NCBI RefSeq assembly: GCF_058153355.1
Contig: NZ_CM177019.1
Length of the DNA: 64,000 nt
Strand: one strand, 5' to 3'
Part shown: piece by piece, positions 1 to 64,000 of the stretch
Position numbering within the stretch: position 1 is the stretch's first letter
How the letters are laid out: each line of letters starts with the position of its first letter
Notes under the pieces: generated by a model
Databases searched by the model: none
Told to the model about the DNA's origin: nothing
Seen by the model: only the letters and a program-made list of their open reading frames with translations
Program-made: the position numbers and the translations under genes

Positions 1-17
1 TCGCTGTTGCATAGTGC

Positions 18-344
18 TTATTTTTGCAACCATTTCCCGTTAATTCCCTGCACATATTCCCCCGGTTTGGCCCGAGCTACAAGCTTTTGTCCGGCAAGCT
101 TCGCGATATCATCTACCGATACATTATTTTGCTTTGCCAGTTGTTGATAACTCACTTTACGTGCGGCATTAATCTCGGTTACTAATTTCTCTGTTTCAGC
201 ATCCGTTTTCAACGCAACCAAATAACCGTTAAATGTTTCACCTACCCGCCCCTGAATTCTGGCCTCGTCCAGTGTTAATGCCACTACATTGCTGCTTACC
301 AGTCCAACAAGAAACGCACAAAGAAGTAATGTTTTCTTCATCAT
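18..344 (-). CDS. ydbL: DUF1318-family periplasmic protein YdbL (108 aa from MKKTLLL)
   Basis: ORF 18..422 contains signal-peptide start MKKTLLLCAFLVGL; matches recalled YdbL; position next to ynbE/ydbH. Confidence 0.75.
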   Translation of the reverse strand: MMKKTLLLCAFLVGLVSSNVVALTLDEARIQGRVGETFNGYLVALKTDAETEKLVTEINAARKVSYQQLAKQNNVSVDDIAKLAGQKLVARAKPGEYVQGINGKWLQK

Positions 345-348
345 CCCC

Positions 349-534
349 TCAGAAAAGATCGCTACGGGTTTTGAGTAAATCCTCGACATCTTTGTCTGCC
401 TTAATGATGATCTCATGCTCAATTTTAACGTTCATATTGATAGTGATCGGTTCCTTAGGTGCAGCGACTTCAATGCGAGGCGTACAGCCAACCAGCATAA
501 AAGATGACGTCAACGCAGCCAGTAAAATTTTCAT
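349..534 (-). CDS. ynbE: small lipoprotein YnbE (61 aa)
   Basis: 61-aa ORF with lipobox-like LVGC; 4-bp overlap with ydbH stop; conserved ydbH-ynbE-ydbL cluster. Confidence 0.75.
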   Translation of the reverse strand: MKILLAALTSSFMLVGCTPRIEVAAPKEPITINMNVKIEHEIIIKADKDVEDLLKTRSDLF

Positions 535-3170
535 TGTTTTTCCTCACACCCTTTTCCTTGCGGACAGCCATTTTCCGGCAGACGCGCGTTCTGCTCCAAC
601 CATGCCTGGAGATTATCGCCAAAGCGTAAACTGCGCCACAGGGTAAAAATATTCTCTTCATGATGGTAATTAAGGTTTACCGTACCACTTTTACCGTCGA
701 CGCGACTGGTACCTGTAATATTGGCCTGCATGGTTAACACACCGAGATTATCTAAATTAATTTTTGTCGATGAACGGTTAATTTCCATATAGCGCAACCA
801 GTTAATTGCAGAACCCGCGGTCATATTGTCTTTCACCACCGCATCTGCGGTGTCTTTATCCAGCCGCAAGGTCATTGGTCCGCTATTTGCCAGCCAGCCG
901 TCTTTAACTATCCATTTTTCATTGTTCAGCCATAAAGGCAATGCCCCACTAAATGCCCCGGACATGGCGAATTGTTTCGGATTGACGGCGCTAACCAGTT
1001 CGCTGGATGAGAGATTATTCAGCCGCAACAGCGCCGGGTCATGTTGCGGCATGCGTAATTGTTTCATCAGCACGTTACCGCCTAACACATCGACGCTAAC
1101 ATCGGTCAACAACAATGGTTCGTCTTCACTCCACGGATAACGCCCTTGCAAATCAGCCGTAATATTTTTCGCTGTCACCAGATTAATCACTTCGGCAATT
1201 CGCAACGTAACGGGGCCGCGAGTCCCCAGATGCCAGGCTCCATCGGCAAAACGGAAAGGCAGGACAAAATCGACACCGTTAACCTGATTATCTGGCATCC
1301 AGGCACTACCGCCTTTCAACACACCGTGCCCTCCCGCGCGGAATCCTTGTTCAGGCGCAGCAGAAAATGCGACCTGGGCATACAGTTCGCCATCGCGTAA
1401 GTTCATCTTCCAGTCGGGTGGCACCAGCGGCTGGAATACGGTCAGTGATTGTTTAGGCCACCAGGCGTTACCGCGCAGACGAATACCGTCCCAGCGACCA
1501 TTTACCCGAACCGGGCCAATCTCACCAGCATGTAAATCGCCTTTAAAGAGGAAATACGTCGGATCGCGTCCATCGACGCTAAATTTTAAGGTTGATGGCG
1601 GTAACACACTGCCGCCAGTGAACAGCGTTTGCCCGGCGTCCAGTGACAGCGCGCCGCTAAAGGAGGGATGCTGTGCGTCACGTACCCAGACGACGGGCTT
1701 GTCGAGAATTAATCGCGGCTTTTCTACCGTCATCGTACCGTATTGTAACTGGTCGAAACCGGTTGAGAGATCGGTCAGCGTAATCGTGCTGTCATGCCAC
1801 TCACCTTTTCCTGCGACATCCCAGGTGGCATTCATCGGTGTAAAACTCCCTTTTCCCCAGTAGCGCCACTGCCAGCGGCCAGCGTCAGGGAGAAAATCAT
1901 TCGCCAGCCCATCCATATGCAGTACGAAATCGCCCAGTTCATTTTCATGCGCCTGCAAAATGGCCTGCAAACGTCCGTCAACACCACGTTGGGTGACTTT
2001 TACACCCGCTAAAGGCCAGCGGATTTCATCAATATCCAGCGAATCGATGACTCTTCCCTTCGAACGTAATAACGCGCCTGGCTCAAAGGCCAGCGTTGGG
2101 TCAGTCAGACTTCCGCTTAGCTGCGCAGGTAAACGGGCATATAAAATGAGGTCCGCCTGTTTCGCTTCACCGGTCAGCTGCAAAGGCAGCTGGCTGTTAT
2201 CCATACTTAATTTTCCTGGGCCAAAATTAAGCACCGCGTTGCCCTTACCCGCTTGCCCCTGGGTCAGCACACTCAGTCGTCCGCTGACCAGAGCGTTCTC
2301 AAGCCCTGCCTGCCAGTTGTCGACTTTGACACCCAGTCGTCCACTCAAAGGAAAACCTGCATACGGCCAGCTCCAGCGACCATCGCTTACGGTCAATTGT
2401 TGGCGAGTAATTTGCCACGGCAGATCGAGCAACGGATCGCCGTTATCCCGTGCCAGCACAATCAATTGCCCGCTATTTTCCTGCCAGTCCAGCTCGGCAT
2501 CCACCAGTGAAGGCTCCTGCGGCAAGTTTAACGTCGCAGTAGCATGACCCCTTACAGGAAGTCCATCCGGCACTAGCGGCATAGTAAATTCCCCCACCAG
2601 TTTAACCGGCGGCTGATTTTCAAACGCAGCGACATCCAGTTCGCTGACTGTAAGTTGTTGCCCTTTCAGCTGGCCTTGAAATTTAACTTTTTCGCCCTGA
2701 TAACGCAGTTGCTGGATATCGGAGTTTAATGCGAGAGAGAGTTTTCCCTGCCATTCCTGCCAGGGAGAAAAAATCAGTTTATCGATATTGATCCAGGTGT
2801 TAGGCAACATGGCCTGCCACTGCGCGAGGGTTTTTGGAGCGGCTGGCGATTGCTCCGTCTGCGGCAATTTCGCCAGACAAGCAGAATCAAGTTCTACCGT
2901 GCCGACGTTCAATAACCAGCGGCTGGGATGAGAAAGGCTGGCGTTGGTGATATGTGCAAGCTGACAATCTCCTACCAGATAACGGAGATCGGGAATGATT
3001 AAACCTTTACGCGTAATGCGTGGGCTTTCATCTAAAGCAATACGTGTGCCGAGCGGTAGCCAGATGCCCGCCAGCGTGGGAACCCACAAGCCGAGCGTCA
3101 TCAGCAGCGTCAACGGCACAAGAATAATCAGTAATAACAGCGCGAGAACGGCTTTATATTTACCCAGCAT
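531..3170 (-). CDS. ydbH: AsmA-family large membrane-anchored protein YdbH (879 aa)
   Basis: 879-aa ORF, N-terminal TM segment; length and context match YdbH. Confidence 0.85.
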   Translation of the reverse strand: MLGKYKAVLALLLLIILVPLTLLMTLGLWVPTLAGIWLPLGTRIALDESPRITRKGLIIPDLRYLVGDCQLAHITNASLSHPSRWLLNVGTVELDSACLAKLPQTEQSPAAPKTLAQWQAMLPNTWINIDKLIFSPWQEWQGKLSLALNSDIQQLRYQGEKVKFQGQLKGQQLTVSELDVAAFENQPPVKLVGEFTMPLVPDGLPVRGHATATLNLPQEPSLVDAELDWQENSGQLIVLARDNGDPLLDLPWQITRQQLTVSDGRWSWPYAGFPLSGRLGVKVDNWQAGLENALVSGRLSVLTQGQAGKGNAVLNFGPGKLSMDNSQLPLQLTGEAKQADLILYARLPAQLSGSLTDPTLAFEPGALLRSKGRVIDSLDIDEIRWPLAGVKVTQRGVDGRLQAILQAHENELGDFVLHMDGLANDFLPDAGRWQWRYWGKGSFTPMNATWDVAGKGEWHDSTITLTDLSTGFDQLQYGTMTVEKPRLILDKPVVWVRDAQHPSFSGALSLDAGQTLFTGGSVLPPSTLKFSVDGRDPTYFLFKGDLHAGEIGPVRVNGRWDGIRLRGNAWWPKQSLTVFQPLVPPDWKMNLRDGELYAQVAFSAAPEQGFRAGGHGVLKGGSAWMPDNQVNGVDFVLPFRFADGAWHLGTRGPVTLRIAEVINLVTAKNITADLQGRYPWSEDEPLLLTDVSVDVLGGNVLMKQLRMPQHDPALLRLNNLSSSELVSAVNPKQFAMSGAFSGALPLWLNNEKWIVKDGWLANSGPMTLRLDKDTADAVVKDNMTAGSAINWLRYMEINRSSTKINLDNLGVLTMQANITGTSRVDGKSGTVNLNYHHEENIFTLWRSLRFGDNLQAWLEQNARLPENGCPQGKGCEEKQ

Positions 3171-3377
3171 GGGTAGTTAATATCCTGATTTAGCGAAAAA
3201 TTAAGCATTCAATACGGGTATTGTGGCATGTTTAACCGTTCAGTTTAAGGTTGCGCCTACACTAAGCATAGTTGTTGATGAATTTTTCAATATCGCCATA
3301 GCTTTCAATTATATTTGAAATTTTGTAAAATATTTTTAGTAGCTTAAATGTGATTCAACATCACTGGAGAAAGTCTT

Positions 3378-4367
3378 ATGAAACTCGCCGTTTATAGCAC
3401 AAAACAGTACGACAAGAAGTACCTGCAACAGGTGAACGAGTCCTTTGGCTTTGAGCTGGAATTTTTTGACTTTCTGCTGACGGAAAAAACCGCTAAAACG
3501 GCCAATGGCTGCGAAGCGGTATGTATTTTCGTAAACGATGACGGCAGCCGCCCGGTGCTGGAAGAACTGAAAAAGCACGGCGTTAAATATATCGCCCTGC
3601 GCTGTGCCGGTTTCAATAACGTCGACCTTGACGCAGCAAAAGAACTGGGGCTGAAAGTAGTCCGTGTTCCAGCCTATGATCCAGAAGCTGTTGCTGAACA
3701 CGCCATCGGTATGATGATGACGCTGAACCGCCGTATCCATCGCGCATATCAGCGTACGCGTGACGCCAACTTCTCTCTGGAAGGTCTGACCGGCTTTACC
3801 ATGTATGGCAAAACGGCAGGCGTTATCGGTACTGGTAAAATCGGTGTGGCGATGCTGCGCATTCTCAAAGGTTTTGGTATGCGTCTGCTGGCGTTCGATC
3901 CGTATCCAAGTGCGGCAGCGCTGGAACTCGGTGTGGAGTATGTCGATCTGCCAACCCTGTTCTCTGAATCAGACGTTATCTCTCTGCACTGCCCGCTGAC
4001 ACCGGAAAACTACCATCTGTTGAACGAAGCCGCCTTCGATCAGATGAAAAAAGGCGTGATGATCGTCAATACCAGTCGCGGTGCATTGATTGATTCTCAG
4101 GCGGCAATTGAAGCGCTGAAAAATCAGAAAATTGGTTCGTTGGGTATGGACGTGTATGAAAACGAACGCGATCTGTTCTTTGAAGATAAATCCAACGACG
4201 TAATCCAGGATGACGTATTCCGTCGTCTGTCTGCCTGCCACAACGTGCTGTTTACCGGGCACCAGGCATTCCTGACAGCAGAAGCTCTGACCAGTATTTC
4301 CCAAACTACCCTGCAAAACTTAAGCAATCTGGAAAAAGGCGAAACCTGCCCGAACGAACTGGTTTAA
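3378..4367 (+). CDS. ldhA: fermentative D-lactate dehydrogenase (329 aa)
   Basis: 2-hydroxyacid dehydrogenase fold with NAD motif GVIGTGKIG; start MKLAVYSTKQYDKKYL. Confidence 0.95.
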   Translation: MKLAVYSTKQYDKKYLQQVNESFGFELEFFDFLLTEKTAKTANGCEAVCIFVNDDGSRPVLEELKKHGVKYIALRCAGFNNVDLDAAKELGLKVVRVPAYDPEAVAEHAIGMMMTLNRRIHRAYQRTRDANFSLEGLTGFTMYGKTAGVIGTGKIGVAMLRILKGFGMRLLAFDPYPSAAALELGVEYVDLPTLFSESDVISLHCPLTPENYHLLNEAAFDQMKKGVMIVNTSRGALIDSQAAIEALKNQKIGSLGMDVYENERDLFFEDKSNDVIQDDVFRRLSACHNVLFTGHQAFLTAEALTSISQTTLQNLSNLEKGETCPNELV

Positions 4368-4374
4368 TCTTGCC

Positions 4375-4402
4375 GCTCCCCTGTACGCCAGGGGAGCTTA
4401 TT
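4375..4402 (+). terminator. hairpin downstream of ldhA
   Basis: gctcccctg-tacgc-caggggagc followed by ttattc. Confidence 0.4.
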
Positions 4403-4477
4403 CAGATAATCCCCAAAGACCTTTCATCCTCTATTCTTAAAATAGTCCTGAGTCAGAAACTGTAATTGAGAACCACA

Positions 4478-4900
4478 ATGAAGAAAGTAGCCGCGTTTGT
4501 TGCGCTAAGCCTGCTGATGGCGGGATGTGTAAGTAATGACAAAATTGCTGTAACCCCAGAACAGCTACAGCATCATCGCTTTGTGCTGGAAAGCGTAAAC
4601 GGTAAGCCCGTGACCAGCGATAAAAACCCGCCAGAAATCAGCTTTGGTGAAAAGATGATGATTTCCGGCAGCATGTGTAACCGCTTTAGCGGTGAAGGCA
4701 AACTGTCTAATGGTGAACTGACAGCCAAAGGGCTGGCAATGACCCGTATGATGTGCGCTAACCCGCAGCTTAATGAACTCGATAACACCATTAGCGAAAT
4801 GCTGAAAGAAGGTGCACAAGTGGATCTGACCGCGAACCAGTTAACGCTGGCGACCGCGAAACAGACATTAACTTATAAGCTGGCGGATTTAATGAATTAA
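4478..4900 (+). CDS. hslJ: heat-shock lipoprotein HslJ (140 aa from MKKVAAF)
   Basis: signal peptide plus lipobox LMAGC; META-domain-like; downstream of ldhA as in K-12. Confidence 0.85.
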   Translation: MKKVAAFVALSLLMAGCVSNDKIAVTPEQLQHHRFVLESVNGKPVTSDKNPPEISFGEKMMISGSMCNRFSGEGKLSNGELTAKGLAMTRMMCANPQLNELDNTISEMLKEGAQVDLTANQLTLATAKQTLTYKLADLMN

Positions 4901-5163
4901 TAGCTGCCACAGCTCCCGGCGGCAAGTGACTGTTCGCTACAGCGTTTGCCGTTGGGTAATGCACACATCCCAATCGCCGTACCATCCAGTTGACGGGCAA
5001 CAGAAAGCGAACCGCCAATCATTGCACAATTTGCTTCTCCACTACTGGACATTGACGCTTTTAAACCGGGCGCTACGTGCGCCGCAGTCGCCTGCTGAAC
5101 AGGTTCACTACTACACGCCGACAATAATAAAGCGGCACACCCTACCCAAAACGCTGCTCGCAT
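4897..5163 (-). CDS. ydbJ: DUF333 small lipoprotein YdbJ (88 aa)
   Basis: 88-aa ORF with signal peptide/lipobox LLLSACSS; convergent with hslJ (stop codons overlap). Confidence 0.7.
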   Translation of the reverse strand: MRAAFWVGCAALLLSACSSEPVQQATAAHVAPGLKASMSSSGEANCAMIGGSLSVARQLDGTAIGMCALPNGKRCSEQSLAAGSCGSY

Positions 5164-5436
5164 CTTTTCTTCCTCTGATCTTCAAGCCAAACGACACCGC
5201 CATAAATAATAGGCAGCACAGAGGGCGGCGTCGAGAGCTGTCCTGCGCGTTGCCCCGCATTTTTACTTTTTTATGGCTATTTTTTTGCCCTCTGTTTGAT
5301 CAAAACATTCATTACGCTGATGTGGGGGACACAAAAGCGAAAATGCAGAAGAAAGCCATTTGCTAAAATTGAAAGATAACTACTGGGCGCGCAGCAATTT
5401 CGTGCGCCCCTCATTTGCGCAATGTAAGGGTGTCAT

Positions 5437-8400
5437 ATGATTACTATTGACGGTAATGGCGCGGTTGCTTCGGTGGCGTTTCGCACCAGTGAAGTTATCG
5501 CCATCTACCCTATTACCCCCAGTTCCACGATGGCAGAACAGGCTGATGCATGGGCCGGAAACGGCTTGAAAAACGTTTGGGGAGACACACCACGCGTGGT
5601 TGAAATGCAGTCGGAAGCGGGTGCTATCGCTACCGTGCATGGTGCTTTGCAAACTGGCGCCCTCTCAACATCGTTTACGTCATCGCAGGGTTTGCTGCTG
5701 ATGATCCCAACGCTGTACAAACTGGCAGGCGAACTGACGCCGTTTGTCCTGCATGTTGCGGCTCGTACCGTTGCCACACATGCACTCTCTATTTTTGGCG
5801 ATCATTCCGACGTCATGGCAGTGCGCCAGACGGGTTGCGCGATGTTGTGTGCAGCAAACGTCCAGGAGGCGCAAGACTTTGCTCTCATTTCGCACATTGC
5901 GACGCTGAAAAGTCGCGTGCCATTTATTCATTTCTTTGATGGTTTCCGCACCTCCCACGAGATCAATAAAATTGTCCCGCTGGCCGATGACACTATTCTT
6001 GAACTGATGCCGCAGGCAGAAATTGATGCTCATCGCGCCCGTGCACTCAACCCGGAACATCCGGTGATCCGCGGTACGTCCGCCAATCCTGACACTTATT
6101 TCCAGTCTCGCGAAGCCACCAACCCATGGTACAACGCAGTCTATGACCATGTTGAACAGGCGATGAATGATTTCGCTGCCGCGACAGGTCGCCAGTATCA
6201 GCCGTTTGAGTATTACGGGCATCCACAAGCGGAACGGGTGATTATCCTGATGGGCTCTGCCATTGACACCTGTGAAGAAGTGGTTGATGAATTGCTAACC
6301 CGTGGCGAAAAAGTCGGCGTGCTGAAAGTTCGCCTGTACCGTCCCTTCTCCGCCAAACACTTACTGCAAGCGTTGCCGGACTCTGTTCGGACAGTGGCGG
6401 TGCTGGATCGCACCAAAGAGCCAGGTGCGCAAGCGGAACCCCTGTACCTGGATGTGATGACCGCACTGGCAGAAGCCTTTAATAATGGCGAGCGTGAAAC
6501 CCTGCCCCGTGTCATTGGTGGGCGCTATGGTCTTTCATCCAAAGAATTTGGCCCGGACTGTGTACTGGCGGTATTTGCCGAGCTCAACGCGGCTAAACCG
6601 AAAGCGCGCTTTACGGTTGGTATTTACGATGATGTGACCAATCTGTCACTGCCGTTGCCGGAAAACACCCTGCCAAACTCGGCGAAACTGGAAGCCTTGT
6701 TTTATGGTCTTGGTAGTGATGGCAGCGTTTCCGCGACCAAAAACAATATCAAGATTATCGGTAATTCCACGCCGTGGTACGCACAGGGCTATTTTGTTTA
6801 CGACTCCAAAAAGGCGGGCGGCCTGACGGTTTCTCACCTTCGCGTGAGCGAACAGCCGATTCGTTCCGCTTATCTCATTTCCCAGGCTGATTTTGTTGGC
6901 TGCCACCAGTTGCAGTTTATCGATAAATATCAGATGGCTGAACGTTTAAAACCTGGCGGCATTTTCCTGCTCAACACGCCGTACAGCGCAGATGAAGTAT
7001 GGTCGCGCTTGCCGCAGGAAGTTCAGGCCGTGTTAAACCAGAAAAAAGCGCGCTTCTATGTGATTAACGCGGCGAAAATCGCCCGTGAATGTGGCCTGGC
7101 GGCCCGTATTAATACCGTCATGCAGATGGCTTTTTTCCATCTGACGCAAATTCTGCCTGGCGATAGCGCCCTGGCCGAATTGCAGGGCGCTATCGCCAAA
7201 AGCTACAGCAGCAAAGGCCAGGATCTGGTGGAACGCAACTGGCAGGCTCTGGCACTGGCGCGTGAATCGGTAGAAGAAGTTCCGCTGCAGCCGGTTAATC
7301 CGCACAGCGCCAATCGACCGCCTGTGGTTTCCGATGCTGCTCCTGATTTCGTGAAAACCGTTACCGCTGCGATGCTCGCCGGACTTGGCGATGCTCTCCC
7401 CGTTTCGGCGCTGCCGCCAGACGGCACCTGGCCGATGGGTACCACCCGCTGGGAAAAACGCAATATTGCCGAAGAGATCCCCATCTGGAAAGAGGAACTC
7501 TGTACCCAATGTAACCACTGCGTTGCCGCTTGCCCACACTCAGCTATTCGCGCCAAAGTGGTGCCGCCTGAAGCAATGGAAAATGCCCCTGCCAGCCTGC
7601 ATTCGCTGGATGTAAAATCGCGTGATATGCGCGGGCAGAAATATGTCTTGCAGGTAGCTCCGGAAGATTGCACCGGCTGTAACCTGTGCGTCGAAGTTTG
7701 CCCGGCGAAAGACCGTCAGGATCCAGAGATTAAAGCCATCAATATGATGTCGCGCCTGGAACATGTCGAGGAAGAGAAAATCAATTACGACTTCTTCCTG
7801 AATTTACCAGAAATCGATCGCAGCAAACTGGAACGTATTGATATTCGTACATCGCAACTGATTACACCGCTGTTTGAATATTCAGGTGCTTGCTCTGGTT
7901 GTGGCGAGACGCCGTATATTAAATTGCTGACTCAGCTCTATGGCGATCGGATGTTGATCGCTAACGCTACGGGTTGTTCTTCAATTTATGGTGGTAACCT
8001 GCCCTCCACACCATATACCACTGATGCCAACGGTCGTGGACCGGCATGGGCGAACTCGCTGTTTGAAGATAACGCCGAATTCGGCCTTGGTTTCCGCCTG
8101 ACGGTCGATCAACACCGTGTCCGCGTGCTGCGTCTGCTGGATCAATTTGCCGATAAAATCCCGGCGGAATTACTGACTGCGTTGAAATCAGACGCCACGC
8201 CAGAGGTTCGTCGTGAACAGGTTGCAGCTTTACGCCAGCAACTCAACGATGTTGCCGAAGCACATGAACTGCTACGTGATGCAGATGCACTGGTGGAAAA
8301 ATCAATCTGGCTGATTGGTGGCGATGGCTGGGCTTACGATATCGGCTTTGGCGGTCTGGATCATGTATTGAGTCTGACGGAAAACGTCAACATTCTGGTG

Positions 8401-8961
8401 CTGGATACGCAATGCTATTCCAACACCGGTGGTCAGGCGTCGAAAGCGACACCGCTGGGTGCAGTAACTAAATTTGGCGAGCACGGCAAACGTAAAGCGC
8501 GTAAAGATCTTGGCGTCAGTATGATGATGTACGGTCATGTTTATGTGGCGCAAATTTCTCTCGGCGCGCAGCTCAACCAGACAGTGAAAGCGATTCAGGA
8601 AGCAGAAGCGTATCCGGGACCATCGCTGATCATCGCTTATAGCCCGTGTGAAGAGCATGGTTACGATCTGGCACTCAGTCACGACCAGATGCGCCAACTC
8701 ACTGCCACCGGCTTCTGGCCGCTATATCGCTTCGATCCACGTCGAGCCGATGAAGGCAAACTACCGCTGGCACTGGATTCACGCCCGCCGTCAGAAGCAC
8801 TGGAAGAAACGTTACTTCACGAGCAGCGTTTCCGTCGTCTGAATTCACAGCAGCCAGAAGTGGCAGAACAGTTATGGAAAGATGCCGTAGCTGATTTGCA
8901 AAAACGCTATGACTTCCTGGCACAAATGGCCGGAAAAGCGGAAAAAAGCAACACCGATTAA
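5437..8961 (+). CDS. ydbK: pyruvate:flavodoxin/ferredoxin oxidoreductase (1174 aa)
   Basis: two 4Fe-4S ferredoxin motifs CTQCNHCVAACP and CTGCNLCVEVCP, TPP-binding GGDGW; length matches YdbK/Pfo. Confidence 0.95.
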   Translation: MITIDGNGAVASVAFRTSEVIAIYPITPSSTMAEQADAWAGNGLKNVWGDTPRVVEMQSEAGAIATVHGALQTGALSTSFTSSQGLLLMIPTLYKLAGELTPFVLHVAARTVATHALSIFGDHSDVMAVRQTGCAMLCAANVQEAQDFALISHIATLKSRVPFIHFFDGFRTSHEINKIVPLADDTILELMPQAEIDAHRARALNPEHPVIRGTSANPDTYFQSREATNPWYNAVYDHVEQAMNDFAAATGRQYQPFEYYGHPQAERVIILMGSAIDTCEEVVDELLTRGEKVGVLKVRLYRPFSAKHLLQALPDSVRTVAVLDRTKEPGAQAEPLYLDVMTALAEAFNNGERETLPRVIGGRYGLSSKEFGPDCVLAVFAELNAAKPKARFTVGIYDDVTNLSLPLPENTLPNSAKLEALFYGLGSDGSVSATKNNIKIIGNSTPWYAQGYFVYDSKKAGGLTVSHLRVSEQPIRSAYLISQADFVGCHQLQFIDKYQMAERLKPGGIFLLNTPYSADEVWSRLPQEVQAVLNQKKARFYVINAAKIARECGLAARINTVMQMAFFHLTQILPGDSALAELQGAIAKSYSSKGQDLVERNWQALALARESVEEVPLQPVNPHSANRPPVVSDAAPDFVKTVTAAMLAGLGDALPVSALPPDGTWPMGTTRWEKRNIAEEIPIWKEELCTQCNHCVAACPHSAIRAKVVPPEAMENAPASLHSLDVKSRDMRGQKYVLQVAPEDCTGCNLCVEVCPAKDRQDPEIKAINMMSRLEHVEEEKINYDFFLNLPEIDRSKLERIDIRTSQLITPLFEYSGACSGCGETPYIKLLTQLYGDRMLIANATGCSSIYGGNLPSTPYTTDANGRGPAWANSLFEDNAEFGLGFRLTVDQHRVRVLRLLDQFADKIPAELLTALKSDATPEVRREQVAALRQQLNDVAEAHELLRDADALVEKSIWLIGGDGWAYDIGFGGLDHVLSLTENVNILVLDTQCYSNTGGQASKATPLGAVTKFGEHGKRKARKDLGVSMMMYGHVYVAQISLGAQLNQTVKAIQEAEAYPGPSLIIAYSPCEEHGYDLALSHDQMRQLTATGFWPLYRFDPRRADEGKLPLALDSRPPSEALEETLLHEQRFRRLNSQQPEVAEQLWKDAVADLQKRYDFLAQMAGKAEKSNTD

Positions 8962-8990
8962 ATGCTCTGGATAAGGATTATCCAATTCTA

Positions 8991-9029
8991 AAAAAAAGCC
9001 CGAACGACTGTTCGGGCTTGTCTTCTTAT
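8991..9029. terminator. bidirectional terminator (ydbK / micC)
   Basis: hairpin aagcccgaacgactgttcgggctt flanked by A8 upstream and T-rich downstream. Confidence 0.7.
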
Positions 9030-9089
9030 ATGTTGGAAAATCAGTGGCAATGCAATGGCCCAACAGAAAATAAAATCTGTGACAATAAA
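8991..9089 (-). ncRNA. micC: MicC sRNA (OmpC-repressing, Hfq-dependent)
   Basis: reverse complement reads GTTATATGCCTTTATTGTCACAGATTTTATTTTCTGTTGGGCCATTGCATTGCCACTGATTTTCCAACATATAAGAAGACAAGCCCGAACAGTCGTTCGGGCTTTTTTTT; matches recalled MicC; between ydbK and ompN as in K-12. Confidence 0.8.
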
Positions 9090-9326
9090 GGCATATAACC
9101 CGCGCAGAATAACGTATAGCAAATTAAAAGTATAATTTTTATTTTGTATGTATTATCTTCGATACATTCACCAGACTTATTATCATTTCAGAGGAATTAT
9201 TTGATTAAGGTTTTACTTAAGGCGTAACAAATGATATTTATCGGCTAACTGAACTTCTCCTTTAGGATGTTTTCATTCCCCGAAATGGGGATAAAAGGCA
9301 AATAAAATAACTAAAGGATTTATTCA

Positions 9327-10460
9327 ATGAAAAGCAAAGTACTGGCACTTTTAATTCCTGCCCTGCTCGCCGCAGGTGCTGCACATGCAGCCGAAGTTTA
9401 TAATAAAGACGGCAACAAATTAGATCTGTATGGCAAAGTTGATGGCCTGCATTATTTTTCTGATAATTCAGCGAAAGATGGCGACCAGAGCTATGCGCGT
9501 CTGGGTTTTAAAGGCGAAACCCAAATTAACGATCAACTTACTGGCTACGGTCAATGGGAATACAATATTCAGGCAAACAACACTGAATCTTCAAAAAACC
9601 AGTCATGGACCCGTCTGGCATTTGCCGGACTGAAATTTGCAGATTACGGTTCTTTCGATTACGGACGTAATTATGGCGTAATGTACGACATCGAAGGCTG
9701 GACCGATATGCTGCCTGAATTTGGCGGTGACTCTTATACCAATGCAGACAACTTTATGACTGGTCGTGCCAATGGCGTCGCGACTTATCGTAACACTGAT
9801 TTCTTCGGTCTGGTAAATGGTCTGAACTTCGCGGTGCAGTATCAAGGTAACAACGAAGGAGCCAGTAATGGTCAGGAAGGCACCAACAACGGACGTGATG
9901 TTCGCCATGAAAACGGTGACGGCTGGGGTCTTTCCACAACATATGATTTAGGCATGGGCTTTAGCGCTGGTGCGGCATACACCTCTTCTGACCGCACCAA
10001 TGACCAGGTTAACCATACTGCGGCTGGTGGTGATAAAGCAGACGCGTGGACTGCTGGGCTAAAATACGATGCTAACAATATTTACCTGGCAACCATGTAT
10101 TCAGAAACGCGTAATATGACCCCGTTTGGCGACAGCGATTATGCTGTTGCAAACAAAACCCAGAACTTTGAAGTCACTGCACAGTACCAGTTTGATTTTG
10201 GTCTGCGTCCGGCAGTCTCTTTCCTGATGTCTAAAGGCCGTGACCTGCACGCTACCGGTGGTGCAGACAACCCGGCAGGTGTTGATGATAAAGATCTTGT
10301 AAAATACGCCGATGTTGGCGCGACTTACTATTTCAATAAAAATATGTCCACTTATGTTGACTATAAAATCAACCTGTTGGATGAAGATGACAGTTTCTAT
10401 GCTGCTAACGGCATCTCTACCGATGATATTGTCGCTTTAGGTCTGGTTTATCAGTTCTAA
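9327..10460 (+). CDS. ompN: outer-membrane porin OmpN (377 aa)
   Basis: general-porin family: signal peptide, [17 protein letters not shown] start of mature protein, C-terminal ...LVYQF. Confidence 0.9.
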
Positions 10461-10468
10461 ATCCTCCT

Positions 10469-10493
10469 GCCCGCTGTTATGGCGGGCTTTTTC
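10469..10493 (+). terminator. rho-independent terminator of ompN
   Basis: gcccgctgttatggcgggc followed by tttttc. Confidence 0.8.
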
Positions 10494-10519
10494 TGCTTAT
10501 TCTTCCTCCTTTGATCTAA

Positions 10520-11035
<516 letters not shown>

Positions 11036-11042
11036 CACTAAC

Positions 11043-11068
11043 GCCCGCACATTGCTGCGGGCTTTTTG
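11043..11068 (+). terminator. rho-independent terminator of uspF
   Basis: gcccgcacattgctgcgggc followed by tttttg. Confidence 0.8.
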
Positions 11069-11123
11069 ATTCATTTCGCAAATGTGCTGACATTTTCCCC
11101 TCTAATCATTACAATTTAAATTT

Positions 11124-11723
11124 ATGAATTATGCATTGATAATCGCTATTATAATATCGTTCCCCTGTGCATTATTATCAGTTTTTCTGGTATTAAAAGA
11201 CTGGGCGCTAATAGGAGATGCAATGAACCACGCAATGTTTCCTGGCATAGTTCTAGCCTGGATTATAGGTATGCCGCTGGGAATTGGTGCATTTATTGTA
11301 GGACTGTCTTGTGCAATTGCAACTGGCTATCTGAAAGATAATAGCATCATAAAGAAAGATACCATTATAGGTATCGTTTTTTCAGGAATTTTTGTCTTGA
11401 CTATCAACAGGCACAAGTCAGCGGATTACAGATATCATTATTACATTACGGTTTACTCTGCATGGTATCGCCTACCATTTTTGCCACATTAAAAGCAGTC
11501 GGAATTATTCTGTCTATATACTATTAATAGCTCCAGGGTCTATTGCTGTCCTCATCACGCATCGCTTTCATAAGACATTACTTATCGCCGTAACGATATC
11601 AATAACAATATCAGGCGTATGGTTATTATATTTTCTCGACAGAGCCCCAGCGCCGACAATCGTCCTCTTATTTGCTGTAGCATTTCTTTTCGCGCTTATA
11701 ATAATCAATTTTCGGAAACAATA
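11124..11723 (+). pseudogene. degraded ABC-3 (ZnuB/MntB-like) permease remnant; frameshifted and internally shortened
   Basis: N-terminal frame gives ...ALIGDAMNHAMFPGIVLAWIIGMPLGIGAFIVGL... (like ZnuB GDTLAHASLLGVAFGLL); a second frame gives the permease C-terminus LIAPGSIAVLITHRFHKTLLIAVTISITISGVWLLYFLDRAPAPTIVLLFAVAFLFALII; total under 200 codons, AT-rich. Confidence 0.5.
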
Positions 11724-12003
11724 ATCTCAACAGTAGAATAAAGAGGCAAATCAATCATTACATATATAAGATGGTGCTAATATTGCACCGCCTTTAAATT
11801 GAACTTTATCCTTTCACCCTTACACAATTTAAGGAATGCAGATGACTATTTTATCAGCACCCAGCCTTTTTCCTGGTAATCGAAAACTTGAAAATCATTA
11901 ACTCTAAGAAATTCTGCCAAATCGTTGAAATTACTTTAAATTAGACTCGAACAAATCAACCCCTGATGGGGCTTTTACTTATCCATTTAATCGGGTATAT
12001 ATC

Positions 12004-12053
12004 GACCTCCATCTGCCCGCCTCAGATTCGTACCTGGTGGAGGTCTTTTTTCG
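12004..12053 (+). terminator. hairpin plus T-run in AT-rich island
   Basis: gacctcca...tggaggtc inverted repeat followed by ttttttcg. Confidence 0.35.
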
Positions 12054-12112
12054 TTACCTCTTTCCCCCTTTAGTTCAGTATAAAATCATCAAACTAATGC
12101 TGTTCACACTAT

Positions 12113-12292
12113 TTACCTCCAGCATTCTATATAAATAATAGAAATAAAAACCCCAATACATAGTGCATTGGCATGACCAAACATCAATGCCATTATACTC
12201 GCCTCTGTTAAATACTCGCTAGTTAATATGATAGGCACGCATGATATAACAATCCATATGCTAATACATAAATACACCAGTATTTTTCTCAT
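12113..12292 (-). CDS. hypothetical 59-aa hydrophobic small protein (candidate only)
   Basis: ATG preceded by AGGGA SD at 6-nt spacing; translation MRKILVYLCISIWIVISCVPIILTSEYLTEASIMALMFGHANALCIGVFISIIYIECWR with two hydrophobic stretches; lies in AT-rich DNA where chance ORFs are common. Confidence 0.2.
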   Translation of the reverse strand: MRKILVYLCISIWIVISCVPIILTSEYLTEASIMALMFGHANALCIGVFISIIYIECWR

Positions 12293-13049
12293 AGTCAGTC
12301 CCTGTGATTAACAATCAAGGCATAGTTAAGCATATTTCACATTCAAACGTAAACATTATTAATAACATTATGTCAATCGAACTGACATCACGATTCAAGC
12401 CCTCTTCAGACTGAAGGCTAGAGCAGCGTAGAACATTTCAAAACAATACACTGAAAAAATACTTGAACAAAAAACTTAATTCTTTTTTATTGTGAACTTT
12501 AGTAATTTTGTCATGCAACTCTTTATTACATTTAGGCCTATCTTATTTCATGGCAACGCAAATACAGGACCATTTCTTGTGCTATGGATAAGTAATAAGC
12601 TAGTTACATCTTATTAAGAGAACCATTTTCACATATCAAAATATCATCACCACCCACAATGAATTAAGTATTTTTCTTATTCTTTAGATTAGATACGTAA
12701 TGAATCCCTAACTCCATTCGGGTGTCATGGCTCTTTCATTTGAAATACATTCATATCCAATGTAATATTTCTATGCGCAAATATAACTACCGACCATACT
12801 CATCATTTATTACAGAGAATTATTTTATTCACCGAAAAGTTTCACAAAATATCCCCTGATAGAAAACTAAAAAACACTGCATAATATCGCTATTCTGGCA
12901 CTTGCGAAAAATTATATTCTGCACCTGTTGTAGCGTTCTATTTCTCCGCCTGGCAACGAATGCACAATGTCCGCCACAGTTTCTGTTCTAATTTCTTCCT
13001 GTGTTACCGCATCCTGTACGGGTAGCGCAACACCAGCATGCTAAGCAAG

Positions 13050-13309
13050 GCTTTCCCATCAGATTTCACTACGACTATTTGGGAGCGAGATGGAATGCAG
13101 CAGTAAAACGTGCTGGTATTCGCCGCCGTAATCCGTACCATACGCGACATACTTTTGCCTGCTGGCTGTTGACGGCAGGAGCGAACCCGGCATTTATAGC
13201 CAGCCAGATGGGGCATGAAACTGCGCAGATGGTGTATGAAATTTACGGTATGTGGATTGATGACATGAACGACGAACAGGTAGCTATGTTGAATGCGCGG
13301 TTATCGTAG
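13050..13309 (+). pseudogene. 5'-truncated tyrosine-recombinase (phage integrase) 3' fragment
   Basis: translation ...RRRNPYHTRHTFACWLLTAGANPAFIASQMGHETAQMVYEIYGMWIDDMNDEQ... carries the integrase C-terminal H-x-x-R/HT box and the catalytic Tyr region; no N-terminal domain; abuts ttcA 5' end where intR lies in K-12. Confidence 0.6.
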
Positions 13310-13360
13310 TTGCAAAGTTTGCCCCCAATTTGCCCCATTTAGTACCAGAGAACTGAAATA

Positions 13361-14296
13361 ATGCAAGAAAATCAAAAGAATACGAAGAAAGAGATATACA
13401 ATCTGAACAAATTACAAAAACGTCTGCGTCGTAACGTGGGCGAAGCCATTGCTGACTTCAATATGATTGAAGAAGGCGATCGCATCATGGTTTGCCTCTC
13501 CGGGGGTAAAGACAGCTATACCATGCTGGAGATTCTGCGCAATTTGCAGCAAAGCGCGCCAATCAATTTTTCGCTGGTGGCTGTTAACCTCGATCAAAAG
13601 CAACCGGGCTTCCCGGAACACGTTCTGCCCGAGTATCTTGAAAAGCTGGGCATTGAGTACAAGATTGTGGAAGAGAACACTTACGGTATCGTGAAAGAGA
13701 AGATTCCGGAGGGCAAAACCACTTGCTCACTGTGTTCTCGTCTTCGTCGCGGAATTCTTTACCGTACCGCAACGGAACTGGGAGCGACGAAGATCGCGCT
13801 GGGTCACCATCGTGACGATATCCTGCAAACGTTGTTCTTAAATATGTTCTACGGCGGCAAGATGAAAGGTATGCCTCCGAAACTGATGAGCGATGATGGC
13901 AAACATATTGTGATTCGTCCGCTGGCCTACTGCCGCGAGAAAGATATTCAGCGCTTTGCCGATGCAAAAGCGTTCCCGATTATTCCTTGCAACCTGTGCG
14001 GTTCACAGCCTAACCTGCAACGTCAGGTGATTGCTGACATGTTGCGTGACTGGGATAAACGTTATCCGGGGCGTATCGAGACGATGTTCAGCGCGATGCA
14101 GAATGTGGTGCCGTCGCATCTGTGCGATACCAACCTGTTCGATTTCAAAGGCATTACCCACGGTTCTGAAGTGGTTAACGGGGGTGATCTGGCGTTTGAT
14201 CGCGAAGAGATCCCTCTACAACCGGCGGGTTGGCAGCCTGAAGAAGATGAAAATCAGTTGGATGAGTTACGACTGAATGTGGTGGAAGTGAAATAA
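13361..14296 (+). CDS. ttcA: tRNA 2-thiocytidine(32) synthetase TtcA (311 aa)
   Basis: PP-loop ATPase motif CLSGGKDS plus CSLCSR/CNLC cysteine pairs. Confidence 0.9.
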
Positions 14297-14400
14297 CCCG
14301 GATAGCGCCCGATGCGCAAGCTTATCGGGCTACTCTTATGGAGGCCGGATAAGACGCGGCCAGCGTCGCATCCGGCAATCCCGAAGAAGATGTTTACTCT
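14297..14400. repeat. REP/BIME-type extragenic palindromes
   Basis: gcccgatgcgcaagcttatcgggc and gccggataagacgcggccagcgtcgcatccggc between convergent ttcA and dbpA. Confidence 0.6.
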
Positions 14401-14424
14401 TGCACCCTGCGATTCAACATTTCA

Positions 14425-15798
14425 TTATTTTAATAACCGCACCCGGCACGTTTTTCCTTTAATTTTACCGCCCTGTAACTGTTTCCATGCTTTATGAGCA
14501 ACAGCCTGACGCACCGCGACATAGACATGCGCCGGATGCACGGCGATTTTGCCAATATCTGCGCCATCAAGCCCGATATCTCCTGTCAGCGCACCTAATA
14601 CATCACCCGGGCGCATTTTGGCTTTTTTCCCGCCATCGATACATAACGTTGCCATTTCTGCTTCCAGCGGCACAATGGAACTATTAACTGGCGGCGTTTG
14701 CCAGTTAAGTTTTATCTGCAACATGTCAGAAATGATATTGGCCCGCTGTGCTTCTTCCGGGGCACAGAAACTGATCGCCAGACCGCTATTTCCTGCACGC
14801 GCTGTACGCCCGATGCGATGTACATGAACTTCAGGGTCCCACGCCAGTTCAAAGTTCACTACCAGCTCAAGCGATTTAATATCAAGACCACGCGCAGCAA
14901 CATCCGTCGCAACCAGCACACGAGCGCTACCGTTAGCAAAACGTACCAGGGTCTGATCGCGGTCACGTTGCTCCAGATCGCCATGTAACGACAATGCACT
15001 TTGCCCTATGTCATTCAGCGCGTCGCAGACAGCCTGACAATCTTTTTTGGTATTGCAAAACACCACGCAAGAGGATGGCTGATGCAAACTTAATAACCGT
15101 TGCAACAGCGGAATTTTGCCTTTGCTGGATGTCTCATAAAATTGTTGTTCAATGGGAGGCAGAGCATCTGTTGAGTCAATTTCAATCGCCAATGGATCGC
15201 GTTGAACTCGTCCGCTGATTGCGGTGATGGCTTCCGGCCAGGTTGCCGAAAACAGAAGCGTCTGTCGAGATGCTGGCGCAAAACGGATAACATCATCAAT
15301 GGCATCGCTAAATCCCATATCCAGCATGCGATCGGCTTCATCCATCACCAGCATATTCAACGCATCCAGTGATACCGTGCCTTTTTGCAGATGGTCCAGC
15401 AAACGCCCCGGGGTTGCCACGATAATATGCGGCGCATGTTGCAACGAATCACGCTGCATACCGAACGGTTGACCACCGCACAAAGTCAAAATTTTGGTAT
15501 TTGGCAGAAAACGCGCCAGCCGACGCAATTCACCTGCCACCTGATCCGCCAGTTCACGCGTAGGGCACAGCACTAAAGCCTGGGTCTGAAATAGCGACGC
15601 ATCAACTTTCTGTAGCAGCCCGAGGCCAAAAGCCGCCGTTTTGCCGCTGCCGGTTTTCGCCTGCACGCGAACATCTTTTCCGGCAAGGATCGCCGGAAGC
15701 GCGGCAGCCTGCACCGGCGTCATAGTTAAATAACCCAACTCATTAAGGTTCGTGAGTTGGGCGGGAGGCAAAACATTCAGGGTAGAAAAAGCGGTCAC
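14425..15798 (-). CDS. dbpA: ATP-dependent RNA helicase DbpA (457 aa, GTG start)
   Basis: DEAD-box motifs AKTGSGKT, VMDEADRM, SAT; C-terminal RNA-binding domain. Confidence 0.9.
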   Translation of the reverse strand: MTAFSTLNVLPPAQLTNLNELGYLTMTPVQAAALPAILAGKDVRVQAKTGSGKTAAFGLGLLQKVDASLFQTQALVLCPTRELADQVAGELRRLARFLPNTKILTLCGGQPFGMQRDSLQHAPHIIVATPGRLLDHLQKGTVSLDALNMLVMDEADRMLDMGFSDAIDDVIRFAPASRQTLLFSATWPEAITAISGRVQRDPLAIEIDSTDALPPIEQQFYETSSKGKIPLLQRLLSLHQPSSCVVFCNTKKDCQAVCDALNDIGQSALSLHGDLEQRDRDQTLVRFANGSARVLVATDVAARGLDIKSLELVVNFELAWDPEVHVHRIGRTARAGNSGLAISFCAPEEAQRANIISDMLQIKLNWQTPPVNSSIVPLEAEMATLCIDGGKKAKMRPGDVLGALTGDIGLDGADIGKIAVHPAHVYVAVRQAVAHKAWKQLQGGKIKGKTCRVRLLK

Positions 15799-15828
15799 AA
15801 TCTGTTCTCGTGGTCATCGACGCAAAAA

Positions 15829-16002
15829 TTAGCAAGCGCGTATCCTCGCAGATCTACGCTCACGATGCGACAATTTAATCGGTTCTTCATCGGGTGGTGG
15901 GTCAGGCATGGGTTGCGGGCGAGGGATTGGATCGGGCACTGGAACAGGATCGCCAGGAATCGGTTCAGGGACAGGAATTTGCAAATAAATGAGTGTCGTC
16001 AT
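15829..16002 (-). CDS. hypothetical proline-rich small protein (57 aa)
   Basis: strong SD GGAGGG 6 nt upstream of ATG; translation MTTLIYLQIPVPEPIPGDPVPVPDPIPRPQPMPDPPPDEEPIKLSHRERRSARIRAC; between FnrS terminator and dbpA start; below the 60-aa ORF track threshold. Confidence 0.4.
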   Translation of the reverse strand: MTTLIYLQIPVPEPIPGDPVPVPDPIPRPQPMPDPPPDEEPIKLSHRERRSARIRAC

Positions 16003-16060
16003 ATTTCCCTCCGGTCATTGGGTGGACTCTTAAAGGGTAGACGCTGATATATAACAGGCA

Positions 16061-16181
16061 AAAAAAAGCCGACTCATCAAAGTCGGCGTCGTACGAATCA
16101 ATTGTGCTATGCAGTAATTCAAAAAAGGAAGTAAGACAATATGGAGCGCAACGCCCATCGCTTGACGTTGCATTCACCTGC
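16061..16181 (-). ncRNA. fnrS: FnrS sRNA (FNR-activated, anaerobic)
   Basis: reverse complement reads GCAGGTGAATGCAACGTCAAGCGATGGGCGTTGCGCTCCATATTGTCTTACTTCCTTTTTTGAATTACTGCATAGCACAATTGATTCGTACGACGCCGACTTTGATGAGTCGGCTTTTTTTT; zntB-dbpA intergenic location as in K-12. Confidence 0.85.
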
Positions 16182-16216
16182 AAGAGAGATATTGCCCTGA
16201 ATGGGTAGAGAGTTTA

Positions 16217-16230
16217 TTGACTTCGCTCAA
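16217..16230 (-). promoter_or_regulatory. FNR binding site upstream of fnrS
   Basis: TTGAGCGAAGTCAA (TTGAT-N4-ATCAA class) centred about 42 bp upstream of the inferred FnrS 5' end. Confidence 0.65.
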
Positions 16231-16276
16231 ACTTTGCGGCGTTTTTGTATACAGACCGCCGGAAAAATTGCTTTTG

Positions 16277-17281
<1,005 letters not shown>

Positions 17282-17513
17282 TTATTTTGTAGTCTAGCCT
17301 TCTGGCCCTGTTACGCAACATCTCATCACCCCATTACCCTGAAATGATTAATAAAATTCTGTCTAAATTGAATACAAAAAGCAAAATGCTTTTCCATATA
17401 CAAACCGTGTGAAGTGTTAAATAGCGTCTATCATTATCAGAATTATCTGATCATATGACGTGGCTTTTTGCGATCGGATAGCAACAAAAATTGATAAAAA
17501 TAACGGGATCTCA

Positions 17514-18746
17514 ATGATTACGCACAACTTCAATACCCTAGACTTACTCACCAGTCCTGTCTGGATCGTTTCGCCCTTTGAGGAACAGTTAATTTATGCC
17601 AACAGCGCGGCACGACTGTTGATGCAAGACCTCACGTTTAGTCAGCTACGAACCGGTCCCTATTCCGTCTCCTCACAAAAAGAACTACCGAAATACCTCT
17701 CCGATCTGCAAAACCAACACGATATTATCGAAATCCTCACCGTTCAACGTAAAGAAGAGGAAACAGCATTAAGCTGTCGGCTTGTTTTGCGAGAGCTGAC
17801 AGAAGCAGAACCGGTGATTATTTTCGAAGGTATCGAAGCGCCGGCAACGCTGGGTTTAAAAGCCAGTCGCTCGGCAAATTATCAGCGCAAAAAACAAGGT
17901 TTTTATGCGCGCTTTTTTCTGACTAACTCTGCACCAATGTTGTTGATTGACCCCTCACGAGATGGCCAAATCGTCGATGCTAACCTCGCCGCGCTCAATT
18001 TCTATGGTTATAACCATGAAACGATGTGCCAGAAACATACCTGGGAAATTAATATGCTCGGGCGTCGCGTCATGCCTATCATGCATGAAATCTCGCATTT
18101 ACCCGGTGGTCATAAGCCTTTGAATTTTGTTCATAAACTGGCGGATGGTTCGACTCGTCATGTGCAGACCTATGCTGGGCCGATTGAAATTTATGGCGAC
18201 AAGCTCATGTTATGTATTGTGCATGATATTACGGAGCAAAAACGGCTGGAGGAGCAGCTGGAACATGCTGCCCACCATGACGCGATGACCGGATTACTGA
18301 ATCGGCGACAGTTTTATCACATTACCGAGCCAGGCCAAATGCAGCACCTCGCCATCGTTCAGGATTACAGCTTATTGCTCATCGACACCGATCGTTTTAA
18401 ACACATTAACGATCTCTATGGGCATTCTAAAGGTGATGAGGTGTTATGCGCCCTTGCCCGCACTCTCGAAAGCTGCGCTCGCAAAGGCGATTTGGTGTTT
18501 CGTTGGGGAGGCGAAGAGTTTGTCTTATTGCTACCAAGAACCCCACTGGATACCGCGCTTTCGCTGGCTGAAACTATCCGCGTAAGCGTGGCAAAAGTGA
18601 GTATTTCGGGCTTACCACGCTTTACCGTCAGCATTGGTGTGGCGCATCACGAAGGAAATGAAAGCATCGATGAACTGTTTAAACGCGTTGATGATGCTTT
18701 GTATCGGGCGAAAAATGATGGACGCAACCGCGTGCTGGCGGCATAA
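17514..18746 (+). CDS. dgcM: diguanylate cyclase DgcM/YdaM (410 aa from MITHNFNTLD)
   Basis: PAS domains followed by GGDEF domain with RWGGEEF active-site motif. Confidence 0.85.
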   Translation: MITHNFNTLDLLTSPVWIVSPFEEQLIYANSAARLLMQDLTFSQLRTGPYSVSSQKELPKYLSDLQNQHDIIEILTVQRKEEETALSCRLVLRELTEAEPVIIFEGIEAPATLGLKASRSANYQRKKQGFYARFFLTNSAPMLLIDPSRDGQIVDANLAALNFYGYNHETMCQKHTWEINMLGRRVMPIMHEISHLPGGHKPLNFVHKLADGSTRHVQTYAGPIEIYGDKLMLCIVHDITEQKRLEEQLEHAAHHDAMTGLLNRRQFYHITEPGQMQHLAIVQDYSLLLIDTDRFKHINDLYGHSKGDEVLCALARTLESCARKGDLVFRWGGEEFVLLLPRTPLDTALSLAETIRVSVAKVSISGLPRFTVSIGVAHHEGNESIDELFKRVDDALYRAKNDGRNRVLAA

Positions 18747-18766
18747 GCCGCGGATGCGTCTCGAGA

Positions 18767-19330
18767 TCAACGACTGCGCTTAGCGTGGCGCTCCCAGTTT
18801 TCTTGCTTTGCCTGCGCCGTTTTACGTAGTGCGACGTAACACGCCCCGCTGCCGCCATGATGCGGTAGCGCGGTACAATATGCCTGGACATCATCAAATT
18901 CGGTCAACCAGCGCGCCACATAGCTGCGGACAATATTGGCATGCGATTTATCTTCCCGCCCTTTACCATGAATAATCAGCACATTACGCAAACCATCCGC
19001 CAGGGCTTGTTGAATGAAACTGAACACCATTTTGCGGCACTCTTCCACCGGCTGGCGCAAAAGATTCAGGCTCGCCTGTTGCGGATATTTACCACTGCGC
19101 AGCTTATCCAGCACCCCATGTTGCAACCCTTCCCGCCGAAACTCCAGCGGCTGGCTTAGCGGGATGATGTCGAGAAATCCGGTGGTGAGGAAATTATCAA
19201 GTTGCAGCGTGTCGATACGCTGCGGCGCACGTTGGTTACGCGTTGGATGCCAGTGGACATCTGTAGCACGTTTCAGCGGCTGGACATCTTCCATGGCGTC
19301 AAGAAACAGCGATTTGTCGTCAAGGTTCAT
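18767..19330 (-). CDS. smrA: Smr-domain DNA endonuclease SmrA/YdaL (187 aa)
   Basis: 187-aa ORF with Smr-domain core ...LIIHGKGREDKSHANIVRSYVARWL...; position matches ydaL. Confidence 0.8.
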   Translation of the reverse strand: MNLDDKSLFLDAMEDVQPLKRATDVHWHPTRNQRAPQRIDTLQLDNFLTTGFLDIIPLSQPLEFRREGLQHGVLDKLRSGKYPQQASLNLLRQPVEECRKMVFSFIQQALADGLRNVLIIHGKGREDKSHANIVRSYVARWLTEFDDVQAYCTALPHHGGSGACYVALRKTAQAKQENWERHAKRSR

Positions 19331-19557
19331 GTTACATCCTCCCGCAATTAAGAGCGCGATATGATAACCAGACCGGGTCGGTCCAACAACGTATTACCCA
19401 AAATTCCAGTAATAAGTTCCAAATATTGCCGATATTTTAAGCAAAATGCTTATGCATGATTATTCATTCACGATATTAATAATGTAACTTATATTTTCGT
19501 GAAATCTGTCACTGAAGAAAATTGGCAACTAAAGGTTAAAACCGTTATAACACAGTC

Positions 19558-19651
19558 ACCGGCGCAGAGGAGACCATGCCGGATTTAAGACGCGGATGCA
19601 CTGCTGTGTGTACTGTAGAGTCTGGCGGATGTCGACAGACTCTATTTTTTT
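19558..19651 (+). ncRNA. mcaS: McaS (IsrA) sRNA
   Basis: ACCGGCGCAGAGGAGACCATGCCGGATTTAAGACGCGGATGCACTGCTGTGTGTACTGTAGAGTCTGGCGGATGTCGACAGACTCTATTTTTTT; matches recalled McaS; abgR-smrA intergenic; intrinsic terminator. Confidence 0.8.
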
Positions 19652-19659
19652 ATGCAGTT

Positions 19660-20568
19660 TTAACTTTGCAGATAGCCGCATTCTCGCCGGAATTGCGTGA
19701 TTAATGACGCGGTCAGCGGTGTCTGGCGACTATCACGCCGCTGAATCAAATAATAGGCCGCTTTCGGTAAAATTTCGCTAACCGGCAACATCACCAGCCC
19801 CTGTCCGTGCAAGGGATCGCAGCCCATTTCTTCAGGTAGTATGCTGAGAAAATCGCTTTTTGCCACCAGACTGATACAGGCTGAAAACGTCTCGCAGACT
19901 ACGCCGACCTGTGGCGTTTGCGCCTGATCGTCAAGCAATTCACTCAACTGTTTGTAGTAGCTGCCGTGTGGCGTCGGCATTGTCCAGCTGTAGTCCAGTA
20001 ACTGTTTGATCGAACGGGCACCAATGGCGGGATGTCCCGGGCGGCAAAAGATCGCGAATTGCTTTTCCAGTAATTTCTCAAAAGTAAATTCGTGGTCGTA
20101 GGGTCCCTGATAATAGGTATTGATGGTGAAATCCAGTTCTCCCTGGCGCAATTCATTAATCATCGACACCAGTTGCCCTTCCATAATGCGTACTTTTACC
20201 TGCGGATGCTGCTGATGAAAACGAGATATGACAGCTGGCATCAGACTGCGGGAAATACTGGCCCCCATGCCGATATTAATTTGCCCTGCCAGTTGCCCTT
20301 GTCGTTGGCGAATATCCTCTTGCGCTGCGCGCAGCTCTTCAAGAATAAGACTGGCGTGCTGATAAAAACTTTCGCCGGCATCAGTTAACGTCACGCCTTT
20401 ACTACGGCGAAAAAAGAGTTGTGCCGCTAACCCTTCTTCCAGCTCCTGAATAGATTTACTCAGTGCCGGTTGCGACATATTCAACATTCGGCTCGCTCCG
20501 CGAATGCTGCCCTGACGAGCCACTTCAACAAAAGCCCGAATTTGATGAATTTTTACCTGAAAAGCCAT
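19660..20568 (-). CDS. abgR: LysR-type transcriptional regulator AbgR (302 aa)
   Basis: N-terminal HTH (QIRAFVEVARQGSIRGASRMLNMSQPALSKSIQELE); divergent from abgA. Confidence 0.85.
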   Translation of the reverse strand: MAFQVKIHQIRAFVEVARQGSIRGASRMLNMSQPALSKSIQELEEGLAAQLFFRRSKGVTLTDAGESFYQHASLILEELRAAQEDIRQRQGQLAGQINIGMGASISRSLMPAVISRFHQQHPQVKVRIMEGQLVSMINELRQGELDFTINTYYQGPYDHEFTFEKLLEKQFAIFCRPGHPAIGARSIKQLLDYSWTMPTPHGSYYKQLSELLDDQAQTPQVGVVCETFSACISLVAKSDFLSILPEEMGCDPLHGQGLVMLPVSEILPKAAYYLIQRRDSRQTPLTASLITQFRRECGYLQS

Positions 20569-20743
20569 GACGCCACCGATAACCGTTATTTATCAGACCA
20601 AAGAAACTGGCATCTACTTTAATGCAGATGATTGTGTCAGGGTAATTTATGAACGGTTAAAACTGTGAAAAATCAGTTAGTGATAAGTAAAAACTATCAC
20701 TACGTGAACCGGGTCACATTTTTTACTGATGACGGGAAAGGTT

Positions 20744-22054
20744 ATGGAGTCTTTGAATCAATTTGTTAATTCGCTTGCCCCAAGATTATCGCACTGGCGA
20801 CGTGATTTTCATCGCTATGCAGAGTCTGGCTGGGTGGAATTCCGCACAGCCACCCTTGTTGCAGAAGAATTGCACCAGCTCGGCTATTCACTGGCGCTGG
20901 GCCGCGAAGTCGTTAATGAAAGTAGTCGGATGGGACTACCTGATGAACTCACTCTACAGCGCGAATTCGAGCGCGCTCTTCAACAAGGTGCGTTAGCACA
21001 ATGGATTGCGGCTTTTGAAGGTGGTTTCACTGGCATCGTCGCCACCCTGGATACCGGTCGCCCCGGTCCGGTGATGGCTTTCCGTGTCGATATGGACGCG
21101 CTGGATCTCAGTGAAGAACGGGATGTCAGCCATCGCCCCTACCGCGACGGTTTTGCGTCATGTAACGCCGGAATGATGCATGCCTGTGGTCATGATGGAC
21201 ATACCGCTATTGGGCTTGGGCTGGCGCACACCCTTAAACAGTTCGAGTCCGGACTTCACGGCGTCATCAAACTGATTTTTCAGCCTGCAGAGGAAGGTAC
21301 GCGTGGCGCGCGGGCGATGGTCGATGCAGGTGTAGTGGATGATGTTGATTATTTTACTGCCGTGCACATTGGCACTGGCGTACCTGCGGGCACCGTGGTG
21401 TGCGGCAGTGATAATTTTATGGCAACAACCAAATTTGACGCGCACTTCACTGGTACCGCCGCTCACGCAGGCGCAAAACCACAAGACGGTCACAATGCCT
21501 TACTGGCGGCAGCACAAGCAACTCTTGCGCTGCATGGAATCGCCCCGCACAGCGAAGGGGCTTCCAGAGTAAACGTGGGCGTTATGCAGGCAGGAAGCGG
21601 TCGTAATGTGGTTCCTGCCTCGGCGTTGCTGAAAGTTGAAACTCGAGGGGTCAGCGACGTCATCAATCAATATGTTTTTGACCGTGCACAACAAGCGATT
21701 CAGGGCGCAGCAGCCATGTATGGTGTCGGCGTTGAAACTCGGCTGATGGGTGCAGCTACCGCCAGTTCTCCTTCGCCGCAATGGGTCGCATGGTTACAAA
21801 GCCAGGCGGCTCAGGTCGCGGGGGTCAATCAGGCCATTGAACGTGTTGAAGCGCCTGCGGGTTCCGAAGATGCCACATTAATGATGGCCCGCGTGCAGCG
21901 ACATCAAGGGCAAGCCTCCTATATGGTGTTTGGCACACAGCTGGCAGCAGGTCATCACAACGAAAAATTCGATTTTGACGAGCAGGTTCTCGCTATTGCC
22001 GTCGAAACGCTGGCGCGCACCGCGCTCAACTTTCCCTGGACGCGAGGTATCTGA
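20744..22054 (+). CDS. abgA: p-aminobenzoyl-glutamate hydrolase subunit A (M20 peptidase, 436 aa from MESLNQF)
   Basis: M20 amidohydrolase metal-binding signature ACGHDGH; stop overlaps abgB start. Confidence 0.85.
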   Translation: MESLNQFVNSLAPRLSHWRRDFHRYAESGWVEFRTATLVAEELHQLGYSLALGREVVNESSRMGLPDELTLQREFERALQQGALAQWIAAFEGGFTGIVATLDTGRPGPVMAFRVDMDALDLSEERDVSHRPYRDGFASCNAGMMHACGHDGHTAIGLGLAHTLKQFESGLHGVIKLIFQPAEEGTRGARAMVDAGVVDDVDYFTAVHIGTGVPAGTVVCGSDNFMATTKFDAHFTGTAAHAGAKPQDGHNALLAAAQATLALHGIAPHSEGASRVNVGVMQAGSGRNVVPASALLKVETRGVSDVINQYVFDRAQQAIQGAAAMYGVGVETRLMGAATASSPSPQWVAWLQSQAAQVAGVNQAIERVEAPAGSEDATLMMARVQRHQGQASYMVFGTQLAAGHHNEKFDFDEQVLAIAVETLARTALNFPWTRGI

Positions 22055-23499
22055 TGCAGGAAATCTATCGTTTTATCGACGATGCGATTGAAGCCGATCG
22101 CCAACGTTATACCGATATTGCCGATCAAATCTGGGATCATCCAGAAACACGTTTTGAAGAGTTCTGGTCAGCGGAGCATCTGGCTTCGGCGCTGGAATCT
22201 GCAGGCTTCACCGTGACTCGCAACGTAGGCAATATCCCAAATGCCTTTATTGCTTCGTTTGGTCAAGGCAAACCGGTTATCGCCTTGCTGGGGGAATATG
22301 ACGCCCTGGCAGGTTTAAGTCAGCAAGCAGGTTGCGCGCAGCCTACATCCACGACGCCCGGTGAAAATGGTCACGGTTGCGGACACAATTTGCTGGGAAC
22401 CGCCGCTTTTGCCGCAGCAATAGCCGTCAAGAAATGGCTGGAACAATATGGGCAAGGCGGCACGGTGCGCTTTTATGGTTGTCCTGGCGAAGAAGGCGGC
22501 TCGGGAAAAACGTTCATGGTCCGCGAGGGGTTATTTGATGATGTGGATGCGGCACTCACCTGGCACCCGGAAGCCTTTGCCGGTATGTTCAATACCCGCA
22601 CGCTGGCAAATATTCAAGCATCATGGCGCTTTAAAGGGATCGCAGCACATGCTGCAAATTCCCCTCATTTGGGACGCAGCGCCCTTGATGCCGTAACGTT
22701 GATGACCACTGGCACCAACTTCCTCAACGAACATATTATTGAAAAAGCGCGCGTACACTATGCCATCACAGAGAGCGGCGGGATCTCGCCCAACGTGGTC
22801 CAGGCGCAGGCAGAAGTGCTTTATCTTATCCGCGCCCCCGAAATGACCGACGTGCAGCATATTTATGATCGGGTAGCCAAAATCGCCGAAGGTGCGGCAT
22901 TGATGACCGAAACCACGGTTGAATGCCGCTTCGACAAAGCCTGTTCCAGTTATCTCCCTAATCGCACCTTAGAAAAGGCCATGTACCAGGCTCTGTCCCA
23001 TTTTGGAACCCCTGAATGGAAATCCGAAGAACTGGCTTTTGCGAAACAAATTCAGGCTACGCTCACCCCCAACGATCGGCAAAACAGTCTGAATAATATC
23101 GCCGCAACCGGTGGAGAAAACGGCAAGGCTTTTGCACTACGTCATCGTGAAACGGTACTGGCGAATGAAGTCGCTCCATATGCCGCCACCGATAACGTGC
23201 TTGCGGCATCAACTGATGTCGGCGACGTCAGTTGGAAACTGCCTGTTGCCCAGTGTTTCAGCCCCTGTTTCGCCGTCGGTACACCGCTACATACGTGGCA
23301 ACTGGTTAGCCAGGGGCGAACGTCTATTGCTCATAAAGGAATGCTGCTGGCGGCGAAAACTATAGCAGCAACCACACTTAATCTCTTCATTGATTCAGGG
23401 CTATTGCAAGAATGCCAACAAGAGCATCAGCAAGTTACGGACACGCAACCGTATCACTGCCCTATCCCGAAAAACGTGACACCGTCACCTTTAAAATAA
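22054..23499 (+). CDS. abgB: p-aminobenzoyl-glutamate hydrolase subunit B (M20 peptidase, 481 aa)
   Basis: M20 family with GHGCGHN motif; translationally coupled to abgA. Confidence 0.85.
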   Translation: MQEIYRFIDDAIEADRQRYTDIADQIWDHPETRFEEFWSAEHLASALESAGFTVTRNVGNIPNAFIASFGQGKPVIALLGEYDALAGLSQQAGCAQPTSTTPGENGHGCGHNLLGTAAFAAAIAVKKWLEQYGQGGTVRFYGCPGEEGGSGKTFMVREGLFDDVDAALTWHPEAFAGMFNTRTLANIQASWRFKGIAAHAANSPHLGRSALDAVTLMTTGTNFLNEHIIEKARVHYAITESGGISPNVVQAQAEVLYLIRAPEMTDVQHIYDRVAKIAEGAALMTETTVECRFDKACSSYLPNRTLEKAMYQALSHFGTPEWKSEELAFAKQIQATLTPNDRQNSLNNIAATGGENGKAFALRHRETVLANEVAPYAATDNVLAASTDVGDVSWKLPVAQCFSPCFAVGTPLHTWQLVSQGRTSIAHKGMLLAAKTIAATTLNLFIDSGLLQECQQEHQQVTDTQPYHCPIPKNVTPSPLK

Positions 23500-23535
23500 C
23501 AACAACAACGCAAACACAACAATCGAGGAATGCCC

Positions 23536-25062
23536 ATGAGTATGTCATCCATACCGTCGTCCTCCCAATCCGGGAAGCTCTATGGCTGGGTCGAAAGAAT
23601 TGGTAACAAGGTTCCCCATCCTTTTTTGCTCTTTATCTATTTGATTATCGTACTCATGGTGACGACGGCAATTTTGTCGGCCTTTGGCGTCAGTGCGAAA
23701 AACCCGACCGATGGTACGCCAGTGGTCGTGAAAAACCTGCTCAGTGTGGAAGGATTACACTGGTTTTTACCCAATGTGATTAAAAACTTTAGCGGTTTTG
23801 CCCCACTAGGCGCGATCCTGGCGCTGGTTTTAGGTGCTGGTCTGGCGGAACGCGTCGGCTTACTGCCAGCGTTAATGGTTAAAATGGCATCGCATGTGAA
23901 TGCCCGCTATGCCAGTTATATGGTGTTGTTTATTGCTTTTTTCAGCCATATATCATCCGATGCGGCGTTAGTTATCATGCCACCGATGGGCGCATTGATT
24001 TTTCTGGCGGTGGGCAGGCATCCAGTGGCAGGTTTACTGGCCGCCATTGCAGGCGTCGGTTGCGGCTTTACGGCTAATTTACTGATTGTCACAACCGACG
24101 TGTTGCTGTCGGGGATCAGCACGGAAGCTGCGGCTGCGTTCAATCCGCAAATGCACGTCAGTGTAATTGATAACTGGTATTTTATGGCCAGCTCCGTAGT
24201 CGTACTGACGGTTGTTGGCGGCCTGATAACCGACAAAATCATTGAGCCACGGTTAGGTCAATGGCAGGGAAACAGCGATGAGAAACTGCAGACATTGACC
24301 GAAAGTCAGCGTTTTGGTTTACGCATAGCAGGTGTCGTATCGCTACTTTTTATTGCTGCGATTGCGCTGATGGTGATCCCGGTAAACGGTATATTGCGCG
24401 ATCCGATTAATCACACCGTGATGCCATCACCCTTTATTAAAGGTATCGTGCCACTGATCATTCTTTTTTTCTTTGTGGTCTCGCTGGCTTATGGCATCGC
24501 TACCCGCACAATTCGACGTCAGGCGGATTTACCGCATTTAATGATTGAACCGATGAAAGAGATGGCGGGATTTATCGTGATGGTTTTTCCCCTCGCCCAG
24601 TTTGTCGCCATGTTTAACTGGAGCAACATGGGGAAATTCATCGCCGTGGGGCTGACCGATATACTGGAAAGTTCAGGGCTTAGCGGCATCCCGGCGTTTG
24701 TCGGTCTGGCGTTGCTTTCCTCTTTCTTATGCATGTTTATCGCCAGCGGTTCCGCAATCTGGTCGATTCTGGCCCCCATTTTCGTACCGATGTTTATGCT
24801 ACTTGGCTTTCACCCGGCATTTGCGCAAATCCTCTTTCGTATTGCCGACTCATCCGTATTGCCTTTAGCGCCGGTATCTCCTTTTGTTCCACTGTTTCTT
24901 GGATTCCTGCAACGTTACAAACCAGACGCGAAACTGGGTACTTACTATTCGTTAGTTTTGCCCTATCCACTTATCTTTTTGGTGGTATGGCTGCTGATGT
25001 TGCTGGCGTGGTATCTTGTTGGTCTGCCGATAGGTCCGGGGATTTACCCTCGTTTGTCTTAA
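23536..25062 (+). CDS. abgT: p-aminobenzoyl-glutamate transporter AbgT (508 aa)
   Basis: polytopic membrane protein; start [18 protein letters not shown]. Confidence 0.85.
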
Positions 25063-25072
25063 GAGAGAACGG

Positions 25073-25588
25073 ATGCTGAGATTACTTGAAGAAAAAATTG
25101 CCACGCCACTAGGTCCACTGTGGGTGATTTGCGATGAGCAATTTCACTTGCGGGCGGTTGAATGGGAAGAGTACAGCGAACGCATGGTGCAGCTGCTGGA
25201 CATTCATTACCGCAAAGAAGGCTATGAACGCATTTCTGCCACCAACCCAGGTGGTTTAAGCGACAAGCTTCGTGAATATTTTGCCGGTAATCTTAGCATT
25301 ATTGATACGCTTCCCACTGCCACGGGGGGGACGCCATTTCAGCGCGAGGTCTGGAAAACATTACGCACAATCCCCTGCGGGCAGGTAATGCATTACGGCC
25401 AACTGGCTGAACAATTGGGCCGCCCCGGCGCGGCGCGTGCCGTAGGTGCGGCAAATGGATCGAATCCCATCAGCATTGTTGTGCCTTGTCATCGGGTCAT
25501 TGGCAGAAACGGTACCATGACCGGATATGCAGGCGGAGTTCAGCGAAAAGAGTGGTTATTACGCCACGAAGGTTATCTTTTGCTGTAA
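25073..25588 (+). CDS. ogt: O6-alkylguanine-DNA alkyltransferase Ogt (171 aa)
   Basis: active-site PCHRV motif ([11 protein letters not shown]). Confidence 0.9.
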
Positions 25589-25749
25589 ACATTAAACAAT
25601 TTGTGCCAGCTTGTTCACACTTTTATGTAAAGTTACCCTTAATAACTTAAGGGTTTTCAAATAGATAGACATATATTTACATCTAATATCGGAATTCTCT
25701 GCTGTTAAGGTTTGCTTAGACTTACTTGCTCCCTAAAAAGATGTTAAAA

Positions 25750-25763
25750 TTGACAAATATCAA
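25750..25763 (+). promoter_or_regulatory. FNR box in fnr promoter (autoregulation site)
   Basis: TTGACAAATATCAA, near-perfect FNR consensus, about 20 bp upstream of the fnr start codon. Confidence 0.7.
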
Positions 25764-25782
25764 TTACGGCTTGAGCAGACCT

Positions 25783-26535
25783 ATGATCCCGGAAAAGCGA
25801 ATTATACGGCGCATTCAGTCTGGCGGTTGTGCTATCCATTGCCAGGATTGCAGCATCAGCCAGCTTTGCATCCCGTTCACACTCAACGAACATGAGCTTG
25901 ATCAGCTTGATAATATCATTGAGCGAAAGAAGCCTATTCAGAAAGGCCAGACGCTGTTTAAGGCTGGTGATGAACTTAAATCGCTTTATGCCATCCGCTC
26001 CGGTACGATTAAAAGTTATACCATTACTGAGCAAGGCGACGAGCAAATCACTGGTTTCCATTTAGCTGGTGACCTGGTGGGATTTGATGCCATCGGCAGC
26101 GCTCATCACCCGAGCTTCGCGCAGGCGCTGGAAACCTCGATGGTATGTGAAATTCCGTTCGAAACGCTGGACGATTTGTCCGGTAAAATGCCGAATCTGC
26201 GTCAGCAGATGATGCGTCTGATGAGCGGTGAAATCAAAGGCGATCAGGACATGATCCTGCTGTTGTCGAAGAAAAATGCCGAGGAGCGTCTGGCTGCATT
26301 CATCTACAACCTGTCCCGTCGTTTTGCCCAACGCGGCTTCTCCCCTCGTGAATTCCGCCTGACGATGACTCGTGGCGATATCGGTAACTATCTGGGCCTG
26401 ACGGTAGAAACCATCAGCCGTCTGCTGGGTCGCTTCCAGAAAAGCGGTATGCTGGCAGTCAAAGGTAAATACATCACCATCGAAAATAACGATGCGCTGG
26501 CCCAGCTTGCTGGTCATACGCGTAACGTTGCCTGA
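25783..26535 (+). CDS. fnr: global anaerobic regulator FNR (250 aa from [10 protein letters not shown])
   Basis: N-terminal Fe-S cysteine cluster [17 protein letters not shown]-family fold, C-terminal HTH ([17 protein letters not shown]). Confidence 0.95.
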
Positions 26536-26686
26536 TTTTTCCGCATAACTCACTATCCTTCTGTCATATCATTAAATTTTTCTGATTTATTGATCTGGCA
26601 GAAGGTTCATCACTGTTTCATTCACCAGATATGGGTTAATCTTTTAATTACAAACTGCGTTGACAGTTGTTGTAAGGAGACCCTGT

Positions 26687-27637
26687 ATGGCTATGTATCA
26701 GAACATGCTCGTTGTTATCGATCCTAACCAGGACGACCAACCAGCATTGCGGCGAGCTGTTTATTTACATCAACGGATTGGTGGCAAAATTAAAGCCTTT
26801 TTGCCGATCTATGACTTCTCATACGAAATGACCACCCTGCTCTCCCCGGACGAACGTACCGCTATGCGTCAGGGCGTCATCAGCCAGCGAACAGCCTGGA
26901 TCCACGAGCAGGCAAAATATTATCTCAATGCTGGCGTTCCCATTGAAATTAAAGTGGTCTGGCATAACCGTCCATTCGAAGCCATCATTCAGGAAGTGAT
27001 CAGCGGCGGACACGATTTGGTGCTAAAAATGGCGCACCAACATGACCGTCTGGAAGCGGTGATTTTTACGCCAACGGACTGGCATCTGTTACGCAAATGC
27101 CCAAGCCCGGTGTGGATGGTGAAAGACCAGCCGTGGCCGGAAGGGGGTAAGGCGCTGGTGGCGGTGAATCTCGCCAGTGAAGAGCCGTACCATAATGCGC
27201 TCAATGAAAAACTGGTTAAAGAGACGATCGAACTGGCGGAACAAGTCAACCATACCGAAGTTCATCTGGTTGGCGCTTATCCGGTAACGCCAATTAATAT
27301 CGCGATTGAACTGCCGGAATTTGACCCGAGCGTTTATAACGATGCCATTCGTGGGCAACATTTGCTGGCAATGAAAGCCCTACGGCAGAAATTCGGCATT
27401 AATGAAAACATGACGCACGTAGAAAAAGGTCTACCAGAAGAGGTGATTCCTGATTTGGCGGAGCACTTACAGGCGGGGATTGTGGTTCTGGGTACGGTCG
27501 GACGCACCGGTATTTCAGCAGCATTCCTCGGCAACACGGCGGAACAGGTGATTGATCATCTTCGCTGCGACCTGCTGGTCATTAAACCTGACCAGTATCA
27601 AACACCCGTTGAACTGGATGACGAAGAAGACGATTAA
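26687..27637 (+). CDS. uspE: tandem-domain universal stress protein UspE (316 aa from MAMYQNML)
   Basis: two Usp domains; acidic C-terminus ...VELDDEEDD. Confidence 0.9.
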
Positions 27638-27658
27638 TGACTCTTCAATAACTGACAA

Positions 27659-27685
27659 GGCCCGATTTATCGGGCCTATTTTTTT
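27659..27685 (+). terminator. rho-independent terminator of uspE
   Basis: ggcccgat-tt-atcgggcc followed by tattttttt. Confidence 0.75.
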
Positions 27686-27687
27686 AA

Positions 27688-27945
27688 TTACTGCTCCTCG
27701 CCGCCAAGGAAATAAATTCCCAACGGGATTGCCAGCAACACAGTAAAGACCAGGCTATAAACAAAAATCATTGATGACTGAATCACATACATTGATGTCG
27801 TCCACTCAGACAGCGGAATATTGTACTGTTCTATCACGCCGCCGATGGTCGCGCGAGTCACAACCGACGCCGCAATAATGAAAACCGCCAACAAACCAAA
27901 GAGAAATTTCTTCCCTTTCGCTGACTTCAGTTTCGCCATAATCAT
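27688..27945 (-). CDS. ynaJ: DUF2534 inner-membrane protein YnaJ (85 aa)
   Basis: 85-aa ORF with two TM helices; convergent with uspE as in K-12. Confidence 0.75.
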   Translation of the reverse strand: MIMAKLKSAKGKKFLFGLLAVFIIAASVVTRATIGGVIEQYNIPLSEWTTSMYVIQSSMIFVYSLVFTVLLAIPLGIYFLGGEEQ

Positions 27946-28042
27946 GATGTAATCCTTGTGCAGACAAATTTCTTGTTACCTAACCGTAACAATACCATGA
28001 CATTTCACCGTTGTCTGCTCTGAAAACCTCACCTCTTAGCTG

Positions 28043-29468
28043 TAATGCCAGTCAGTTAAGCAACTGACTGGCTCTTTTTCGGGGCTGTGGGGTATTTCCA
28101 GGGCCTCTCCTTTACCACTCTCGGGAAGGCCCTTTCCCTTCTTGTCGGTAATTTCACAAGTTGTCCCATACTTGCAAGATCGCGCATCAGCTCCGGTATA
28201 CGTCCCGGTGAAGCGCCCTGCAATGTCATCAGCATTCTCATCACCATTCCGCATGATTCTGAGAAACTCAGTTGATTCGGCCAGTAACCTTTCAGATGTT
28301 CCGCCATTTTAATCATCTGATATCTCACCAGATTATAAGCCAGTAAGACACCCCACAGCTCTTGCTCCACAAGCTCCGGCTTTTTACTTCTCAGCGTCAG
28401 CCTGCTCAGTTGCATCGTCTGTTTTATCTCCCTGTATCCCAGTTCGATTTCCCAGCGATGACTGTACAGATCCGCCATTTCTCCTCCGGGGAAGCGCATG
28501 GCGTCCGTCATCGACGTCAGCAGATGGCAGACTTTTCCTTTGCGCGTCACGGTCAGCAGGCGGGCTGTCACTTCATTTCCCAGTCCCGGCCACTTTTTTC
28601 GTGCCTGCGGGCTGGTTTTCAGCTTCACCAGATGATCGCCTTTACCCAGTTTTCTGATCTCTTCATATTGCGCTCCCTTTCTGAGAGGTATCATCCAGTG
28701 GCGGTGTTCTCCCGCCAGGCTCCAGGCATTTAACAGTCCCAGTGAGTAATAACCTTTATCCATTAACGTCAGAGTGTTATCGCCGGTTTGTTCTATAAGT
28801 TGCTCAGCAAGCTCATTTTCGCTGTTCTTCATCGTGCCGAAGGCTGCAGCCGTCAGCAGATGGCTGGTCAGTTCCATCTGGCAGACCATTTTGACCTGCG
28901 GGTAGAGCGCCGGGTTCCCGGCATGTGTCTGGCGGGGGAAGGCTGCATCGTTCTCTGGTGTATCCGGTGTGCGCCAGAACACACCATCGATGGCCAGCAG
29001 GGTCAGGCCGCACCAGTGCGGATGCGGCGTGGCGTTATGCCAGAGCTGCGCTGTTTTCGTGAACACGCGGCGGACAGCCTCACTTCCCAGGCGCTGGCGG
29101 GCCTGAATAACGGCACTGGGGGCAACGAAGGGGCGATTGCCCGGCAGCATGATGTCCAGGCGATTCACAATCTGGTGAAGAGGTTCTTTACGCTCAAGCG
29201 CCATGCCAACAATACACCAGACCATCATTTCGAGGGGAAGACGGCGCTTGCGTAGCGTTACAGTACCTGATTCGGCAAGGCAACGAGAGATGAGTTCGGG
29301 GTCGAGGTAATCCCCCAGAGAAGTCAGTGGGTTACGCAGAGAATCGTAACGGGATACCAGATCAAGAGCCTGTCCAATGTGCATAAAAAAATCCGGAAAC
29401 AAGTGAGCGTTTCCGGATTCTTACACAGCCACTGGATCGGTCAACTGATCCTTAACTGATCGGCATTA
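28043..29468 (-). mobile_element. IS4 insertion sequence, 1426 bp, intact
   Basis: terminal inverted repeats TAATGCCAGTCAGTTAAG... (28043) and ...CTTAACTGATCGGCATTA (29468); identical 13-bp direct repeats CACCTCTTAGCTG at 28030..28042 and 29469..29481; single transposase ORF. Confidence 0.9.
28056..29384 (-). CDS. insG: IS4 transposase (InsG-like, 442 aa from [10 protein letters not shown])
   Basis: translation matches recalled IS4 transposase ([77 protein letters not shown]...). Confidence 0.9.
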
Positions 29469-29627
29469 CACCTCTTAGCTGGATTTACAATCAACGCATT
29501 GATTAGTTAGCTAATGTTGCTACTTCCTTCCCTGACTATTGATGATCTGAATGAATTGTCGCGGTAAAATAGCCCCGCCAGGGGTTTCCGGCATGACGAC
29601 AATTATCTGGAGGAGCCTGATAAAACA

Positions 29628-30659
29628 ATGATCGCTGAACTGTTTACAAATAATGCGCTTAATCTGGTCATTATTTTCGGTAGCTGCGCAGCATTGATTC
29701 TGATGAGCTTTTGGTTTCGCCGCGGAAATCGTAAAAGAAAAGGATTTTTATTCCATGCGGTGCAATTTTTAATCTACACCATAATTATCAGTGCTGTTGG
29801 TAGCATCATTAATTATGTTATAGAAAACTATAAACTCAAATTTATCACCCCAGGCGTTATCGATTTTATCTGTACGTCCCTGATTGCGGTTATTCTGACG
29901 ATTAAGTTATTTCTGCTGATTAATCAGTTTGAAAAACAGCAGATTAAAAAAGGTCGTGATATCACCAGTGCGCGGATTATGTCGCGTATCATCAAAATCA
30001 CCATTATTGTGGTACTTGTTTTGCTTTATGGCGAACATTTCGGCATGAGCCTTTCTGGCTTGCTGACCTTTGGTGGTATTGGTGGTCTGGCTGTCGGTAT
30101 GGCCGGTAAAGATATTTTGAGTAACTTCTTTTCCGGGATTATGCTCTATTTCGACCGTCCTTTTAGTATTGGCGACTGGATCCGTTCACCGGACAGAAAT
30201 ATCGAAGGTACAGTAGCGGAAATTGGCTGGCGAATTACCAAAATTACGACCTTTGATAATCGTCCGTTATACGTCCCGAACTCGCTGTTTTCGTCTATCA
30301 GCGTAGAAAACCCGGGGCGAATGACCAACCGACGTATTACCACGACAATCGGTTTACGTTATGAGGATGCGGCAAAAGTGGGAGCCATTGTCGAAGCCGT
30401 ACGTGAGATGCTTAAAAATCACCCAGCCATCGACCAGCGACAAACCTTACTGGTTTATTTCAACCAGTTTGCTGACTCGTCATTGAATATTATGGTTTAT
30501 TGCTTTACCAAAACCACAGTATGGGCTGAATGGCTTGCCGCCCAGCAGGATGTTTATTTGAAGATTATCGATATTGTACAGTCACACGGCGCGGATTTCG
30601 CGTTCCCAAGCCAGACGCTGTATATGGATAACATTACACCACCAGACCAGGGTCGTTAA
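29628..30659 (+). CDS. ynaI: MscS-family mechanosensitive channel YnaI (343 aa)
   Basis: N-terminal TM helices followed by MscS beta-domain ([26 protein letters not shown]). Confidence 0.85.
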
Positions 30660-30672
30660 TTCAGACATCACT

Positions 30673-30700
30673 GGCGTTACCCACAAGGGTAACGCCAGTT
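30673..30700. terminator. bidirectional hairpin between convergent ynaI and mppA
   Basis: ctggcgttaccc-acaa-gggtaacgccag. Confidence 0.6.
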
Positions 30701-30704
30701 CACA

Positions 30705-32318
30705 TCAATGTTTCACAATATACATAGTCCGGCTATACGCCACATCTTCCGGGTTATTAATGGGATAACCTTTCAGCCACGGCTTGATTAATCGTCCATT
30801 GGTATATTGATAAATTGGTGCAATCGGTGCTTGCTCCATGAGGATTTTTTCTGCCGCATTGTAATCGGCATTACGCGCTTTAACGGTATTTTCCGTCGAT
30901 GCCTGGGCCAAAACTTTGTCGTAGGCCGGGTTGTTAAAGCGTGAAATGTTGCCTGAATGCGTTGACGTTAATAATGTCAGGAAGGTGGAGGGTTCATTAT
31001 AATCCCCCACCCACGAGGCGCGGATAACATCAAAATTACCTGTATTACGACTATCGATATAGGTTTTCCATTCCTGATTTTGCAATTTAACATCTACGCC
31101 AAGGTTCTTTTTCCACATCGATGCTACAGCAATCGCAATTTTTTGATGGTTTTCTGAAGTGTTATACAAAAGCGTCAGCTTCAGCGGTTTTTGCGGACCA
31201 TAACCAGCGGCGCTCAACAAAGTTTTTGCCTGCGCATTCAGTTCTTCCTGACTCATTTGTTCAAACGGCGAAGGTTCCGGCGTAAATCCCGCGGTAACAT
31301 CTGGTGTAAAATGCCACGCTGGCTTTTCGCCCGTCCCCAACACTTTTTCGGTCATCAGGCGGCGATCTATCGTCATACTTAATGCCAGGCGAACGCGCTG
31401 ATCTGCCGTCGGCCCTTTTTGCGTGTTAAACGCATAATAATAGGTCCCGAGCTGCGGCGGCGTATAAACCTGCCCCGGAATATCCTTCAACAGCTTCTGA
31501 TACATATTTTTCGGGAAGGATTCGGTGATATCAATATCCCCCGCGAGGTAACGCTTAGTGGCTGCGGATTCCTGATTAATTGGCAGGAAGGTCACTTTTT
31601 GCAGTACCGTTTTGGCGTTATCCCAATAATGGGTATTCGGTACCACGACCAGTTTTTCATTGACTACGCGCTCTTTAAGAACATAAGCGCCATTGCCGAT
31701 CAGATTTCCGGGTTTCGTCCACTCTTTACCGCTTTCTACGTTGGCTTTTTGCACCGGGAAGAAGGCAAAGTTAGCGGTTAAATTCACAAACCACGGCAAC
31801 GGTTTATCAAGCTGAATTTTCAAAGTATGGGCATCAACTGCGGTGACGCCAAGCTGGTCAGGCGTAGCTTTACCATCAATAATCGCCTGTGCGTTGTTGA
31901 TTCCCGCCAGCGCGGCAAACCATGCAAATGGCGATAGAGTTTTCGGGTCCACCAGACGCTGCCAGCTGTAGACAAAATCTTGCGCCGTTACCGGTATGCC
32001 ATCCGCCCATTTTGCGTTATCGCGCAGGGTAAAAGTCCAGATACGGTTGTCATTACTTTTCCACTGAGTCGCAACGCCGGGGACAATCTCCCCTTTCTCG
32101 TTCTGATTCACCAGTCCTTCAAACAGATCGCGAATGACCTGAATCTCCGGCAGGCCCACGGCTTTAGCGGGATCCAGCGACGCAGGCTCATCTTTAATGT
32201 GGCGCACCAGCTCCTGCTTCTCTGCCAGTACTGTGCCGCTCGGAACTTCTGCAGCATACGAAAGAGAAATGCTGCTGACCAACAGCGCACAACACGTGAC
32301 TGAAACAGAGTGCTTCAT
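30705..32318 (-). CDS. mppA: periplasmic murein tripeptide-binding protein MppA (537 aa from MKHSVSV)
   Basis: family-5 solute-binding protein (OppA paralogue) with signal peptide. Confidence 0.9.
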   Translation of the reverse strand: MKHSVSVTCCALLVSSISLSYAAEVPSGTVLAEKQELVRHIKDEPASLDPAKAVGLPEIQVIRDLFEGLVNQNEKGEIVPGVATQWKSNDNRIWTFTLRDNAKWADGIPVTAQDFVYSWQRLVDPKTLSPFAWFAALAGINNAQAIIDGKATPDQLGVTAVDAHTLKIQLDKPLPWFVNLTANFAFFPVQKANVESGKEWTKPGNLIGNGAYVLKERVVNEKLVVVPNTHYWDNAKTVLQKVTFLPINQESAATKRYLAGDIDITESFPKNMYQKLLKDIPGQVYTPPQLGTYYYAFNTQKGPTADQRVRLALSMTIDRRLMTEKVLGTGEKPAWHFTPDVTAGFTPEPSPFEQMSQEELNAQAKTLLSAAGYGPQKPLKLTLLYNTSENHQKIAIAVASMWKKNLGVDVKLQNQEWKTYIDSRNTGNFDVIRASWVGDYNEPSTFLTLLTSTHSGNISRFNNPAYDKVLAQASTENTVKARNADYNAAEKILMEQAPIAPIYQYTNGRLIKPWLKGYPINNPEDVAYSRTMYIVKH

Positions 32319-32374
32319 AAGTTTCCCTCTAACCGACATTAAAATTGATGCGTAATTATTTGTTTCGCCTTAAA

Positions 32375-32411
32375 GAAATGCAAACAACTTCCATCAAAAA
32401 AGTGACAAAGG
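32375..32411 (+). repeat. copy A of a ~35-bp repeated intergenic element (mppA upstream)
   Basis: GAAATGCAAACAACTTCCATCAAAAAAGTGACAAAGG; near-identical copy at 36371..36408. Confidence 0.6.
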
Positions 32412-32654
32412 AAGCATCAAATGTTTTAAGTATCAATATATCAAATCAGATTTAGTGTAAATAATAGTCTCCAAAATGCGGTAAAGCACATAGAACTCCG
32501 AACACTACGTTCGGGCTTCGCACGTTCAAACCCGTTTTCGGTATCATAATCAGCATCTGTCGCCATTGTACGAAGAATAAAAAATAACCAAAACGTTGAA
32601 AGGAACTGAGAATACGTTAAGAGAAGAATTAAATTAATGTATCAGCAAGTAGTG

Positions 32655-33554
32655 CTAAACAGCACCTTTATACTTCAGCCTATCTATAAATAATGAGAAT
32701 GCCGAGCCAGCATGTCGACGGTGTGGATAGTACAGGTGATAACCGGGTAAATCTGGTGTGAATTTATCCAAAACACGTATCAGTTTTTTTTCTTTAATAG
32801 CCCGCTCAACCTGATCATAAGGTAGATACGCCAATCCATGCCCATCAATTGCAGCATCAATGATCAGGTCTATCGTATTCAGTAAAAGCTGACCTTCCAT
32901 GCGAACACGAACTTCACGTCCACCGCGTATTAATCTCCAGCGATTTGCTGTACCCGATGTGGGAAGATACAAATTAATTGCCTGATGATCTATTAATTGT
33001 GACACTGACGTTGGAGCACTTCGACGAGAAAAATAATCCGGTGAGCCAACAATAGCCATTGGTATATCTGGCCCGATTCGAATGGCGATCATATCTTTAT
33101 CCATCTCCCCACCCAGACGGACGCCTGCATCAAAACGTTCAGAAACGACATCGGTCAAACCATAATCAATGGTAAGCTGGATATCAATTTCAGGATGCGA
33201 TTTCAGGAATGTGCGCATAGCTGGTAACAATATCGTTTTTGCTGCATGTTCTACAGTAGTAATACGTATTGTCCCGGATGGGCGGTTCTGCAGATCGCTC
33301 AGGGATGTCAGGGCAGAATCTATGTCATGCAACATAGGGCCAAGAACAGACAAAAGATGCTCGCCCGCTTCAGTGGGTACAACGCTGCGCGTGGTTCGCG
33401 TCAGAAGCCGCAATCCCAATCGTTCTTCTATACGGCGCACTATCTGGCTTAAAGCTGACTGCGCCATGCTCAGGCGGGCTGCTGCGCGAGTGAAGCTACG
33501 CTCCTCTGCAACGACGACAAACGCCATCAGATCAGCGATTTCTTCACGCTTCAT
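32655..33554 (-). CDS. pgrR: LysR-type regulator PgrR/YcjZ (299 aa)
   Basis: N-terminal LysR HTH (LMAFVVVAEERSFTRAAARLSMAQSALSQIVRRIEE); divergent from ycjY. Confidence 0.8.
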   Translation of the reverse strand: MKREEIADLMAFVVVAEERSFTRAAARLSMAQSALSQIVRRIEERLGLRLLTRTTRSVVPTEAGEHLLSVLGPMLHDIDSALTSLSDLQNRPSGTIRITTVEHAAKTILLPAMRTFLKSHPEIDIQLTIDYGLTDVVSERFDAGVRLGGEMDKDMIAIRIGPDIPMAIVGSPDYFSRRSAPTSVSQLIDHQAINLYLPTSGTANRWRLIRGGREVRVRMEGQLLLNTIDLIIDAAIDGHGLAYLPYDQVERAIKEKKLIRVLDKFTPDLPGYHLYYPHRRHAGSAFSLFIDRLKYKGAV

Positions 33555-33578
33555 TCAGTATCTCCATACAATCTATTA

Positions 33579-33621
33579 ATCATTTAAATGATAGGTCTAA
33601 TCATAATTTAGGGTCTAATCA
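33579..33621. promoter_or_regulatory. putative LysR-type operator in pgrR-ycjY divergent region
   Basis: perfect palindrome ATCATTTAAATGAT (T-N11-A type) followed by direct repeats GGTCTAATCA x2. Confidence 0.35.
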
Positions 33622-33679
33622 ACTTAATGATCAATATCTATAGTGATATCACCAACCGTCAAAACGAACCGACAACTCC

Positions 33680-34612
33680 ATGAGGAACGGAATGATGAAT
33701 AATAAAGTCAGCTTCACTAACAGCAATAATCCAACCATCTCTTTGTCTGCAGTGATCTATTTCCCTCCAAAATTTGATGAAACCCGTCAGTATCCGGCAA
33801 TTGTGGTATCTCACCCAGGTGGGGGCGTTAAAGAGCAAACGGCCGGAACCTATGCCGAAAAACTGGCGGAAAAGGGATTTGTCACTATTGCTTATGACGC
33901 ATCTTATCAAGGTGAAAGCGGCGGCGAGCCGCGTCAGTTAGAAAACCCATACATTCGTACTGAAGACGTCAGTGCCGTGATTGATTACCTGACAACGCTT
34001 TCTTATGTCGACAATACCCGAATTGGTGCGATGGGAATTTGTGCCGGTGCAGGATATACAGCCAATGCTGCAATTCAGGATCGCCGCATCAAGGCCATCG
34101 CTACCGTTAGTGCGGTCAATATTGGTTCGATGTTCCGTAATGGTTGGGAAAACAATGTGAAATCTATTGATGCCCTACCATACGTTGACGCGGGTTCAAA
34201 CGCCCGAACCAGCGATATTAGCAGCGGAGAATACGCCACTATGCCACTGGCACCAATGAAGGAGTCCGATGCGCCGAACGAAGAACTGCGTCAGGCCTGG
34301 GAGTATTACCACACCCCTCGCGCGCAGTATCCAACAGCACCGGGTTACGCTACTTTGCGCAGCCTTAACCAGATTATTACCTATGATGCTTACCATATGG
34401 CGGAAGTGTACCTGACTCAGCCGATACAGATTGTGGCGGGCAGCCAGGCAGGGAGCAAATGGATGAGTGACGACCTGTACGATCGAGCATCAAGCCAGGA
34501 TAAACGCTATCACATTGTTGAAGGCGCAAACCATATGGATCTTTATGACGGCAAAGTCTATGTGGCTGAATCAATTTCAGTATTAGCTCCGTTCTTTGAG
34601 GAAACTCTGTAA
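33680..34612 (+). CDS. ycjY: alpha/beta-hydrolase family protein YcjY (310 aa as ORF)
   Basis: hydrolase-fold protein; context matches ycjY; true start may be the internal MMNNK. Confidence 0.75.
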   Translation: MRNGMMNNKVSFTNSNNPTISLSAVIYFPPKFDETRQYPAIVVSHPGGGVKEQTAGTYAEKLAEKGFVTIAYDASYQGESGGEPRQLENPYIRTEDVSAVIDYLTTLSYVDNTRIGAMGICAGAGYTANAAIQDRRIKAIATVSAVNIGSMFRNGWENNVKSIDALPYVDAGSNARTSDISSGEYATMPLAPMKESDAPNEELRQAWEYYHTPRAQYPTAPGYATLRSLNQIITYDAYHMAEVYLTQPIQIVAGSQAGSKWMSDDLYDRASSQDKRYHIVEGANHMDLYDGKVYVAESISVLAPFFEETL

Positions 34613-35551
34613 TGAAACATATTCAAATCCGTAATAGTGATATGGCCTGGCATATTGCTGCCAATATTCAGTTTCCACCAAATTTTGATGAGTCAAAACA
34701 GTATCCGGCGATTATCAGCGTCCATCCTTTTGGCAGTTGTAAGGAGCAGACGTCTGGCAATATCTATGGCAAGGCATTGGCTGAAAAAGGCTATGTCGTT
34801 CTCGCTTATGACGCCAGTTTCCAGGGAGAATCTGGTGGGGAGCCTCGTTGGATAGAAGATCCGACACAGCGCGTAGAGGATATTAGCCGTGTTATCGATT
34901 ATGCAGTAACTCTGCCATATGTTGATGCTGAACGCATTGGCGTGCTGGGTGTGTGTGTGGGGGGGGGGGGGTGGCTATGCCATTAATGCCGCGCTGACAG
35001 AAAAACGAATTAAAGCTGTAGTGAGTATTACGGGTGTTAATATCGGGCGTCTTTTTCGGGAAGGTTTCAGCAATTACGATCCGATTGGCGCATTGAATGC
35101 AATGGCGTCGCAACGAACCAAAGAGGCTCGTGGTGGAGAATTACAGATCAACGAATTACTTCCCGCCAGCCTGGATGCAGCAAAAGCCCATGGACTGACC
35201 GAACGCGATGTTTATGAAGCAACTGACTACTATAAAACACCACGCGGGCAACAACCGGGAGGTGCGACAAAAATGTTGTTCTCACATGCACAGAAAACGC
35301 TGGCCTGGGATGCCTTCGCATTTACTGAAGTGTTACTGACTCAGCCGGTGATGGTAGTAGTTGGTGAAAAAGTCGGTGCCTTCGGTGCTTATCGTGATGG
35401 ACTGGAAGTCTATGGCCGGGCGATGGTTTCGCAGGATCGTCAGTTAGTTTCGTTACCCGATTTCTCACATTATGAACTGTATGACAAACCGGAAGCAGTT
35501 CAGGAGGCGCTGGAAAAAGTTATTCCTTTTTTCAACACCCATCTGGGATAA
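34612..35551 (+). pseudogene. ycjY-paralogous alpha/beta hydrolase, frameshifted at a (GT)4-G12 tract
   Basis: ORFs 34612..34986 and 34919..35551 are collinear with YcjY residue-by-residue (DAERIGVLGVCVGGG | YAINAALTEKRIKAVVSITGVNIG... versus YcjY DNTRIGAMGICAGAGYTANAAIQDRRIKAIATVSAVNIG); reading frame switches inside gtgtgtgtg + 12 G (34951..34971). Confidence 0.7.
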
Positions 35552-35556
35552 GTTTC

Positions 35557-36207
35557 ATGAGAAATATTATGAAAAAAGTACTCATTCTTGGTGCTGGCGG
35601 TCAGATAGCCCGCCATGTGATTAATCAACTGGCAGATAAACAAACCATTAAACAAACTTTATTTGCTCGTCAGCCAGCAAAAATACACAAACCCTATCCA
35701 ACTAATAGCCAGATTATTATGGGGGATGTACTGAATCATGCAGCACTGAAGCAGGCCATGCAGGGACAGGATATTGTGTATGCCAACCTTACGGGGGAAG
35801 ATTTAGATATTCAGGCAAATTCAGTGATCGCTGCGATGAAAGCCTGTGATGTTAAACGTCTGATCTTTGTTCTTTCCCTCGGCATTTATGATGAAGTTCC
35901 AGGAAAATTTGGCGAATGGAATAATGCAGTTATTGGTGAGCCCCTAAAACCATTCCGCAGGGCTGCGGATGCAATTGAGGCTTCTGGACTGGAATATACA
36001 ATTCTTCGCCCTGCCTGGCTGACTGATGAAGATATTATTGATTATGAGCTTACCTCACGCAATGAACCATTCAAAGGTACGATCGTATCACGTAAGAGTG
36101 TCGCAGCATTAATCACAGATATCATCGATAAACCTGAGAAACACATTGGTGAGAATATAGGCATCAATCAACCCGGGACTGATGGTGATAAGCCCTTCTT
36201 CATGTAA
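35557..36207 (+). CDS. NAD(P)H-binding NmrA/SDR-like protein (216 aa)
   Basis: N-terminal Rossmann motif VLILGAGGQIARHV; I recall only a fragment (ymjC) at this position in K-12. Confidence 0.7.
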   Translation: MRNIMKKVLILGAGGQIARHVINQLADKQTIKQTLFARQPAKIHKPYPTNSQIIMGDVLNHAALKQAMQGQDIVYANLTGEDLDIQANSVIAAMKACDVKRLIFVLSLGIYDEVPGKFGEWNNAVIGEPLKPFRRAADAIEASGLEYTILRPAWLTDEDIIDYELTSRNEPFKGTIVSRKSVAALITDIIDKPEKHIGENIGINQPGTDGDKPFFM

Positions 36208-36370
36208 ATCAATTATATAGCTACCATCGTACTGTACTATGTGCAGTACGATTTATTAAACTTATTAAGGTGAACTGATCAATCAGATGCGATTAACATG
36301 TGTAGAACCAGTAAGAATAAAATACGCCATGTATATAACATTACGACAATTCTAATATCTGCACATCAAT

Positions 36371-36408
36371 GAAAATACAAACAACTTCCGGCAAAAAAGT
36401 GATACAAG
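36371..36408 (+). repeat. copy B of the ~35-bp repeated intergenic element (mpaA upstream)
   Basis: GAAAATACAAACAACTTCCGGCAAAAAAGTGATACAAG; about 90% identical to 32375..32411. Confidence 0.6.
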
Positions 36409-36497
36409 ATCGATAACATAGCGTTGAAGAAAAGGATTTGATAATCCGCAAAATTTGCACAACACTGCCTGTAATACTTCCTGAACCAGAGACGATT

Positions 36498-37226
36498 ATG
36501 ACCGTAACCCGCCCACGCGCCGAACGCGGCGCATTTCCGCCCGGAACAGAACATTACGGACGTTCATTATTGGGCGCGCCGTTAATCTGGTTTCCGGCCC
36601 CTGCAGCCAGTCGCGAAAGTGGTTTGATTCTGGCTGGCACTCACGGTGATGAAAACTCTTCGGTCGTCACGCTCTCCTGTGCTCTGCGGACTTTGACACC
36701 GTCTTTGCGCCGCCATCATGTAGTGCTGTGTGTGAATCCTGACGGCTGCCAGTTAGGGTTACGGGCCAATGCTAATGGTGTGGATTTAAACAGAAACTTT
36801 CCGGCGGCGAACTGGAAGGAGGGTGAAACGGTTTATCGCTGGAACAGCGCGGCTGAAGAACGTGATGTCGTATTACTGACAGGTGACAAACCTGGCTCCG
36901 AACCTGAAACCCAGGCGCTGTGCCAGCTTATACACCGCATTCAACCTGCCTGGGTGGTCTCATTCCACGATCCACTGGCCTGTATTGAAGATCCCAGACA
37001 CAGCGAATTAGGCGAATGGCTGGCCCAGGCGTTTGGATTGCCTCTGGTAACCAGCGTCGGTTATGAAACTCCTGGCTCTTTCGGCAGTTGGTGTGCGGAT
37101 CTCAACCTGCATTGCATCACCGCAGAGTTTCCACCTATCTCCTCCGACGAAGCCAGCGAAAAATACCTCTTTGCGATGGCTAACTTGCTGCGCTGGCATC
37201 CTAAAGATGCAATGCGCCCGTCGTGA
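36498..37226 (+). CDS. mpaA: murein peptide amidase A (gamma-D-Glu-Dap amidase, 242 aa from MTVTRPRAERG)
   Basis: zinc-carboxypeptidase-like motif GTHGDENSS; 3' end overlaps convergent ycjG by 26 bp. Confidence 0.85.
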   Translation: MTVTRPRAERGAFPPGTEHYGRSLLGAPLIWFPAPAASRESGLILAGTHGDENSSVVTLSCALRTLTPSLRRHHVVLCVNPDGCQLGLRANANGVDLNRNFPAANWKEGETVYRWNSAAEERDVVLLTGDKPGSEPETQALCQLIHRIQPAWVVSFHDPLACIEDPRHSELGEWLAQAFGLPLVTSVGYETPGSFGSWCADLNLHCITAEFPPISSDEASEKYLFAMANLLRWHPKDAMRPS

Positions 37227-38166
37227 ATTGAAGCGCTGGTTCCACATCTACCGCCAGCCAGGTCGGTCCGTCAAGATCAGCAAAACTGACCTGCGGCACC
37301 AGCGGTAAAGCGGCGCTAATGGCACGAGAGGTACACAACATGCAGCCCAGCATCAGACTGAAACCTTGTGCACGCGCTTCGGTCGCCAGCGCCAGCGCTT
37401 CCGTCAGGCCACCCGTTTTATCGAGCTTAATGTTAACCATCTCATAGCGCCCTTTCAGCGCCTTCAGATTGCTACGAGTATGACAACTTTCATCTGCACA
37501 AATCGGTAACGGATGAATAAAATTCTCCAGTGCCGCATCGTCCTGCGCAGGAAGCGGTTGTTCAAGCATCGCAACGCCTAAATCCGCCAATAGCTGGCAA
37601 CGCGCCGCCAACCCTTCTGCACGCCAGGATTCATTTGCATCAACGATTAGCGTCGCATCGGGTACAGCCGTGCGAATTGCTACCATCCGCTCACTGATAA
37701 GATGGTTATCCAGCTTCACTTTCAGTAATTTCGCGCCTGCCTGCCAGAGTGTTGATGCACTATTGGCCATCTGATCAGGCGTACCGATGACTACCGTCTG
37801 GGCAGTGGTGACTGTCTCGGGAAGCGTTATGCCGATCAAATCAGCCAGCGATTGCTGCTGTTTTCGCGCCGCCAGATCCCACAATGCACAATCCAGCGCA
37901 TTACGTGCTGCGCCGGCAGGGAGAATTTTTTGCAACTCCTCCCGTGTCAGCCCTTTCTCTAATTGCGGCACGACGCTCATAATTTGCGCCATTACCGAGG
38001 CATCACTTTCTCCATAACGCGGATACGGCGTGCATTCACCGGTGCCTTTAATACCTTCTTCTTCCAGTTCAACCACCACCACGCGCGCTTCACTACGACT
38101 TCCCCGAGCAATCACAAACGGGGTATGTAAGGGCCAGGCTTCCTCAAATACCTTAACGATTCTCAT
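37201..38166 (-). CDS. ycjG: L-Ala-D/L-Glu epimerase YcjG (321 aa from MRIVKVFEEA)
   Basis: enolase-superfamily (MR/MLE) fold. Confidence 0.85.
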   Translation of the reverse strand: MRIVKVFEEAWPLHTPFVIARGSRSEARVVVVELEEEGIKGTGECTPYPRYGESDASVMAQIMSVVPQLEKGLTREELQKILPAGAARNALDCALWDLAARKQQQSLADLIGITLPETVTTAQTVVIGTPDQMANSASTLWQAGAKLLKVKLDNHLISERMVAIRTAVPDATLIVDANESWRAEGLAARCQLLADLGVAMLEQPLPAQDDAALENFIHPLPICADESCHTRSNLKALKGRYEMVNIKLDKTGGLTEALALATEARAQGFSLMLGCMLCTSRAISAALPLVPQVSFADLDGPTWLAVDVEPALQFTTGALHL

Positions 38167-38284
38167 CTTTACTCCTTGTTGTCGCGGTGGTCTGCGGATT
38201 AAGCGCAAATAGCGTTTGCTGTGTTATTGACAGTTAGCATAAACTAGGTGTGACGTTAACTATATGTAAACAGGAAAGATAATC

Positions 38285-38788
38285 ATGTCACAAACCGTTC
38301 ATTTCCAGGGCAACCCGGTTACAGTAGCCAATTCCATCCCGCTGGCGGGTAGCAAAGCGCAGACTTTTACTCTCGTGGCAAAAGATCTGTCTGACGTCAC
38401 CCTCGGTCAGTTTGCGGGTAAACGCAAAGTGCTGAACATTTTCCCGAGTATTGATACCGGTGTTTGCGCCGCATCAGTACGTAAGTTTAACCAACTGGCA
38501 ACTGAGATCGACAACACCGTTGTGCTGTGTATCTCTGCCGATCTGCCGTTCGCCCAGTCTCGTTTCTGCGGCGCAGAAGGTCTGAACAACGTTATCACCC
38601 TCTCCACTTTCCGTAACGCTGAATTCCTGCAAGCCTACGGTGTGGCAATTGCTGATGGCCCACTGAAAGGTCTGGCAGCGCGTGCCGTTGTGGTTATCGA
38701 TGAAAATGACAATGTGATTTTCAGCCAGCTGGTTGATGAAATCACCACCGAGCCGGATTACGAAGCAGCTCTTGCTGTACTGCGCTAA
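38285..38788 (+). CDS. tpx: thiol peroxidase Tpx (167 aa)
   Basis: atypical 2-Cys peroxiredoxin with peroxidatic Cys in [10 protein letters not shown]. Confidence 0.95.
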
Positions 38789-38795
38789 ACAACTG

Positions 38796-38835
38796 TGCCG
38801 TTCACTGAATCACCACCGGTGAACGGCAGTTTTTG
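38796..38835 (+). terminator. rho-independent terminator of tpx
   Basis: tgccgttcac-(13 nt loop)-gtgaacggca followed by gttttt. Confidence 0.7.
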
Positions 38836-38929
38836 ATCTACCAATCCCACTATTTTCCAGAGTTCCTGCCACTATTCCCCCTAACCGTTGTGCATTAAGA
38901 TTGTTCTTTGCCATTATTAGCCCAGCGGA

Positions 38930-40984
38930 GTGATGACTATTATGGATGATAAACAAATTACGGTCTGGCTTAAACACAATTGCTGTTCAACGGACATTCC
39001 TGCCATTGCCGAGGCACTAACGAACCATGCAGAATGGCTTTTAGAGCTAGCGCCAGATCCTATTGAACAAGGTAGTTCATGTTTACCGCCGACAGCTGCA
39101 GCCGGTATTTTTCTTGGCGCAGCGGCGATGGTTCACTGCGGCGAGGCTAGTGGTGCAGAAACCTGGCTCGAAGCAGCCATTACTGATTACCATTTCTTTA
39201 ATCCAAATGGATATAGTTCATGGAGAGGCAGTACGCCTGTTTTTACAGCATTATCGCGTTACCCGGCATTAAGAATGGTGTTATTTAACGCCGCTTGCGC
39301 AATGGAAGACTGGAATAAAGCATCCGCTGTTCTTGAATCGCTTTTCCATGCCGGCGATGTCCCGGAAGATAACCCTGTCGCCCCAAATTTTACCCCTTAT
39401 GCGCTGAAAGCGTTTATCGCGGATTACCACCCGTTAGGGCCTGCTTATTATGATGAAACCTGGTTGCTGGCAAAACAAGCGTGGTTAATTAATGCGGGCG
39501 TTCTGGATGAGCGAACCTGTAATACCTGGAAGCAATATACCCGCCACTTGCGCCATTTGATCCACAATACACAGTTTGCCGATGCGCTCTCTTTTGTACG
39601 CAGTAAAAAAGAACCGTTAAATCATATCCATACCTACTCAGACTTTTATCTGTATGCGATTGGTTTATTTTCTTATACTAGTCAGCTAAATGAAGCGCTG
39701 ACCTGGATAAAACAGTTAATCCACAACAATGATGGTCATTTCTGTGATCTTTTCGTTTCAACTGGCAAAGAGCGCCGAATAAAGCCTGAACTTAGTACCT
39801 TGCTGAATAATCTCTTGCACAGCGCAGAGTTTCAGGCGTTGCAGGATAAATATCTCACCGTCGGACATGATGTTGTGTATTCTGGTCCCTTCATGTCACT
39901 TTATGAAAAGGTTCTTGGCGGTAAGTCCCGAAAGCGCTGCGCGATTAGTCGAAAATTAATCTCGCCCGGCGAAGCGGTTTATGAATATCGTCAGCTGGAT
40001 AGTGTGGAATATATTGCAGCAAAAGCGGCCTTTCAGACATCTGAGCTAAATAATATCGCCCACCGGCATCATAATGATAGTTATCAGTGGCATGAATTTG
40101 CTGCCCAATGGCCTCGTCGGGGTTCACTTTCTCACCCAGATATTGCCCGTTATTTGTTTGAGCGCCAGGAAGGAAAATGCTTTGATGCCGCAGAGTTTAT
40201 ACAACTGATTGCGGAACCGTTTGTCTTTCCGATGCGTTTCATATGGGTTGCCGGGTTGTCCTTTGAATTACATCAGTATCCGGATGCCTATTTCGTAAAT
40301 GACAATATGGCGGGTGAATTTGTTAATCTCTGCTGGATGGCTATGAAATGCGGACATGCTGGAGACATTTTCAAACAACTGGCCCACGAGCCGCATGACG
40401 TTGCTGACCCTATTTACGCCATGCTCGCCACGTTTGACCGCGCTGATTGCCGTAGCGCCGCCGCCGCGCACTTTGGACAACCGGAACTACCGGAAATAAT
40501 GGCACTGGCTTTCAGTTCGAGGTTATCGCTGGACAGCGTCCTTACCATCGCTGAGTTTGGTAAAAATCAGCCGCGATTTTCACATGCGCTAGCAACGGCC
40601 CTCCTGCGTTACAACCTGCACATCTACTCAAACTATATGCCGCAGGTTAACTGGTTCCTTCAGGGGCTGGAACACTATGCTTTGGCAAAAGGCGGTCAAC
40701 TTTTAAATTTCTTTGTGCATATTCCAGAACAAATTCCCGTTCTGGCGACCATGCTGGAACATGGCGTATTAGTGCGTGGGATCGGTGAAGGTGCCTACGA
40801 TGGTTATGATAATTCAGCAAATTCATTTCATCATGCCGCCGTGATGCACTGCCTCACGCACGCGCCGGAAAAAGTCCGCTACTGGATGGAAACACCCTGG
40901 ATTCAGAACTATTTAGTGAATGCGCCGCTGCGTCAAACGGCGCGCCATGTGGAAGCCTGGCATAAAAAGTTTGGCATCAAATGA
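38930..40984 (+). CDS. uncharacterised 684-aa soluble protein (no recognisable domain)
   Basis: single long ORF with GGAG SD before the second ATG; no Walker A, HTH, DDE or TM signature; Cys/His/Trp/Tyr-rich; lies between tpx and tyrR. Confidence 0.7.
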   Translation: MMTIMDDKQITVWLKHNCCSTDIPAIAEALTNHAEWLLELAPDPIEQGSSCLPPTAAAGIFLGAAAMVHCGEASGAETWLEAAITDYHFFNPNGYSSWRGSTPVFTALSRYPALRMVLFNAACAMEDWNKASAVLESLFHAGDVPEDNPVAPNFTPYALKAFIADYHPLGPAYYDETWLLAKQAWLINAGVLDERTCNTWKQYTRHLRHLIHNTQFADALSFVRSKKEPLNHIHTYSDFYLYAIGLFSYTSQLNEALTWIKQLIHNNDGHFCDLFVSTGKERRIKPELSTLLNNLLHSAEFQALQDKYLTVGHDVVYSGPFMSLYEKVLGGKSRKRCAISRKLISPGEAVYEYRQLDSVEYIAAKAAFQTSELNNIAHRHHNDSYQWHEFAAQWPRRGSLSHPDIARYLFERQEGKCFDAAEFIQLIAEPFVFPMRFIWVAGLSFELHQYPDAYFVNDNMAGEFVNLCWMAMKCGHAGDIFKQLAHEPHDVADPIYAMLATFDRADCRSAAAAHFGQPELPEIMALAFSSRLSLDSVLTIAEFGKNQPRFSHALATALLRYNLHIYSNYMPQVNWFLQGLEHYALAKGGQLLNFFVHIPEQIPVLATMLEHGVLVRGIGEGAYDGYDNSANSFHHAAVMHCLTHAPEKVRYWMETPWIQNYLVNAPLRQTARHVEAWHKKFGIK

Positions 40985-40992
40985 ACGTTGCC

Positions 40993-41013
40993 GCTGCGCC
41001 TGAACGGCGCAGC
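40993..41013. terminator. hairpin between the 684-aa ORF and tyrR stop (no T-run)
   Basis: gctgcgcc-tgaac-ggcgcagc. Confidence 0.3.
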
Positions 41014-41021
41014 CAGCACAA

Positions 41022-42563
41022 TCACTCTTCGCTTTTCTTCTGGTTTAAGCCATATTCCCGCAACTTATTGGCAATCGCGGTATGCGAAACGCCGAGACGT
41101 TTTGCCAGTTTGCGCGTGCTGGGATAATTGCGATAAAGCTGAGTTAATACCGAGCGTTCAAAACGGCTGGTAATTTCGTCCAGCGAACCTTCCATCGCAT
41201 CTTCGCCCACGGCTACCGTTGCGGCGTCATAATCCGGCAACAAAATATCCTGAGGACGCAGCTCATAGCCGTCCAGTTGTGTCAGTGCGCGATAGATAGC
41301 GTTCTTTAACTGCCGCACATTTCCCGGCCACGCATAACGCGTAAGTACAGTATTCAGGTCAGCGGCCAGTTTCGGACGCGGCACGCCCTGCTCGTCGGCA
41401 AAGCGAGCGACGAACAGTTCAGTTAACGGCATGATGTCCTGCGGACAGTCACGTAACGGCGGCAGATTGAGCGTCAACACGTTCAGACGATAATAGAGAT
41501 CTTCACGGAACACGCCTTTTTGCACCAGTTCGACCAAATTCTTCTGCGTAGCGCAAATAACCCTTACATCGACATGCACTTCATGATCTTCACCAACTCG
41601 ACGGAAAGTACCATCATTAAGGAAACGCAGTAATTTCGCCTGCATCCTTGGCGACATCTCGCCTATCTCATCTAACAGCACCGAACCACCGTTCGCCTGC
41701 TCAAAGAACCCTTTTTTACCTTCCGGAGCATGACCAAACAGTTCACTCTCGACCGCATCTTCCGGTATAGACGCGCAGTTCAGCGCCAGGTAAGGTTTGC
41801 CCGCTCGTGGGCTTGCCTGATGGCAGGCGTAGGCAAAGAGATCTTTACCTGTACCGGTGTCACCCGTAATCAGCAACGGCGCGCTTAGCATCGCCAGTTT
41901 CTGCGCCTGTTCGACAACATGCTTCATTTTCGGGCTGACGGCGACAATTTGACTGAAGGCACTGACGTCCTGTGCAGCGACATTCTGCAACTGACGGCCC
42001 ATACGAATCGTCGAGCGCAACATCACCACCGCACCGGTCAGAACGTGTTGATCATTTTCATCCTGAAGATAAACAGGCGTAATCTCCATCAGGAAATTCT
42101 GCCCATTAATAACGACATGCTCGTTATGCGAGTCTTGCGGTTCGCTTTCCAGCCAGCGTAAAAAATTAAAGCCGTTAATTAATTGCGCGGCGGTATGGTT
42201 GCGCAGGCGATCCAATTTTTGCCCAAAAAGCTGACAGCTCGCCGGGTTCGCCATATCCACTTTGCTTTTCATATCAACAGAAAGCACAGGTTCAGGCAAC
42301 GCCTCCAGTAACGCGCTCAACGCCAGATGCTCACGTTCGGAAGGCATCCACGGGACAGTACGCACATCGGTAACACCTGCAATACGGCGTATTTCGGCCA
42401 TCAGACTGCTGAAGCTCTCAAACTCCAGTTCAGCAAAATTGAGGTAGATTCGCCCAATGGGGTCAATCTCAATACCGCGTAAATCAATGCCTCTCAGCAC
42501 CAGTAAATCGAGTAATTCGCGGGTCAGACCAAGTCGGTCTTCACAAAAGACTTCCAGACGCAT
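41022..42563 (-). CDS. tyrR: tyrosine repressor TyrR (513 aa from MRLEVFCEDRLG)
   Basis: ACT/PAS N-terminus, AAA+ domain with GDTGTGKD, C-terminal HTH; lacks the GAFTGA loop, as expected for TyrR. Confidence 0.95.
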   Translation of the reverse strand: MRLEVFCEDRLGLTRELLDLLVLRGIDLRGIEIDPIGRIYLNFAELEFESFSSLMAEIRRIAGVTDVRTVPWMPSEREHLALSALLEALPEPVLSVDMKSKVDMANPASCQLFGQKLDRLRNHTAAQLINGFNFLRWLESEPQDSHNEHVVINGQNFLMEITPVYLQDENDQHVLTGAVVMLRSTIRMGRQLQNVAAQDVSAFSQIVAVSPKMKHVVEQAQKLAMLSAPLLITGDTGTGKDLFAYACHQASPRAGKPYLALNCASIPEDAVESELFGHAPEGKKGFFEQANGGSVLLDEIGEMSPRMQAKLLRFLNDGTFRRVGEDHEVHVDVRVICATQKNLVELVQKGVFREDLYYRLNVLTLNLPPLRDCPQDIMPLTELFVARFADEQGVPRPKLAADLNTVLTRYAWPGNVRQLKNAIYRALTQLDGYELRPQDILLPDYDAATVAVGEDAMEGSLDEITSRFERSVLTQLYRNYPSTRKLAKRLGVSHTAIANKLREYGLNQKKSEE

Positions 42564-42710
42564 GGGAACCTTCACCTGAAAAAAGAACAATTAATATGAT
42601 GATATGACACTATTTGGATAGCAGGAAGGTTTCTGTCAACAATCATTGACACAAAGACGGAAAAACGGGCACTTCGGCGTAAAGATATCCGGTCAGCACC
42701 CGATATTGCA

Positions 42711-43772
42711 TTATTTTTCGCTGGGCGTTTTGCCTTTTTGCAGCGTCTCTTTCACCTGACCGATAAGCTGACGACGGAAATCCCCGAGGCGAGGTTTGTC
42801 ATCGTCAATCCACGGCAGCGGGCGGCAAAGCTCCATAGCTTTAATCCCCAGTCGCGCCGTCAGAAGTCCAGCACCAATCCCCTGAGCTGCGCGGGTAGAC
42901 AAACGCGCAGCGAGATCTTGCGACATCCAGTCCATCCCCACTTCGCGCACCAGTTCGCTGGCTCCGGCGAAAGCGATATTCAGCAATACCAGCTTAAACA
43001 GGCGCAAACGGCTGTAATATCCCAGTTCAATGCCATACAGCGTGGCGATGCGATTGATCAAACGCAGATTGCGCCAGGCGATAAATGCCATATCCACCAG
43101 CGCCAGCGGGCTAACGGCGATCATTAACGTTGATTCCGCCGCTGAGCGACTGATTTCGCGCCGCGCCTGAGCATCTAAAACCGGCTGGACCAGATGAGCA
43201 TACAGGCTGACCACTTCACGATCGTTCTGCGTTTCATGGATTGACGCATACCAGCGTTGCAGCGCCGGATGGGACTGATCAATACCCGCCTGCTGCGCCA
43301 GTTTTTCACAAAATGCGCGGCCTTTGCCCGTGCCGTGGCTGTGCAATAAATCACGCGCTTCGTCGCGTTCATGGGCGCGCTGTCGCAAGCGCCATAAGCG
43401 CCGCCACTCTGTTACCACAGAACCTACGCCAGCGCCGATAATCAATGCCCCAGCGGCACATCCACCCAGCGCTACCCAATCCTGAGTTTGCCAGGCATTC
43501 ATCGTCCACTGCACGCCCTGTCCGACAACGCTTGCACCAAACAGAGCCAACCCGCCCATCACCATTTTGCGCCACAGGCTGCGTTTCGGACGTAACGCCG
43601 CGTCCATCACCGCTTCAACTTGCCCCTCTTCTTCCTGCGCTTCGTCGAGCGTGGCCGGGGCAAAATTTTGCGCCTGATTTTCGTCAAAGGTCTGCTGCGC
43701 CCTGAATTTTGGATTCTGATCGACCTCCAGTGGACCGTCGAAATCAATACGTGGTTTTAACGGTTCGGTCAT
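42711..43772 (-). CDS. ycjF: UPF0283 membrane protein YcjF (353 aa)
   Basis: 353-aa ORF with TM helices; 4-bp overlap with ycjX stop. Confidence 0.8.
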
Positions 43773-45166
43773 CGCAATTTATCTCCTATTAAAAATTCCA
43801 GCGCAGCATCAAGGCGAATATGCGGCAACGGTTTGTCGACATCCATCACCTGCGGGCGAAACGCCTCAAACTGGAAGCCTTGCTTATCCCAGAACGCCTG
43901 GCCAGGCAAACGTGCGGGAACTTCGCCAGGATACACAGTGAGCGGTGCGCCATCGCTGAGTCGATTACCGCGCAGCGCCGGGATTTTCTCACCGTTAACA
44001 TCAATAATGCCGCTGGTGGTCGCCTGAACTGACGCCAGCCCCAGGCAGTCCATGCTGATCCCTTCGAACGCCGCATTTTGCCAGGCATCCTGAATCAGTT
44101 GTTGCAGTAATGAAACCATATTGGCGTGCTGATCGATGGTCACATGATCCGCTTTAGTGGCAGCAAACAATAGCTTATCGATAACCGGCGAAAACAAGCG
44201 CCGGAACAAGGTACGCTGCCCGTAGTGGAAGCTTTGCATCAGCTGCGTCAGCGCCAGACGCATATCATTGAATGCTTGTGGTCCACTGTTGAGAGGTTGC
44301 AGGCAATCCACCAGCACAATCTGCCGATCAAAGCGCAGAAAATGATTTTTATAGAACCCCTTCACCACTTTCTCGCAGTAATAATTAAACCGTTCGCGCA
44401 GCATTCCGGCATTGGTGTGCTTGTCGGCCTGTGCAAGTTTTGATTCGCCCCAGGCATCGACATCTGGCCACGGGAAGAATTGCAGCGCGGGCGCACCTGC
44501 CATATCGCCCGGCAAGACAAAACGCCCAGGCTGAATAAAGTGCAGCCCCTGCTGTTTGCAGTGGTGGAGATAATCGGTCCATGCGGCAGCAATGTCTGCA
44601 AGACGGTTTTCGTCGGCAGGTGCTAGTGGGTCCAGCCCTTCGCACATCATTCGCCATTTTGCCGACCATTCGCCGCGCTGACCATTGAGTAAGCCTGTCA
44701 TCTGGCGCGACCAGCTTAAATAGTCCTGCGCCAACATCGGCAAGTCGAGTAACCATTCGCCAGGATAATCCACTATCTCCAGATACAACGTGGAAGTGTC
44801 TTTGAAGTGACGCAACAGCGAATCGTTCGATTTATAGCGTAGCGCCAGGCGAATCTCACTGACGCCGCGTGTTGGGGTCGGCCAGGCGGGAGGATCGCCA
44901 TATAACTGCGCCAGCCCTTCATCGTAGGTGAAGCGCGGAATGCCAAAGTCACGCTGGGGAATGCGTTTTACGCCCAGCAGGCGCTCTTCACGCACCGCAC
45001 TTAATAGCGGCAAGCGTGCTCCGGCATGAATATTGAGCAACTGATTGACCATCGCAGTGATAAACGCGGTTTTGCCGCTGCGGCTAAGTCCGGTTACAGC
45101 GAGGCGCAGATGTCTGTCGACACCCCGATTCACCAGCGCATTAAGTTCATTTTTAAGTCGCTTCAT
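43769..45166 (-). CDS. ycjX: P-loop NTPase YcjX (465 aa from [10 protein letters not shown])
   Basis: Walker A GLSRSGKT. Confidence 0.8.
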
Positions 45167-45310
45167 TGCTGTCCTGTGGACCAGAAAAAAATCATTCGTA
45201 AGGATATGAATGTGGGGGCCATGCCCTTGATTATCAACTGCCCGTGTTGTCATCTTGAGGCGAACTCCATAAGATGTGCAGCATTCACGTTCGGACGGAG
45301 TTCCTGACCT

Positions 45311-46309
45311 ATGTCCCCTACTATTTATGATATTGCCAGGGTTGCCGGCGTATCAAAATCCACCGTATCACGCGTGCTGAATAAGCAAACCAATATCTCC
45401 CCGGAAGCGCGCGAAAAAGTGTTACGGGCCATTGAAGAATTACAGTATCAGCCAAATAAACTGGCCCGCGCGCTGACCTCTTCGGGCTTTGATGCCATTA
45501 TGGTGATTTCTACCCGCTCGACCAAAACTACGGCGGGTAACCCGTTTTTCTCCGAAGTTTTGCATGCCATTACCGCCAAAGCGGAAGATGAGGGTTTCGA
45601 CGTGATATTGCAGACGTCGCACAACCCAGCTGAAGACTTACAAAAATGTGAAAGCAAAATTAAGCAGAAAATGATTAAAGGCATTATTATGCTAAGTTCG
45701 CCAGCAGATGAGTCTTTTTTCGCCCAACTCGATAAATACGATATTCCGGTGGTAGTAATTGGCAAAGTTGAAGGTGAATATGCCCATGTTTATTCTGTCG
45801 ATACCGATAATTTTGGCGACAGTATTGCGCTGACCGATGCGCTAATTGAAAGTGGACATAAAAATATTGCCTGCCTACATGCTCCGCTTGATGTCCATGT
45901 TTCGGTTGACCGCGTTAATGGTTATAAGCAAAGTCTGGAAGATCATAATATTGCAGTGCGCAATGAGTGGATCGTTGACGGTGGTTATACCCATGAGACA
46001 GCACTACAAGCCGCGCGGGAATTATTAAGCCAGTCACCGTTGCCTGAGGCAGTGTTTGCTACTGACAGCCTGAAATTAATGAGCATTTATCGTGCGGCGG
46101 CAGAGAAAAACATTGCTATTCCGCAGCAGTTAGCGGTGGTGGGTTATAGTAATGAAACGCTGTCGTTTATATTAACGCCTGCACCGGGCGGCATCGATGT
46201 TCCGACGCAGGAGTTAGGTCAACAAAGCTGCGAGTTATTATTCCGCTTAATTGCCGGAAAACCGTCACCACAAAATATTACCGTTGCCACGCATATGTCG
46301 TTGAAATAA
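45311..46309 (+). CDS. ycjW: LacI-family transcriptional regulator YcjW (332 aa)
   Basis: N-terminal LacI HTH ([21 protein letters not shown]) plus periplasmic-binding-like domain. Confidence 0.85.
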
Positions 46310-46419
46310 ATGCCAGCTACGTTGCCTGAATGCCGGATGCGATGCTGGCGCATCTTATCCGGCCTACATTTATAAACCGGATAAAGTACTCGCGCCGCAT
46401 CCGGCAATTTAGCACATTA
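46310..46419. repeat. REP/BIME extragenic palindromes
   Basis: gccggatgcgatgctggcgcatcttatccggcc and ggataaagtactcgcgccgcatccggc. Confidence 0.6.
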
Positions 46420-47325
46420 TCAGAACGCGTAATTCACACCGACACCTGCATAATGGAATTTATCGCTATCGCCTTCGTCGTGATCCTGCCACTCAAACGC
46501 GTATTCCAGCGAAACGGAAAGACCATTCTGGAAATCATAACCGTAAAACAAACCAAGACGGTTAAAATCATGGCCCTCACGTTCGATATCATCCTGCCAG
46601 TCCCAGTTACTCCAGCGATCCAACCCAATGCGCGTATACGGTGTCACCGAGTGGTTGCCGAGCGTCAGCGGTAAATAGGCGCGAATTTCTTGCGTGGAGA
46701 ATTCACCGTTATTGCGGCTGTCGTCCATATTGAAGCCGCGCTCGAGATAATAGTTCACTCGCAAGGCAACCGTTTCGTTGAAGGTATATTGCAGACCCGT
46801 TTCCGTTTCGACACGGGTATCAGCATAACCGGTTGTATTCAGATCGTTGGCAAATTTATACATCGACAGCCAACCGTTGAAACGTAAATCGTCAGTCAGT
46901 TTCACGTCCCAGTCTGGCGCGATTTTCCAGCGCTGCATATTTGCCGTGTCTTTACCCGGTTCATCAACGTAGTGATAACCATAGTTACGGAAACCACCGG
47001 TCAGGCCGAAACTGAAATCATCGCTTTCGAGAAACTGATAATGCACTTCCAGTTCCGGGCGATCAAACCAGGTTCCACGTTTACCCGCGCTATAATCTAC
47101 TGGCCCTTCCTGATAATAAGCCAGCGATATTCTCCACGGCCCGTTGGCAGCATTAAAATAGACGGAAGGCTCCGCCAGCCCGTCCATATCTTCGCCATAA
47201 CCCTCAACGTTTTCTATTTCGTACATCGCGCCGATATTAAAGTGCCAGTCGTTTTTTTCCTCAGCCTGTGCGCAGGCCATTCCCGCACACATCACCAGTG
47301 CGGTACAGGGTAATAACTTTTTCAT
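46420..47325 (-). CDS. ompG: monomeric outer-membrane porin OmpG (301 aa)
   Basis: signal peptide ...MACAQA; beta-barrel ending in aromatic residue (YAF). Confidence 0.9.
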   Translation of the reverse strand: MKKLLPCTALVMCAGMACAQAEEKNDWHFNIGAMYEIENVEGYGEDMDGLAEPSVYFNAANGPWRISLAYYQEGPVDYSAGKRGTWFDRPELEVHYQFLESDDFSFGLTGGFRNYGYHYVDEPGKDTANMQRWKIAPDWDVKLTDDLRFNGWLSMYKFANDLNTTGYADTRVETETGLQYTFNETVALRVNYYLERGFNMDDSRNNGEFSTQEIRAYLPLTLGNHSVTPYTRIGLDRWSNWDWQDDIEREGHDFNRLGLFYGYDFQNGLSVSLEYAFEWQDHDEGDSDKFHYAGVGVNYAF

Positions 47326-47369
47326 TATTGTTCCTTGTATTATCCTGGGGGAATGCCTTCCCCCTGTAT

Positions 47370-48452
47370 TTAGCGAATTGCTATTTCCGTTTCTGCATCA
47401 AAGAAATGACATTTGGTCATATCGAAATGAATAGTGACGTTTTCTCCTGCATGATAATCATTTAACGCACCGGCACGGACCACCAGCTCGTGCCCCCCAA
47501 CCGTGGTGTAGAGCATAAATTCCGCACCGGTTAATTCCGCCACGCTAATTTTGGCGGAAATGTTATTTTCCTCTTGCGCATCCGGATGAATATCTTCCGG
47601 GCGTATTCCCATCACGATGGGCTTATGCAAACTTTCCTGCGTTTTTAGAACCGCTAATTTATCTTCGGGAATGGTTAATTTAAGCGTTTCCGTAACGAAT
47701 TTATCACCATCGATCGTGCCGCGAATAAAATTCATTGCTGGTGACCCAATAAATCCGGCAACAAACATATTCGCCGGTTGGTTATAGACCGTTTTCGGCG
47801 CACCGACCTGCTGAACAATCCCATCCTTCATAATGACAATCCGCGTCGCCATGGTCATCGCTTCGGTCTGATCGTGGGTCACGTAGATCATGGTGGTGTT
47901 CAGTTTCTGATGCAGCTTGCTGATTTCCGCGCGCATTTGTACGCGCAGCTTGGCATCCAGGTTAGAGAGCGGTTCATCCATCAAAAACACGCCCGCTTCG
48001 CGCACAATCGCCCGTCCGAGCGCCACACGCTGGCGTTGCCCGCCGGAAAGCGCACCCGGCTTGCGTTTCAGGTACTCACGCAGGCCAAGGATTTGCGCCG
48101 CCCAGTTAACCCGCTCATCAATCACCTCTTTGGCGATTTTTTGCATCTTCAGGCCAAACGCCATGTTGTCGTAGACCGTCATATGCGGATACAGCGCGTA
48201 GTTCTGGAAAACCATCGCGATATTGCGCGCTTTGGCCGGAACGTCGTTCATTCGTTTGCCGTCGATCAACAGATCGCCGCCGCTGATCTCCTCAAGCCCG
48301 GCAATCATACGCAGGGTGGTCGATTTACCGCAGCCCGACGGACCGACAAACACGATGAACTCTTTATCGGCAATCTCCAGGTTGAAGTCCTTCACCACAT
48401 GCACCTGGTTATCGTAGATCTTTTGAATATGTTGTAACGAAAGCTGTGCCAT
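47370..48452 (-). CDS. ycjV: ABC-transporter ATPase YcjV (MalK/UgpC-like, 360 aa, full length)
   Basis: Walker A GPSGCGKST, signature LSGGQRQRV, Walker B FLMDEP, C-terminal MalK-like regulatory domain. Confidence 0.85.
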   Translation of the reverse strand: MAQLSLQHIQKIYDNQVHVVKDFNLEIADKEFIVFVGPSGCGKSTTLRMIAGLEEISGGDLLIDGKRMNDVPAKARNIAMVFQNYALYPHMTVYDNMAFGLKMQKIAKEVIDERVNWAAQILGLREYLKRKPGALSGGQRQRVALGRAIVREAGVFLMDEPLSNLDAKLRVQMRAEISKLHQKLNTTMIYVTHDQTEAMTMATRIVIMKDGIVQQVGAPKTVYNQPANMFVAGFIGSPAMNFIRGTIDGDKFVTETLKLTIPEDKLAVLKTQESLHKPIVMGIRPEDIHPDAQEENNISAKISVAELTGAEFMLYTTVGGHELVVRAGALNDYHAGENVTIHFDMTKCHFFDAETEIAIR

Positions 48453-48465
48453 GTTGATTCCTTTG

Positions 48466-49125
48466 CTATACGTTTTGCCAGAAGGCCGATAACCGCGGCC
48501 AGGTCAGAGATTCCGTTGAGGGCAGCAACAGTTGCGCCCCGGTTAAGCTCGTGCCGATCCCCACCGAGCGCATACCGCTGGCGTTAATGGCGTCAATACC
48601 CGCCTGCGCATCTTCAATGCCGATACATGCCTGCGGCGGCACGCCCAGCCCGGCACAGGCGGCGAGAAAGATTTCCGGATCCGGTTTCGAGTGTTTAAGT
48701 TGGGAAGCGTCCGCGCAGAAGGTGAAAAACTCGCGCAGTTCCAGCGCCGCTAAAATTGTTGGGGCATTCAGAGAGACGGAGGCCAGCCCTACCGGGATGC
48801 CTTGCGCCCGAAGATCTGCCAGCAAAGGCCGAATTCCCGGCAGAACAGCGTTAACCGTCAGTTCGCGCAGTGAGTGGACGTAGAGCAGATTTTTGCGATA
48901 CGCCAGTTGCGCCCGCTCCTGTGGGTTAAAGTCGCCCTCTTTGCCCCCGTGTTGCAGAATGCGTCGCAGGGACTCATCGCGGCTGATCCCTTTTAACGTC
49001 TCGTTAAATTGCGCATCGATGCTGATGCCGATTTCGGCGGCAATCTGCTGCCATGCCTGGAAGTGCAGATGTGCGGTGTCGGTGATCACGCCATCCAGAT
49101 CGAAAATTACCCCTTGTAGTTTCAT
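48466..49125 (-). CDS. ycjU: beta-phosphoglucomutase (HAD family, 219 aa)
   Basis: HAD motif [11 protein letters not shown]. Confidence 0.85.
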
Positions 49126-51389
49126 TCATCCTCCTGATGCGTGGTAGCGGTCCCATTGAAGGGCAAAATAAAATCACCCAAACAGAAAACAGATTCCTCA
49201 GCCACGGATATAAGCTGACCGTTCAAACGCATTGAAACGGGCGCAGAAGTTCGAATCGCAATACGCTGCGCGTCGAGAGTGACCTGTAATTCGCAGCCCT
49301 GCCAGAACAGAGGGAAAGATAACTGTTGCCACTGCTCAGGTAACGCTGGGTTCAGATGTAATTCGCCGTCGCGCACGCTGACTCCGGCAAAACCCTGAAT
49401 CGCCCCCAGCCAGATAGCGCCAGTTGCGGCGGCATGGATACCGTCATCGCAGCTATGCGGATCAGCACCAAGATCGATTTCACTCCCCTCGCGCCAGAAC
49501 GGGTAACTCTGCGCAAGCAAGCCACAACGCGCGGCAACAATGCCGTGGATCGCTTTACTCAATGACGAGTCGTGAATGGTGCGCGGTTCATAAAATTGCA
49601 GATTGGCGAGACAAGAGGCCGCTGAAAATTGTTCTGGTAGCATGTAATTGAGCATCACCACATCGGCCTGCTTGAGGATCTGCATCTCGTTCACTTCTGC
49701 GCGTGAATAATCCAGCAGAATGGTTTGTTTGCCTGCTGCCGCTTTGTATTTCGCCAGATCTATCGCCGGTTTCGCCATAAACGAATCATCCTGCGGCAAA
49801 ACGCCGTCGGGCTGAATTTCTGGCATCCACAGCTCTTTGAGGAACATGTCGGCACGATGAATAAACGCATCGTCGCTACAGCCAAACTGGCGAGCAATAT
49901 TCAGTGCCTGTTGGACGTTGTAGCAGGCCATATAACTTGTGTATGCGTTATTGTTAACGTGTTCGGTATATTCGTCTGGCCCAATAACATCATGAATTTC
50001 CAGACGATCGTTAACCCTTACCGCGCGGCTAATCCAGAACTTTGCGGTCTCCAGCAGTAGCGCCATGCCTTCGTGAGCAATGAAGCTTTCATCCCCCGTT
50101 ACCTGCCAGTATTGAATAACCGCCCAGGCGATATCGGCAACCAGATGATGTTCTGCCTGCGCTGAGGCCACTTTTTGCCGCAGCCCGGTACGAATGTTAA
50201 TGGCGGCAAATTCCGGCGTTTCTTCTTCGCCGCTACGTGCGCTCTCCCACGGAAACAGCGCGCCCTGCCAGCCATTGCGTCGCGCTTTCTCCTGCGCGCC
50301 AGGCAAGTTGTGCCAGCGATAGCGCAGTAAACTTCGGGCAATCGTCGGTTCGCTAAACAGATGGAACGGCAGCAGGAACACTTCCGTATCCCAGAAAACG
50401 TGGCCTTTGTAGCCTTCGCCGGTTAAGCCTTTCGCCGCAATGCTGCTACGCTCGTCGTGGGCGGGCGTCATAATACGTAAATGATAAAGCGCATAGTCTA
50501 ACGCCCGCTGATCGTGCGCATCGCAACTGTTTACCGTGACACGACGTTTCTGCCACCATTGCTGCCAGTTTTCTGTGGATGCTGCAAGAAGTTGGTCATA
50601 ACTCTGCTGCGCGCACATTTCGAGCTGGCGAAGCGACGCACTGCCCCACTCGTCTAAAGCAGCTTGTCGGTCGTCCCGCCAGGCAATCCACACCCGCTTT
50701 TGCAAGGTCAGTGTCTCACCTGTGCGAAGTTGCGCGCTGGTATGTTGCAGCAAACGGCGCTCTTTTGCGGTATAGCACTGCTGAACGTCACCACTCGCCT
50801 GACAGTGACAACTGATTGCCACATCACTGCGCCCATCCTGGGTGGTGTAGATCCCCTGCATCAGGTGCTGACCGAACACCCGCACCTGGGTTTCGTCAAG
50901 ATGCTGGCGACCGTGGTTGGTTTGCGTGGCGTTAATGCCTGTTGAGATCAGCACTGATGCCTCGGCGTCCAGCGGGGTAATACTGATTTCCAGCGCGATC
51001 AACGGCAGTTGATCTGTCGAAACAAAGCGACGACTTGCAAGGGTGAACCCTGCGCCGTCGCTGGTGCGCCAGATAACACTGCGGCGTAATTCTCCACTGG
51101 CAAAGTCAAGCTCACGCTGCCACGCTTCGCGGGATAACGAAAAAATCTCGCCGTTTAGGGTAATTTCCATTCCCACCACGTCTGGCAGATTCACCAGTTC
51201 GTTGATTTCACCTTTCCCGGCTCGATGATAAAGCCCTGCCAGATACATGCCGCGCGTCTGCCGCGTGTAATCTTCTTCATGGCTGGCACGAAGCCCAAGA
51301 TAGCCGTTTCCCTGCGCCATTAATGAGGCATATTTATTCAGGGTATGCTGGCTGAAATGGGGTTCCGTTAATGTTACTGGCCTGGTCAT
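49122..51389 (-). CDS. ycjT: GH65 disaccharide (kojibiose-type) phosphorylase YcjT (755 aa)
   Basis: GH65-family length and composition; 4-bp overlaps with both neighbours. Confidence 0.8.
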
Positions 51390-52441
51390 AATTCCACACG
51401 CGTCCCTGTTTCTGCGGATTGATACAGCGCCGCCACCAGTTGCTGGATGATGTACCCTTGCTCGGCGTCGGCAATCATCACTGGCTTGCCCTGTACGTGA
51501 TTGATAAAGGCTTCCATGCTGCGCAAATGACGGTTGTCGTCGGCCAGTTCCCGTTGCATCAACGTCATTAATTCACCGTTGTTGTCGGTATAGATATGCG
51601 CCGGAAATAGCGTGGCTCCCGCTTTATCGCCGCAAAAGCTGACGTTCATAATCGACTGTTCGCGGATGTTGAGTGCAAATGATGTCTCCAGCCAAAGAAT
51701 GCCGCCGTTATGAAATTCAATGGTGCCAAACAGCGAATCTTCGACGCTGTAGGTTGCCGGGTCCCACTCGCCAAATTGACCACAGCTCTTTTGCGGGCCG
51801 ATCTTTTGAAAGCTATGCGCATTCACGCTTTTCACCGCCGGAAAGCCCAGCACATACATCGCGGCATCCAGCATATGAATGCCGATGTCGATCAGCGGGC
51901 CACCGCCCTGCAGTTCTTTATTGGTAAAGACACCCCAACCGGGAACGCCGCAGCGACGCAGGGCGCGAGCGGTCGTCACGTAAATCTCACCCAAAACGCC
52001 GTTGGTCACCTGTTCACGCAGTTGTTGCGTATCAAGGGCAAAACGATGGTGAAAGTCGTAGGCCAGCACCTTGCCCTGTTTGCGCGCGGTATCGCACATT
52101 TCCCGCGCCTGTTCTGGCGTCATGGCGGGCGGTTTCTCGCACATCACATGGCAGCCTGCCTCCAGCGCCATCAGGGTATGCTCGTAATGAAAACGGTTAG
52201 GTGAACAGACGCTTATCACGTCAGGTTTTACCGCCAGCAGCATGGCCTGCGGATCGTCCCACACGGATGCGTTCCCGTATTTCTCTGCCAGCGCCTGCGC
52301 CTGGGAAAGGCGGCTGTCACAGACAGCCACCAGTTCCAGATCGTTGCGGGTGCAGTAGTACGAAGCATGAACCTTATCCGCCACCTGGCCCGCGCCTATT
52401 ATCGCGACCCGCAGCGGAGAGCTTGTCATTGCACTTTTCAC
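51386..52441 (-). CDS. ycjS: Gfo/Idh/MocA-family NAD-dependent oxidoreductase YcjS (351 aa)
   Basis: Rossmann N-terminus RVAIIGAGQVADKVH. Confidence 0.8.
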   Translation of the reverse strand: MKSAMTSSPLRVAIIGAGQVADKVHASYYCTRNDLELVAVCDSRLSQAQALAEKYGNASVWDDPQAMLLAVKPDVISVCSPNRFHYEHTLMALEAGCHVMCEKPPAMTPEQAREMCDTARKQGKVLAYDFHHRFALDTQQLREQVTNGVLGEIYVTTARALRRCGVPGWGVFTNKELQGGGPLIDIGIHMLDAAMYVLGFPAVKSVNAHSFQKIGPQKSCGQFGEWDPATYSVEDSLFGTIEFHNGGILWLETSFALNIREQSIMNVSFCGDKAGATLFPAHIYTDNNGELMTLMQRELADDNRHLRSMEAFINHVQGKPVMIADAEQGYIIQQLVAALYQSAETGTRVEL

Positions 52442-52450
52442 AAAGACCTC

Positions 52451-53239
52451 TTAGCAGGTGCGCAACCAGGCCAAAGAATCACGGTACGCCTGAGCAGGAT
52501 CTTCTGCCCGGATACGCCCTTCATACACCACATAGCCCTGATAGTTATCGGCGCGCAACTGTTCAAACAGCGCGTGGAAATCGAGGGTGCCGCTGCCCGG
52601 CTGATAGCGATGATTATCGGCAATATGCACATGACCAAGCAGGTCACGGTTGTCATGCAGCGCCTGCGCCAGGTTATCCTCTTCGATGTTCATGTGATAG
52701 AAATCGCCGATAATCTGCACATGTTTAAGGTTGTTTTCGACGATGTAACGACGAGCATCGGCGAGCGTGTTGATCATGTGGTCCTGATAGCGGTTTAGCG
52801 GTTCGAGATACACCACCGTTCCGGTACGCGCGGCCACCTTTTCCAGGAAACGCAGGGAATCGCTCACCATTTGACGATCGCCGTCCAGGCTGCGCGGTGA
52901 GGTCATCGGCGGTAAGCGGAAGGTAAACATGCCCCACGCAGCCGGAACGACAATACCTTTGCCGCCCACTTCCGCCAGCGCCTCAAGAATGCGCTCGATC
53001 TGCTTTAAACCATTAAGACGACGTTCTTCGATAAAGTCGCCAATCCAGCCGTCATAGCCGCCGCAGGCAGTGGTCACCGGTAAACCGGTTTCTTTGATCG
53101 CTGCTTTGACTTCTTCGATATTGTTAACCAGCAGTTTGCCGTCAATCTCAAAACCATCAAAACCCATCTCTTTGATATAACGAAATTTCTCCAGAATATT
53201 TTCCGGGAAAAAGGCCTGATTCTGTGTACCGATTTTCAT
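52451..53239 (-). CDS. ycjR: xylose-isomerase-like TIM-barrel sugar epimerase YcjR (262 aa)
   Basis: AP-endonuclease-2/sugar-isomerase fold. Confidence 0.8.
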   Translation of the reverse strand: MKIGTQNQAFFPENILEKFRYIKEMGFDGFEIDGKLLVNNIEEVKAAIKETGLPVTTACGGYDGWIGDFIEERRLNGLKQIERILEALAEVGGKGIVVPAAWGMFTFRLPPMTSPRSLDGDRQMVSDSLRFLEKVAARTGTVVYLEPLNRYQDHMINTLADARRYIVENNLKHVQIIGDFYHMNIEEDNLAQALHDNRDLLGHVHIADNHRYQPGSGTLDFHALFEQLRADNYQGYVVYEGRIRAEDPAQAYRDSLAWLRTC

Positions 53240-53255
53240 TTTTCCGTTCTTAGAA

Positions 53256-54308
53256 TTAAAAAGTTACGCCCATTTTGATGCTCTGTTCCGGATGCTGGTC
53301 GACATACTGCATGTAGCTTTCCGGGCTGTTAGCAAAGGTCACCACCGGGTCGATTAAATCTTCACAATTGAGATAACCGTTCATCAGCAGTTCCCAGCAG
53401 GTTTCTTCAATACGCTTGCGACTCCAGCGCGGATAATCCGGGTTCGGTTCACTGCACGCACGAGAGAAGACAATTTTGGCGTTGTTGAAATGCGCTTCGC
53501 GTCCGAGGTTAAAACCTTCAGCAAACGGTTTGGCAAACGCAACATAGGAGATGGTGCCGCCATAAGCCAGGCCGCGCAGTGCCGATTGCAGCGCGTCGGC
53601 GTAGCCGCTGGTTTCGATAATCACATCGGCACCCTGCTTGCCGGTCAGCGTTTTAATCTCTTTGCCTACATCCGTGCCAATGGGGTTAAGGCAGAAATCC
53701 GCGCCGTGGCGACGGGCAATATCACAGCGATGAGCGATAGGATCGACACCAATCACCACCGACGCGCCAGCGCGTTTTGCCAGTTGAATGGCAATTTGAC
53801 CAATCGCGCCAAGCCCTACCACCACCACAAAATCGCCCACGCGCACGTTGGCATCGCGCACGCCGCTCATGGCAAACTGCGCCGGGTCGTAACAGACGGC
53901 GTTTTTCCACGAGCTACCTTGCGGCATTTTGCGCAGTTTGTAGTTATTCACCGCGTTAATGATGACCGTTTCGGAAAGCGGGCCGTAGCCGCATACGCTG
54001 TCGCCCACCGCGTAGTCGGTAACCTCGCTGCCGCACTCGATAATGTCGCCAACCACCATGTTGCCAAGCTGGAACTTGCCAAACTCAATGCCGCGCGGCG
54101 CATCTGCCGGACGCGGGGTGAACATCTGCCATTCGCCATTAAAGTCTTCATTAATAAACGGGCTGGCGGCGCGGAAATCGACCACTTCCGTCCCGTGTTT
54201 CGGCGCGCCGAACCGCACGCGGATCTTCACTTCATTGGCTGAAATCGCCCTGTCTTCATACTCCACCAACGCGGCAACGCGCGGTGCTGTGGCTACTAAC
54301 TTTTTCAT
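53256..54308 (-). CDS. ycjQ: Zn-dependent medium-chain dehydrogenase YcjQ (350 aa)
   Basis: MDR family with cofactor motif VVGLGAIGQIA. Confidence 0.8.
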   Translation of the reverse strand: MKKLVATAPRVAALVEYEDRAISANEVKIRVRFGAPKHGTEVVDFRAASPFINEDFNGEWQMFTPRPADAPRGIEFGKFQLGNMVVGDIIECGSEVTDYAVGDSVCGYGPLSETVIINAVNNYKLRKMPQGSSWKNAVCYDPAQFAMSGVRDANVRVGDFVVVVGLGAIGQIAIQLAKRAGASVVIGVDPIAHRCDIARRHGADFCLNPIGTDVGKEIKTLTGKQGADVIIETSGYADALQSALRGLAYGGTISYVAFAKPFAEGFNLGREAHFNNAKIVFSRACSEPNPDYPRWSRKRIEETCWELLMNGYLNCEDLIDPVVTFANSPESYMQYVDQHPEQSIKMGVTF

Positions 54309-54338
54309 GTAAAACTCCTTGTCAAGAAACTGGCCGCT

Positions 54339-55181
54339 TTAGCCCTTCACGCCACCGGCGGTCAAACCACTCTTAATAAAACGTTCCGAAAGTGCATACA
54401 TAATCACCACCGGCAATGCGGTCACCAGCGAGGCCGCCATCATTCGGCCCCAGATGTAATCAGGGGTACTGAACAGCGCGTTCAGGCCTACCGGTAAAGT
54501 GAAATTGCTGGCGCTGGAGAGGAAAATCGAGGCAAACAGATAGTCGTTCCATGCCACCATAAAGCAGTAGACGAACACGGATATCAGCCCGGACATCGCC
54601 AGCGGTACCGTGATGCGGAAGATGATTTGCAACCGGTTGAGGCCATCCATCATCGCCGCTTCTTCGATTTCATCGGGGATGGTGTCGAAGTAGCTTTTCA
54701 GCATAAACACGGCGGTAGGCAGGGTTTGCGTCACCATGGTGATGATCAGCGCCATCTCGGTGTCGTAAATGCCAAGCGCAGTGATGATTTTGAACAGCGG
54801 CACCACCAGCAAAATGCCGGAGAACATGTACACCGTGTAGAAGCTGGCGTTGATGGTCATTCGCCCTTTAAAGCGCAGGCGGGAAAGCGCGTAAGCCCCG
54901 AGAATGCCGAGAAATACTGCTATCACGGATGAAACTACCGACACCACCAGGCTGTTACGGAAATAATCGACAAACGGGAAAATCACCGGGTTAAAAATGT
55001 CGACGTAATGCTCCAGCGTCCACTGCTGTGGCAGCAGCGTAGGATGCAGCGAGATCGCCTCTTTCGCGCTTTTGAACGAGGTCATCAGCATCACAAAAAA
55101 GGGAAACAGCGTGATGATGAGAAACAGCGCCAGCCCGCAGTAAAAACCGATGCGACTGAGTGTGCGTTTATTTGTTGCCAT
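54339..55181 (-). CDS. ycjP: sugar ABC-transporter permease YcjP (280 aa)
   Basis: MalG-like permease; overlaps ycjO. Confidence 0.8.
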   Translation of the reverse strand: MATNKRTLSRIGFYCGLALFLIITLFPFFVMLMTSFKSAKEAISLHPTLLPQQWTLEHYVDIFNPVIFPFVDYFRNSLVVSVVSSVIAVFLGILGAYALSRLRFKGRMTINASFYTVYMFSGILLVVPLFKIITALGIYDTEMALIITMVTQTLPTAVFMLKSYFDTIPDEIEEAAMMDGLNRLQIIFRITVPLAMSGLISVFVYCFMVAWNDYLFASIFLSSASNFTLPVGLNALFSTPDYIWGRMMAASLVTALPVVIMYALSERFIKSGLTAGGVKG

Positions 55182-56049
55182 TGAGGTTCACCCGTTTTCT
55201 GGTCAGCAGAATGACAGCGAAAATAATGATGAAGAGCACCACTGAGATCGCCGCCGCTTTCCCTAAGTCATTAAAGGCAAAGGCGGTTTTGTAGAGATAG
55301 ACGCCGAGAATATCGACCTTGGTCGTCAGCAAATAAACGTCAGCGAACATGTAGAACATCCAGATGGTACGCAGAGTCACCACCGTCGCCAGGACCGGCA
55401 TAATCGCGGGCAGCGTGACGATGCGAAACCGTTGCCAGGCATTCGCGCCGTCCATCTCTGCCGCTTCGTACAACGATTTATCAATGGTCTGCAAAATCGC
55501 CAGAAACGAGATAAAGGCATACGGGAAGTAGCGCCAGATGGCGAACAGCACCACCAGCACAAAACTACTGCCCGGGTTATCGAACCACAGCGGCGCCTGC
55601 TCATAGAGATGCAGAAGATCGACGCCGAGGTAGTTCACAATGCCGTAGCCGTTGTTGAACATGTATTTCCAGGCGAACACCAGCGAAATGGATGGCGTTA
55701 CGTAGGAGAGGATCACCAACGAACGCGCGGTCTTGCGCAGGCGAAACTCGCGGTTGAAAAACATCGCCACTGCCAGCCCGAGCACGGTGCTGCCCGCCAC
55801 CACCAGCGCGGTATACCAGACCGTCATCCACAGCGAGTGCCAGAAGCCGGGATCGGAGAGAATACGCACATAGTTGCTCACCCCAACAAACGTTGCCTCG
55901 ATGTTGGGATTGAGCGGCAGACGTAAAAAACTGATTTCGATATTCGACACCATTGGCCACGCCACCAGACCGCCCAGCAGTAATAAGCTGGGCGCGAGAA
56001 GCAGCAGCGCAAAGGGCATATCGGAACGACCTGAAAAAAGCCTGTTCAT
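55168..56049 (-). CDS. ycjO: sugar ABC-transporter permease YcjO (293 aa)
   Basis: MalF-like permease. Confidence 0.8.
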   Translation of the reverse strand: MNRLFSGRSDMPFALLLLAPSLLLLGGLVAWPMVSNIEISFLRLPLNPNIEATFVGVSNYVRILSDPGFWHSLWMTVWYTALVVAGSTVLGLAVAMFFNREFRLRKTARSLVILSYVTPSISLVFAWKYMFNNGYGIVNYLGVDLLHLYEQAPLWFDNPGSSFVLVVLFAIWRYFPYAFISFLAILQTIDKSLYEAAEMDGANAWQRFRIVTLPAIMPVLATVVTLRTIWMFYMFADVYLLTTKVDILGVYLYKTAFAFNDLGKAAAISVVLFIIIFAVILLTRKRVNLNGNK

Positions 56050-56069
56050 TGCGGATTCCTGTCCTGGGA

Positions 56070-57362
56070 TTAGTGCTGTTCGATCAGTTCATCCAGCTTT
56101 TTCTGGCTCGCTTGCAGCGTGGTTGAGAGATCGGCTTTCCCCACGGTGACGTTATGCACCATTGAACTCACCACACCAGAGCCCGTGACATCGCCCATGC
56201 GGGTAAAGTTTTTGTCCCCTACCGCACCAAAAACCTGAATGTTTGGCAGTTCGCTAATCAACTGATTCGGCAAGTCTCCCAGCGCCTTAATCACATCGTT
56301 ATCTTTCCAGGTGGCAGTCGTCACAACCGCTTTGTTCACCGGCAGCGCCGCGCCTGGTGACATCATCACCCAGTCGGCAATGTTGTCTGCCTGCTCCATA
56401 AAGGTGACAAATTTTTCCGCCGCTTCCGTCTCTTCGCTGTTTTGCCCGGCGGTAATGGTCAGCGAGGTCAACATGCCGTAGACCGCCGAGTTTTTCTCGG
56501 TTGGCACCACGAAACCGACATTTTTCGGGTCACCTTCTTTAATCACAGCCGGAAGGATATAGGTGGAGTAAATCGCCATCGGCGCGGTGCCGTTCATAAA
56601 GGCGTCTTTCACTTCCATAATGTCGTTAGAACCCGGCATGGTGTTGGCAGCAAGGTCGCGGTAATAGGTCAGCGCCTGCATCATCTCCGGCGTATCAAGA
56701 GTGATTTTGCCTTCGGCGTTAAAAACGTTGGCCTGATTGGATAACGCAAACTGAGAGAACGATTGTTCCGTCAGTACGCTTTCTGCCGTCGGCAGTGCAA
56801 TACCGTATTTTTTATTCGCCGGATCGTTCAGTTTCTGTGCGACATCCAGCAACTGTTGCCAGTTTTTCGGCTCATCCAGCCCGGCTTTTGCCAGCACATC
56901 TTTGCGATACCAGATACCGCCAATCCATGCGCTGACAGGAACACCGGTCCAGGCGCTACCATCTTCGGTGCGCACAATCCGCAGAACGCCGTCATAAAAC
57001 GCGCCTTCACCGACATTACTGATGACCGTAGCAACCGCTTTGCGATCGATAAGCTGTTCTTTGTCCATCACTTTCGCGTAGTCATGGCTGGTTTCGATCA
57101 CTTCCGGCAGCGAGCCGCTACGGGAAAGGGTGATGACTTTGGTGTTATAGGCATCTTCTTCCACCGGCACTTGTTTAACAGTGATGCCTGGGTTTTCTTT
57201 TTCAAAACGCGCAATTAACTGACTTATAACCGCCTGGCGTTCCTGTTCCACCGAAGAATGCATAAACTCGATGGAGACATTCGTTTTATTTTCTTCTTTA
57301 CAACCTGAAATCAGGGCGCAGGAAACCAGTGCTGATAACAGCACGATTTTAGATTTAATCAT
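56070..57362 (-). CDS. ycjN: sugar ABC-transporter periplasmic binding lipoprotein YcjN (430 aa)
   Basis: signal peptide plus lipobox LISGCK; family-1 solute-binding protein. Confidence 0.8.
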   Translation of the reverse strand: MIKSKIVLLSALVSCALISGCKEENKTNVSIEFMHSSVEQERQAVISQLIARFEKENPGITVKQVPVEEDAYNTKVITLSRSGSLPEVIETSHDYAKVMDKEQLIDRKAVATVISNVGEGAFYDGVLRIVRTEDGSAWTGVPVSAWIGGIWYRKDVLAKAGLDEPKNWQQLLDVAQKLNDPANKKYGIALPTAESVLTEQSFSQFALSNQANVFNAEGKITLDTPEMMQALTYYRDLAANTMPGSNDIMEVKDAFMNGTAPMAIYSTYILPAVIKEGDPKNVGFVVPTEKNSAVYGMLTSLTITAGQNSEETEAAEKFVTFMEQADNIADWVMMSPGAALPVNKAVVTTATWKDNDVIKALGDLPNQLISELPNIQVFGAVGDKNFTRMGDVTGSGVVSSMVHNVTVGKADLSTTLQASQKKLDELIEQH

Positions 57363-57375
57363 GAGATGTTCCTTT

Positions 57376-59055
57376 TTATTTAATCCACATAACCTGCCAG
57401 GGGCGCAGCGTTATTTCATTACCCACTATATCAACTTCACTAATCAGATCCCGACCGTGCAGGTCAGTAATATTTATATGCTGAATATTTTCACTGACAT
57501 TAAACAAGCCCGTCAGACAATTACCATCCGCGTTGCTTCTTTGAATACGCATTACGGATGAATTAACCGTATCGATGGTAAAATCATTATCTGGATGAAA
57601 CTCGTTATGACTGCGACGAATTTTAATTAGTCGCGACAATTCATGATATACCGCGTGCCTTAACGTCGCTTTATTGTTCAGTTCGGTCGTGATCTCTTCG
57701 CTGGTGTATTTTTTACGGTTAATCGCACGGTTATATCCCAGTTTTTCGACACCTGCGTAATCATTACGCGAGCCCAGAATACTTTGAATATATATCGCGG
57801 GCACACCGGGGAAAATTAACAAAATCGCATGGGCAAGGATAAACCTGGCGCAACGTTCTTCATCGCTACTCTCGCGGCGGCTTAACGCATCCATATAAGT
57901 GACATTCATTTCATACGGGCTACGCGTACCGTCGGGATTATTTTTCCAGTTAACTAATGCCCCTTCCTGCTGTAATGCCTCGACCAGCGCTAATATTTCG
58001 CTTTCGGGTAGCAAGCCACGCAGTGGGTTAAGCCCGATGCCATCGTGAGAGGCGAGGAAGTTAAACCAGGTGGTGTTGCTGGAAGGTAGTGTCAGGTTTT
58101 GCGCCCACGCACAAAGCGCCTCAACGTTCTGTTTTTGCACCGCATGCAGCACCAGCGGCGGCAGCGAGAACTGGTACACCATATGCGCTTCGTCATCACC
58201 GTTGCCAAAGTAAGCAATGTTGTCTTTGTGCGGAACATTGGTCTCGGTAATGATCACTGTACCTGGTGCTACGTCATCAATAATCGACCGTAACAGCTTG
58301 ATAATCAGATGTGTTTTTTCCAGATGGATGCAGCTTGTTCCCGGCTCTTTCCACATAAAGCCAACGGCATCCAGGCGGACATACTCAGCACCTTTCTCAA
58401 GGTAACACAGTAAAACATCCACCATCGCCAGTAACACTTCAGGGCTACGGTAATTCAGGTCAATTTGATCGTCGCTAAAGGTGGTCCATAAATGGCGCGT
58501 TGAATGATCGCGCATCTGGAATGGCGTTAATAACGGTAACGCACGCGGGCGAGTGACGGCGCTGAGATCGGTTTGCGGGTCAACGGCAATAAAAAAATCT
58601 TCAAAGCCTGGCTGCTGCTGTAAATAGTTTTTAAACCATTCACTTTTTGCCGACATATGGTTGCAGACAAAATCAAACATTAAATGACTGCATTCACCGA
58701 GTTGCTGAATATCCTGCCACTCCCCCGCTTCACTGGCGACCTGATGATAATCAATTACCGAAAAGCCATCATCAGATGACCATGGATAAAACGGCAACAA
58801 ATGAACATGTGAAAAAATGCTTTGCAGCCAGTGATGGTAAAACTGATTAAATGTGGGTAGTGGTTTTAAATCATTACTGTGAAATTGATCGGCATAGGTA
58901 ATTAACACGACATCACTTTCATCCCAGTGTTTTTTACGTCGTTGTGTAATTAATCTTTTCGCACTCTCAAGACGCGTTACAAGTTTCTGTAAATGAGTCG
59001 CGGTAAATGTTCCACCGTAGATTTCGTCCAGGTAATCCGTAATTTTCTGTTTCAT
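57376..59055 (-). CDS. ycjM: GH13 sucrose-phosphorylase-like glycoside phosphorylase YcjM (559 aa from MKQKITDY)
   Basis: GH13_18-like sequence; first gene of ycjM-V operon. Confidence 0.8.
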   Translation of the reverse strand: MKQKITDYLDEIYGGTFTATHLQKLVTRLESAKRLITQRRKKHWDESDVVLITYADQFHSNDLKPLPTFNQFYHHWLQSIFSHVHLLPFYPWSSDDGFSVIDYHQVASEAGEWQDIQQLGECSHLMFDFVCNHMSAKSEWFKNYLQQQPGFEDFFIAVDPQTDLSAVTRPRALPLLTPFQMRDHSTRHLWTTFSDDQIDLNYRSPEVLLAMVDVLLCYLEKGAEYVRLDAVGFMWKEPGTSCIHLEKTHLIIKLLRSIIDDVAPGTVIITETNVPHKDNIAYFGNGDDEAHMVYQFSLPPLVLHAVQKQNVEALCAWAQNLTLPSSNTTWFNFLASHDGIGLNPLRGLLPESEILALVEALQQEGALVNWKNNPDGTRSPYEMNVTYMDALSRRESSDEERCARFILAHAILLIFPGVPAIYIQSILGSRNDYAGVEKLGYNRAINRKKYTSEEITTELNNKATLRHAVYHELSRLIKIRRSHNEFHPDNDFTIDTVNSSVMRIQRSNADGNCLTGLFNVSENIQHINITDLHGRDLISEVDIVGNEITLRPWQVMWIK

Positions 59056-59221
59056 GTTGCCTTTCCGTGGTAGCGGTCCCATGAAACGAGAGACTACTCC
59101 GCAGAAAATAAACTGTCAATTGAGCACAAGGGTTTTAGTCACGCAGGAAATCATTTTTTACCAGGGAAAAAGCGTATTTGTGAGCTGACGCAAATAATCT
59201 ATGGGGATGTAAATAAGGTGT

Positions 59222-59251
59222 GACAGAAAAAGTAAACGGCGCATAAGCGCC
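59222..59251 (-). terminator. rho-independent terminator of the psp operon
   Basis: minus strand reads GGCGCTTATGCGCC then GTTTACTTTTTCTG. Confidence 0.7.
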
Positions 59252-59268
59252 GCTTAGGGTGGATTCTT

Positions 59269-59583
59269 TTAACCTTTGACCTTCGGCATTGCGATGTCTT
59301 TCAGGCCGCCAGCGTTCTCAACGTGGGTATATCCCATCTCGCTAAGGATCTCTTTTGCCTGCCCTGACTGGCGTCCGGCATTGCAATACACTTTCACGGT
59401 GTCGTTTTTATCCGGAACGGCGGTGGCAATGCGCTCTTTCACTTCCTTCAGGGGAATATTGATGGCTCCCTGAACGTGCTCTTGCTGATACTGCTCTGGA
59501 ACACGAACATCGATCCAGTGTTCAGCGGCGAAAACGGGCAGTGAAAACACCAGTGTCAGAGCAAGTAAGCCTTTTTTAAACAT
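59269..59583 (-). CDS. pspE: periplasmic rhodanese PspE (104 aa)
   Basis: signal peptide; rhodanese active-site Cys in YCNAGRQS. Confidence 0.9.
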   Translation of the reverse strand: MFKKGLLALTLVFSLPVFAAEHWIDVRVPEQYQQEHVQGAINIPLKEVKERIATAVPDKNDTVKVYCNAGRQSGQAKEILSEMGYTHVENAGGLKDIAMPKVKG

Positions 59584-59657
59584 GTAAGCGTCCTTCTATG
59601 GATGAAAATTGCCATCCATAATACGCCTTAGCTTGAACAATTTTTGCGAAACTCCCC

Positions 59658-59879
59658 TCACCTTTTATAACGCTGCGCCAGTTTATTGGCAGCCCGACTT
59701 AACAGCGGTTCCAGCGCCACGGCCAACAACATTTTCAGCGGTCGGCGAGCAACTGATTTTATCGCCCAGCCAGCCACACCCGCCGGGCCATAGCGCAGTG
59801 CAGTAAGAAGTACCAGCTTGCCTGCTAATTTGAAACCAGGCTTCATCTTTTGCCCGGCATGTTGCCAGCGAGTATTCAT
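59658..59879 (-). CDS. pspD: phage-shock protein D (73 aa from MNTRWQ)
   Basis: position and length in pspABCDE. Confidence 0.75.
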
Positions 59880-59887
59880 ATCTTTCC

Positions 59888-60247
59888 TCACAGTTGACGG
59901 AAACGACTACGTAACGTGAAAGTATCGGAAGTGACATAACGTTCCATCTCGCGTAAACGCGTTTCACTTGCCGCCAGTTCACGGTCGACATCATCCAGCA
60001 ATTCGCTGCTGGAAGGTAGCTGCTCACCAAAGGCCATGTTGTCCGGCATTGGATCAAGCGCAAATGACAAAATGATGTAAGCAACCAGGGTAAACAGCGC
60101 CAGGCCGAAGAAAATCGACAGCACCACCAGGATACGTACCAGTTTTACCGGTACATCAAAATAGTTGGCAATCCCGGCGCAGACGCCGCGTACCATGCCC
60201 TGCTGTGGAATACGCCATAATTTTTTATTGAGATTAATACCCGCCAT
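59888..60247 (-). CDS. pspC: phage-shock protein C (119 aa)
   Basis: PspC domain with single TM helix; overlaps pspB stop. Confidence 0.85.
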
Positions 60248-60471
60248 TAGCGATCCCTCCAGTTCGGATGTTCTGCATCAAGAATGGATTCCAGTGCCTG
60301 AATACGTTCGCGCATCCGTTTTGCTTCATCAGCCAGTTGCGCTAATCGTTGCTGCTCACTTTGCGACAATTCACCGCGACCGGAACGATTGCTGTAATGC
60401 AGCCATAACCAGATCGGTAAAACAAACAGCACAAAAATGGTTAACGGAATAGCCAGAAATAGCGCGCTCAT
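60247..60471 (-). CDS. pspB: phage-shock protein B (74 aa)
   Basis: single-TM protein MSALFLAIPLTIFVLFVLPIWLWL. Confidence 0.85.
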   Translation of the reverse strand: MSALFLAIPLTIFVLFVLPIWLWLHYSNRSGRGELSQSEQQRLAQLADEAKRMRERIQALESILDAEHPNWRDR

Positions 60472-60524
60472 AAGTACTCCTTAGACGATGAGCGGCGGCG
60501 CGTTCAGACGCCGCCTGGATGTTA

Positions 60525-61265
<741 letters not shown>

Positions 61266-61359
61266 TTATCTTTTTGATTTATAAAGATCTGATTGAAGAA
61301 TCAACAGCAACATGCCAGGATGAGTTAGCGAATTACACTAACAAGTGGCGAATTTCATC

Positions 61360-62337
61360 ATGGCAGAATACAAAGATAATTTACTCGGTGAGGCGAACAG
61401 CTTTCTCGAAGTGCTGGAACAGGTTTCGCATCTCGCACCGCTGGACAAACCGGTGCTCATCATCGGCGAGCGCGGCACAGGTAAAGAGCTGATTGCCAGC
61501 CGTCTGCATTATCTCTCCTCCCGTTGGCAGGGGCCGTTTATTTCCCTTAACTGCGCGGCGTTAAATGAAAATCTGCTGGATTCCGAACTGTTTGGTCACG
61601 AAGCGGGCGCGTTTACCGGTGCGCAAAAACGTCATCCAGGGAGATTTGAACGTGCCGACGGTGGTACGCTATTTCTTGATGAACTCGCTACGGCACCGAT
61701 GATGGTACAGGAGAAATTATTGCGCGTGATTGAGTACGGTGAACTGGAGCGCGTTGGCGGCAGCCAGCCATTGCAGGTGAATGTGCGGTTGGTATGCGCG
61801 ACGAATGCCGATCTCCCGGCGATGGTCAATGAAGGTACTTTTCGCGCTGACCTGCTCGACCGGCTGGCTTTCGATGTAGTGCAACTGCCGCCCCTGCGCG
61901 AGCGCGAAAGCGACATTATGCTGATGGCAGAACACTTTGCCATTCAGATGTGTCGGGAAATCAAGCTGCCTCTGTTCCCGGGTTTTACGGAGCGCGCCAG
62001 AGAAACATTGCTGAATTATCGCTGGCCGGGAAATATTCGTGAATTGAAAAACGTGGTGGAACGTTCGGTGTATCGCCACGGCACCAGCGATTATCCGCTT
62101 GATGACATCATTATTGATCCTTTTAAACGGCGTCCGCCTGAAGACGCTATCGCCGTTTCAGAAACCACCTCGCTTCCAACGCTGCCGCTGGATTTACGTG
62201 AGTTTCAGATGCAGCAGGAAAAAGAGTTGCTGCAACTCAGTTTGCAACAAGGGAAATATAACCAGAAGCGCGCGGCTGAATTACTGGGGTTAACCTATCA
62301 TCAGTTCCGCGCGTTGTTGAAAAAGCACCAGATTTAG
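61360..62337 (+). CDS. pspF: sigma54 enhancer-binding activator PspF (325 aa from MAEYKDNLLG)
   Basis: AAA+ with Walker A GERGTGKE and sigma54-contact GAFTGA loop; C-terminal HTH; no receiver domain. Confidence 0.95.
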   Translation: MAEYKDNLLGEANSFLEVLEQVSHLAPLDKPVLIIGERGTGKELIASRLHYLSSRWQGPFISLNCAALNENLLDSELFGHEAGAFTGAQKRHPGRFERADGGTLFLDELATAPMMVQEKLLRVIEYGELERVGGSQPLQVNVRLVCATNADLPAMVNEGTFRADLLDRLAFDVVQLPPLRERESDIMLMAEHFAIQMCREIKLPLFPGFTERARETLLNYRWPGNIRELKNVVERSVYRHGTSDYPLDDIIIDPFKRRPPEDAIAVSETTSLPTLPLDLREFQMQQEKELLQLSLQQGKYNQKRAAELLGLTYHQFRALLKKHQI

Positions 62338-62456
62338 CGAAGTTGGGCAATACAACTTGCCGGATGCGGCGTGAACGCCTTATCCGGCATACATAATCAA
62401 TACGTCGTTTGCAGGCCTGATAAGCGCAGCGCATCAGACATTATTGCGTTGGGCTA
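62338..62456. repeat. REP/BIME extragenic palindromes
   Basis: gccggatgcggcgtgaacgccttatccggc and gcctgataagcgcagcgcatcaggc between convergent pspF and puuE. Confidence 0.65.
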
Positions 62457-63722
62457 TTAATCGCTCAGCGCATCCTGCAATATTTTCATTGCCGCATCGA
62501 ATTGCGCATCCGGGATGGTCAGCGGATACAGGAAGCGAATCACGTTGCCGTATGCGCCACAGGTCAGCAGGAGCAGCCCCTGCGCCAGCGCGCGTTGCTG
62601 GATTTTCTGTGCAATCGCCGCTGACGGCTCGTCCGTTTGCGGATCGTTAAACTCTGCCGCAATCATCGACCCCAGACCACGTACCGCCGCGATGGCCGGA
62701 ACGCTTTCTTTGGCATCAATCAACGTATTTGTCAGACGCTGGCCCAGTTGATTAGCGCGTTCGCAAAGGGATTCTTTGTCAATAATGTTGAGCACCGCGT
62801 GCGCGGCAGCCACCGCCAGCGGGTTCCCGGCGTAGGTACCACCAAGCCCGCCCGGCGCGGGCGCGTCCATAATATTCGCGTTACCGACCACGCCCGAAAG
62901 CGGCATCCCGCCCGCGAGGCTTTTCGCCATCGTCATTAAGTCCGGCTTATCGGCGTAGTGATCCATGGCAAACAGTTTACCGGTACGCGCAAAGCCGCTT
63001 TGCACTTCATCGGCAATCATCACAATACCGTGCTCGTCGCACAGGCGGCGAATGGCGGCAACCAGCTCTTTTGGCGCAACGTTGAAACCGCCTTCGCCCT
63101 GCACCGGTTCGAAAATAATCGCCGCCACCTGCTTCGCTTCAATGTCCGATTTAAACAAGCGTTCGATGGCATCGAGGGAGTCCTGCGTTGAAACGCCATG
63201 TAAATCTGACGGATAAGGTACGTGATACACCGAACCGGGGAACGGGCCGAAGCCGATTTTGTACGGCGCGACCTTTCCGGTCAGCGCCATGGTCATATAT
63301 GTACGACCGTGGAAGCCGCCGCTAAACGCAATCACGCCAGGGCGTCCGGTATGGGCGCGGGCGATTTTCACCGCGTTCTCCACCGCTTCCGCACCGGTGG
63401 TGAAGAACGCAGTTTTAGCCTGCCCGCTCACCGGGGCAAGGGCGTTGATTTTCTCCGCCAGGGTGACGTAGCTTTCATACGGCACAATCTGATACGCCGT
63501 GTGGGTAAACTGTTGCAATTGCTGCTCCACCGCCGCGACCAGATCAGGGTGGCGATGCCCGGTATTCAGCACCGCAATGCCTGCGGCGAAATCGATATAT
63601 TCGTTGCCCTCTACATCCTTCAGCGTGGCGTTTTCTGCCGACTGGGCGAAGAAGTTACACATCACGCCAACCCCGCGTGGGGTAGCAGAAAGACGACGCT
63701 GATGGAATTCATTGTTGCTCAT
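62457..63722 (-). CDS. puuE: 4-aminobutyrate aminotransferase PuuE (421 aa)
   Basis: class-III PLP aminotransferase; start MSNNEFHQRRLSATPRGVG. Confidence 0.9.
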   Translation of the reverse strand: MSNNEFHQRRLSATPRGVGVMCNFFAQSAENATLKDVEGNEYIDFAAGIAVLNTGHRHPDLVAAVEQQLQQFTHTAYQIVPYESYVTLAEKINALAPVSGQAKTAFFTTGAEAVENAVKIARAHTGRPGVIAFSGGFHGRTYMTMALTGKVAPYKIGFGPFPGSVYHVPYPSDLHGVSTQDSLDAIERLFKSDIEAKQVAAIIFEPVQGEGGFNVAPKELVAAIRRLCDEHGIVMIADEVQSGFARTGKLFAMDHYADKPDLMTMAKSLAGGMPLSGVVGNANIMDAPAPGGLGGTYAGNPLAVAAAHAVLNIIDKESLCERANQLGQRLTNTLIDAKESVPAIAAVRGLGSMIAAEFNDPQTDEPSAAIAQKIQQRALAQGLLLLTCGAYGNVIRFLYPLTIPDAQFDAAMKILQDALSD

Positions 63723-63759
63723 GTTTCACACCTTTTGACTCTTCACTGTTAATCGGAAA

Positions 63760-64000
63760 TTAAACGCCCAGACGATCGCGCAGGCTGTAATAAGCCGCGC
63801 CCATCGCGGTAAATGGCACGCGCAGCGTGCGCCCGCCGGGGAACGGGTAATGCGGCAGATTGGCGAAGGCGTCGAAGCGTTCGGCGTCACCGCGCAGCAG
63901 TTCAGCAATCAAACGCCCGGCAAGATGGGTACAGGTGACGCCGTGGCCGCTGTAACCCTGCATGTAATAGATGTTGGTATCAAGGCGACCGAACTGCGGC
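63760..64000 (-). CDS. puuB: gamma-glutamylputrescine oxidase PuuB, C-terminal part (5' end beyond window)
   Basis: FAD-amine-oxidase C-terminus ...GYSGHGVTCTHLAGRLIAELLRGDAERFDAFANLPHYPFPGG; ORF continues to window edge. Confidence 0.75.
   Translation of the reverse strand, partial: PQFGRLDTNIYYMQGYSGHGVTCTHLAGRLIAELLRGDAERFDAFANLPHYPFPGGRTLRVPFTAMGAAYYSLRDRLGV

Follow-up and report, generated by a model that had tools for sequence, protein, structure and literature searches.

A conserved palindrome and direct repeat in the pgrR–ycjY spacer of Escherichia coli as a probable PgrR operator

The closest described system to the DNA considered here is the same locus in Escherichia coli K-12. A binding region for the LysR-type regulator PgrR was reportedly placed in the ycjY/pgrR spacer by Shimada, Yamazaki and Ishihama in 2013 (Genes Cells 18:123), and is said to have entries in RegulonDB and EcoCyc. 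Binding, repression of ycjY-ymjDC-mpaA and autorepression are all published for this locus, and nothing biological differs between the K-12 region and ours. One example of the classical divergent operator of the LysR family, with recognition and activation sites, is reportedly that of BenM/CatM at benA, with its sites 1, 2 and 3, as Bundy et al. in 2002 and Maddocks and Oyston in 2008 are said to have described. The resemblance to benA is extensive. In both cases regulator and target are transcribed divergently, with negative autoregulation of the regulator. In both, too, the dyad closest to the regulator gene is strong and perfect and overlaps the regulator promoter, and weaker dyads (candidates, in our case) follow 21 bp and further downstream. 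The differences are equally specific. The PgrR dyad is ATCA-N6-TGAT (T-N10-A) rather than ATAC-N7-GTAT or T-N11-A, and the weaker sites in the PgrR spacer share a longer direct-repeat unit, GTCYAATCA. Furthermore, PgrR is documented only as a repressor, with no known ligand, and the start sites at our locus are predicted ones. Among solved structures, the best sequence match to PgrR is the uncharacterised regulator 3mz1; the nearest named relative is AphB of Vibrio cholerae (3szp/3t1b at 1e-30), and CrgA of Neisseria meningitidis is also near (3hhg at 7e-30). Both AphB and CrgA bind dyads in divergent or upstream promoter regions, although their operators are odd-spaced dyads of the T-N11-A type, as opposed to T-N10-A here.

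Set against these systems, the site is probably an ordinary PgrR operator, and at the level of the locus it is essentially known from the literature and databases. Its motifs are real, non-random, strongly conserved and functional. The first-pass annotation, which had read the spacer as the operator of the adjacent regulator, is right in spirit and wrong in detail: the dyad spacing is T-N10-A, the regulator is known only as a repressor and the repeats are interleaved with predicted promoters.

The window, by which we mean the whole 64-kb stretch of DNA that was analysed, is E. coli chromosome. Bases 32340–34700 match 5417 of 5426 complete E. coli genomes at 90–100% identity, with pgrR and ycjY/alpha-beta hydrolase annotated beneath the match. 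In strain N3 the gene order is ynaI, mppA and pgrR (the latter two on the minus strand), followed on the plus strand by two alpha/beta hydrolase genes, an SDR gene and mpaA; the same pgrR–ycjY pair is present in K-12. As had been proposed, the two genes are divergent, with pgrR on the minus and ycjY on the plus strand, and the same holds for all orthologous loci that were examined with enough flank to include the hydrolase gene. The regulator is indeed of the LysR type, with an N-terminal HTH_1 domain (PF00126, 1.6e-21) and a LysR_substrate domain (PF03466, 1.5e-35). The spacer between them had been taken to be 125 bp long; it is 137 bp, because in RefSeq and in K-12 ycjY starts at 33692 and not at 33680. 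The ATG at 33680 is ATA in Serratia proteamaculans, while GAGGAA and ATGATG are kept there. The first 125 bp of the spacer have a G+C content of 32%, against 50% for the window. The features that we consider are the following.

32655–33554, minus strand: pgrR (ycjZ), LysR-type transcriptional regulator, 299 aa (open reading frame; Pfam; RefSeq in N3 and K-12)
33555–33691, unstranded: pgrR–ycjY divergent spacer, 137 bp (RefSeq and K-12 ycjY start)
33575–33644, unstranded: conserved indel-free regulatory block, 70 bp, holding all motifs (alignment of orthologous spacers)
33579–33592, unstranded: dyad 1, the perfect palindrome ATCATTTAAATGAT, ATCA-N6-TGAT; proposed primary high-affinity PgrR site
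33588–33593, minus strand: predicted pgrR -10, TATCAT, taking in the palindrome's right half and one further base (promoter scan; invariant across genera)
33594–33603, plus strand: direct repeat copy 1, GGTCTAATCA (exact match)
33600–33613, unstranded: candidate dyad 2, ATCA-N6-(T/A)GGG, putative, with its centre 21 bp from that of dyad 1
33612–33621, plus strand: direct repeat copy 2, GGTCTAATCA (exact match)
33612–33617, minus strand: predicted pgrR -35, TAGACC, read on the opposite strand from bases 1–6 of repeat 2 (promoter scan)
33614–33619, plus strand: ycjY -10 candidate P1, TCTAAT, inside repeat 2 (literature prediction)
33618–33631, unstranded: dyad 3, ATCAACTTAATGAT, an imperfect copy of the palindrome, with its centre 39 bp from that of dyad 1
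33639–33644, plus strand: ycjY -10 candidate P2, TATAGT (invariant in 11 of 11 sequences)
33682–33687, plus strand: ycjY Shine-Dalgarno sequence, GAGGAA (conserved)
33692–34612, plus strand: ycjY, alpha/beta hydrolase, 306 aa (annotation in N3 and K-12; conserved start)

The perfect 14-bp palindrome and the two direct copies 8 bp apart, both noted earlier, are present exactly as described when the DNA is read directly and by script. Perfect palindromes of at least 14 bp number three in the 64-kb window, ATCATTTAAATGAT among them, and none reaches 16 bp. The two copies of GGTCTAATCA have a period of 18 bp and are its only exact occurrences in the window; they also form the sole exact direct repeat of at least 10 bp with 11–40 bp spacing in the whole window. 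Copies of GGTCTAATCA with at most one mismatch occur elsewhere in the window at chance level. As a null model we shuffled the spacer 20,000 times with its dinucleotide composition preserved. Of these shuffles, 245 (1.2%) contained a palindrome of at least 14 bp, 149 (0.75%) contained a direct repeat of at least 10 bp within 40 bp, and a single one contained both.

What does not stand is the claim that the palindrome fits the T-N11-A architecture. About its own axis ATCATTTAAATGAT is ATC-N8-GAT, in other words T-N10-A, one base short of the canonical dyad. Asymmetric T-N11-A pairs can be found at 12 of 125 spacer positions, which is the chance rate in AT-rich DNA and thus uninformative. Length variants of the T-N11-A dyad are reported within the LysR family. 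The T-N10-A spacing weakens the label of LysR operator rather than the mechanism.

Evidence for function comes from the comparison of orthologous spacers. A scan of a genome collection with PgrR recovered the locus in Citrobacter, Kluyvera, Pseudocitrobacter, Shimwellia, three Serratia and one metagenome-assembled genome, with PgrR 85–88% and YcjY 89–92% identical to the E. coli proteins. Taking mean identity of E. coli to nine non-Escherichia orthologous spacers, the 70-bp block (33575–33644) stands at 0.88, the pgrR leader beside it (33555–33574) at 0.21 and the DNA on its other side (33645–33679) at 0.57. Within the block, TATAGT (33639–33644) reaches 1.00, the palindrome 0.99, repeat 2 0.98 and repeat 1 0.78. 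Four-fold degenerate sites of pgrR and ycjY, by comparison, are only 0.38 identical. The sequences represent about five independent lineages, among which pairwise identity at four-fold sites is 0.34–0.48, near saturation, and identity of the block is 81–94%. Both flanks carry indels in the alignment and the block carries none. Most other genera have AAGTCCAATCA for repeat 1; only Escherichia has the T at 33598, and most orthologues retain GTC-AATCA. Of the 5220 E. coli genomes with a 47-bp core, 5114 have it with at most two mismatches. Positions 33579–33631 correspond to 1391914–1391966 of the K-12 sequence NC_000913.3. K-12 has an identical palindrome, identical copies of both repeats, dyad 3 and TATAGT, and its four differences from the window in the spacer fall in the 8-bp gap between the repeats and outside the block. 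Conservation across species had been suggested as a check, and the motifs are indeed kept across genera where the flanking spacer DNA is not. This alignment shows a block that is evidently under strong purifying selection with fixed spacing.

Published experiments connect PgrR to this spacer. Genomic SELEX places ycjY/ycjZ among the targets of PgrR (YcjZ), and the curated regulon comprises ycjG, ycjXF-tyrR and ycjY-ymjDC-mpaA (PMC5934670). In DAP-seq, PgrR gave 5632-fold enrichment at the pgrR promoter, compared with 4413 for LacI at lacZYA (PMC10505187 Supplementary Data 6). Knock-down of pgrR raised activity of the pgrR promoter by 0.97 log2 in PPTP-seq; a strain with tunable PgrR confirmed negative autoregulation in vivo, and the authors cite a known PgrR site in the pgrR promoter (PMC10505187). 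The same knock-down changed the ycjY promoter by +0.60 log2, which is not significant (PMC10505187). The K-12 annotation also gives PgrR as a repressor. SELEX and DAP-seq, which measure binding in vitro, resolve it to the spacer region and not to the base pair; at the base-pair level we infer that PgrR binds the repeats. Similarly, since the palindrome covers both TATCAT and the predicted pgrR start near 33581, we infer that autorepression acts through this palindrome. The earlier description of a recognition site plus an activation site therefore fares unevenly. The published binding of PgrR to the spacer supports it, but the recorded action of PgrR, on ycjY-ymjDC-mpaA and on its own gene, is repression, so that 'activation site' describes a position and no more.

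The promoters predicted in the spacer share their bases with these motifs. We scanned for sigma-70 hexamers with spacers of 16–18 nt and at least 9 of 12 matches. TAGACC-18-TATCAT, with 9 of 12, is the sole conserved promoter to pass, and the same arrangement was predicted for pgrR with sigma-70 by Shimada et al. 2014 (PMC3946193). Two further matches, one on the minus strand (TTGACG-18-GATATT) and one on the plus strand (TTCACG-18-TACAAT), were rejected, as their hexamers are not conserved and differ in K-12. For ycjY there are two candidates. The first, ATGATA-19-TCTAAT, is a sigma-70 prediction of Shimada et al. 2014 (PMC3946193); here and in K-12 the spacer between its hexamers is 20 nt, so it lies outside the 16–18 nt of our scan. 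For the second, with TATAGT as its -10, the -35 position is occupied by TAATCA of repeat 2, and TAATCA-17-TATAGT has 8 of 12 matches, below the threshold. It is accompanied by an invariant CTATAGT and by an invariant CA at 33650–33651 as its predicted +1. Both candidates fall below the scan threshold, and therefore the ycjY promoter appears to be intrinsically weak. The tables of Cappable-seq (PMC4782308), ROSE (PMC10301672) and Kim 2012 contain no start site in the spacer; the only 5' end assigned to ycjY by Kim 2012 is weak and lies 667 nt upstream, inside pgrR. An RNA element was also considered and rejected: no Rfam family matches the spacer or its surroundings, and conservation of the candidate 5' UTR (33645–33679) is poor. 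On the predicted hexamers, the pgrR promoter and both weak ycjY promoter candidates thus appear to be interleaved with the palindrome and repeat sites.

The direct repeats are best read as parts of two secondary dyads, to which they contribute the putative left half-sites, each extended by a conserved GTC. Dyad 3 takes its left half from the last bases of repeat 2, and apart from its sequence, ATCAACTTAATGAT, nothing else in the 64-kb window differs from the palindrome by three mismatches or fewer. The window has four exact instances of ATCA-N6-TGAT, and this block accounts for two; the pattern arises in 0.75–1.7% of local shuffles. Scored against this pattern, dyad 3 (offset +39) has 7–8 of 8 matches in nine of ten other aligned spacers, though its right half is moderately conserved (G33629 is found in four of nine genera) and the dyad is poor in S. 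proteamaculans. The last bases of repeat 1 supply the left half of candidate dyad 2, the other half of which is degenerate. At its offset of +21, eight of ten other aligned spacers score 6 of 8 against ATCA-N6-TGAT and one scores 7 of 8; Serratia PL17 (ATCG...) falls below 6, and the window itself scores 5 of 8, with A rather than T at 33610 (AGGG, not TGGG). The dyad offsets 0, +21 and +39 are kept across the aligned spacers. An ATCA half-site does not explain the conserved GTC on the 5' side of each repeat. Around mpaA/ycjG and ycjX, which are further reported targets of PgrR in the window, nothing matches the palindrome with three or fewer mismatches.

More distant relatives offer a further comparison. 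One regulator with 65% identity (P0121, L017) and another with 58% (L010) each face a pair of ycjY-like hydrolase genes in divergent orientation, and in both spacers an ATCA-N6-TnAT element adjoins the start codon of the regulator. L010 has a second dyad, the perfect 14-bp TTGTTAATTAACAA, about 36 bp from the first; L017 has only an imperfect AT-rich second dyad at a smaller offset. These motifs are compatible with a two-dyad operator. We abandoned an argument from co-variation of operator and regulator in L017 and L010, whose operators are too diverged for a clean case. Also set aside as co-variation cases were P0123, which lies on an uninformative 2.4-kb contig, and P0124, which has a different gene context and is likely a paralogue.

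Looking across these observations, the 70-bp block is probably a shared control region of pgrR and ycjY that contains a PgrR operator, with PgrR dimers on the palindrome and on a repeat-based dyad. In such an arrangement, one dimer would occupy dyad 1, whose half-sites ATCA and TGAT are 10 bp apart, centre to centre. Its presence would cover the pgrR -10 and the predicted start near 33581, resulting in autorepression. The second dimer of a tetramer would sit on a weaker downstream dyad, the left half of which comes from one of the GTCYAATCA repeats; the candidates are ATCA-N6-TGGG (centre at +21 bp) and ATCAACTTAATGAT (centre at +39 bp). Bound there, it would extend over both the pgrR -35 (TAGACC) and the ycjY promoter, and could thereby repress ycjY. 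The geometry depends on which ycjY promoter is used. In the classical LysR layout the recognition site is centred near -65 of the target promoter and the activation site near -35. If TATAGT is the -10, which predicts +1 at 33651, dyads 1, 2 and 3 are centred at about -65.5, -44.5 and -26.5, positions that would match this layout of a recognition site followed by activation sub-sites. It would also allow for a so far unseen state in which PgrR, with a ligand, activates. Should TCTAAT be the -10 instead, with +1 near 33626, the palindrome would lie at about -40 and simple occlusion could suffice.

The main rival to this model is that PgrR recognises only the palindrome, that the GGTCTAATCA copies are kept as core promoter DNA and that the direct repeat is incidental. 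We regard this as possible, though on balance doubtful. The repeats would then have promoter roles alone: TAGACC as the pgrR -35, TCTAAT as the ycjY -10 and TAATCA as a weak ycjY -35. Our scan and the literature agree in placing the pgrR -35 on repeat 2 and its -10 on the right half of the palindrome, and promoter function alone could explain the conservation of these two elements. It would also fit the far better conservation of repeat 2 (0.98) than of repeat 1 (0.78), and the restriction to Escherichia of the T that makes repeat 1 read TCTAAT. Counter to this, repeat 1 is without a plausible promoter role, yet GTC-AATCA stands at a fixed distance in most lineages. A second ATCA-N6-TGAT dyad, unusual by the shuffle statistics, starts at the ATCA of repeat 2, and conservation at 33622–33638 extends beyond any promoter hexamer. 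LysR-type tetramers, moreover, normally contact two dyads, which counts against a role for the palindrome alone. At the other extreme, the motifs might be chance features of AT-rich intergenic DNA with no function, which we consider scarcely credible. In favour of chance are the low G+C content of the spacer (32%) and the abundance of short AT-rich palindromes (the window has 53 perfect 10-mers). However, palindrome and repeat occur together in only 1 of 20,000 shuffles, the motifs are near-invariant across lineages whose synonymous sites are saturated, and PgrR binding to the spacer is published from experiment. The conservation data effectively refute chance.

It is also improbable, in our judgement, that another factor (UlaR, H-NS, Fur or sigma-E RNA polymerase) uses the repeats and that PgrR is confined to the palindrome. 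GTCTAA resembles the -10 element of sigma-E promoters (TCTAA/TCAAA-like), which have a GGAACTT-like -35 about 16 nt upstream. Neither strand offers a GGAACTT-like or AAC-containing -35 suitably spaced from either copy of GTCTAA, and the AAC at 33621–33623 is not conserved; we therefore rejected a sigma-E promoter, as one without a -35. A SELEX-chip peak for the sigma-E holoenzyme at the spacer, 17.2 against about 4–6 for neighbouring entries (PMC5493296), would favour such a promoter. That peak is not accounted for by the spacer sequence. The case for UlaR is that its knock-down in LB raised the ycjY promoter by 2.19 log2 and that a UlaR DAP-seq peak of 57.5-fold is found there (PMC10505187). 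Against it, SELEX with UlaR recovered ula targets only (PMC4797297), and the ula operator region and the block share 9-mers at chance level only, for which reason UlaR was rejected as the binder of the repeats. Knock-down of H-NS raised the ycjY promoter by 0.88 log2 (PMC10505187 Supplementary Data 6). For Fur, the best match to the 19-bp Fur-box consensus GATAATGATAATCATTATC is 13 of 19, at 33590–33608; the literature examined reports no Fur regulation of ycjY, and with nothing else supporting it this candidate was rejected too. Signals of this kind should also be read with the base composition in mind, as AT-rich DNA often yields SELEX and DAP background.

We return, then, to PgrR on the palindrome and a repeat-based dyad, and to what this reading contributes. 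The locus is control DNA for an E. coli regulator that is minor and has a name already, and the finding has little importance beyond annotation. What it adds is a model at the base-pair level, consisting of a perfect ATCA-N6-TGAT dyad and two putative weaker dyads derived from the repeats, together with the correction to T-N10-A. It also adds the apparent interleaving of the pgrR promoter and both weak ycjY candidates with the dyads.

The gene neighbourhood is of interest in its own right. A pgrR-ycjY-hydrolase-SDR module, with 85–92% protein identity, is found in Citrobacter, Klebsiella, Raoultella, Serratia and on plasmids, and there it is without adjacent mppA or mpaA. That this module moves between genera without murein-peptide genes questions the tie of PgrR to peptidoglycan recycling. 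A more speculative idea, to which we attach only modest weight, is that PgrR may also be a ligand-responsive activator. The GTCYAATCA repeats would then be alternative activation sub-sites at about -44 and -26, and an effector would switch on the ycjY-hydrolase-SDR operon from TATAGT. If this is true, the conserved unit would be pgrR with ycjY, the second alpha/beta hydrolase and the SDR oxidoreductase, and the 'peptidoglycan recycling' role would be an Escherichia-specific addition rather than the ancestral function of the module.

Published work links other factors to the spacer between the divergent genes pgrR and ycjY (33555-33691). A SELEX-chip peak of 17.2 for sigma-E RNA polymerase holoenzyme was reported at the ycjY/ycjZ spacer, among the stronger peaks, and the authors termed both pgrR and ycjY RpoE-dependent (PMC5493296). 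Reading the spacer sequence, we saw no sigma-E -35 element; at 33658-33663 the window strain has GTCAAA and K-12 has GTTAAA. Promoter measurements under regulator knock-down (PPTP-seq Supplementary Data 6, PMC10505187) give +2.19 log2 in LB for UlaR on the ycjY-ymjDC-mpaA promoter, together with a 57.5-fold UlaR DAP-seq peak, and +0.88 log2 for H-NS on the same promoter. Similarity between the pgrR-ycjY spacer and the ula operator region, the UlaR target, did not rise above chance.

Elements resembling dyad 1, the palindrome proposed as the main PgrR site (core ATCA-N6-TGAT), occur in other settings. In loci L010 and L017, whose regulators are 58% and 65% identical to PgrR, a dyad-1-like element abuts the annotated regulator ATG, as does a -10-like hexamer on the regulator strand (TATTAT or TATAAG). 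Given this arrangement, these two loci may produce a leaderless regulator mRNA, or the start codon may have been mis-called. Within the window, a further element fits the core, in a spacer that is not among the reported PgrR targets:

29489-29504, AATCAACGCATTGATT, a 6+6 inverted repeat fitting ATCA-N6-TGAT, in the divergent ynaJ-ynaI spacer

The window also has matches to three small RNAs, each at the Rfam gathering level; all are known and expected in this region of E. coli:

8982-9102, minus strand, MicC small RNA
16064-16181, minus strand, FnrS small RNA
19558-19653, plus strand, McaS small RNA

The interval between tpx and tyrR holds a rare accessory gene that K-12 lacks:

38930-40984, plus strand, 684-aa ORF in segment 38800-41020

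Of 5426 complete E. coli genomes, just 32 have this segment, in every case at less than 99% identity, and it is annotated there as 'hypothetical protein'. Searches of the ORF against Pfam, NCBIfam and PADLOC returned no match.

Downstream of ycjY, a second alpha/beta-hydrolase gene is a frameshifted pseudogene in the window strain. Comparison with strain N3 revealed a 7-bp insertion (GTGGGGG, 34957-34963, within 34612-35551) that cuts the gene into two overlapping ORFs of 124 aa and 210 aa. Together with pgrR, ycjY and an SDR gene, this second hydrolase gene forms a unit that is also carried by Citrobacter, Kluyvera, Serratia and Shimwellia at 85-92% protein identity; Klebsiella, Raoultella, Enterobacter and Salmonella are likewise named as sources of PgrR homologues. 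E. coli plasmids carry six copies of the unit, and a further one, from Klebsiella variicola, is labelled plasmid-borne. The unit looks mobile. Neither mppA nor mpaA, the murein-peptide genes near pgrR-ycjY in E. coli, adjoins it in the loci examined (L002-L013 and L017), and the tie of the pgrR-ycjY unit to murein-peptide genes appears to be Escherichia-specific.

What the first reader, a model, noticed from the sequence alone, without database searches (positions are those of the whole stretch)
33680..36207. Ancestral ycjY-paralogue plus NAD(P)-binding gene pair present where K-12 has only fragments
Between ycjY and mpaA this window carries a second alpha/beta-hydrolase gene (34612..35551) and an intact 216-aa NmrA/SDR-like gene (35557..36207). 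I recall only short pseudogene fragments (ymjC/ymjD) at this position in K-12, so this strain appears to keep the undeleted state of a small accessory module next to peptidoglycan-recycling genes under the neighbouring LysR regulator PgrR. The functions of the two hydrolases and the reductase are not known to me.
Basis: partly seen in the sequence, partly recalled or inferred. Interest (0 to 1): 0.4.

Follow-up and report, generated by a model that had tools for sequence, protein, structure and literature searches.

The report
Decaying accessory hydrolase cassette beside mpaA
This strain carries the full-length version of a four-gene accessory cassette (a regulator, two hydrolases and a reductase) that E. 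coli K-12 keeps only as fragments. It is a polymorphism already annotated in public genomes, and here the second hydrolase is broken by an expanded G-rich repeat.

Summary
Window 33680-36207 holds ycjY, a second alpha/beta-hydrolase ("hyd2", 42% identical to YcjY) and an NAD(P)-binding atypical SDR. K-12 has only ymjD (21 aa) and ymjC (60 aa) there.

- **K-12 fragments:** ymjD is an in-frame 289-codon deletion remnant of hyd2. ymjC is the first 46 SDR codons plus read-through.
- **Lesion in the window:** hyd2 is a pseudogene. A compound (TG)5G13 tract at 34950-34971, just after the catalytic Cys codon, is 7 nt longer than the canonical (TG)4G8. It is the only lesion.
- **Tract variation:** total length is 16-20 nt in O157:H7/O55:H7 genomes and 15 nt in the other lineages sampled.
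- **Distribution in 5,426 complete E. coli genomes:** about 24% full-length, about 30% lacking hyd2, about 43% K-12-type, and 3% with an empty site.
- **"Ancestral" holds only relative to K-12.** pgrR-ycjY-hyd2-sdr sits between 37-nt direct repeats 3,997 bp apart, in a site that is empty in Citrobacter, Klebsiella and Enterobacter. The LysR-plus-two-hydrolase core recurs without murein genes in Serratia and many Rhizobiales.

Function is untested. The most likely role is an ester, thioester or lactone hydrolase pair. Low novelty, modest interest.

The parts
32376..32412 (.). Left copy of the 37-nt imperfect direct repeat that brackets the cassette
   Evidence: Family D3 of the repeat finder: 84% identity to the right copy, spacing 3997 bp. 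A single copy is present at the empty site in E. coli E400634 and in Citrobacter.
32655..33554 (-). pgrR (ycjZ), the LysR-type regulator. It is part of the cassette.
   Evidence: 299-aa ORF. Annotated pgrR in K-12 and N3. A LysR homologue lies divergently next to the hydrolase pair in 27 of 34 loci from other taxa.
33680..34612 (+). ycjY, a Cys-nucleophile alpha/beta-hydrolase. Intact here.
   Evidence: ORF. Pfam DLH, S15 and Abhydrolase_1. The K-12 orthologue has a solved structure, PDB 5XB6. Its stop codon overlaps the hyd2 start (TAATG).
34612..35551 (+). hyd2, the second alpha/beta-hydrolase (YcjY family, 42% identical to YcjY). A pseudogene here because of a frameshift.
   Evidence: Two overlapping ORFs in different frames. 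In-silico removal of 7 nt restores a 310-aa protein one residue different from intact N3 WP_116836599. AlphaFold model pLDDT 89; best fold match is YcjY 5XB6, TM 0.88.
34950..34971 (+). Compound microsatellite (TG)5G13 (G-run 34959-34971), 7 nt longer than the canonical 15-nt tract that spans the last base of a Gly codon, the Val and catalytic Cys codons, two Gly codons and part of a third (motif G-V-C-G-G-G-G-Y).
   Evidence: Direct reading and counts in nine E. coli loci. Total tract lengths: 15 nt (N3, O145 RM9467); 16 (FRIK2069, EDL933); 17 (7409); 472, in frame; F3113; DEC5B. Only E. coli encodes the Gly run as GGG GGG GGT.
34667..35540 (+). Segment absent from K-12 and from all hyd2-less E. 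coli (deletion 1). The remnant is ymjD.
   Evidence: It corresponds to 867 nt (289 codons) in the canonical allele. ymjD is 18 N-terminal hyd2 codons followed by Asn-Leu-Gly and the stop; the Leu-Gly-stop codons are the last codons of hyd2.
35557..36207 (+). Atypical SDR / NAD(P)H-binding protein (NmrA-like). Intact here. Full-length form of K-12 ymjC.
   Evidence: PF13460, 183.7 bits. Two substitutions in 213 aligned residues versus PDB 3QVO 'NmrA family protein'. GAGGQIA dinucleotide-binding motif is present. No YxxxK motif (direct reading of the translation).
35707..36371 (+). Segment absent from K-12-type strains (deletion 2): the 3' three-quarters of the SDR gene plus the downstream spacer. 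The remnant is ymjC.
   Evidence: ymjC is 46 SDR codons plus 14 read-through codons. The right breakpoint abuts the right direct-repeat copy.
36226..36258 (+). Terminator-like hairpin (12-bp stem, 3-nt loop, weak U tail) 19 nt after the SDR stop. It lies inside K-12 deletion 2.
   Evidence: RNA fold of 36200-36275: -17.8 kcal/mol, z -2.8. Identical in all eight other E. coli loci examined that keep the SDR. Not called by the consensus terminator scan, so its function is inferred only.
36373..36409 (.). Right copy of the 37-nt direct repeat. From here on, the sequence is the native mpaA upstream region.
   Evidence: Empty-site genomes align with the window from 36373 onward.
36498..37226 (+). 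mpaA (murein tripeptide amidase), the resident gene next to the insertion. Not part of the cassette.
   Evidence: Annotation of orthologous loci. mppA and mpaA are directly adjacent in Citrobacter, Klebsiella and Enterobacter.

Best explanation
**What is shown**
- The region is the full-length form of a roughly 4-kb accessory cassette.
  - It comprises divergent pgrR (a LysR regulator) and an operon ycjY-hyd2-sdr.
- The cassette was inserted into the ancestral divergent mppA|mpaA intergenic region of Escherichia. The insertion left a 37-nt direct duplication.
- The cassette is being eroded in E. coli.
  - Deletion 1 removes 289 codons of hyd2 in frame and leaves ymjD.
  - Deletion 2, found in K-12-type strains, removes most of the SDR gene and the downstream spacer and leaves ymjC.
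  - Other lineages carry nonsense mutations, an IS insertion, or length changes in a (TG)n(G)n tract.
  - That tract encodes the Gly-rich turn right after the catalytic Cys.
- In this window every gene is full length, but hyd2 is inactivated by a +7 nt expansion of the tract, (TG)5G13.

**What is inferred**
- YcjY and Hyd2 are cytoplasmic hydrolases with a probable Cys-His-Asp/Glu triad.
- Their nearest characterised structural relatives are esterases and thioesterases.
- Their genes overlap (TAATG), which is consistent with coupled translation.
- They most likely act together on an ester, thioester or lactone substrate sensed by PgrR. The NAD(P)H-binding protein would then process the product.
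- The link to murein-peptide recycling is positional. In K-12 it may have been strengthened by deletion 2, which removes a terminator-like hairpin between sdr and mpaA.
For: **Gene content and K-12 fragments**
- ORFs, K-12 annotation and deletion junctions.

**Census in 5,426 complete genomes**
- hyd2 core present in 1,282 genomes.
- SDR 3' part present in 2,926.
- Empty-site junction in 174.

**Cassette boundaries and ancestral site**
- 37-nt direct repeats 3,997 bp apart.
- Empty site with one repeat copy in E. coli E400634.
- mppA is directly adjacent to mpaA in Citrobacter, Klebsiella oxytoca and Enterobacter.
- The repeat sequence is recognisable there as a single copy in Citrobacter.

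**Cassette in other taxa**
- LysR-ycjY-hyd2 recurs in 27-34 loci without mpaA, mppA or ycjG within 4 kb.
  - Enterobacterales: Serratia, Citrobacter, Pseudocitrobacter and Shimwellia.
  - Alphaproteobacteria: Rhizobium, Agrobacterium, Microvirga, Afipia, Hyphomicrobium, Bosea and Sphingomonas, among others.
- The loci carrying clear YcjY orthologues have amino-acid identity of about 70-92% for YcjY and 61-89% for Hyd2; the most distant loci fall to about 46-50% and 48-57%.
- DNA homology to Pseudocitrobacter runs exactly from the pgrR stop to the sdr stop, 79% identity.

**Tract**
- Lengths were read directly and sampled.
- The tract is the only lesion in hyd2.

**Independent inactivations of hyd2**
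- Seen: **Catalytic residues and fold**
- C115 (in G-x-C-x-G) and H284 are invariant in 35 sequences. D260 is at least 90% conserved.
- Fold neighbours: YcjY 5XB6, PA2218, thioesterase DcsB, GrgF, polyester and feruloyl esterases, and lipases.

**Regulon**
- The K-12 PgrR regulon includes ycjY-ymjDC-mpaA (PMC5934670).
Against: - No enzyme activity, ligand or transcript was measured, so the functional part is inference.
- The hairpin has a weak U tail and was not called by the terminator scan.
- The cassette carries no mobility gene, so the insertion mechanism is unknown.
- The 3% of E. coli with an empty site could be secondary losses by recombination between the repeats rather than retention of the ancestral state.
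- YcjY over-expression causes filamentation in K-12 (PMC3614548). That would fit a cell-wall role.
- The genome collection is clone-biased, with many O157:H7 genomes, so the percentages are not population frequencies.
- The G13 length in the window cannot be verified without reads.
Confidence: 0.8

Rival explanations
1. The 13-G run is a sequencing or assembly error at a homopolymer, and hyd2 is actually intact or has another length in the source strain.
For: None of the 1,282 E. coli genomes that carry hyd2 matches the window's tract length: the closest match is 2 nt shorter. Long homopolymers are error-prone on several platforms (general knowledge).
Against: - Expanded alleles of 16-20 nt occur in the O157:H7/O55:H7 clade.
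- Sets of closely similar cattle isolates (strains 113-140) share one identical match length.
- The window also differs in the number of TG units (5 versus 4), which is not a homopolymer-calling error.
- Apart from the tract, the 551-bp core is identical to the O55:H7 DEC5B allele (99.6% identity, with a 2-nt length difference).
Confidence: 0.15
2. The (TG)n(G)n tract is a programmed phase-variation switch (a contingency locus) that turns hyd2 on and off.
For: The tract lies inside the ORF. Its length differs among closely related O157:H7/O55:H7 genomes, and one allele (18 nt, strain 472) is in frame and annotated as intact. Only E. coli uses the slippery GGG GGG GGT codons.
Against: - Roughly 2% of O157-clade genomes sampled are in frame.
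- All 44 non-O157 genomes in the spread sample keep the canonical length.
- hyd2 is also lost by nonsense codons, an IS insertion and a 289-codon deletion. That pattern fits relaxed selection on a decaying gene.
- No switching rate was measured.
Confidence: 0.08
3. The two hydrolases and the reductase are dedicated murein-peptide recycling enzymes that co-evolved with mpaA, ycjG and mppA.
For: - The cassette lies between mppA and mpaA.
- The K-12 PgrR regulon is reported to include mpaA and ycjG.
- YcjY over-expression gives filaments.
- Weak Pfam matches to peptidase S9 and S15 families.
Against: - None of the 34 loci from other taxa has mpaA, ycjG or mppA within 4 kb of the pair.
- The murein genes are adjacent to each other without the cassette in Citrobacter, Klebsiella, Enterobacter and 174 E. 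coli genomes.
- The closest characterised folds are thioesterases and esterases.
- About 76% of the E. coli genomes surveyed (empty-site strains included) lack the hyd2 core.
Confidence: 0.12

Closest known systems
E. coli K-12 ycjY-ymjD-ymjC-mpaA operon and its repressor PgrR (YcjZ)
   Same: Same locus and same genes. ymjD and ymjC are the deletion remnants of hyd2 and the SDR. pgrR and ycjY are 98% identical at the DNA level.
   Different: - The window has full-length hyd2 (frameshifted) and an intact SDR.
- It also has a 165-bp spacer with a terminator-like hairpin, which K-12 lacks.
- Operon structure and PgrR control of mpaA were established only for the K-12 arrangement.
YcjY (PDB 5XB6) and PA2218 (PDB 2HDW), uncharacterised alpha/beta-hydrolases
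   Same: Hyd2 matches YcjY at phmmer E 4e-68. The model matches at TM 0.88 with 40% identity. PA2218 matches at TM 0.83. They share the G-x-C-x-G nucleophile elbow and an invariant His.
   Different: Hyd2 forms its own orthologous group with a C-G-G-G-G-Y motif, against C-A-G-A-G-Y in YcjY, and always sits next to a YcjY orthologue. Neither PDB entry has a published activity that I could find.
Dienelactone hydrolase family (PF01738) and the UilS acyl-homoserine lactonase family (NF047920)
   Same: Pfam DLH is passed (31.7 and 38.4 bits against a cut-off of 21). The Cys nucleophile is typical of dienelactone hydrolases. UilS is the best NCBIfam match, with a full-length alignment at E 1e-21 to 1e-25.
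   Different: UilS scores of 77-88 bits are far below the 400-bit equivalog cut-off, so these are not UilS orthologues. No lactonase assay exists for YcjY or Hyd2.
NmrA-like / PF13460 atypical SDRs (PDB 3QVO, Veillonella 3R6D, ChuY, biliverdin-IX-beta/flavin reductase)
   Same: The window protein shows only two substitutions against 3QVO over 213 aligned residues. It is a distant homologue of the others (E 1e-6 to 1e-20). It has the Rossmann GxxGxxG motif.
   Different: No substrate is known for 3QVO. YxxxK is absent, so the classical SDR mechanism is not expected.
Lactone catabolic operons that pair a hydrolase with a dehydrogenase, such as Agrobacterium blcABC (from memory)
   Same: Same logic only: a regulator, one or more ring-opening or ester-cleaving hydrolases, and an NAD(P)-dependent oxidoreductase.
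   Different: The protein families are unrelated (BlcC is a metallo-beta-lactamase-fold lactonase). This is a resemblance of pathway logic only and was not tested here.

Membership tests
YcjY-type alpha/beta-hydrolase (PDB 5XB6 / COG1073-like) | Full-length sequence and fold similarity to YcjY | tested here: met
   phmmer E 3.9e-68 over residues 12-307. Foldseek E 2e-30, TM 0.88.
YcjY-type alpha/beta-hydrolase (PDB 5XB6 / COG1073-like) | Nucleophile elbow G-x-Cys-x-G and catalytic His conserved | tested here: met
   C115, G113, G117 and H284 are invariant in 35 sequences. D260 is at least 90% conserved. Triad geometry was not inspected.
YcjY-type alpha/beta-hydrolase (PDB 5XB6 / COG1073-like) | Intact reading frame in this window | tested here: not met
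   +7 nt in the (TG)n(G)n tract splits hyd2 into 124-aa and 210-aa ORFs. ycjY itself is intact.
Dienelactone hydrolase family (PF01738) | Score above the Pfam gathering threshold | tested here: met
   YcjY 38.4 bits and Hyd2 31.7 bits against a cut-off of 21. Several other alpha/beta-hydrolase families also pass, so the assignment is not exclusive.
Dienelactone hydrolase family (PF01738) | Hydrolysis of dienelactone or other lactones | not testable with these tools
   Requires an enzyme assay.
UilS quorum-quenching AHL lactonase (NF047920) | Score above the NCBIfam equivalog cut-off (400 bits) | tested here: not met
   88.1 bits (YcjY) and 76.6 bits (Hyd2).
PF13460 NAD(P)H-binding atypical SDR (NmrA-like) | Domain score above the cut-off and a GxxGxxG motif | tested here: met
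   183.7 bits against 27.2. GAGGQIA at residues 12-18. Two substitutions in 213 aligned residues versus 3QVO.
Classical SDR | Catalytic YxxxK motif | tested here: not met
   No YxxxK in the 216-aa translation (direct reading).
Phase-variable contingency locus (simple-sequence-repeat switch) | Repeat tract inside the ORF with length polymorphism among close relatives | tested here: met
   Total tract length 15-22 nt. G-run 8-15 and 3-5 TG units.
Phase-variable contingency locus (simple-sequence-repeat switch) | Reversible high-frequency ON/OFF switching with a sizeable in-frame fraction | tested here: inconclusive
   Only about 6 of roughly 315 O157-clade genomes appear in frame. The switching rate cannot be measured here.
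Horizontally acquired genomic islet | Flanking direct repeats, plus an empty site in conspecifics and outgroups | tested here: met
   37-nt direct repeats. Empty site in 174 E. coli genomes and in Citrobacter, Klebsiella and Enterobacter.
Horizontally acquired genomic islet | Mobility genes (integrase or transposase) within or next to the islet | tested here: not met
   Only pgrR, ycjY, hyd2 and sdr lie between the repeats.

The most novel reading that the evidence does not exclude
PgrR is natively the regulator of a horizontally mobile cassette of two Cys-hydrolases, with or without a reductase, that has nothing to do with peptidoglycan. On this reading, its reported control of murein-tripeptide amidase mpaA in K-12 is a by-product of two events. 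The first is the cassette landing in the mppA|mpaA promoter region. The second is a K-12-type deletion that removes a terminator-like hairpin and fuses mpaA to the ycjY transcript. The label "peptidoglycan-recycling regulator" would then hold only for the roughly 43% of E. coli genomes surveyed that have that deletion.
Probability: 0.3. Interest if true: 0.45.

Novelty: already known. Interest (0 to 1): 0.27.

Why it matters
- **Annotation.** The result explains what the K-12 small ORFs ymjD and ymjC are.
  - It shows that K-12 is the most eroded common state of this locus.
  - It also shows that the PgrR regulon was defined in that state.
- **Regulation.** If the terminator inference holds, PgrR control of mpaA differs between the K-12-type strains (about 43%) and the 54% that keep the SDR gene.
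- **Function.** The conserved LysR-plus-two-hydrolase core, shared at about 61-84% amino-acid identity between the hydrolases of E. coli and Rhizobiales, marks a portable module.
  - Its substrate is unknown.
  - Two of its four components already have crystal structures, so it is a tractable target for function discovery.
- **Strain typing.** The G-rich tract is an unusually long and variable homopolymer for E. coli. It could be a useful marker within O157:H7/O55:H7.

None of this changes current understanding in a major way.

Tried and rejected
- **Literature.** Whole-word searches for 5XB6, 3QVO and PA2218 found no functional study.
  - The PgrR paper (PMID 23301696) and the nitrogen-starvation paper (PMID 27231238) are not held. 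PgrR facts therefore come second-hand from PMC5934670 and PMC12711010.
  - A search for ymjD as a small protein found nothing.
- **Promoter and terminator scan.** The consensus scan of 33400-36600 gave no more sites than shuffled sequence and did not call the sdr-downstream hairpin.
- **Other conserved neighbours.** Clustering all ORFs of 34 loci from other taxa found nothing recurrent besides the LysR gene, the two hydrolases and, in five loci, the PF13460 protein. A classical SDR recurs in seven of the more distant loci.
- **UilS lactonase orthology.** Rejected on score.
- **Recent tandem duplication of ycjY.** Rejected, because the pair is 42% identical and conserved as a pair across classes.
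- **My first tract count.** An early count of 6 G in the canonical allele was wrong. Direct extraction gives a G-run of 8 within a 15-nt tract.
- **Source strain.** It was not identified.
  - The best E. coli match over 36200-60000 is 98.3%.
  - The best match over the module is 99.2%.
Full report
**1. Observation**

The six-frame ORF list and the sequence show the following genes.
- pgrR at 32655-33554 on the minus strand.
- ycjY at 33680-34612.
- A second hydrolase gene at 34612-35551. Its start overlaps the ycjY stop (TAATG). It is split into a 124-aa ORF and a 210-aa ORF in another frame.
- A 216-aa ORF at 35557-36207.
- mpaA from 36498.

Pfam gives these matches.
- Both hydrolases fall in alpha/beta-hydrolase families, including DLH, Peptidase_S15 and Abhydrolase_1, all above their cut-offs.
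- The third protein falls in PF13460 (NAD(P)H-binding) at 183.7 bits.

K-12 MG1655 is annotated with ymjD (66 bp) and ymjC (183 bp) between ycjY and mpaA.

**2. What the K-12 fragments are**

Alignment shows two deletions in K-12 relative to the window.
- **Deletion 1** covers window 34667-35540.
  - In the canonical allele this is 867 nt, or 289 codons, and it is in frame.
  - ymjD (MKHIQIRNSDMDWHIAANNLG) is the first 18 hyd2 codons followed by Asn-Leu-Gly and the stop; the Leu-Gly-stop codons are the end of hyd2.
- **Deletion 2** covers window 35707-36371.
  - ymjC is the first 46 SDR codons plus 14 read-through codons.

A second common class, represented by strain WP2-W18 (L003), has deletion 1 with the same left breakpoint (34666) but keeps the SDR.

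**3. The lesion in the window**

Strain N3 has an intact 310-aa hyd2 (WP_116836599).
- The window differs by a compound tract after CTGGG. The window has (TG)5G13, 22 nt at 34950-34971. The canonical form is (TG)4 with a G-run of 8, 15 nt in total.
- The tract encodes the turn after the nucleophile, G-V-C-G-G-G-G-Y.
- Removing 7 nt in silico restores a 310-aa protein that differs from N3 at one residue, E73 against K73.
- The tract is therefore the only inactivating lesion in hyd2.

**4. Tract variation elsewhere**

Tract lengths were read directly from fetched loci.

| Total tract length | Strain(s) | State |
|---|---|---|
| 15 nt | N3, O145 RM9467 | canonical |
| 16 nt | FRIK2069, EDL933 | frameshifted |
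| 17 nt | 7409 | frameshifted |
| 18 nt | 472 | in frame, annotated intact, one extra Gly |
| 19 nt | F3113, (TG)5G10 | frameshifted |
| 20 nt | DEC5B, (TG)3G15 | frameshifted |

- In O55:H7 DEC5A, an ISEc20 element sits inside the G-run.
- Match lengths in a 60-row even sample of the 1,282 hyd2-bearing genomes break down as follows.
  - 44 of 60 rows: canonical length.
  - 10 of 60: canonical +1.
  - 4 of 60: canonical +2.
  - 1 of 60: canonical +5.
  - 1 of 60: the IS-split copy.
- Nearly all sampled expanded alleles belong to genomes labelled O157:H7 or O55:H7, or of O157-like size.
- The top-60 list adds 3 genomes at +4 and 6 at +3.
- Apart from the tract, the window's 551-bp hyd2 core is identical to the O55:H7 DEC5B allele.
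- Orthologues in 31 other taxa encode the same Gly run with mixed GGC, GGT and GGA codons, with a longest G-run of 2-6. The slippery run is therefore specific to E. coli.

hyd2 is also inactivated independently elsewhere.
- W13stop in E. coli W/KO11FL.
- Q71stop in O145 RM9467.

The overall pattern is gene decay. The tract is a mutational hot spot, not a demonstrated switch.

**5. Distribution in E. coli**

Counts are from 5,426 complete genomes.

| Feature searched | Genomes |
|---|---|
| hyd2 core | 1,282 (23.6%) |
| 3' part of the SDR gene | 2,926 (53.9%) |
| Empty-site junction (mppA next to mpaA) | 174 (3.2%) |

By subtraction:
- About 1,640 genomes (30%) have ycjY plus the SDR without hyd2. 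These include UTI89 and ST131.
- About 2,300 genomes (43%) are K-12-type.

The collection is clone-biased, so these are not population frequencies.

**6. The cassette is an insertion**

- E. coli E400634 has mppA and mpaA 182 bp apart, with no pgrR, ycjY, hyd2 or sdr.
- Aligning it with the window puts the break at 32405/36373.
- A 37-nt imperfect direct repeat (84% identity; 32376-32412 and 36373-36409; spacing 3,997 bp) brackets the four genes.
- mppA and mpaA are directly adjacent and divergent in Citrobacter, Klebsiella oxytoca and Enterobacter. They are followed there by ycjG, tpx and tyrR.
- The repeat sequence is recognisable as a single copy in the Citrobacter intergenic region.
- The empty site is therefore the ancestral enterobacterial arrangement. 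The full cassette is ancestral only relative to the deleted E. coli states.
- The right end of K-12 deletion 2 abuts the right repeat copy.

**7. The cassette elsewhere**

One scan of species-representative genomes with Hyd2 returned 36 loci. tblastn with the neighbouring proteins and ORF clustering give this picture.
- A YcjY orthologue lies next to a Hyd2 orthologue in nearly all loci.
- A divergent PgrR-like LysR gene is present in 27 loci.
- The PF13460 protein is present in 5 loci.
- No mpaA, mppA or ycjG lies within 4 kb in any locus outside Escherichia.

Amino-acid identities to the E. coli proteins:

| Group | PgrR | YcjY | Hyd2 | SDR |
|---|---|---|---|---|
| Serratia sp. PL17, Citrobacter, Pseudocitrobacter, Shimwellia | 86-88% | 90-92% | 86-89% | 82% (Pseudocitrobacter) |
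| Rhizobium, Agrobacterium, Microvirga, Camelimonas, Nitratireductor, Afipia, Hyphomicrobium, Reyranella, Bosea, Sphingomonas | 57-73% | 73-84% | 61-82% | 65-70% |

- In Serratia grimesii the neighbouring LysR is only 42% identical to PgrR, although YcjY (86%) and Hyd2 (85%) are close.
- Nucleotide homology to the Pseudocitrobacter locus runs exactly from the pgrR stop to the sdr stop, 32655-36216, at 79%.
- These identities across bacterial classes indicate horizontal spread of a self-contained module. This reading rests on general knowledge of typical core-protein divergence.
- GC content: sdr 42%, pgrR, ycjY and hyd2 47-49%, mpaA and ycjG 54-55%.

**8. What the proteins are**

- **Solved structures.**
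  - YcjY has a solved structure (5XB6), as does its relative PA2218 (2HDW).
  - The SDR shows two substitutions in 213 aligned residues against 3QVO, "NmrA family protein". It is distantly related to Veillonella 3R6D, ChuY and biliverdin-IX-beta/flavin reductase.
- **Conserved residues.** In a 35-sequence alignment of both hydrolase groups, G113-x-C115-x-G117 and H284 are invariant. D260 is at least 90% conserved, with Glu in some sequences. A Cys-His-Asp/Glu triad is inferred from this.
- **Fold.** An AlphaFold model of Hyd2 (pLDDT 89, pTM 0.90) matches the following.
  - YcjY at TM 0.88 and PA2218 at TM 0.83.
  - The macrolactone-forming thioesterase DcsB.
  - GrgF.
  - A polyesterase, PET46, lipases and feruloyl esterases.
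  - Peptidases only more distantly.
- **Best named family.** The best NCBIfam match is the UilS acyl-homoserine lactonase family, but it is far below the cut-off (77-88 bits against 400).
- **Other features.**
  - The SDR has a GxxGxxG motif and no YxxxK motif.
  - Neither hydrolase has an N-terminal hydrophobic stretch by direct reading. A cytoplasmic location is inferred from this.

**9. Mechanism proposed**

Shown: gene order, overlapping stop and start codons, conservation as a pair with a LysR gene, and catalytic-residue conservation.

Inferred:
- PgrR responds to a small molecule and controls the divergent ycjY-hyd2-sdr operon.
- The two Cys-hydrolases act jointly or in sequence on an ester, thioester or lactone.
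- The NAD(P)H-binding protein modifies the product.

I put about 0.35 on an ester/thioester/lactone substrate and about 0.12 on a murein-peptide substrate.

A terminator-like hairpin lies after the sdr stop.
- It spans 36226-36252 with a U-rich tail. The 76-nt segment 36200-36275 folds at -17.8 kcal/mol, z -2.8.
- It is identical in all eight other E. coli loci examined that keep the SDR.
- It lies inside K-12 deletion 2.
- The K-12 operon ycjY-ymjD-ymjC-mpaA (PMC5934670) may therefore be a consequence of that deletion.
- The U tail is weak and the consensus scan did not call it. I give this inference about 0.3.

**10. Verdict**

- The finding is real and correctly interpreted, but it is ordinary.
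- The genes are annotated in more than a thousand RefSeq genomes. Two of the four proteins have deposited structures.
- The K-12 fragments are annotated genes, and I recall them being described as deletion remnants.
- I did not find the following points in the literature I could search.
  - The insertion boundaries and direct repeats.
  - The four-state polymorphism with counts.
  - The cross-class distribution of the LysR-plus-two-hydrolase core.
  - The hypervariable tract with repeated independent loss of hyd2.
  - The possible terminator loss.
- These additions are modest.

Noticed in passing
window 38930-40984: A 684-aa ORF sits between tpx and tyrR and has no Pfam match. It is absent from K-12, N3 and WP2-W18 and is annotated 'hypothetical protein' (WP_103253635) in E. 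coli E400634. Klebsiella has an AbrB-family gene and Enterobacter a DUF4432 gene at the same tpx-tyrR spot, so this looks like a second insertion hot spot.
   Followed up: partly
L009 (E. coli O55:H7 DEC5A) 760-2201, equivalent to window ~34965: An IS110-family element, ISEc20, is inserted exactly within the G-run of hyd2.
   Followed up: partly
L053 (E. coli W/KO11FL), L055 (O145 RM9467), L003 (WP2-W18): Independent nonsense mutations: hyd2 W13stop, hyd2 Q71stop, and an internal stop in ycjY. Decay of the cassette is recurrent and not confined to the tract.
   Followed up: partly
window 35557-35580: A 12-bp indel at the SDR start. The window and N3 have ATGAGAAATATTATGAAAAAAGTA, while K-12 and WP2-W18 have ATGAAAAATGTA. 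The true start codon (216 or 212 aa) is uncertain.
   Followed up: no
window 36200-60000 and 41024-44281: The window's flank is only 95-96% identical to K-12 and N3 over tyrR to ycjX. Over 36200-60000 its best match is 98.3%, to E. coli strains that have the empty mppA|mpaA site, and most E. coli genomes are 90-95%. The source lineage was not identified, and the locus looks mosaic.
   Followed up: partly
L011 (Citrobacter sp. Awk 4) 5014/5015, equivalent to window 35632-36036: The Citrobacter copy of the cassette has its own internal deletion within the SDR gene. Serratia sp. PL17 lacks the SDR altogether. The reductase is therefore the most dispensable part in other genera too.
   Followed up: no
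E. coli plasmids (summary): Six of the 5,407 matching places for the module query lie on plasmids. They were not examined.
   Followed up: no

Follow-up and report, generated by a model that had tools for sequence, protein, structure and literature searches.

Simple-sequence contingency loci built on poly-G or poly-C runs are known from Haemophilus influenzae, Neisseria, Campylobacter jejuni, and Helicobacter pylori. The locus described here resembles them in several respects, i.e., it contains an intragenic G/C homopolymer of at least eight bases, its length changes are of the slipped-strand type and move the gene in and out of frame, and its alleles differ among close isolates. In contrast, the tracts of contingency loci are conserved, selectively maintained features of genes for surface structures or modification, whereas the tract of this work is a recent derivative of interrupted Gly codons and lies in a cytoplasmic-type hydrolase. 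It also differs from them in that only some lineages have it, most of its alleles are out of frame, and other signs of decay accompany it.

Reversible frameshifts in G/C runs have also been described in enzyme genes of highly clonal pathogens, with length polymorphism among otherwise identical genomes, and the tract shares these properties. In Mycobacterium tuberculosis, drug tolerance and reversion have been demonstrated for the 7C tract of glpK (10.1101/717272; PMC10334774), and homopolymer-tract variation has been reported in Bordetella pertussis (PMC1891110). Compared with that of glpK, the present tract is longer (up to 15), is compound with a GT repeat, and falls on a predicted catalytic motif, so that its in-frame length variants would also change the active site, unlike those of glpK. 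G/C runs are scarce in E. coli according to a survey of Escherichia homopolymers that does not name the hydrolase locus (PMC8928963). Our literature search found no papers on simple-sequence-repeat (SSR) contingency loci in E. coli, and a prior description of this tract was not found in the searchable literature on ymjD/ycjY, Z2444, or homopolymers and phase variation in O157. The slippage mechanism is classical.

The window, i.e., the whole stretch of 64,000 nucleotides that was analyzed, carries the tract in the second gene of an operon that starts with ycjY and ends with mpaA. The features of the region are as follows:

32655..33554, minus strand: pgrR (ycjZ), the divergent gene for the LysR-type repressor of the operon (from the ORF listing and related annotations)
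33692..34612, plus strand: ycjY, the upstream paralogue and first gene of the operon (PDB 5xb6)
34612..35551, plus strand: the complete frameshifted hydrolase gene, paralogous to ycjY and retained in K-12 only as the remnant ymjD
34612..34986, plus strand: first portion of the hydrolase gene, an ORF of 124 aa in frame 0 whose product ends in GVLGVCVGGGGWLCH; its stop codon, TAA (34984-34986), follows the frameshift
34949..34958, plus strand: (GT)5 dinucleotide repeat, GTGTGTGTGT, located by script
34959..34971, plus strand: uninterrupted G13 homopolymer forming the poly-Gly codons of the nucleophile elbow and followed by TGGCTATGCC, located by script
34972..35551, plus strand: remaining portion of the hydrolase gene, free of other lesions and in frame +1 with respect to the first
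35569..36207, plus strand: intact gene of an SDR/NmrA-type oxidoreductase, of which K-12 has only the remnant ymjC
36498..37226, plus strand: mpaA, which closes the operon and encodes the murein tripeptide amidase (from the ORF listing and related annotations)

The ATG of the hydrolase gene overlaps the stop codon of ycjY (TAATG), and the SDR gene starts 18 nt past the hydrolase stop. A promoter/terminator scan, whose performance was at chance level, gave no terminator-like site on the plus strand between ycjY and mpaA. The PgrR regulon lists ycjY-ymjDC-mpaA (PMC5934670). A loss of translational coupling and a polar effect of the frameshift on the SDR gene and mpaA are possible. In related genomes, the counterparts of the hydrolase gene are annotated by PGAP as 'alpha/beta hydrolase, frameshifted', and the N-terminal fragment corresponds to Z2444 of O157:H7 EDL933, which has 122 aa and derives from a G9 allele.

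The K-12 remnants occupy the same locus and the same position in the operon. Of the hydrolase gene, K-12 keeps the first 58 nt (ymjD), and of the SDR gene it keeps about 146 nt (ymjC); the remnant 'genes' measure 66 nt and 183 nt, respectively. Two separate deletions, equivalent to positions 34670-35562 and 35708-36367 of the window, account for the K-12 sequence (NC_000913.3, 1390680-1390933). The genes of K-12 have been lost irreversibly by deletions, whereas in the window both genes are still present and the tract is the only inactivating lesion.

Read directly, the sequence around the tract is GGC GTG CTG G, followed by GTGTGTGTGT, GGGGGGGGGGGGG, and TGGCTATGCC, and the repeat lies within the coding region, where codons 113-120 read GGT GTG TGT GTG GGG GGG GGG GGG. 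The first-pass annotation had described the same 21 bases as (GT)4 plus G12, but the uninterrupted run is G13 and the repeat is (GT)5. It had placed the tract at the exact frame switch of the ycjY-paralogue gene, and in the ORF listing the frame change of the hydrolase gene (34612-35551) does coincide exactly with the tract, where the ORFs in frames 0 and +1 meet. The alignment also bore out its statement that the sequences around the tract are collinear with YcjY. Once the tract is normalized, the gene of the window contains no other stop codon and shows 0 differences with respect to the in-frame sister allele. The loss of 1 base restores the frame and yields a 312-aa protein, as had been anticipated, and this same allele exists naturally in sister isolates (L012 and L024).

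Such a long G tract had been regarded as rare, and this is the case here, since it is the only homopolymer longer than 8 found by script in the 64-kb window and G13 appeared in 0 of 100 dinucleotide-preserving shuffles. From the base composition of the window, about 0.0014 G/C runs of 13 or more are expected per 64 kb, i.e., about 0.1 per 5-Mb genome.

The frame-restored protein matched YcjY (PDB 5xb6; E=3.6e-68, residues 12-307) and PA2218 (2hdw; E=1.3e-40), as well as the Pfam families Peptidase_S15 (2.8e-10), DLH (1.9e-07), and Abhydrolase_1 (2.2e-07), while no NCBIfam model reached its cut-off. According to this full-length similarity to solved members, it is predicted to be a Cys-type alpha/beta hydrolase of the YcjY/PA2218 (DLH-like) group. 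It appears to have the alpha/beta fold in common with YcjY, PA2218, and the dienelactone-hydrolase-like Cys hydrolases; the G-x-C-x-G elbow occupies the same alignment position as in the YcjY/PA2218 group, and the C-terminal S/N-H-x-[DE]-LYD motif is conserved, although the identity with YcjY is only 43%. Homologues from Klebsiella variicola, Serratia, and many alphaproteobacteria share 80-87% identity with the hydrolase, and this identity across distant genera points to an enzyme that is clearly functional and strongly conserved where it has been kept.

The (GT)5 repeat and its flanking G's encode Gly113-Val114-Cys115-Val116, and the codon of the putative catalytic Cys is the TGT at 34954-34956. 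In the canonical protein, the elbow G-V-C-G-G-G-G-Y aligns with G-I-C-A-G-A-G-Y of YcjY, that is, with the G-x-Cys-x-G nucleophile elbow, and G-V-C-G-G also aligns with G-I-C-G-W of PA2218, in agreement with the Sm-x-Nu-x-Sm pattern. An AF2 model of the in-frame variant, of moderate confidence only (mean pLDDT 60.5) and thus used solely for the position of the elbow, places Cys115 where strand 104-114 passes directly into helix 115-129. The alignment also contains candidates for the His and acid residues of a catalytic triad, namely the invariant His286 (SHY[ED]LYD) and the invariant Asp262/Asp291.

The Cys and the Tyr of the elbow are separated by 4 residues in 8/8 aligned cross-genus homologues, which come from Klebsiella, Serratia, and six alphaproteobacterial or other distant taxa, and also in the canonical E. 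coli allele (L008). The tract of the window is 7 nt longer than the canonical one, and its G13 run is 5 G longer than G8, the shortest pure-tract allele. In the in-frame (GT)5G12 product, which reads GVCVGGGGGY, a Val and a Gly are inserted right after the Cys, and this product is probably impaired. The 124-aa product of the window is 190 residues short at its C-terminus, the missing part containing the invariant His of SHYELYD, and for this reason the window allele is presumably null.

Most of the E. coli strains that keep the gene have an interrupted in-frame allele, GGA GTG TGT GGG GGT GGT GGC (L008, L009), which is present in about 870 of about 1280 gene-bearing complete genomes. Citrobacter and Pseudocitrobacter (Citrobacter sp. 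Awk 4 and a Pseudocitrobacter MAG) read ATT TGC GGC GGC GGT GGC, with no G run. Two synonymous changes, GGA>GGT and GGT>GGG, lead to GGT GTG TGT GGG GGG GGT GGC, i.e., (GT)4G8. A G5 tract had been predicted from the YcjY alignment, and a tract shorter by 7 nt is indeed canonical, but the common ancestral allele is GGGGG-T-GG-T-GGC and not a plain G5. The lineages that carry the (GT)nGm microsatellite include O157:H7, O55:H7, O145, and that of the window. The series of alleles is as follows:

(GT)4G8: in frame (L006)
G9: out of frame (L004, L010)
G10: out of frame (L005)
G11: in frame, with one additional Gly (L003)
(GT)5G10: out of frame (L002)
(GT)3G15: out of frame (L001, O55:H7 DEC5B)
T-less G10: out of frame (L007)
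(GT)5G12: in frame, 312 aa (L012, L024)
(GT)5G13: out of frame (the window, L015)

The alleles range from G8 to G15 and from (GT)3 to (GT)5 among otherwise identical gene sequences, as would be expected from the slipped-strand hotspot that had been proposed. All indels are confined to the tract, the 337 nt before it and the 576 nt after it being of constant length in 13/13 full-length copies. Among the five O157/O55 copies, no two share a tract allele; four of these copies are identical at every other aligned position, and the codon differences between the fifth (L010) and the window match those of the other four. Within O157:H7 alone, G8, G9, G10, G11, and (GT)5G10 are all found. Judging from the five O157/O55 copies, the mutation rate of the tract would be thousands of times the per-site substitution rate, and the tract appears to be a genuine slipped-strand hotspot.

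The full hydrolase gene is present in 1271 of 5426 complete E. coli genomes. Exact queries of 89-90 nt detected G8 in about 80 complete genomes and G9 in about 222, while identity bands and match lengths gave about 80-90 with G10, about 6 with G11, 3 with (GT)5G10, and 1 with (GT)3G15. About 80% of the pure-tract complete genomes are out of frame and about 20% are in frame. Exact protein look-ups in a collection of 15 billion proteins returned at least 1000 contigs for the G9 fragment and at least 1000 for the G10 fragment, 363 for (GT)5G10, 63 for G12, and 74 for G13. The N-terminal fragment exactly as encoded in the window was absent from this collection. The in-frame products of G8, G11, and G14 were encoded on 937, 797, and 40 contigs, respectively. 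Partial proteins that break off at the start of the tract or immediately ahead of it were found on 235 contigs (P0128/P0129), and L016 ends there too. These contig ends would be at most an indirect hint of the frequent, reversible switching in clonal cultures (about 1e-5 to 1e-2 per generation) that characterizes contingency genes. Most of the length variation is considered real, because variants in the number of GT units cannot be homopolymer miscalls and because the Illumina-derived counts are large.

Seven contigs with an identical YcjY were compared to the window. One of them (L012, GCA_015332025.1) is one G shorter than the window and otherwise the same over 6.9 kb, and another (L024, SRR8656992) aligns with positions 29444-44613 with 0 mismatches and one gap over 15,169 nt; both have G12 and are in frame. 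A Logan assembly (L015, SRR31441161) is the same as the window over 6.9 kb, G13 included. The comparison of related strains recommended in the first-pass annotation has thus revealed a variable tract, with G12 in sisters that are identical elsewhere. The next lineage (L013/L014), about 30 SNPs from the window, combines (GT)4G9 with the nonsense mutation Q242*.

In the three regions compared (2000-14000, 30000-42000, and 50000-62000), the window is at most 97-98.4% identical to any of the 5426 complete E. coli genomes, so it would come from a rare or divergent E. coli-like lineage. Outside the tract, however, only 3 positions distinguish the window hydrolase gene from the O157:H7/O55:H7 copy, which suggests that this segment is unusually conserved or was exchanged by recombination.

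Some lineages carry a second lesion. The O145 strains present Q71* on top of the tract variation, and the O157:H7 copies have no lesion besides the tract. Two O145 genomes, RM9872 and RM9873-C1, differ over 40 kb by two single-G losses only, both in RM9873-C1, i.e., G9 to G8 in the tract and G5 to G4 in the SDR gene. The SDR gene of RM9873-C1 (L019, NZ_CP031347.1, locus ~20800) is annotated as frameshifted through this G4. These two losses are a probable homopolymer error of the finished genome, and part of the tract-length variation in finished genomes may be technical. The use of these two strains as a second isogenic tract pair was downgraded, given the assembly-error-like loss in G5 and the presence of Q71* in both.

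We consider it likely that the tract is a hypermutable repeat that inactivates a dispensable gene, in a manner that is reversible in principle, and not a selected contingency switch. Two synonymous substitutions turned the interrupted Gly codons into (GT)4G8, and replication slippage would then change the tract by one G or one GT per step. In the window, (GT)5G13 shifts the frame, and translation stops at 34984-34986. The removal of one G, as in a sister isolate, reopens the frame with the additional Val and Gly at the active site, and only the removal of 7 nt regains the canonical enzyme. The hydrolase would be dispensable in E. coli, and the tract would act as a hotspot for the first, reversible-in-principle hit of gene loss. 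The decay of a dispensable gene is supported by the out-of-frame majority, by the secondary lesions in related lineages, and by the fact that about three quarters of E. coli are without the gene. The first-pass annotation had left an on/off switch, a recent pseudogenization, and a sequencing error side by side; the inactivation of a dispensable gene is now favored, the evolved switch was not supported, and a ±1 miscall is unlikely for the reasons discussed below.

An adaptive contingency locus, in which ON/OFF switching is beneficial, perhaps also via polarity on the SDR gene and mpaA, is in our opinion improbable. As in phase-variable genes, in-frame and out-of-frame alleles occur among close isolates, both in near-isogenic pairs and within O157:H7, some of the differences being perhaps technical, and the in-frame G8, G11, and G14 are found on hundreds of contigs (937 + 797 + 40). 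The O157:H7 copies are free of a second lesion, the gene belongs to a regulated operon, and the enzyme appears functional where it is kept, so that a toggle of some selective value is conceivable. Furthermore, one of the features selected for outcome prediction in O157:H7 maps to 'putative protein YcjY', assigned to peptidoglycan degradation (PMC12711010), but it is not traceable to the tract in the text or supplements of that work. Against a repeat that is kept by selection and has a functional ON product, the tract was found to be derived and restricted to certain lineages, and it is recent, most gene-bearing E. coli and Citrobacter having interrupted codons. G9 and G10 dominate, and with about 80% of the alleles out of frame, the in-frame fraction in complete genomes does not reach the one third that random lengths would give. 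In addition, nonsense mutations have been fixed in two tract-bearing lineages, and the gene has been deleted in most E. coli. The long in-frame alleles break the C-GGGG-Y spacing, invariant in the relatives examined, and the window needs a change of -7 nt, not -1, to recover the canonical enzyme. That an E. coli contingency locus has evolved in a few lineages besides the O157:H7/O55:H7/O145 group, and in that group itself, to toggle the hydrolase stochastically is quite improbable. If it were true, the toggle might extend by polarity to the oxidoreductase and MpaA, the in-frame variants would tune the active site, and both the recycling of peptidoglycan fragments and the interaction with the host would be affected by the tract. 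A regulatory role would make this a rare SSR phase-variable locus in E. coli that affects a peptidoglycan-recycling operon.

A homopolymer miscall, by which the strain would truly be G12 and in frame and the frameshift of the window would be a ±1 artefact, is compatible with the inactivation of a dispensable gene and, as anticipated above, unlikely. The two same-lineage assemblies L012 and L024 are G12, errors are common in long G runs, some related contigs (L016, P0128/P0129) stop at the tract or immediately ahead of it, and the finished O145 pair differs only by technical-looking 1-G deletions in G runs. However, the separately stored L015 is also G13, with the caveat that it may share its isolate or reads with the window, and the out-of-frame majority in thousands of assemblies, GT-number variants included, makes G13 entirely plausible. 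A frameshifted gene could also remain leaky if slippage of RNA polymerase, or +1 slippage of the ribosome (tRNA-Gly on GGG GGG), yielded some full-length protein. Runs of identical codons permit perfect re-pairing after a +1 shift, which counts in favor of such a recoding, and nothing in the sequence forbids it. G13 is also longer than the 9-bp RNA:DNA hybrid (PMC5574713). In the E. coli transcriptome, however, slippage insertions are seen only in A/T runs, G and C runs not being prone to them, and on this basis a rescue by transcriptional slippage was judged unlikely (PMC5574713). Moreover, the 0-frame codon past the run is an ordinary TGG, no stimulatory element was noted on reading the sequence, and a rescued product would keep the Val and Gly at the active site. 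Thus, we regard a rescue by recoding as highly improbable.

The hypermutable repeat that inactivates a dispensable gene, the explanation that we favor, would provide a natural, population-wide case in which a Gly-rich catalytic motif gives rise, through two silent substitutions, to a runaway microsatellite that then inactivates the gene. In the genomics of O157:H7, this site is expected to yield spurious or unstable variant calls, contig breaks, and discrepancies between pseudogene and intact annotations, and the tract should be masked or handled explicitly.

Other observations concern the surroundings of the tract. A 684-aa ORF (38930-40984, plus strand) lies between tpx and tyrR and is missing from K-12, where tpx and tyrR adjoin. 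A 'hypothetical protein' appears among the annotated features of those related complete genomes whose match spans the entire 12-kb query. The ORF has no Pfam match on record and no NCBIfam or PADLOC match. One Logan contig (P0002) encodes a 489-aa hydrolase-SDR fusion, in which a deletion has brought the end of the hydrolase gene next to codon ~30 of the SDR gene; this fusion is another independent rearrangement at the hydrolase/SDR locus. In several O55:H7/O157:H7 genomes, IS2 and IS1203 are located between the SDR gene and mpaA, and IS66-family genes are found beside a truncated ycjG-like gene downstream of mpaA (IS positions 4200-5428 in L001, 4480-5693 in L002, and 5480-5935 in L005). The presence of these IS elements beside the operon indicates further erosion of the region.

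Follow-up and report, generated by a model that had tools for sequence, protein, structure and literature searches.

The coding sequences of mpaA and ycjG, two convergent genes in the 64,000-nucleotide stretch of DNA analysed here (the window; contig NZ_CM177019.1 of NCBI RefSeq assembly GCF_058153355.1), share their last 26 bp, and this overlap is real, ordinary and already known, because it is present in the reference E. coli annotation and has been catalogued as a transcriptional overlap. MpaA frees L-Ala-D-Glu from murein tripeptide, and YcjG epimerises it. We consider it likely that the two genes are simply neighbors without a spacer whose stop codons have drifted, that their transcripts are terminated by Rho inside the partner gene, and that only minor interference results. 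The overlap is probably not a selected regulatory device.

The shared 3' ends of mpaA and ycjG

A convergent overlap of 26 bp at positions 37201-37226 was the core of the original prediction, and it is borne out by the positions of the stop codons read directly from the sequence of both strands, both stops being included in the shared stretch (Table 1). On the plus strand the mpaA frame ends ...CAT CCT AAA GAT GCA ATG CGC CCG TCG TGA, with its TGA at 37224-37226, and the overlap takes in part of the codon for P235 followed by codons 236-242 and the stop. On the minus strand the ycjG frame ends ...TTC ACG ACG GGC GCA TTG CAT CTT TAG, with its TAG at 37203-37201, and the same nucleotides hold the final seven sense codons of ycjG and its stop. 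The two frames are phased such that codon position 1 of mpaA lies opposite position 1 of ycjG, and position 2 opposite position 3 and vice versa, with the wobble position of either gene paired to the second codon position of its partner. The choice of start codons has no effect on the overlap because it lies at the 3' ends.

Both open reading frames are real genes. MpaA gave 477 bits with the NCBIfam equivalog PRK10602, whose 237-position model aligns with residues 1-236 only, and it matches the E. coli crystal-structure chain 5HXD, while YcjG gave 675 bits with the equivalog PRK15129 over 321 of 321 positions and matches 1JPD over its entire length. What is found at this junction is therefore a pair of opposite-strand coding sequences with common 3' nucleotides, in which both genes are real and full-length and the overlap is conserved. 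The last 5-6 residues of MpaA lie outside the family model, although both genes are full-length and real. In terms of transcription units, mpaA is the last gene of ycjY-(ymjD)-ymjC-mpaA (PMC5934670).

The annotation of K-12 MG1655 has the same overlap of 26 bp (ycjG 1388930..1389895 on the plus strand, mpaA 1389870..1390598 on the minus strand), and so do those of strain 2013C-4282 and of an O157:H7 strain (RefSeq). Of 5426 complete E. coli genomes, 5414 contain a match to a 131-bp query across the junction, and 5413 match a 1.9-kb query across both genes over at least 80% of its length; one E. coli strain carries a nonsense allele of ycjG and has no overlap. Convergent overlaps are common as a class. 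Among the 663 overlapping gene pairs of E. coli, 75 are convergent (Huvet and Stumpf 2014, PMC4161906), and a survey describes the convergent orientation as the sole arrangement that tolerates genuine longer overlaps (PMC2478687).

Table 1. Features at and around the mpaA-ycjG junction, in coordinates of the window.
Feature	Position	Strand	Basis or remark
Coding stretch common to both genes, 26 bp	37201..37226	both	sequence; K-12 and RefSeq strains annotated alike
mpaA CDS, murein tripeptide amidase, 242 aa	36498..37226	+	NCBIfam PRK10602, 5HXD
ycjG CDS, L-Ala-D/L-Glu epimerase, 321 aa	37201..38166	-	1JPD, all 321 residues; PRK15129
tpx, thiol peroxidase	38285..38788	+	same strand as mpaA, divergent from ycjG
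Two p19-captured RNase III-type 21-22-nt dsRNA duplexes of K-12 mpaA	36626-36649, 36681-36703	both	Huang 2020 Table S3
C-rich, G-poor stretch on ycjG read-through RNA	36720..36900	-	C/G 1.5-1.9; K-12 Rho region at ~36810
Region antisense to ycjG that the mpaA transcript must enter	37227..38166	+	C > G over most of it
ycjG stop TAG (plus strand CTA), site of 1-nt indel	37201..37203	-	26-bp form CCT-AAAGATG vs 10-bp form CCTCAAAGATG, stop TGA
Lineage-specific MpaA tail K236-S242 (KDAMRPS) and stop	37203..37226	+	one-base frame shift vs Enterobacter/Klebsiella-type mpaA

Termination at the junction

A terminator and promoter scan of positions 36200-38400 gave hits at chance level only and none at the junction; there is no intrinsic terminator at or near the overlap on either strand, and the terminator-like hits in that interval were at the level expected from shuffled sequence. 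RNA folding across the junction gave no significant structure on either strand (z -1.2 and -0.3), and folding of the Rho region described below likewise gave none. The hallmarks of a bidirectional terminator, a G+C-rich hairpin with a U-tract and flanking A- and T-tracts, are absent from the junction, and an Rfam scan of positions 35500-39500 with E up to 1 returned no family. Because there is neither intergenic DNA nor an intrinsic terminator, the full-length mRNA of either gene carries sequence complementary to the other. The view first taken of this locus, that it leaves no room for terminators, thus stands as far as intergenic DNA and intrinsic terminators are concerned, and falls short in that Rho terminates transcription inside the partner open reading frame, at least for ycjG in K-12. 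That transcription of each gene enters the other is trivially correct for at least 26 nt, and three kinds of K-12 data considered below, namely a Rho region, dsRNA duplexes and a listing by ExcludonFinder, agree with it; the contrary outcome, a transcript ending before the partner gene, is impossible for any complete mRNA, given that the overlap lies in the coding sequences themselves.

All of the transcript evidence was obtained with K-12 and is carried over to the window by way of 97-98% nucleotide identity and a gap-free alignment of mpaA. In the ycjG direction, a Rho termination region is located antisense to mpaA at K-12 position 1390286(+), ~391 nt past the ycjG stop, with a Rho score of 3.94 (p 7e-5), and it is sensitive to bicyclomycin (Adams 2021, PMC7815308). 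Without bicyclomycin, coverage at this site drops from 47 to 14, and with the drug it goes up from 58 to 68, in a coarse mapping that uses 800-nt comparison windows and tens of reads and concerns the ycjG direction only (Adams 2021, PMC7815308). Transfer of the coordinate by 1:1 alignment of the 729-bp mpaA gene places it at ~36810 of the window, and this position fits, because it falls in the strongest C-rich and G-poor stretch of the ycjG read-through RNA (Table 1), which has up to 19 YC dimers per 80 nt. The untranslated RNA past the ycjG stop accordingly has the C-rich, G-poor composition of a Rho-dependent terminator. As a possible sign of selection on the antisense C-rich stretch, the G-C skew of mpaA was compared across 87 sequences; the overall skew is conserved but arises chiefly from codon positions 1 and 2, and third codon positions contribute little, with a mean of 0.24 and positive values at 79% of the loci in one interval.

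In the mpaA direction, C exceeds G most strongly antisense to ycjG at 37387-37466, 37567-37646 and 38007-38126, and because this antisense RNA is C-rich, termination of mpaA transcripts by Rho within it is plausible. The tables of Adams 2021 report no mpaA-strand 3' end or Rho region within ycjG for K-12. In the supplements of the same study, no entry of the Term-seq or Rho lists carries the label ycjG on either strand, and for this reason neither mRNA has a stable 3' end mapped close to the junction in K-12. The supplementary tables of the SMRT-Cappable-seq and TRS studies contain no entry for mpaA or ycjG.

Overlapping transcripts and double-stranded RNA in K-12

Perfectly paired 21-22-nt duplexes of the RNase III type were recovered from K-12 mpaA by p19 capture (Huang 2020). 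They map onto the window with 0 and 2 mismatches, and because they lie 500-575 nt beyond the ycjG stop they indicate that antisense RNA pairs with mpaA mRNA in vivo; the antisense strand could originate from ycjG read-through or from an internal promoter, both being possible. No duplex for ycjG is among the matches listed (Huang 2020). The sense/antisense values are ~74/18, 42/9 and 22/13 for mpaA, 51/10, 39/7 and 33/7 for ycjG, and 660/23 for tpx, with the meaning of the columns inferred from the main text (Huang 2020). If the unlabelled columns of Table S1c are rightly read in this way, antisense amounts to ~20% or more of sense for mpaA and ycjG compared with ~3% for tpx and mppA, and on that reading the antisense fraction of the two genes is not negligible. 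Both are weakly expressed, with sense values in the tens compared to hundreds to thousands for tpx (Huang 2020).

The transcript overlap is also recorded by ExcludonFinder (NAR 2025, PMC12288877), where ycjG-mpaA is among 165 convergent excludons detected in at least 50% of 58 RNA-seq samples, tpx-ycjG is among 16 divergent excludons, and mpaA-ycjG-tpx is one of three noncontiguous operons of MG1655. The same study reports that excludon pairs are more syntenic than other neighbors and that its authors were unable to validate convergent excludons by p19 capture data. Pairs with overlapping coding sequences would satisfy its requirement for overlapping transcript boundaries almost automatically if both genes are expressed. 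Transcriptional read-in at mpaA and ycjG is thus supported by the K-12 data.

Retention and variation of the overlap in Enterobacterales

A scan of one genome per species yielded 80 loci with close relatives of MpaA, to which five from Pantoea, Erwinia and Cronobacter were added, and the order mpaA (+), ycjG (-), tpx (+) is kept at all of these 80 and 5 loci. Overlap length, defined by the first in-frame stop of each gene, was determined for 86 Enterobacterales loci of the Enterobacteriaceae and Erwiniaceae, and a tail-to-tail overlap is present in 81 of them, the other five having a spacer. The commonest form is a 10-bp overlap (45 of the 86; Enterobacter, Klebsiella, Raoultella, Kluyvera, Leclercia, Lelliottia, Kosakonia and others), and the 26-bp form is found in 28, mostly Escherichia, Citrobacter and Salmonella. 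Rarer lengths are 4 bp (three loci), 21 bp (two) and 19, 33 and 47 bp (one each). By the first in-frame stop, L032 and L036 have the 10-bp overlap and three Citrobacter loci the 26-bp overlap. In relatives of Citrobacter youngae a change of CTAAAG to CTTGAG has removed the ycjG stop and created one for mpaA, and the overlap is again 26 bp long, displaced by 21 bp. The 26-bp overlap of Pantoea was considered as an instance of the E. coli state and rejected, MpaA being short there (235 aa) and YcjG extended (327 aa), with the equal length coincidental.

Of the five spacers, one is an 88-bp REP-like insert and four are inserts of 284-331 bp with a small minus-strand open reading frame. Three of these four (L060, L061 and L064) contain a clear bidirectional terminator of the form AAAAAACCCGC...GCGGGTTTTTTT. 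Outside the Enterobacteriaceae and Erwiniaceae the neighborhood of mpaA is arranged differently. In a genome further removed (L090) tpx comes immediately after mpaA on one strand, at a distance of 74 bp and with no intervening ycjG; in another (L091) mpaA is followed by a VanY-like gene of like orientation; and in a third a 602-aa fusion joins a YcjG-like epimerase (30% identity over 278 aa) to an MpaA-like peptidase next to an Amidase_3 gene; such a fusion forces 1:1 co-expression of these homologues. Because 81 of the 86 loci overlap by varied lengths and five have spacers, the comparison of sequences indicates that the abutting arrangement is old, that the length of the overlap is not conserved and that separation of mpaA and ycjG is tolerated.

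Origin of the 26-bp form

An alignment of the junction from 12 genera contains a single gap, one base long: Escherichia, Citrobacter and Salmonella have CCT-AAAGATG where the others have CCTCAAAGATG or CCTCAGAGATG, and this one base, located in the ycjG stop codon, separates the 26-bp from the 10-bp form. Specifically, plus-strand TCA (ycjG stop TGA) is replaced by CTA (stop TAG), YcjG stays at 321 aa, and the end of the mpaA frame is shifted from ...CCT CAG AGA TGA (P-Q-R-stop, 237 aa) to P-K-D-A-M-R-P-S-stop (242 aa). Most genera, the outgroups among them, have an MpaA of 235-237 aa, and the length of 242 aa is confined to Escherichia, Citrobacter and Salmonella; the deposited chain of 5HXD (237 residues) ends at D237, short of the tail. 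Given these lengths, the alignment of the family model with residues 1-236 and the end of 5HXD at D237, we infer that the indel probably proceeded from 10 to 26 bp. The tail itself is variable (KDAMRPS, KDAIRRS, KDGAALS, KDGVDPS), as is the facing YcjG residue, and a single substitution between K-12 and the window alters both proteins (I239M in MpaA and E318A in YcjG). The seven-residue tail of MpaA is probably dispensable.

Proposed explanation and its alternatives

We propose that mpaA and ycjG have been abutting since at least the common ancestor of the Enterobacteriaceae and Erwiniaceae. The conserved core of MpaA finishes with ...LLRW and that of YcjG with ...G-x-L-H-L, and because these ends lie only a few codons apart on the DNA, mutations at the junction would merely shift the stops. 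Point mutations and single-base indels could in this way move them back and forth to give overlaps of 4, 10, 19, 21, 26, 33 and 47 bp, and a one-base change in the ycjG stop, by which a ycjG stop was kept and the end of mpaA was reframed, would have led to the 26-bp form. As there is no intrinsic terminator at the junction, the 3' end of each mRNA must form inside the partner gene. For ycjG it is Rho that ends transcription, in K-12 a few hundred nt within the antisense strand of mpaA, and mpaA transcripts may terminate in the same manner inside the antisense of ycjG. The complementarity of the 3' regions yields some dsRNA, and its effect on expression is probably small, because both genes are weakly expressed and both are in the PgrR regulon list; any regulatory effect would be correspondingly limited in size. 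As counterpoints to this explanation, the overlap is still present at 81 of the 86 loci, which span two families, and the synteny of excludon pairs could reflect selection.

Since mpaA and ycjG both appear in the list of the PgrR regulon (PMC5934670), they would be co-regulated rather than alternately expressed. Termination driven by collision is reportedly less efficient for weakly expressed convergent pairs, and defined sites of this kind are reported to need a hairpin element. Functional mutual antisense interference between the two genes, which the original prediction raised as a possibility, seems somewhat unlikely, and meaningful interference is argued against by the listing in a common regulon, the weak expression, the relatives with a spacer and terminator, the fused homologue and the sequential action of the enzymes. 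Points that favor a role are the long retention of the abutment, the dsRNA duplexes and the sizeable antisense fraction.

Among the alternatives, that of a convergent excludon under selection, in which read-through of each gene lowers the other by polymerase collision or by dsRNA and RNase III and thereby tunes the enzyme ratio, could explain why ycjG-mpaA is in the ExcludonFinder core list, why a Rho region and dsRNA duplexes occur inside mpaA, why the tail-to-tail arrangement has been kept so widely and why greater synteny is reported for excludon pairs than for other neighbors. We nevertheless regard it as unlikely. The ExcludonFinder criterion is near-automatic for overlapping coding sequences, and convergent excludons were not validated by p19 capture in the source paper; mutual exclusion of two sequential enzymes listed in one regulon would oppose the pathway; collision-driven termination is reportedly less efficient for pairs as weakly expressed as this one; the length of the overlap is unconserved, with a spacer and terminator in some lineages; and the fusion indicates that 1:1 co-expression of the homologues is tolerated elsewhere. 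A broader form of this idea, in which the absence of a spacer and terminator is selected, and reciprocal read-through together with transcription from mpaA through ycjG into tpx makes up an antisense circuit that sets the amidase/epimerase ratio and provides a link to tpx, is decidedly unlikely.

The path into tpx can also be considered by itself, as a noncontiguous operon in which the ycjY-mpaA promoter drives transcription across antisense ycjG into tpx, with mpaA and tpx co-transcribed and ycjG repressed by an antisense RNA along its full length. It agrees with the ExcludonFinder listing of mpaA-ycjG-tpx as one of three such operons for MG1655, with the same-strand adjacency of mpaA and tpx in L090, and with the absence of any mpaA-strand 3' end or Rho region inside ycjG in the lists of Adams 2021, the nearest one given being the end of tpx at 1388306. 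The listing, however, appears to follow from two separate overlap calls, one convergent and one divergent, rather than from a continuous transcript, and the missing 3' ends may reflect low expression of mpaA under the conditions used. The tpx values in the K-12 tables are 10-50 times those of mpaA, indicating that tpx runs from its own promoter, and an untranslated, C-rich antisense RNA of ~940 nt offers Rho a good substrate. We judge this operon highly improbable. It might finally be supposed that the overlap is an artefact of annotation, with one stop mis-assigned or one tail untranslated and hence no truly common DNA, and indeed a mis-assigned stop had been named at the outset as grounds for abandoning the overlap. 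The end of 5HXD at residue 237 and of the family model at 236-237 leaves the last five residues of MpaA without structural or family support. Nevertheless, the reading frames fix the stops and full-length homology fixes the frames, and even if MpaA stopped at D237 it would have 8 bp in common with ycjG. With frame-fixed stops, coverage of YcjG to its final residue by both 1JPD and its family model, and retention of the overlap in 81 of 86 loci, we reject the artefact, whose probability is practically nil.

If the overlap did couple two consecutive enzymes of peptidoglycan recycling, it would add to the known cases of antisense control between metabolic genes without establishing a new principle. 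It offers a small case of how overlaps evolve, in which a one-base indel in a stop codon spares one gene and gives the other a new tail, and natural variants, namely those with a spacer and terminator and the ycjG nonsense allele, show that the overlap is not obligatory. The overlap is of little importance in itself, being part of the standard E. coli annotation and already one of the 165 convergent excludons.

Comparison with known systems

The mpaA-ycjG pair resembles the conserved convergent overlapping pairs that are described as opposite-strand genes with common 3' ends maintained across genomes (Rogozin et al. 2002, as cited in PMC2478687; Huvet and Stumpf 2014, PMC4161906). Its changes by movement of the stops, a frameshift at the 3' end among them, also follow the mechanism given there, namely stop-codon loss, point mutation or frameshift. 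It differs from the pairs in those accounts, which focus on overlaps of >60 bp, in being only 26 bp long and in joining consecutive enzymes of one pathway, and there is nothing essential in these differences. With the convergent excludons, a concept from Listeria (PMC12288877), it has in common opposed neighbors with overlapping transcripts, as seen in K-12, and dsRNA in mpaA. Classical excludons pair opposing functions, with mutually exclusive expression as the defining outcome, whereas mpaA and ycjG appear in one regulon list and act in one pathway, and their overlap includes coding sequence and not only UTRs.

The likeness to Rho-dependent termination of read-through and antisense transcription (Peters 2012, as cited in PMC7815308; Dar and Sorek 2018, PMC6061677) lies in the untranslated C-rich and G-poor RNA, the bicyclomycin-sensitive read-through and the lack of a precise intrinsic 3' end; what sets the present case apart is that the terminator lies within the coding sequence of a convergent partner of related function. 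As with the bidirectional terminators of Ju 2019, in the form in which they are described in bioRxiv 10.1101/2022.10.23.513370, a convergent pair needs termination in both directions within a short region. At the mpaA-ycjG junction there is no hairpin to provide it, and the combination of A-tract, hairpin and T-tract occurs only in the relatives with a spacer, L060, L061 and L064.

The mpaA-ycjG junction and its variants

For the junction at which the 3' ends of mpaA and ycjG share 26 bp, 54 E. coli records match in the 90-95% identity band. The overlap is lost in E. coli JNE120442, where a TGG to TAG nonsense change at the tryptophan of ...GPTWLAVD... (at about 1306-1311 of locus L089) removes the last 19 codons of ycjG, so that YcjG is a 302-aa protein according to the PGAP annotation and the overlap with mpaA is gone. 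A small palindrome is centered on the ycjG stop codon, but it has no U-tract and is not kept in the genera that have a 10-bp overlap, and is therefore probably incidental. In four species of Enterobacteriaceae the two genes are kept apart by an insert of 284-331 bp, and three of the four inserts contain a clear bidirectional intrinsic terminator. The inserts also carry a minus-strand ORF of approximately 39 aa with a hydrophobic C-terminus (the L061 version is MIEWEDESVATQDELMKRMIDTVAAVVLVLIVVAGLYFA), and this small protein had no match in NCBIfam.

In K-12, an RNA 3' end has been mapped by Term-seq at 1390559(-). This corresponds to approximately position 36537 (+) of the window, 39 nt inside the mpaA ORF, and lies right behind a perfect hairpin, downstream of which are ATTT and a small second hairpin. 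This 3' end could arise where mpaA begins, by premature termination, by attenuation or by RNA processing; alternatively, it could be the end of the upstream ymjC transcript.

Features in the window and in comparison loci (L-numbers, own coordinates)
Feature	Location	Strand	Remark
Hydrolase-like ORF, 210 aa	window 34919-35551	+	between ycjY and mpaA
SDR-family oxidoreductase gene, intact, 212-216 aa	window 35557-36207	+	between ycjY and mpaA
Hairpin region within the first 50 nt of mpaA	window 36519-36548	+	perfect GCGCCG-AACG-CGGCGC hairpin
Small palindrome GCATC-CTAAA-GATGC	window 37197-37211		center at ycjG stop codon
684-aa ORF	window 38930-40984	+	immediately 3' of tpx
mpaA/ycjG insert	L060 3730-4013
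mpaA/ycjG insert	L061 3727-4038
mpaA/ycjG insert	L064 3727-4029
mpaA/ycjG insert	L066 3727-4057

Flanking genes and distant arrangements

The mppA gene, which encodes a binding protein, is divergent from and immediately upstream of mpaA in E. coli 2013C-4282 (L001 1-1416), and it has the same placement in Pantoea, Erwinia and Cronobacter (L083-L087), whereas in the window (30705-36207) and in K-12 the pgrR-ycjY-(ymjD)-ymjC block separates the two genes. The PgrR-controlled operon that now contains mpaA thus looks like a later insertion, one that appears to vary even inside E. coli. Between ycjY and mpaA, K-12 retains only ymjC and ymjD pseudogene remnants, and the intact gene of the window is labelled 'SDR family oxidoreductase' in the O157 annotation. 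The 684-aa ORF had no NCBIfam match and is a 'hypothetical protein' in the annotation of strain 2013C-4282; since K-12 has tyrR next after tpx in its place, this ORF is, by gene order, strain-variable content.

On the 4.3-Mb chromosome CM001983.1 of a more distant relative (L090 2501-3807), whose MpaA is 67% identical, mpaA and tpx are adjacent on the same strand with a 74-bp gap and no intervening ycjG. By this layout, either an mpaA-tpx pair would have received ycjG by insertion, or the L090 lineage would have lost it. In GCA_014230145.1 (L094 2501-4309), a YcjG-like epimerase domain of the enolase superfamily and an MpaA-like M14 peptidase domain are fused in one 602-aa protein, the gene for which adjoins an Amidase_3 gene. 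VanY::MpaA-like fusions were found as well (proteins P0147 and P0187) and, judged from sequence, both types of fusion connect steps of murein-peptide breakdown.

Follow-up and report, generated by a model that had tools for sequence, protein, structure and literature searches.

In Escherichia coli K-12 the convergent genes tpx and tyrR are adjacent; over 99% of E. coli genomes show this arrangement, without any intervening segment. In the genome considered here (assembly GCF_058153355.1, contig NZ_CM177019.1) the two genes lie 2,233 bp apart, as opposed to 43 bp in K-12-type genomes, and one long open reading frame is located between them. What is this gene, and what might its product do? A previous reading of the 64,000-nucleotide stretch of DNA analysed (the window), made from the letters alone and referred to below as the sequence-only reading, had proposed a horizontally acquired gene with a phage-defence or stress function.

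The accessory segment and its occurrence in E. coli

A segment of 2,239 bp (38783–41021, plus strand) stands in the place of the K-12 spacer; it replaces the last two codons and the stop codon of tpx together with the 43-bp spacer of the K-12-type empty site. On the left, the match to the empty site stops at position 38782, within the gene for thiol peroxidase (tpx; 38285–38788, plus strand; 167 aa), and because of this the C-terminus of Tpx reads ...VLR* rather than ...VLKA* as in K-12. On the right, homology to the empty site restarts at the stop codon (41022–41024) of tyrR (41022–42563, minus strand; 513 aa), which here reads TGA in place of the TAA of the empty site. The adjacency of the two genes in K-12, from which the sequence-only reading set out, is borne out; the same gene at this position in K-12, named by that reading as evidence against its proposal, is not there, K-12 having the empty site. 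Its description of a compact, single-gene accessory segment is likewise supported, the cargo consisting of one intact gene.

The gene is found between tpx and tyrR in 30–32 of the 5,426 complete E. coli genomes (∼0.6%). It occurs there as two alleles, with identical segment junctions in both alleles and in all carriers. There is no mobility gene beside the single open reading frame and no target-site duplication at the junctions; the sole terminal feature, a 12-nt imperfect inverted repeat, may be due to chance. A mobile element (IS, transposon or integrative islet) was rejected on these grounds, neither a transposase nor an integrase being present. The non-coding flanks of the segment show no conservation with other loci at which relatives of the gene reside.

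A putative rho-independent-type terminator for tpx (38796–38836, plus strand) comprises a 10-bp stem, TGCCGTTCAC/GTGAACGGCA, with a 13-nt loop, followed by GTTTTTG. The hairpin itself (38796–38828) has a folding energy of −20.6 kcal/mol (z −4.1) and is followed by a T-run. The sequence-only reading correctly recognized this element but took it for the terminator of tpx as such; it is part of the inserted segment and not the K-12 terminator. The GC-rich hairpin that it placed before the tyrR stop, GCTGCGCC-TGAAC-GGCGCAGC, is present at 40993–41013, between the stop codons of the gene and of tyrR (37 bp apart in E. coli), and has no T-run on either strand. Upstream of the gene, a scan of positions 38837–38941 for sigma-70 promoters gave no convincing candidate, and no Rfam families were found in the interval 36–44 kb of the window.

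Intact copies of the gene are under purifying selection, with a dN/dS ratio of ∼0.27, compared to 0.01–0.08 for the flanking genes. The N-terminal half evolves faster, purifying selection nonetheless extending along the full length. Disabling mutations, which the sequence-only reading had raised as an objection to its own proposal, do occur, 11 of the 32 E. coli copies being disrupted by at least three independent events, but the constraint on the intact copies speaks the other way. At synonymous sites the two alleles have diverged by 0.15, as much as the flanking tyrR has (0.13–0.17); the polymorphism is therefore old, and the idea that the segment is recently acquired cargo is doubtful.

A protein of an unnamed family

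The open reading frame at 38930–40984 (plus strand) is present as first described, together with its GGAG Shine-Dalgarno-like element (38927–38930, plus strand). Only the start differs: homologues and the RefSeq/PGAP annotation begin four codons further in, at ATG 38942, so that GTG 38930 probably lies four codons upstream of the true start, which is 11 nt 3' of the GGAG. The resulting coding sequence (38942–40984, plus strand) specifies a protein of 680 aa (77 kDa, pI 6.1), predicted to be cytoplasmic. The compositional remarks of the sequence-only reading hold. The gene is more AT-rich than its neighbours (GC 47.3%, GC3 45.5%, versus 51–54% in the flanking genes), and its product is rich in Cys (1.9%), His (5.3%), Trp (2.5%) and Tyr (4.6%), each at ∼1.6–2 times the window background. 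Neither a signal peptide nor a 19-residue hydrophobic segment was found, so that a transmembrane helix is absent; both absences had been noted before.

Searches of Pfam, NCBIfam, PADLOC and PHROGs with the protein gave no match, in line with the earlier failure to assign it to any motif or family; this was so for Pfam even at E≤10 and for PADLOC-DB v2 at E≤1. None of the described immunity families (Pfam Imm*, SUKH, TsiV, Tli etc.) is matched, and when 52 family members were compared to Pfam, Ank repeats in two of them were the sole matches. The RefSeq product name is "hypothetical protein". Two remote relatives in the AlphaFold database (24–27% identity, TM ∼0.76–0.79) are titled 'DUF4034 domain-containing protein', and next to the Salmonella islet described below there is a DUF4034 protein of 703 aa. 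Membership in DUF4034 (PF13226) was nevertheless rejected: neither the protein nor any of the 52 members matches PF13226, and hhalign against a bona fide Salmonella DUF4034 protein returned a probability of 0.05%. Literature searches by DUF4034 and by protein accessions yielded no paper. The protein belongs to an unnamed, uncharacterised family.

An AlphaFold model built from nine sequences had a low pLDDT of 61 and was set aside; the model built from 52 sequences is confident (pLDDT 89) and starts with a TPR-like solenoid, followed by a small beta module and, at the C-terminus, a helical core. Residues 1–305 (38942–39856, plus strand) are predicted to form a TPR/PPR-like alpha-solenoid, a region that varies more than any other within the family: short members lack it, and in others ankyrin repeats take its place. 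A test for TPR repeats confirmed a tandem helix-turn-helix solenoid, and sequence searches of the PDB with two profiles gave only TPR/PPR matches to the N-terminus, along with weak RidL/interaptin noise (E>0.1). The beta-rich module (residues 317–360; 39890–40021, plus strand) carries the basic motif LGGKxRKRCxISRKLIxPGE, and the helical core (residues 361–680; 40022–40981, plus strand) the motifs ADPIYAMLATFDR, RYNLHLYSNY and YDxYxN.

The conserved C-terminal part of the family spans ∼360 residues. Within the core G471 is invariant and Y557, H560, Y562, W571 and W648 are conserved; Cys333 is kept in 45 of the 52 members and His560 in 46, and R350, R504, Y557 and Y562 are further conserved polar residues. 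The conserved Cys333 and His560, as well as several residues of Arg, Tyr and Asp, could be hallmarks of an active site. No solved structure matches the helical core, and Foldseek searches against AFDB50 retrieved only uncharacterised relatives.

Relatives, their neighbourhoods and possible functions

The family is rare, with 120 representatives among 1.84 billion proteins. A genome scan built on a 22-sequence alignment found it in seven of the 100,044 GTDB species representatives, all of them Alphaproteobacteria, to which most metagenome matches also belong. No homologue was present in 50,697 phage records and the only plasmid homologue is rhizobial (Sinorhizobium). The GC content of homologues follows that of the host (45–71%), which suggests long residence.

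Neighbourhoods fall into different kinds. The Salmonella orthologue, 56% identical to the E. coli protein, belongs to a yegQ-locus islet bordered by yegQ itself and by a conserved gene of ∼700 aa, and is accompanied by an orphan TsiV (DUF3396) gene and IS1 remnants; a second Salmonella site holds two tandem paralogues followed by TsiV. In an islet adjoining hrpA the relative is joined by Tli4_C and an Ank protein, and there is a faint Rhs match as well. On the Sinorhizobium plasmid the relative is accompanied by two SMI1/KNR4, two DUF1963 and one DUF3396 gene, and in a metagenome array by SUKH_6 and DKNYY. In these islets and arrays all genes share the strand of the family member, and such arrays (TsiV, Tli4_C, SUKH/SMI1_KNR4, DUF1963, Ank) were seen at 5–6 independent loci. 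They are absent around the gene in E. coli, where it stands alone between core genes, as it does in one other enterobacterium, and around relatives on alphaproteobacterial chromosomes. There the neighbours are M20 peptidase, LigB, PEP mutase, periplasmic binding proteins, MinCD and tRNA synthetase genes, with signs of local synteny; 16 further loci from a metagenome scan had uninformative housekeeping neighbours. Some loci carry tandem paralogues (∼50% identical), and a frameshifted copy also occurs. An all-against-all comparison of neighbours across 15 loci revealed no conserved partner gene, only the tandem paralogues, and no recognizable toxin gene was found directly upstream of a family member in ∼30 loci. 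The sole hint of one is a faint RHS_repeat match ∼3 kb downstream of the family member at one locus (L034). Neighbours of relatives also include Ank and Sel1 genes.

Since relatives in other enterobacteria reside in orphan toxin-immunity islets, a toxin-binding, protective role is the most likely one, and we tentatively favour the possibility that the gene encodes an orphan immunity-type protein. It would be a stand-alone cytoplasmic alpha-solenoid binding protein that binds and neutralises a cytoplasm-acting toxin delivered by competitors via T6SS, Rhs or CDI-type systems, the binding surface being made up of the variable N-terminal repeats (TPR here, ankyrin elsewhere) and the conserved C-terminal core. 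The presence/absence polymorphism in E. coli is old, of low frequency and tied to a single fixed site; the gene probably moves from lineage to lineage through homologous recombination of the core genes on either side and, on this reading, slowly decays where the cognate threat is missing. Features that fit this proposal are the same-strand neighbours of immunity families, the tandem paralogues, the frameshifted copy, the lack of a constant partner, the all-repeat, binding-type architecture with its TPR/Ank swap, the patchy distribution with frequent pseudogenes, the dN/dS above that of the flanks with a faster N-terminal half, and the lack of a signal peptide or transmembrane segment. Counting against it are the lack of a cognate toxin gene immediately upstream at ∼30 loci, a size several times that of a typical immunity protein, the solitary position in E. 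coli and the metabolic neighbours in Alphaproteobacteria, the lack of a Pfam Imm match, and the conserved Cys333, His560 and other residues, which could instead form an active site. The argument for immunity is one of guilt by association only.

The housekeeping neighbours in Alphaproteobacteria make a role outside conflict a serious rival, albeit a somewhat doubtful one: an ordinary cytoplasmic enzyme or scaffold, in which the TPR part recruits a substrate or partner and the C-terminal core is active, its presence in islets being incidental. The metabolic and transport genes around the alphaproteobacterial relatives with their local synteny, the host-like GC content, the conserved polar residues and the full-length purifying selection are all compatible with such a role. 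It accords less well with a model made up of helical repeats save for one small beta module, with the failure of sequence (Pfam, NCBIfam, PDB) and fold comparisons to reveal a related enzyme family, with the extreme rarity and patchiness of the family, with the recurrence of conflict-type islets in enterobacteria and with the one third of E. coli copies that are broken. Less probable still, the ∼360-residue core might be a new domain that, with interchangeable TPR or ankyrin repeats, constitutes a new single-gene protective system, either a large immunity protein against a class of toxins or a Cys/His-dependent sensor-effector acting against phages or toxins.

Neither of the functions suggested by the sequence-only reading, phage defence or a stress role, has gained support, and phage defence now seems quite unlikely. 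In the case of phage defence the repeats would sense a phage protein and the C-terminal domain would be the effector, which suits a compact, patchily distributed accessory gene with a variable TPR/Ank 'sensor' fused to a constant domain; in addition, one distant Ank-type relative lies ∼6 kb from a cluster of type I restriction-modification and AAA_13 genes. However, the protein itself has no PADLOC or PHROGs match, and among ten remote members tested with PADLOC two matched via ankyrin repeats and one weakly to DpdE (E 3e-4) over an N-terminal stretch, none inside the conserved core. The protein bears no signature of a nuclease, NTPase, protease, TIR, SIR2 or membrane effector, phage homologues are lacking, the one plasmid homologue is rhizobial, and the E. 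coli, Salmonella and rhizobial loci are not defence islands. The recurrent neighbours are T6SS immunity families rather than defence genes. The context points instead to interbacterial (T6SS or polymorphic-toxin) orphan-immunity islets (PMC7400221). Could the protein be the toxin? As a secreted T6SS cargo effector, it would be large, like many effectors, and the Tli4_C or TsiV gene that follows at a short distance in two islets would be its immunity gene. We consider this extremely improbable: the downstream family varies from locus to locus and is missing in E. coli and at most other loci, no PAAR, VgrG, Hcp, MIX, FIX or adaptor gene is nearby, the protein has no toxin domain, and a solo toxin without an immunity gene is not expected to persist.

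If the product is an orphan immunity protein, a large and structurally new family would be added to the acquired interbacterial defences of gut Enterobacteriaceae, and the gene would offer a clean natural presence/absence system, with one gene, a fixed site, two alleles and several natural knock-outs. The annotation of still-unexplained genes in the Salmonella yegQ-locus islets would then benefit as well. If not, it is one of many accessory E. coli genes annotated without a function, present in fewer than 1% of genomes and often decaying, and its significance is limited.

Comparison with known systems

The yegQ locus of Salmonella has been published as a putative T6SS orphan-immunity islet site; the known islets closest to the present case are Salmonella SAIDI-1 and the 'Paratyphi C islet' at the yegQ locus, along with the AID clusters of Bacteroidales that the same study cites (Barretto & Fowler 2020, PMC7400221). 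The gene studied here resembles these islets in its patchy distribution and high pseudogene load, and its orthologue sits at that very locus beside an orphan TsiV. Unlike them, the E. coli gene is solitary and not part of an array, and its family is neither named nor analysed in that paper. SPC1576, a 'TPR' gene downstream of an Rhs-core gene in 'Paratyphi C' Salmonella, might be a candidate relative.

DUF3396/TsiV proteins have been shown experimentally to confer immunity to VRR-Nuc T6SS effectors (Hespanhol et al. 2022, PMC9635880). TsiV (PF11876) shares three loci with the family, is likewise cytoplasmic and also occurs in duplicated or tandem copies. There is no sequence or Pfam relationship between the two, and TsiV has ∼310 aa and a defined upstream toxin, whereas the protein described here has 680 aa and none.

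Zhang et al. in 2012 reportedly described, for polymorphic-toxin loci, immunity or binding proteins built of TPR, ankyrin, Sel1 and HEAT repeats. The N-terminal 300 residues of our protein, TPR/PPR-like here and Ank in other members, are of this kind, but the part that the family conserves is the C-terminal domain and not the repeats.

A single-gene segment between tpx and tyrR

The flanking genes tpx and tyrR were located in 5,415 of the 5,426 complete Escherichia coli genomes surveyed for presence or absence of the intervening segment (38783–41021), which was carried by only 30 genomes in this set, plus two copies truncated by IS600. In K-12-type genomes the convergent pair is 43 bp apart, in line with the sequence-only reading, and the spacer consists of one strong bidirectional hairpin (−28 kcal/mol). 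The single-gene insertion noticed in that reading is confirmed.

When occupied and empty sites are aligned, the left junction falls after position 38782. In all carriers Tpx is one residue shorter, ending in VLR-stop as opposed to VLKA-stop at the empty site (38780–38788). The right junction is the tyrR stop codon, which is TGA in the window and TAA at the empty site. Given the altered tpx end and tyrR stop, the junctions fall within the two core genes or at their ends; they are common to both E. coli alleles of the segment. A terminator for tpx, with a 10-bp stem and a downstream T-run, is supplied by the segment itself, which also carries a GC-rich hairpin on the tyrR side that has no T-run. 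Neither a target-site duplication at the junctions nor a mobility gene within the segment was found, and its non-coding ends displayed no similarity to the flanks of homologues at other loci. Near its two ends the segment has an imperfect inverted repeat of 12 nt, CTGTGCCGTTCA / TGAACGGCGCAG (38793–38804 and 41001–41012; 11/12 matching). Its arms lie within 10–20 nt of the ends and each overlaps a hairpin; the repeat may be left over from the segment's arrival or a product of chance, and the surrounding 2.6 kb contains 24 inverted repeats of at least 10 nt. An exact 11-nt direct repeat, AATCACCACCG, possibly a microhomology, has one copy within the tpx 3′ end (38740–38750) and one in the new terminator's hairpin loop (38808–38818). 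Since no other cargo occupied the tpx–tyrR site in any genome searched, the site is not an integration hotspot. Separately, 38 query matches on E. coli plasmids were tpx fragments of ∼93% identity, such as one of 249 bp on a 105-kb plasmid (NZ_AP045062.1, 57153–57401).

The gene product and its relatives

The open reading frame proposed from the sequence (38930..40984, plus strand) exists, although its start had probably been placed four codons too early. ATG 38942, 11 nt downstream of a GGAG motif (38927–38930, plus strand), is the start in all eight of the nearest homologues and wherever RefSeq/PGAP annotates this gene in other E. coli, and it yields a 680-aa product. The exact sequence is already present at NCBI as EGO8351536.1, 'hypothetical protein [Escherichia coli]'. 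As had been remarked, the gene is more AT-rich than its neighbours (GC 47.3%, GC3 45.5%, against 51–54% in tpx, tyrR and ycjG), and Cys, His, Trp and Tyr are each enriched about 1.6–2-fold over the window background. The protein (77 kDa, pI 6.1) is cytoplasmic and has no hydrophobic stretch of membrane-helix length.

When 5.8 billion proteins were searched with a word index, only eight clusters (50–91% identity) emerged, every one from E. coli, Salmonella or enterobacterial metagenomes. Exhaustive profile searching across 1.84 billion representatives yielded 120 proteins at E≤1e-3, 48 of them reaching E≤1e-30, most being 480–720 aa long. Detectable relatives occur in only 7 of 100,044 GTDB species representatives, all Alphaproteobacteria (Rhizobiaceae, Azorhizobium, Reyranella, Methylobacterium), and Foldseek against AFDB50 adds scattered proteins, all uncharacterised, from Bacteroidota, Desulfovibrio, Listeria, Leptospira, Planctomycetota and a spirochaete. 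The sole plasmid homologue is rhizobial. The product, annotated only as a hypothetical protein, belongs to no described family, DUF4034 and every Pfam Imm family included, in keeping with the sequence-only reading, which could assign it no motif.

The AlphaFold2 model (52-sequence alignment) is a confident single body (pLDDT 89, pTM 0.90) comprising a TPR-like solenoid (residues 1–305), a small beta module with the basic motif LGGKxRKRCxISRKLIxPGE (about 317–360) and a helical domain (361–680). Apart from the beta module the protein is all repeats, and no enzyme fold was detectable. The conserved part of the family is the C-terminal portion of about 360 residues, whereas the first 160–190 residues are missing in short members and the N-terminal region is swapped for ankyrin repeats in two; the N-terminal module may be an interchangeable binder. 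A soil-metagenome relative (locus L045, 4138–7119; 993 aa) has ∼620 residues preceding the core, without a Pfam match, which suggests a third type of N-terminal module beside TPR and Ank. Residues conserved across the wide family include C333 (45/52), G471 (52/52) and H560 (46/52), as well as G343, R350, P399, R504, Y557, Y562, W571 and W648.

Genomic neighbourhoods

All-against-all comparison of neighbours at 15 loci revealed no conserved partner gene, and the gene is therefore a self-contained unit. Five enterobacterial contexts were found. In two of them the gene has no companion: at tpx–tyrR in E. coli and at a site flanked by malM and ubiC. Tandem copies, in some cases accompanied by TsiV, lie between ydcZ and a DUF2526 gene. 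A fourth setting, 3′ of hrpA, is an islet that also contains Tli4_C, a protein with ankyrin repeats and a faint Rhs match. In Salmonella (serovars Derby, Senftenberg and others; >700 contigs) the islet is flanked by yegQ (peptidase U32) on one side and a ∼700-aa conserved gene on the other, and the family member adjoins an orphan TsiV and IS1 remnants. At one such yegQ locus (L036, 2287–16270) the flanking conserved genes encode a 703-aa DUF4034 protein and a DUF1266 protein, both uncharacterised, and the 223-aa gene directly upstream of the family member could not be assigned to a family. Tandem copies include a frameshifted one (358 + 344 aa pieces; L016, 3305–5415) directly upstream of the intact member P0008, and two intact paralogues ∼50% identical, followed by a TsiV (DUF3396) gene, on a Salmonella contig (L035, 1932–6073).

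Elsewhere, the member on a Sinorhizobium conjugative plasmid lies among two SMI1/KNR4 (SUKH), two DUF1963 and DUF3396 genes. One metagenomic member is in an array whose genes, SUKH_6 and DKNYY among them, all lie on one strand, another adjoins Sel1 and TPR genes, and an Ank-type member adjoins an RCC1-repeat gene, with a type I restriction-modification cluster ∼6 kb away. Chromosomal loci in Alphaproteobacteria and soil metagenomes have housekeeping neighbours only. In the window itself, a low-GC stretch (37–45%; 34900–36400) separates a ycjY-like hydrolase gene from mpaA; its two ORFs (34919–35551, 210 aa; 35557–36207, 216 aa) had no NCBIfam match. This interval varies among E. coli genomes: mppA abuts mpaA at locus L002, and an SDR oxidoreductase gene is present at L003.

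Age, possible function and known immunity systems

The two E. coli alleles are about 98–99% and about 93.7% identical to the window. Their synonymous divergence (0.15) matches that of the flanking genes in the same genomes (tyrR, 0.13–0.17; ycjG, 0.09–0.11), and the segment is therefore an old polymorphism, not a freshly acquired one. It is also often decaying: 11 of 32 copies are broken, by at least three independent events, namely a frameshift or stop common to five STEC and cattle isolates, a separate lesion in a dog isolate and IS600 insertions in four genomes. Truncated forms are common too in the gene's protein cluster (305 members). The gene is under constraint, yet evolves faster than the surrounding core genes (dN/dS 0.27–0.31 over its whole length versus 0.01–0.08), with lower values in its C-terminal half (0.16–0.21) than in the N-terminal half and beta module (0.29–0.53).

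Our tentatively favoured reading is that the protein would bind a toxin and protect the cell, as an orphan immunity protein in interbacterial conflict. It is favoured because the protein is cytoplasmic and all-repeat, with no detectable enzyme fold, and because the gene has immunity-type features: it is independent of any partner, forms diverging tandem paralogues, is patchily distributed and has often decayed to a pseudogene. Moreover, in at least five independent loci, among them a published immunity-islet locus, family members repeatedly neighbour genes of the TsiV, Tli4, SUKH and Ank types. The objections are serious, however: immunity proteins are seldom as large as this one, alphaproteobacterial members resemble ordinary chromosomal genes, the loci inspected had no cognate toxin gene upstream of the family member, and the conserved Cys, His, Tyr and Arg residues could mark a catalytic or ligand site. 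A cytoplasmic role outside conflict is therefore a close, if itself doubtful, rival. The sequence-only reading was right that the segment is accessory, but the evidence points to interbacterial conflict rather than the phage defence it had suggested as an example; no phage homologue was found, and phage defence has little support and is improbable. A secreted effector is less credible still, and the remaining probability falls to something else.

Rare accessory genes of the orphan-immunity kind are a known category, to which this gene is tentatively assigned, and the phenomenon would not surprise a specialist; what would be truly new is the family's C-terminal domain. The tpx–tyrR segment offers a testable natural knock-in/knock-out system. 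Among known systems, TsiV/DUF3396 proteins are experimentally validated, often duplicated immunity proteins against VRR-Nuc T6SS effectors (PMC9635880). Barretto & Fowler reported two related structures at the yegQ locus, SAIDI-1 and the frequently degraded 'Paratyphi C islet', and read both as orphan T6SS/CDI immunity-gene arrays (PMC7400221); the Salmonella orthologue lies in a variant of the yegQ-locus islet, at the same position as these two.
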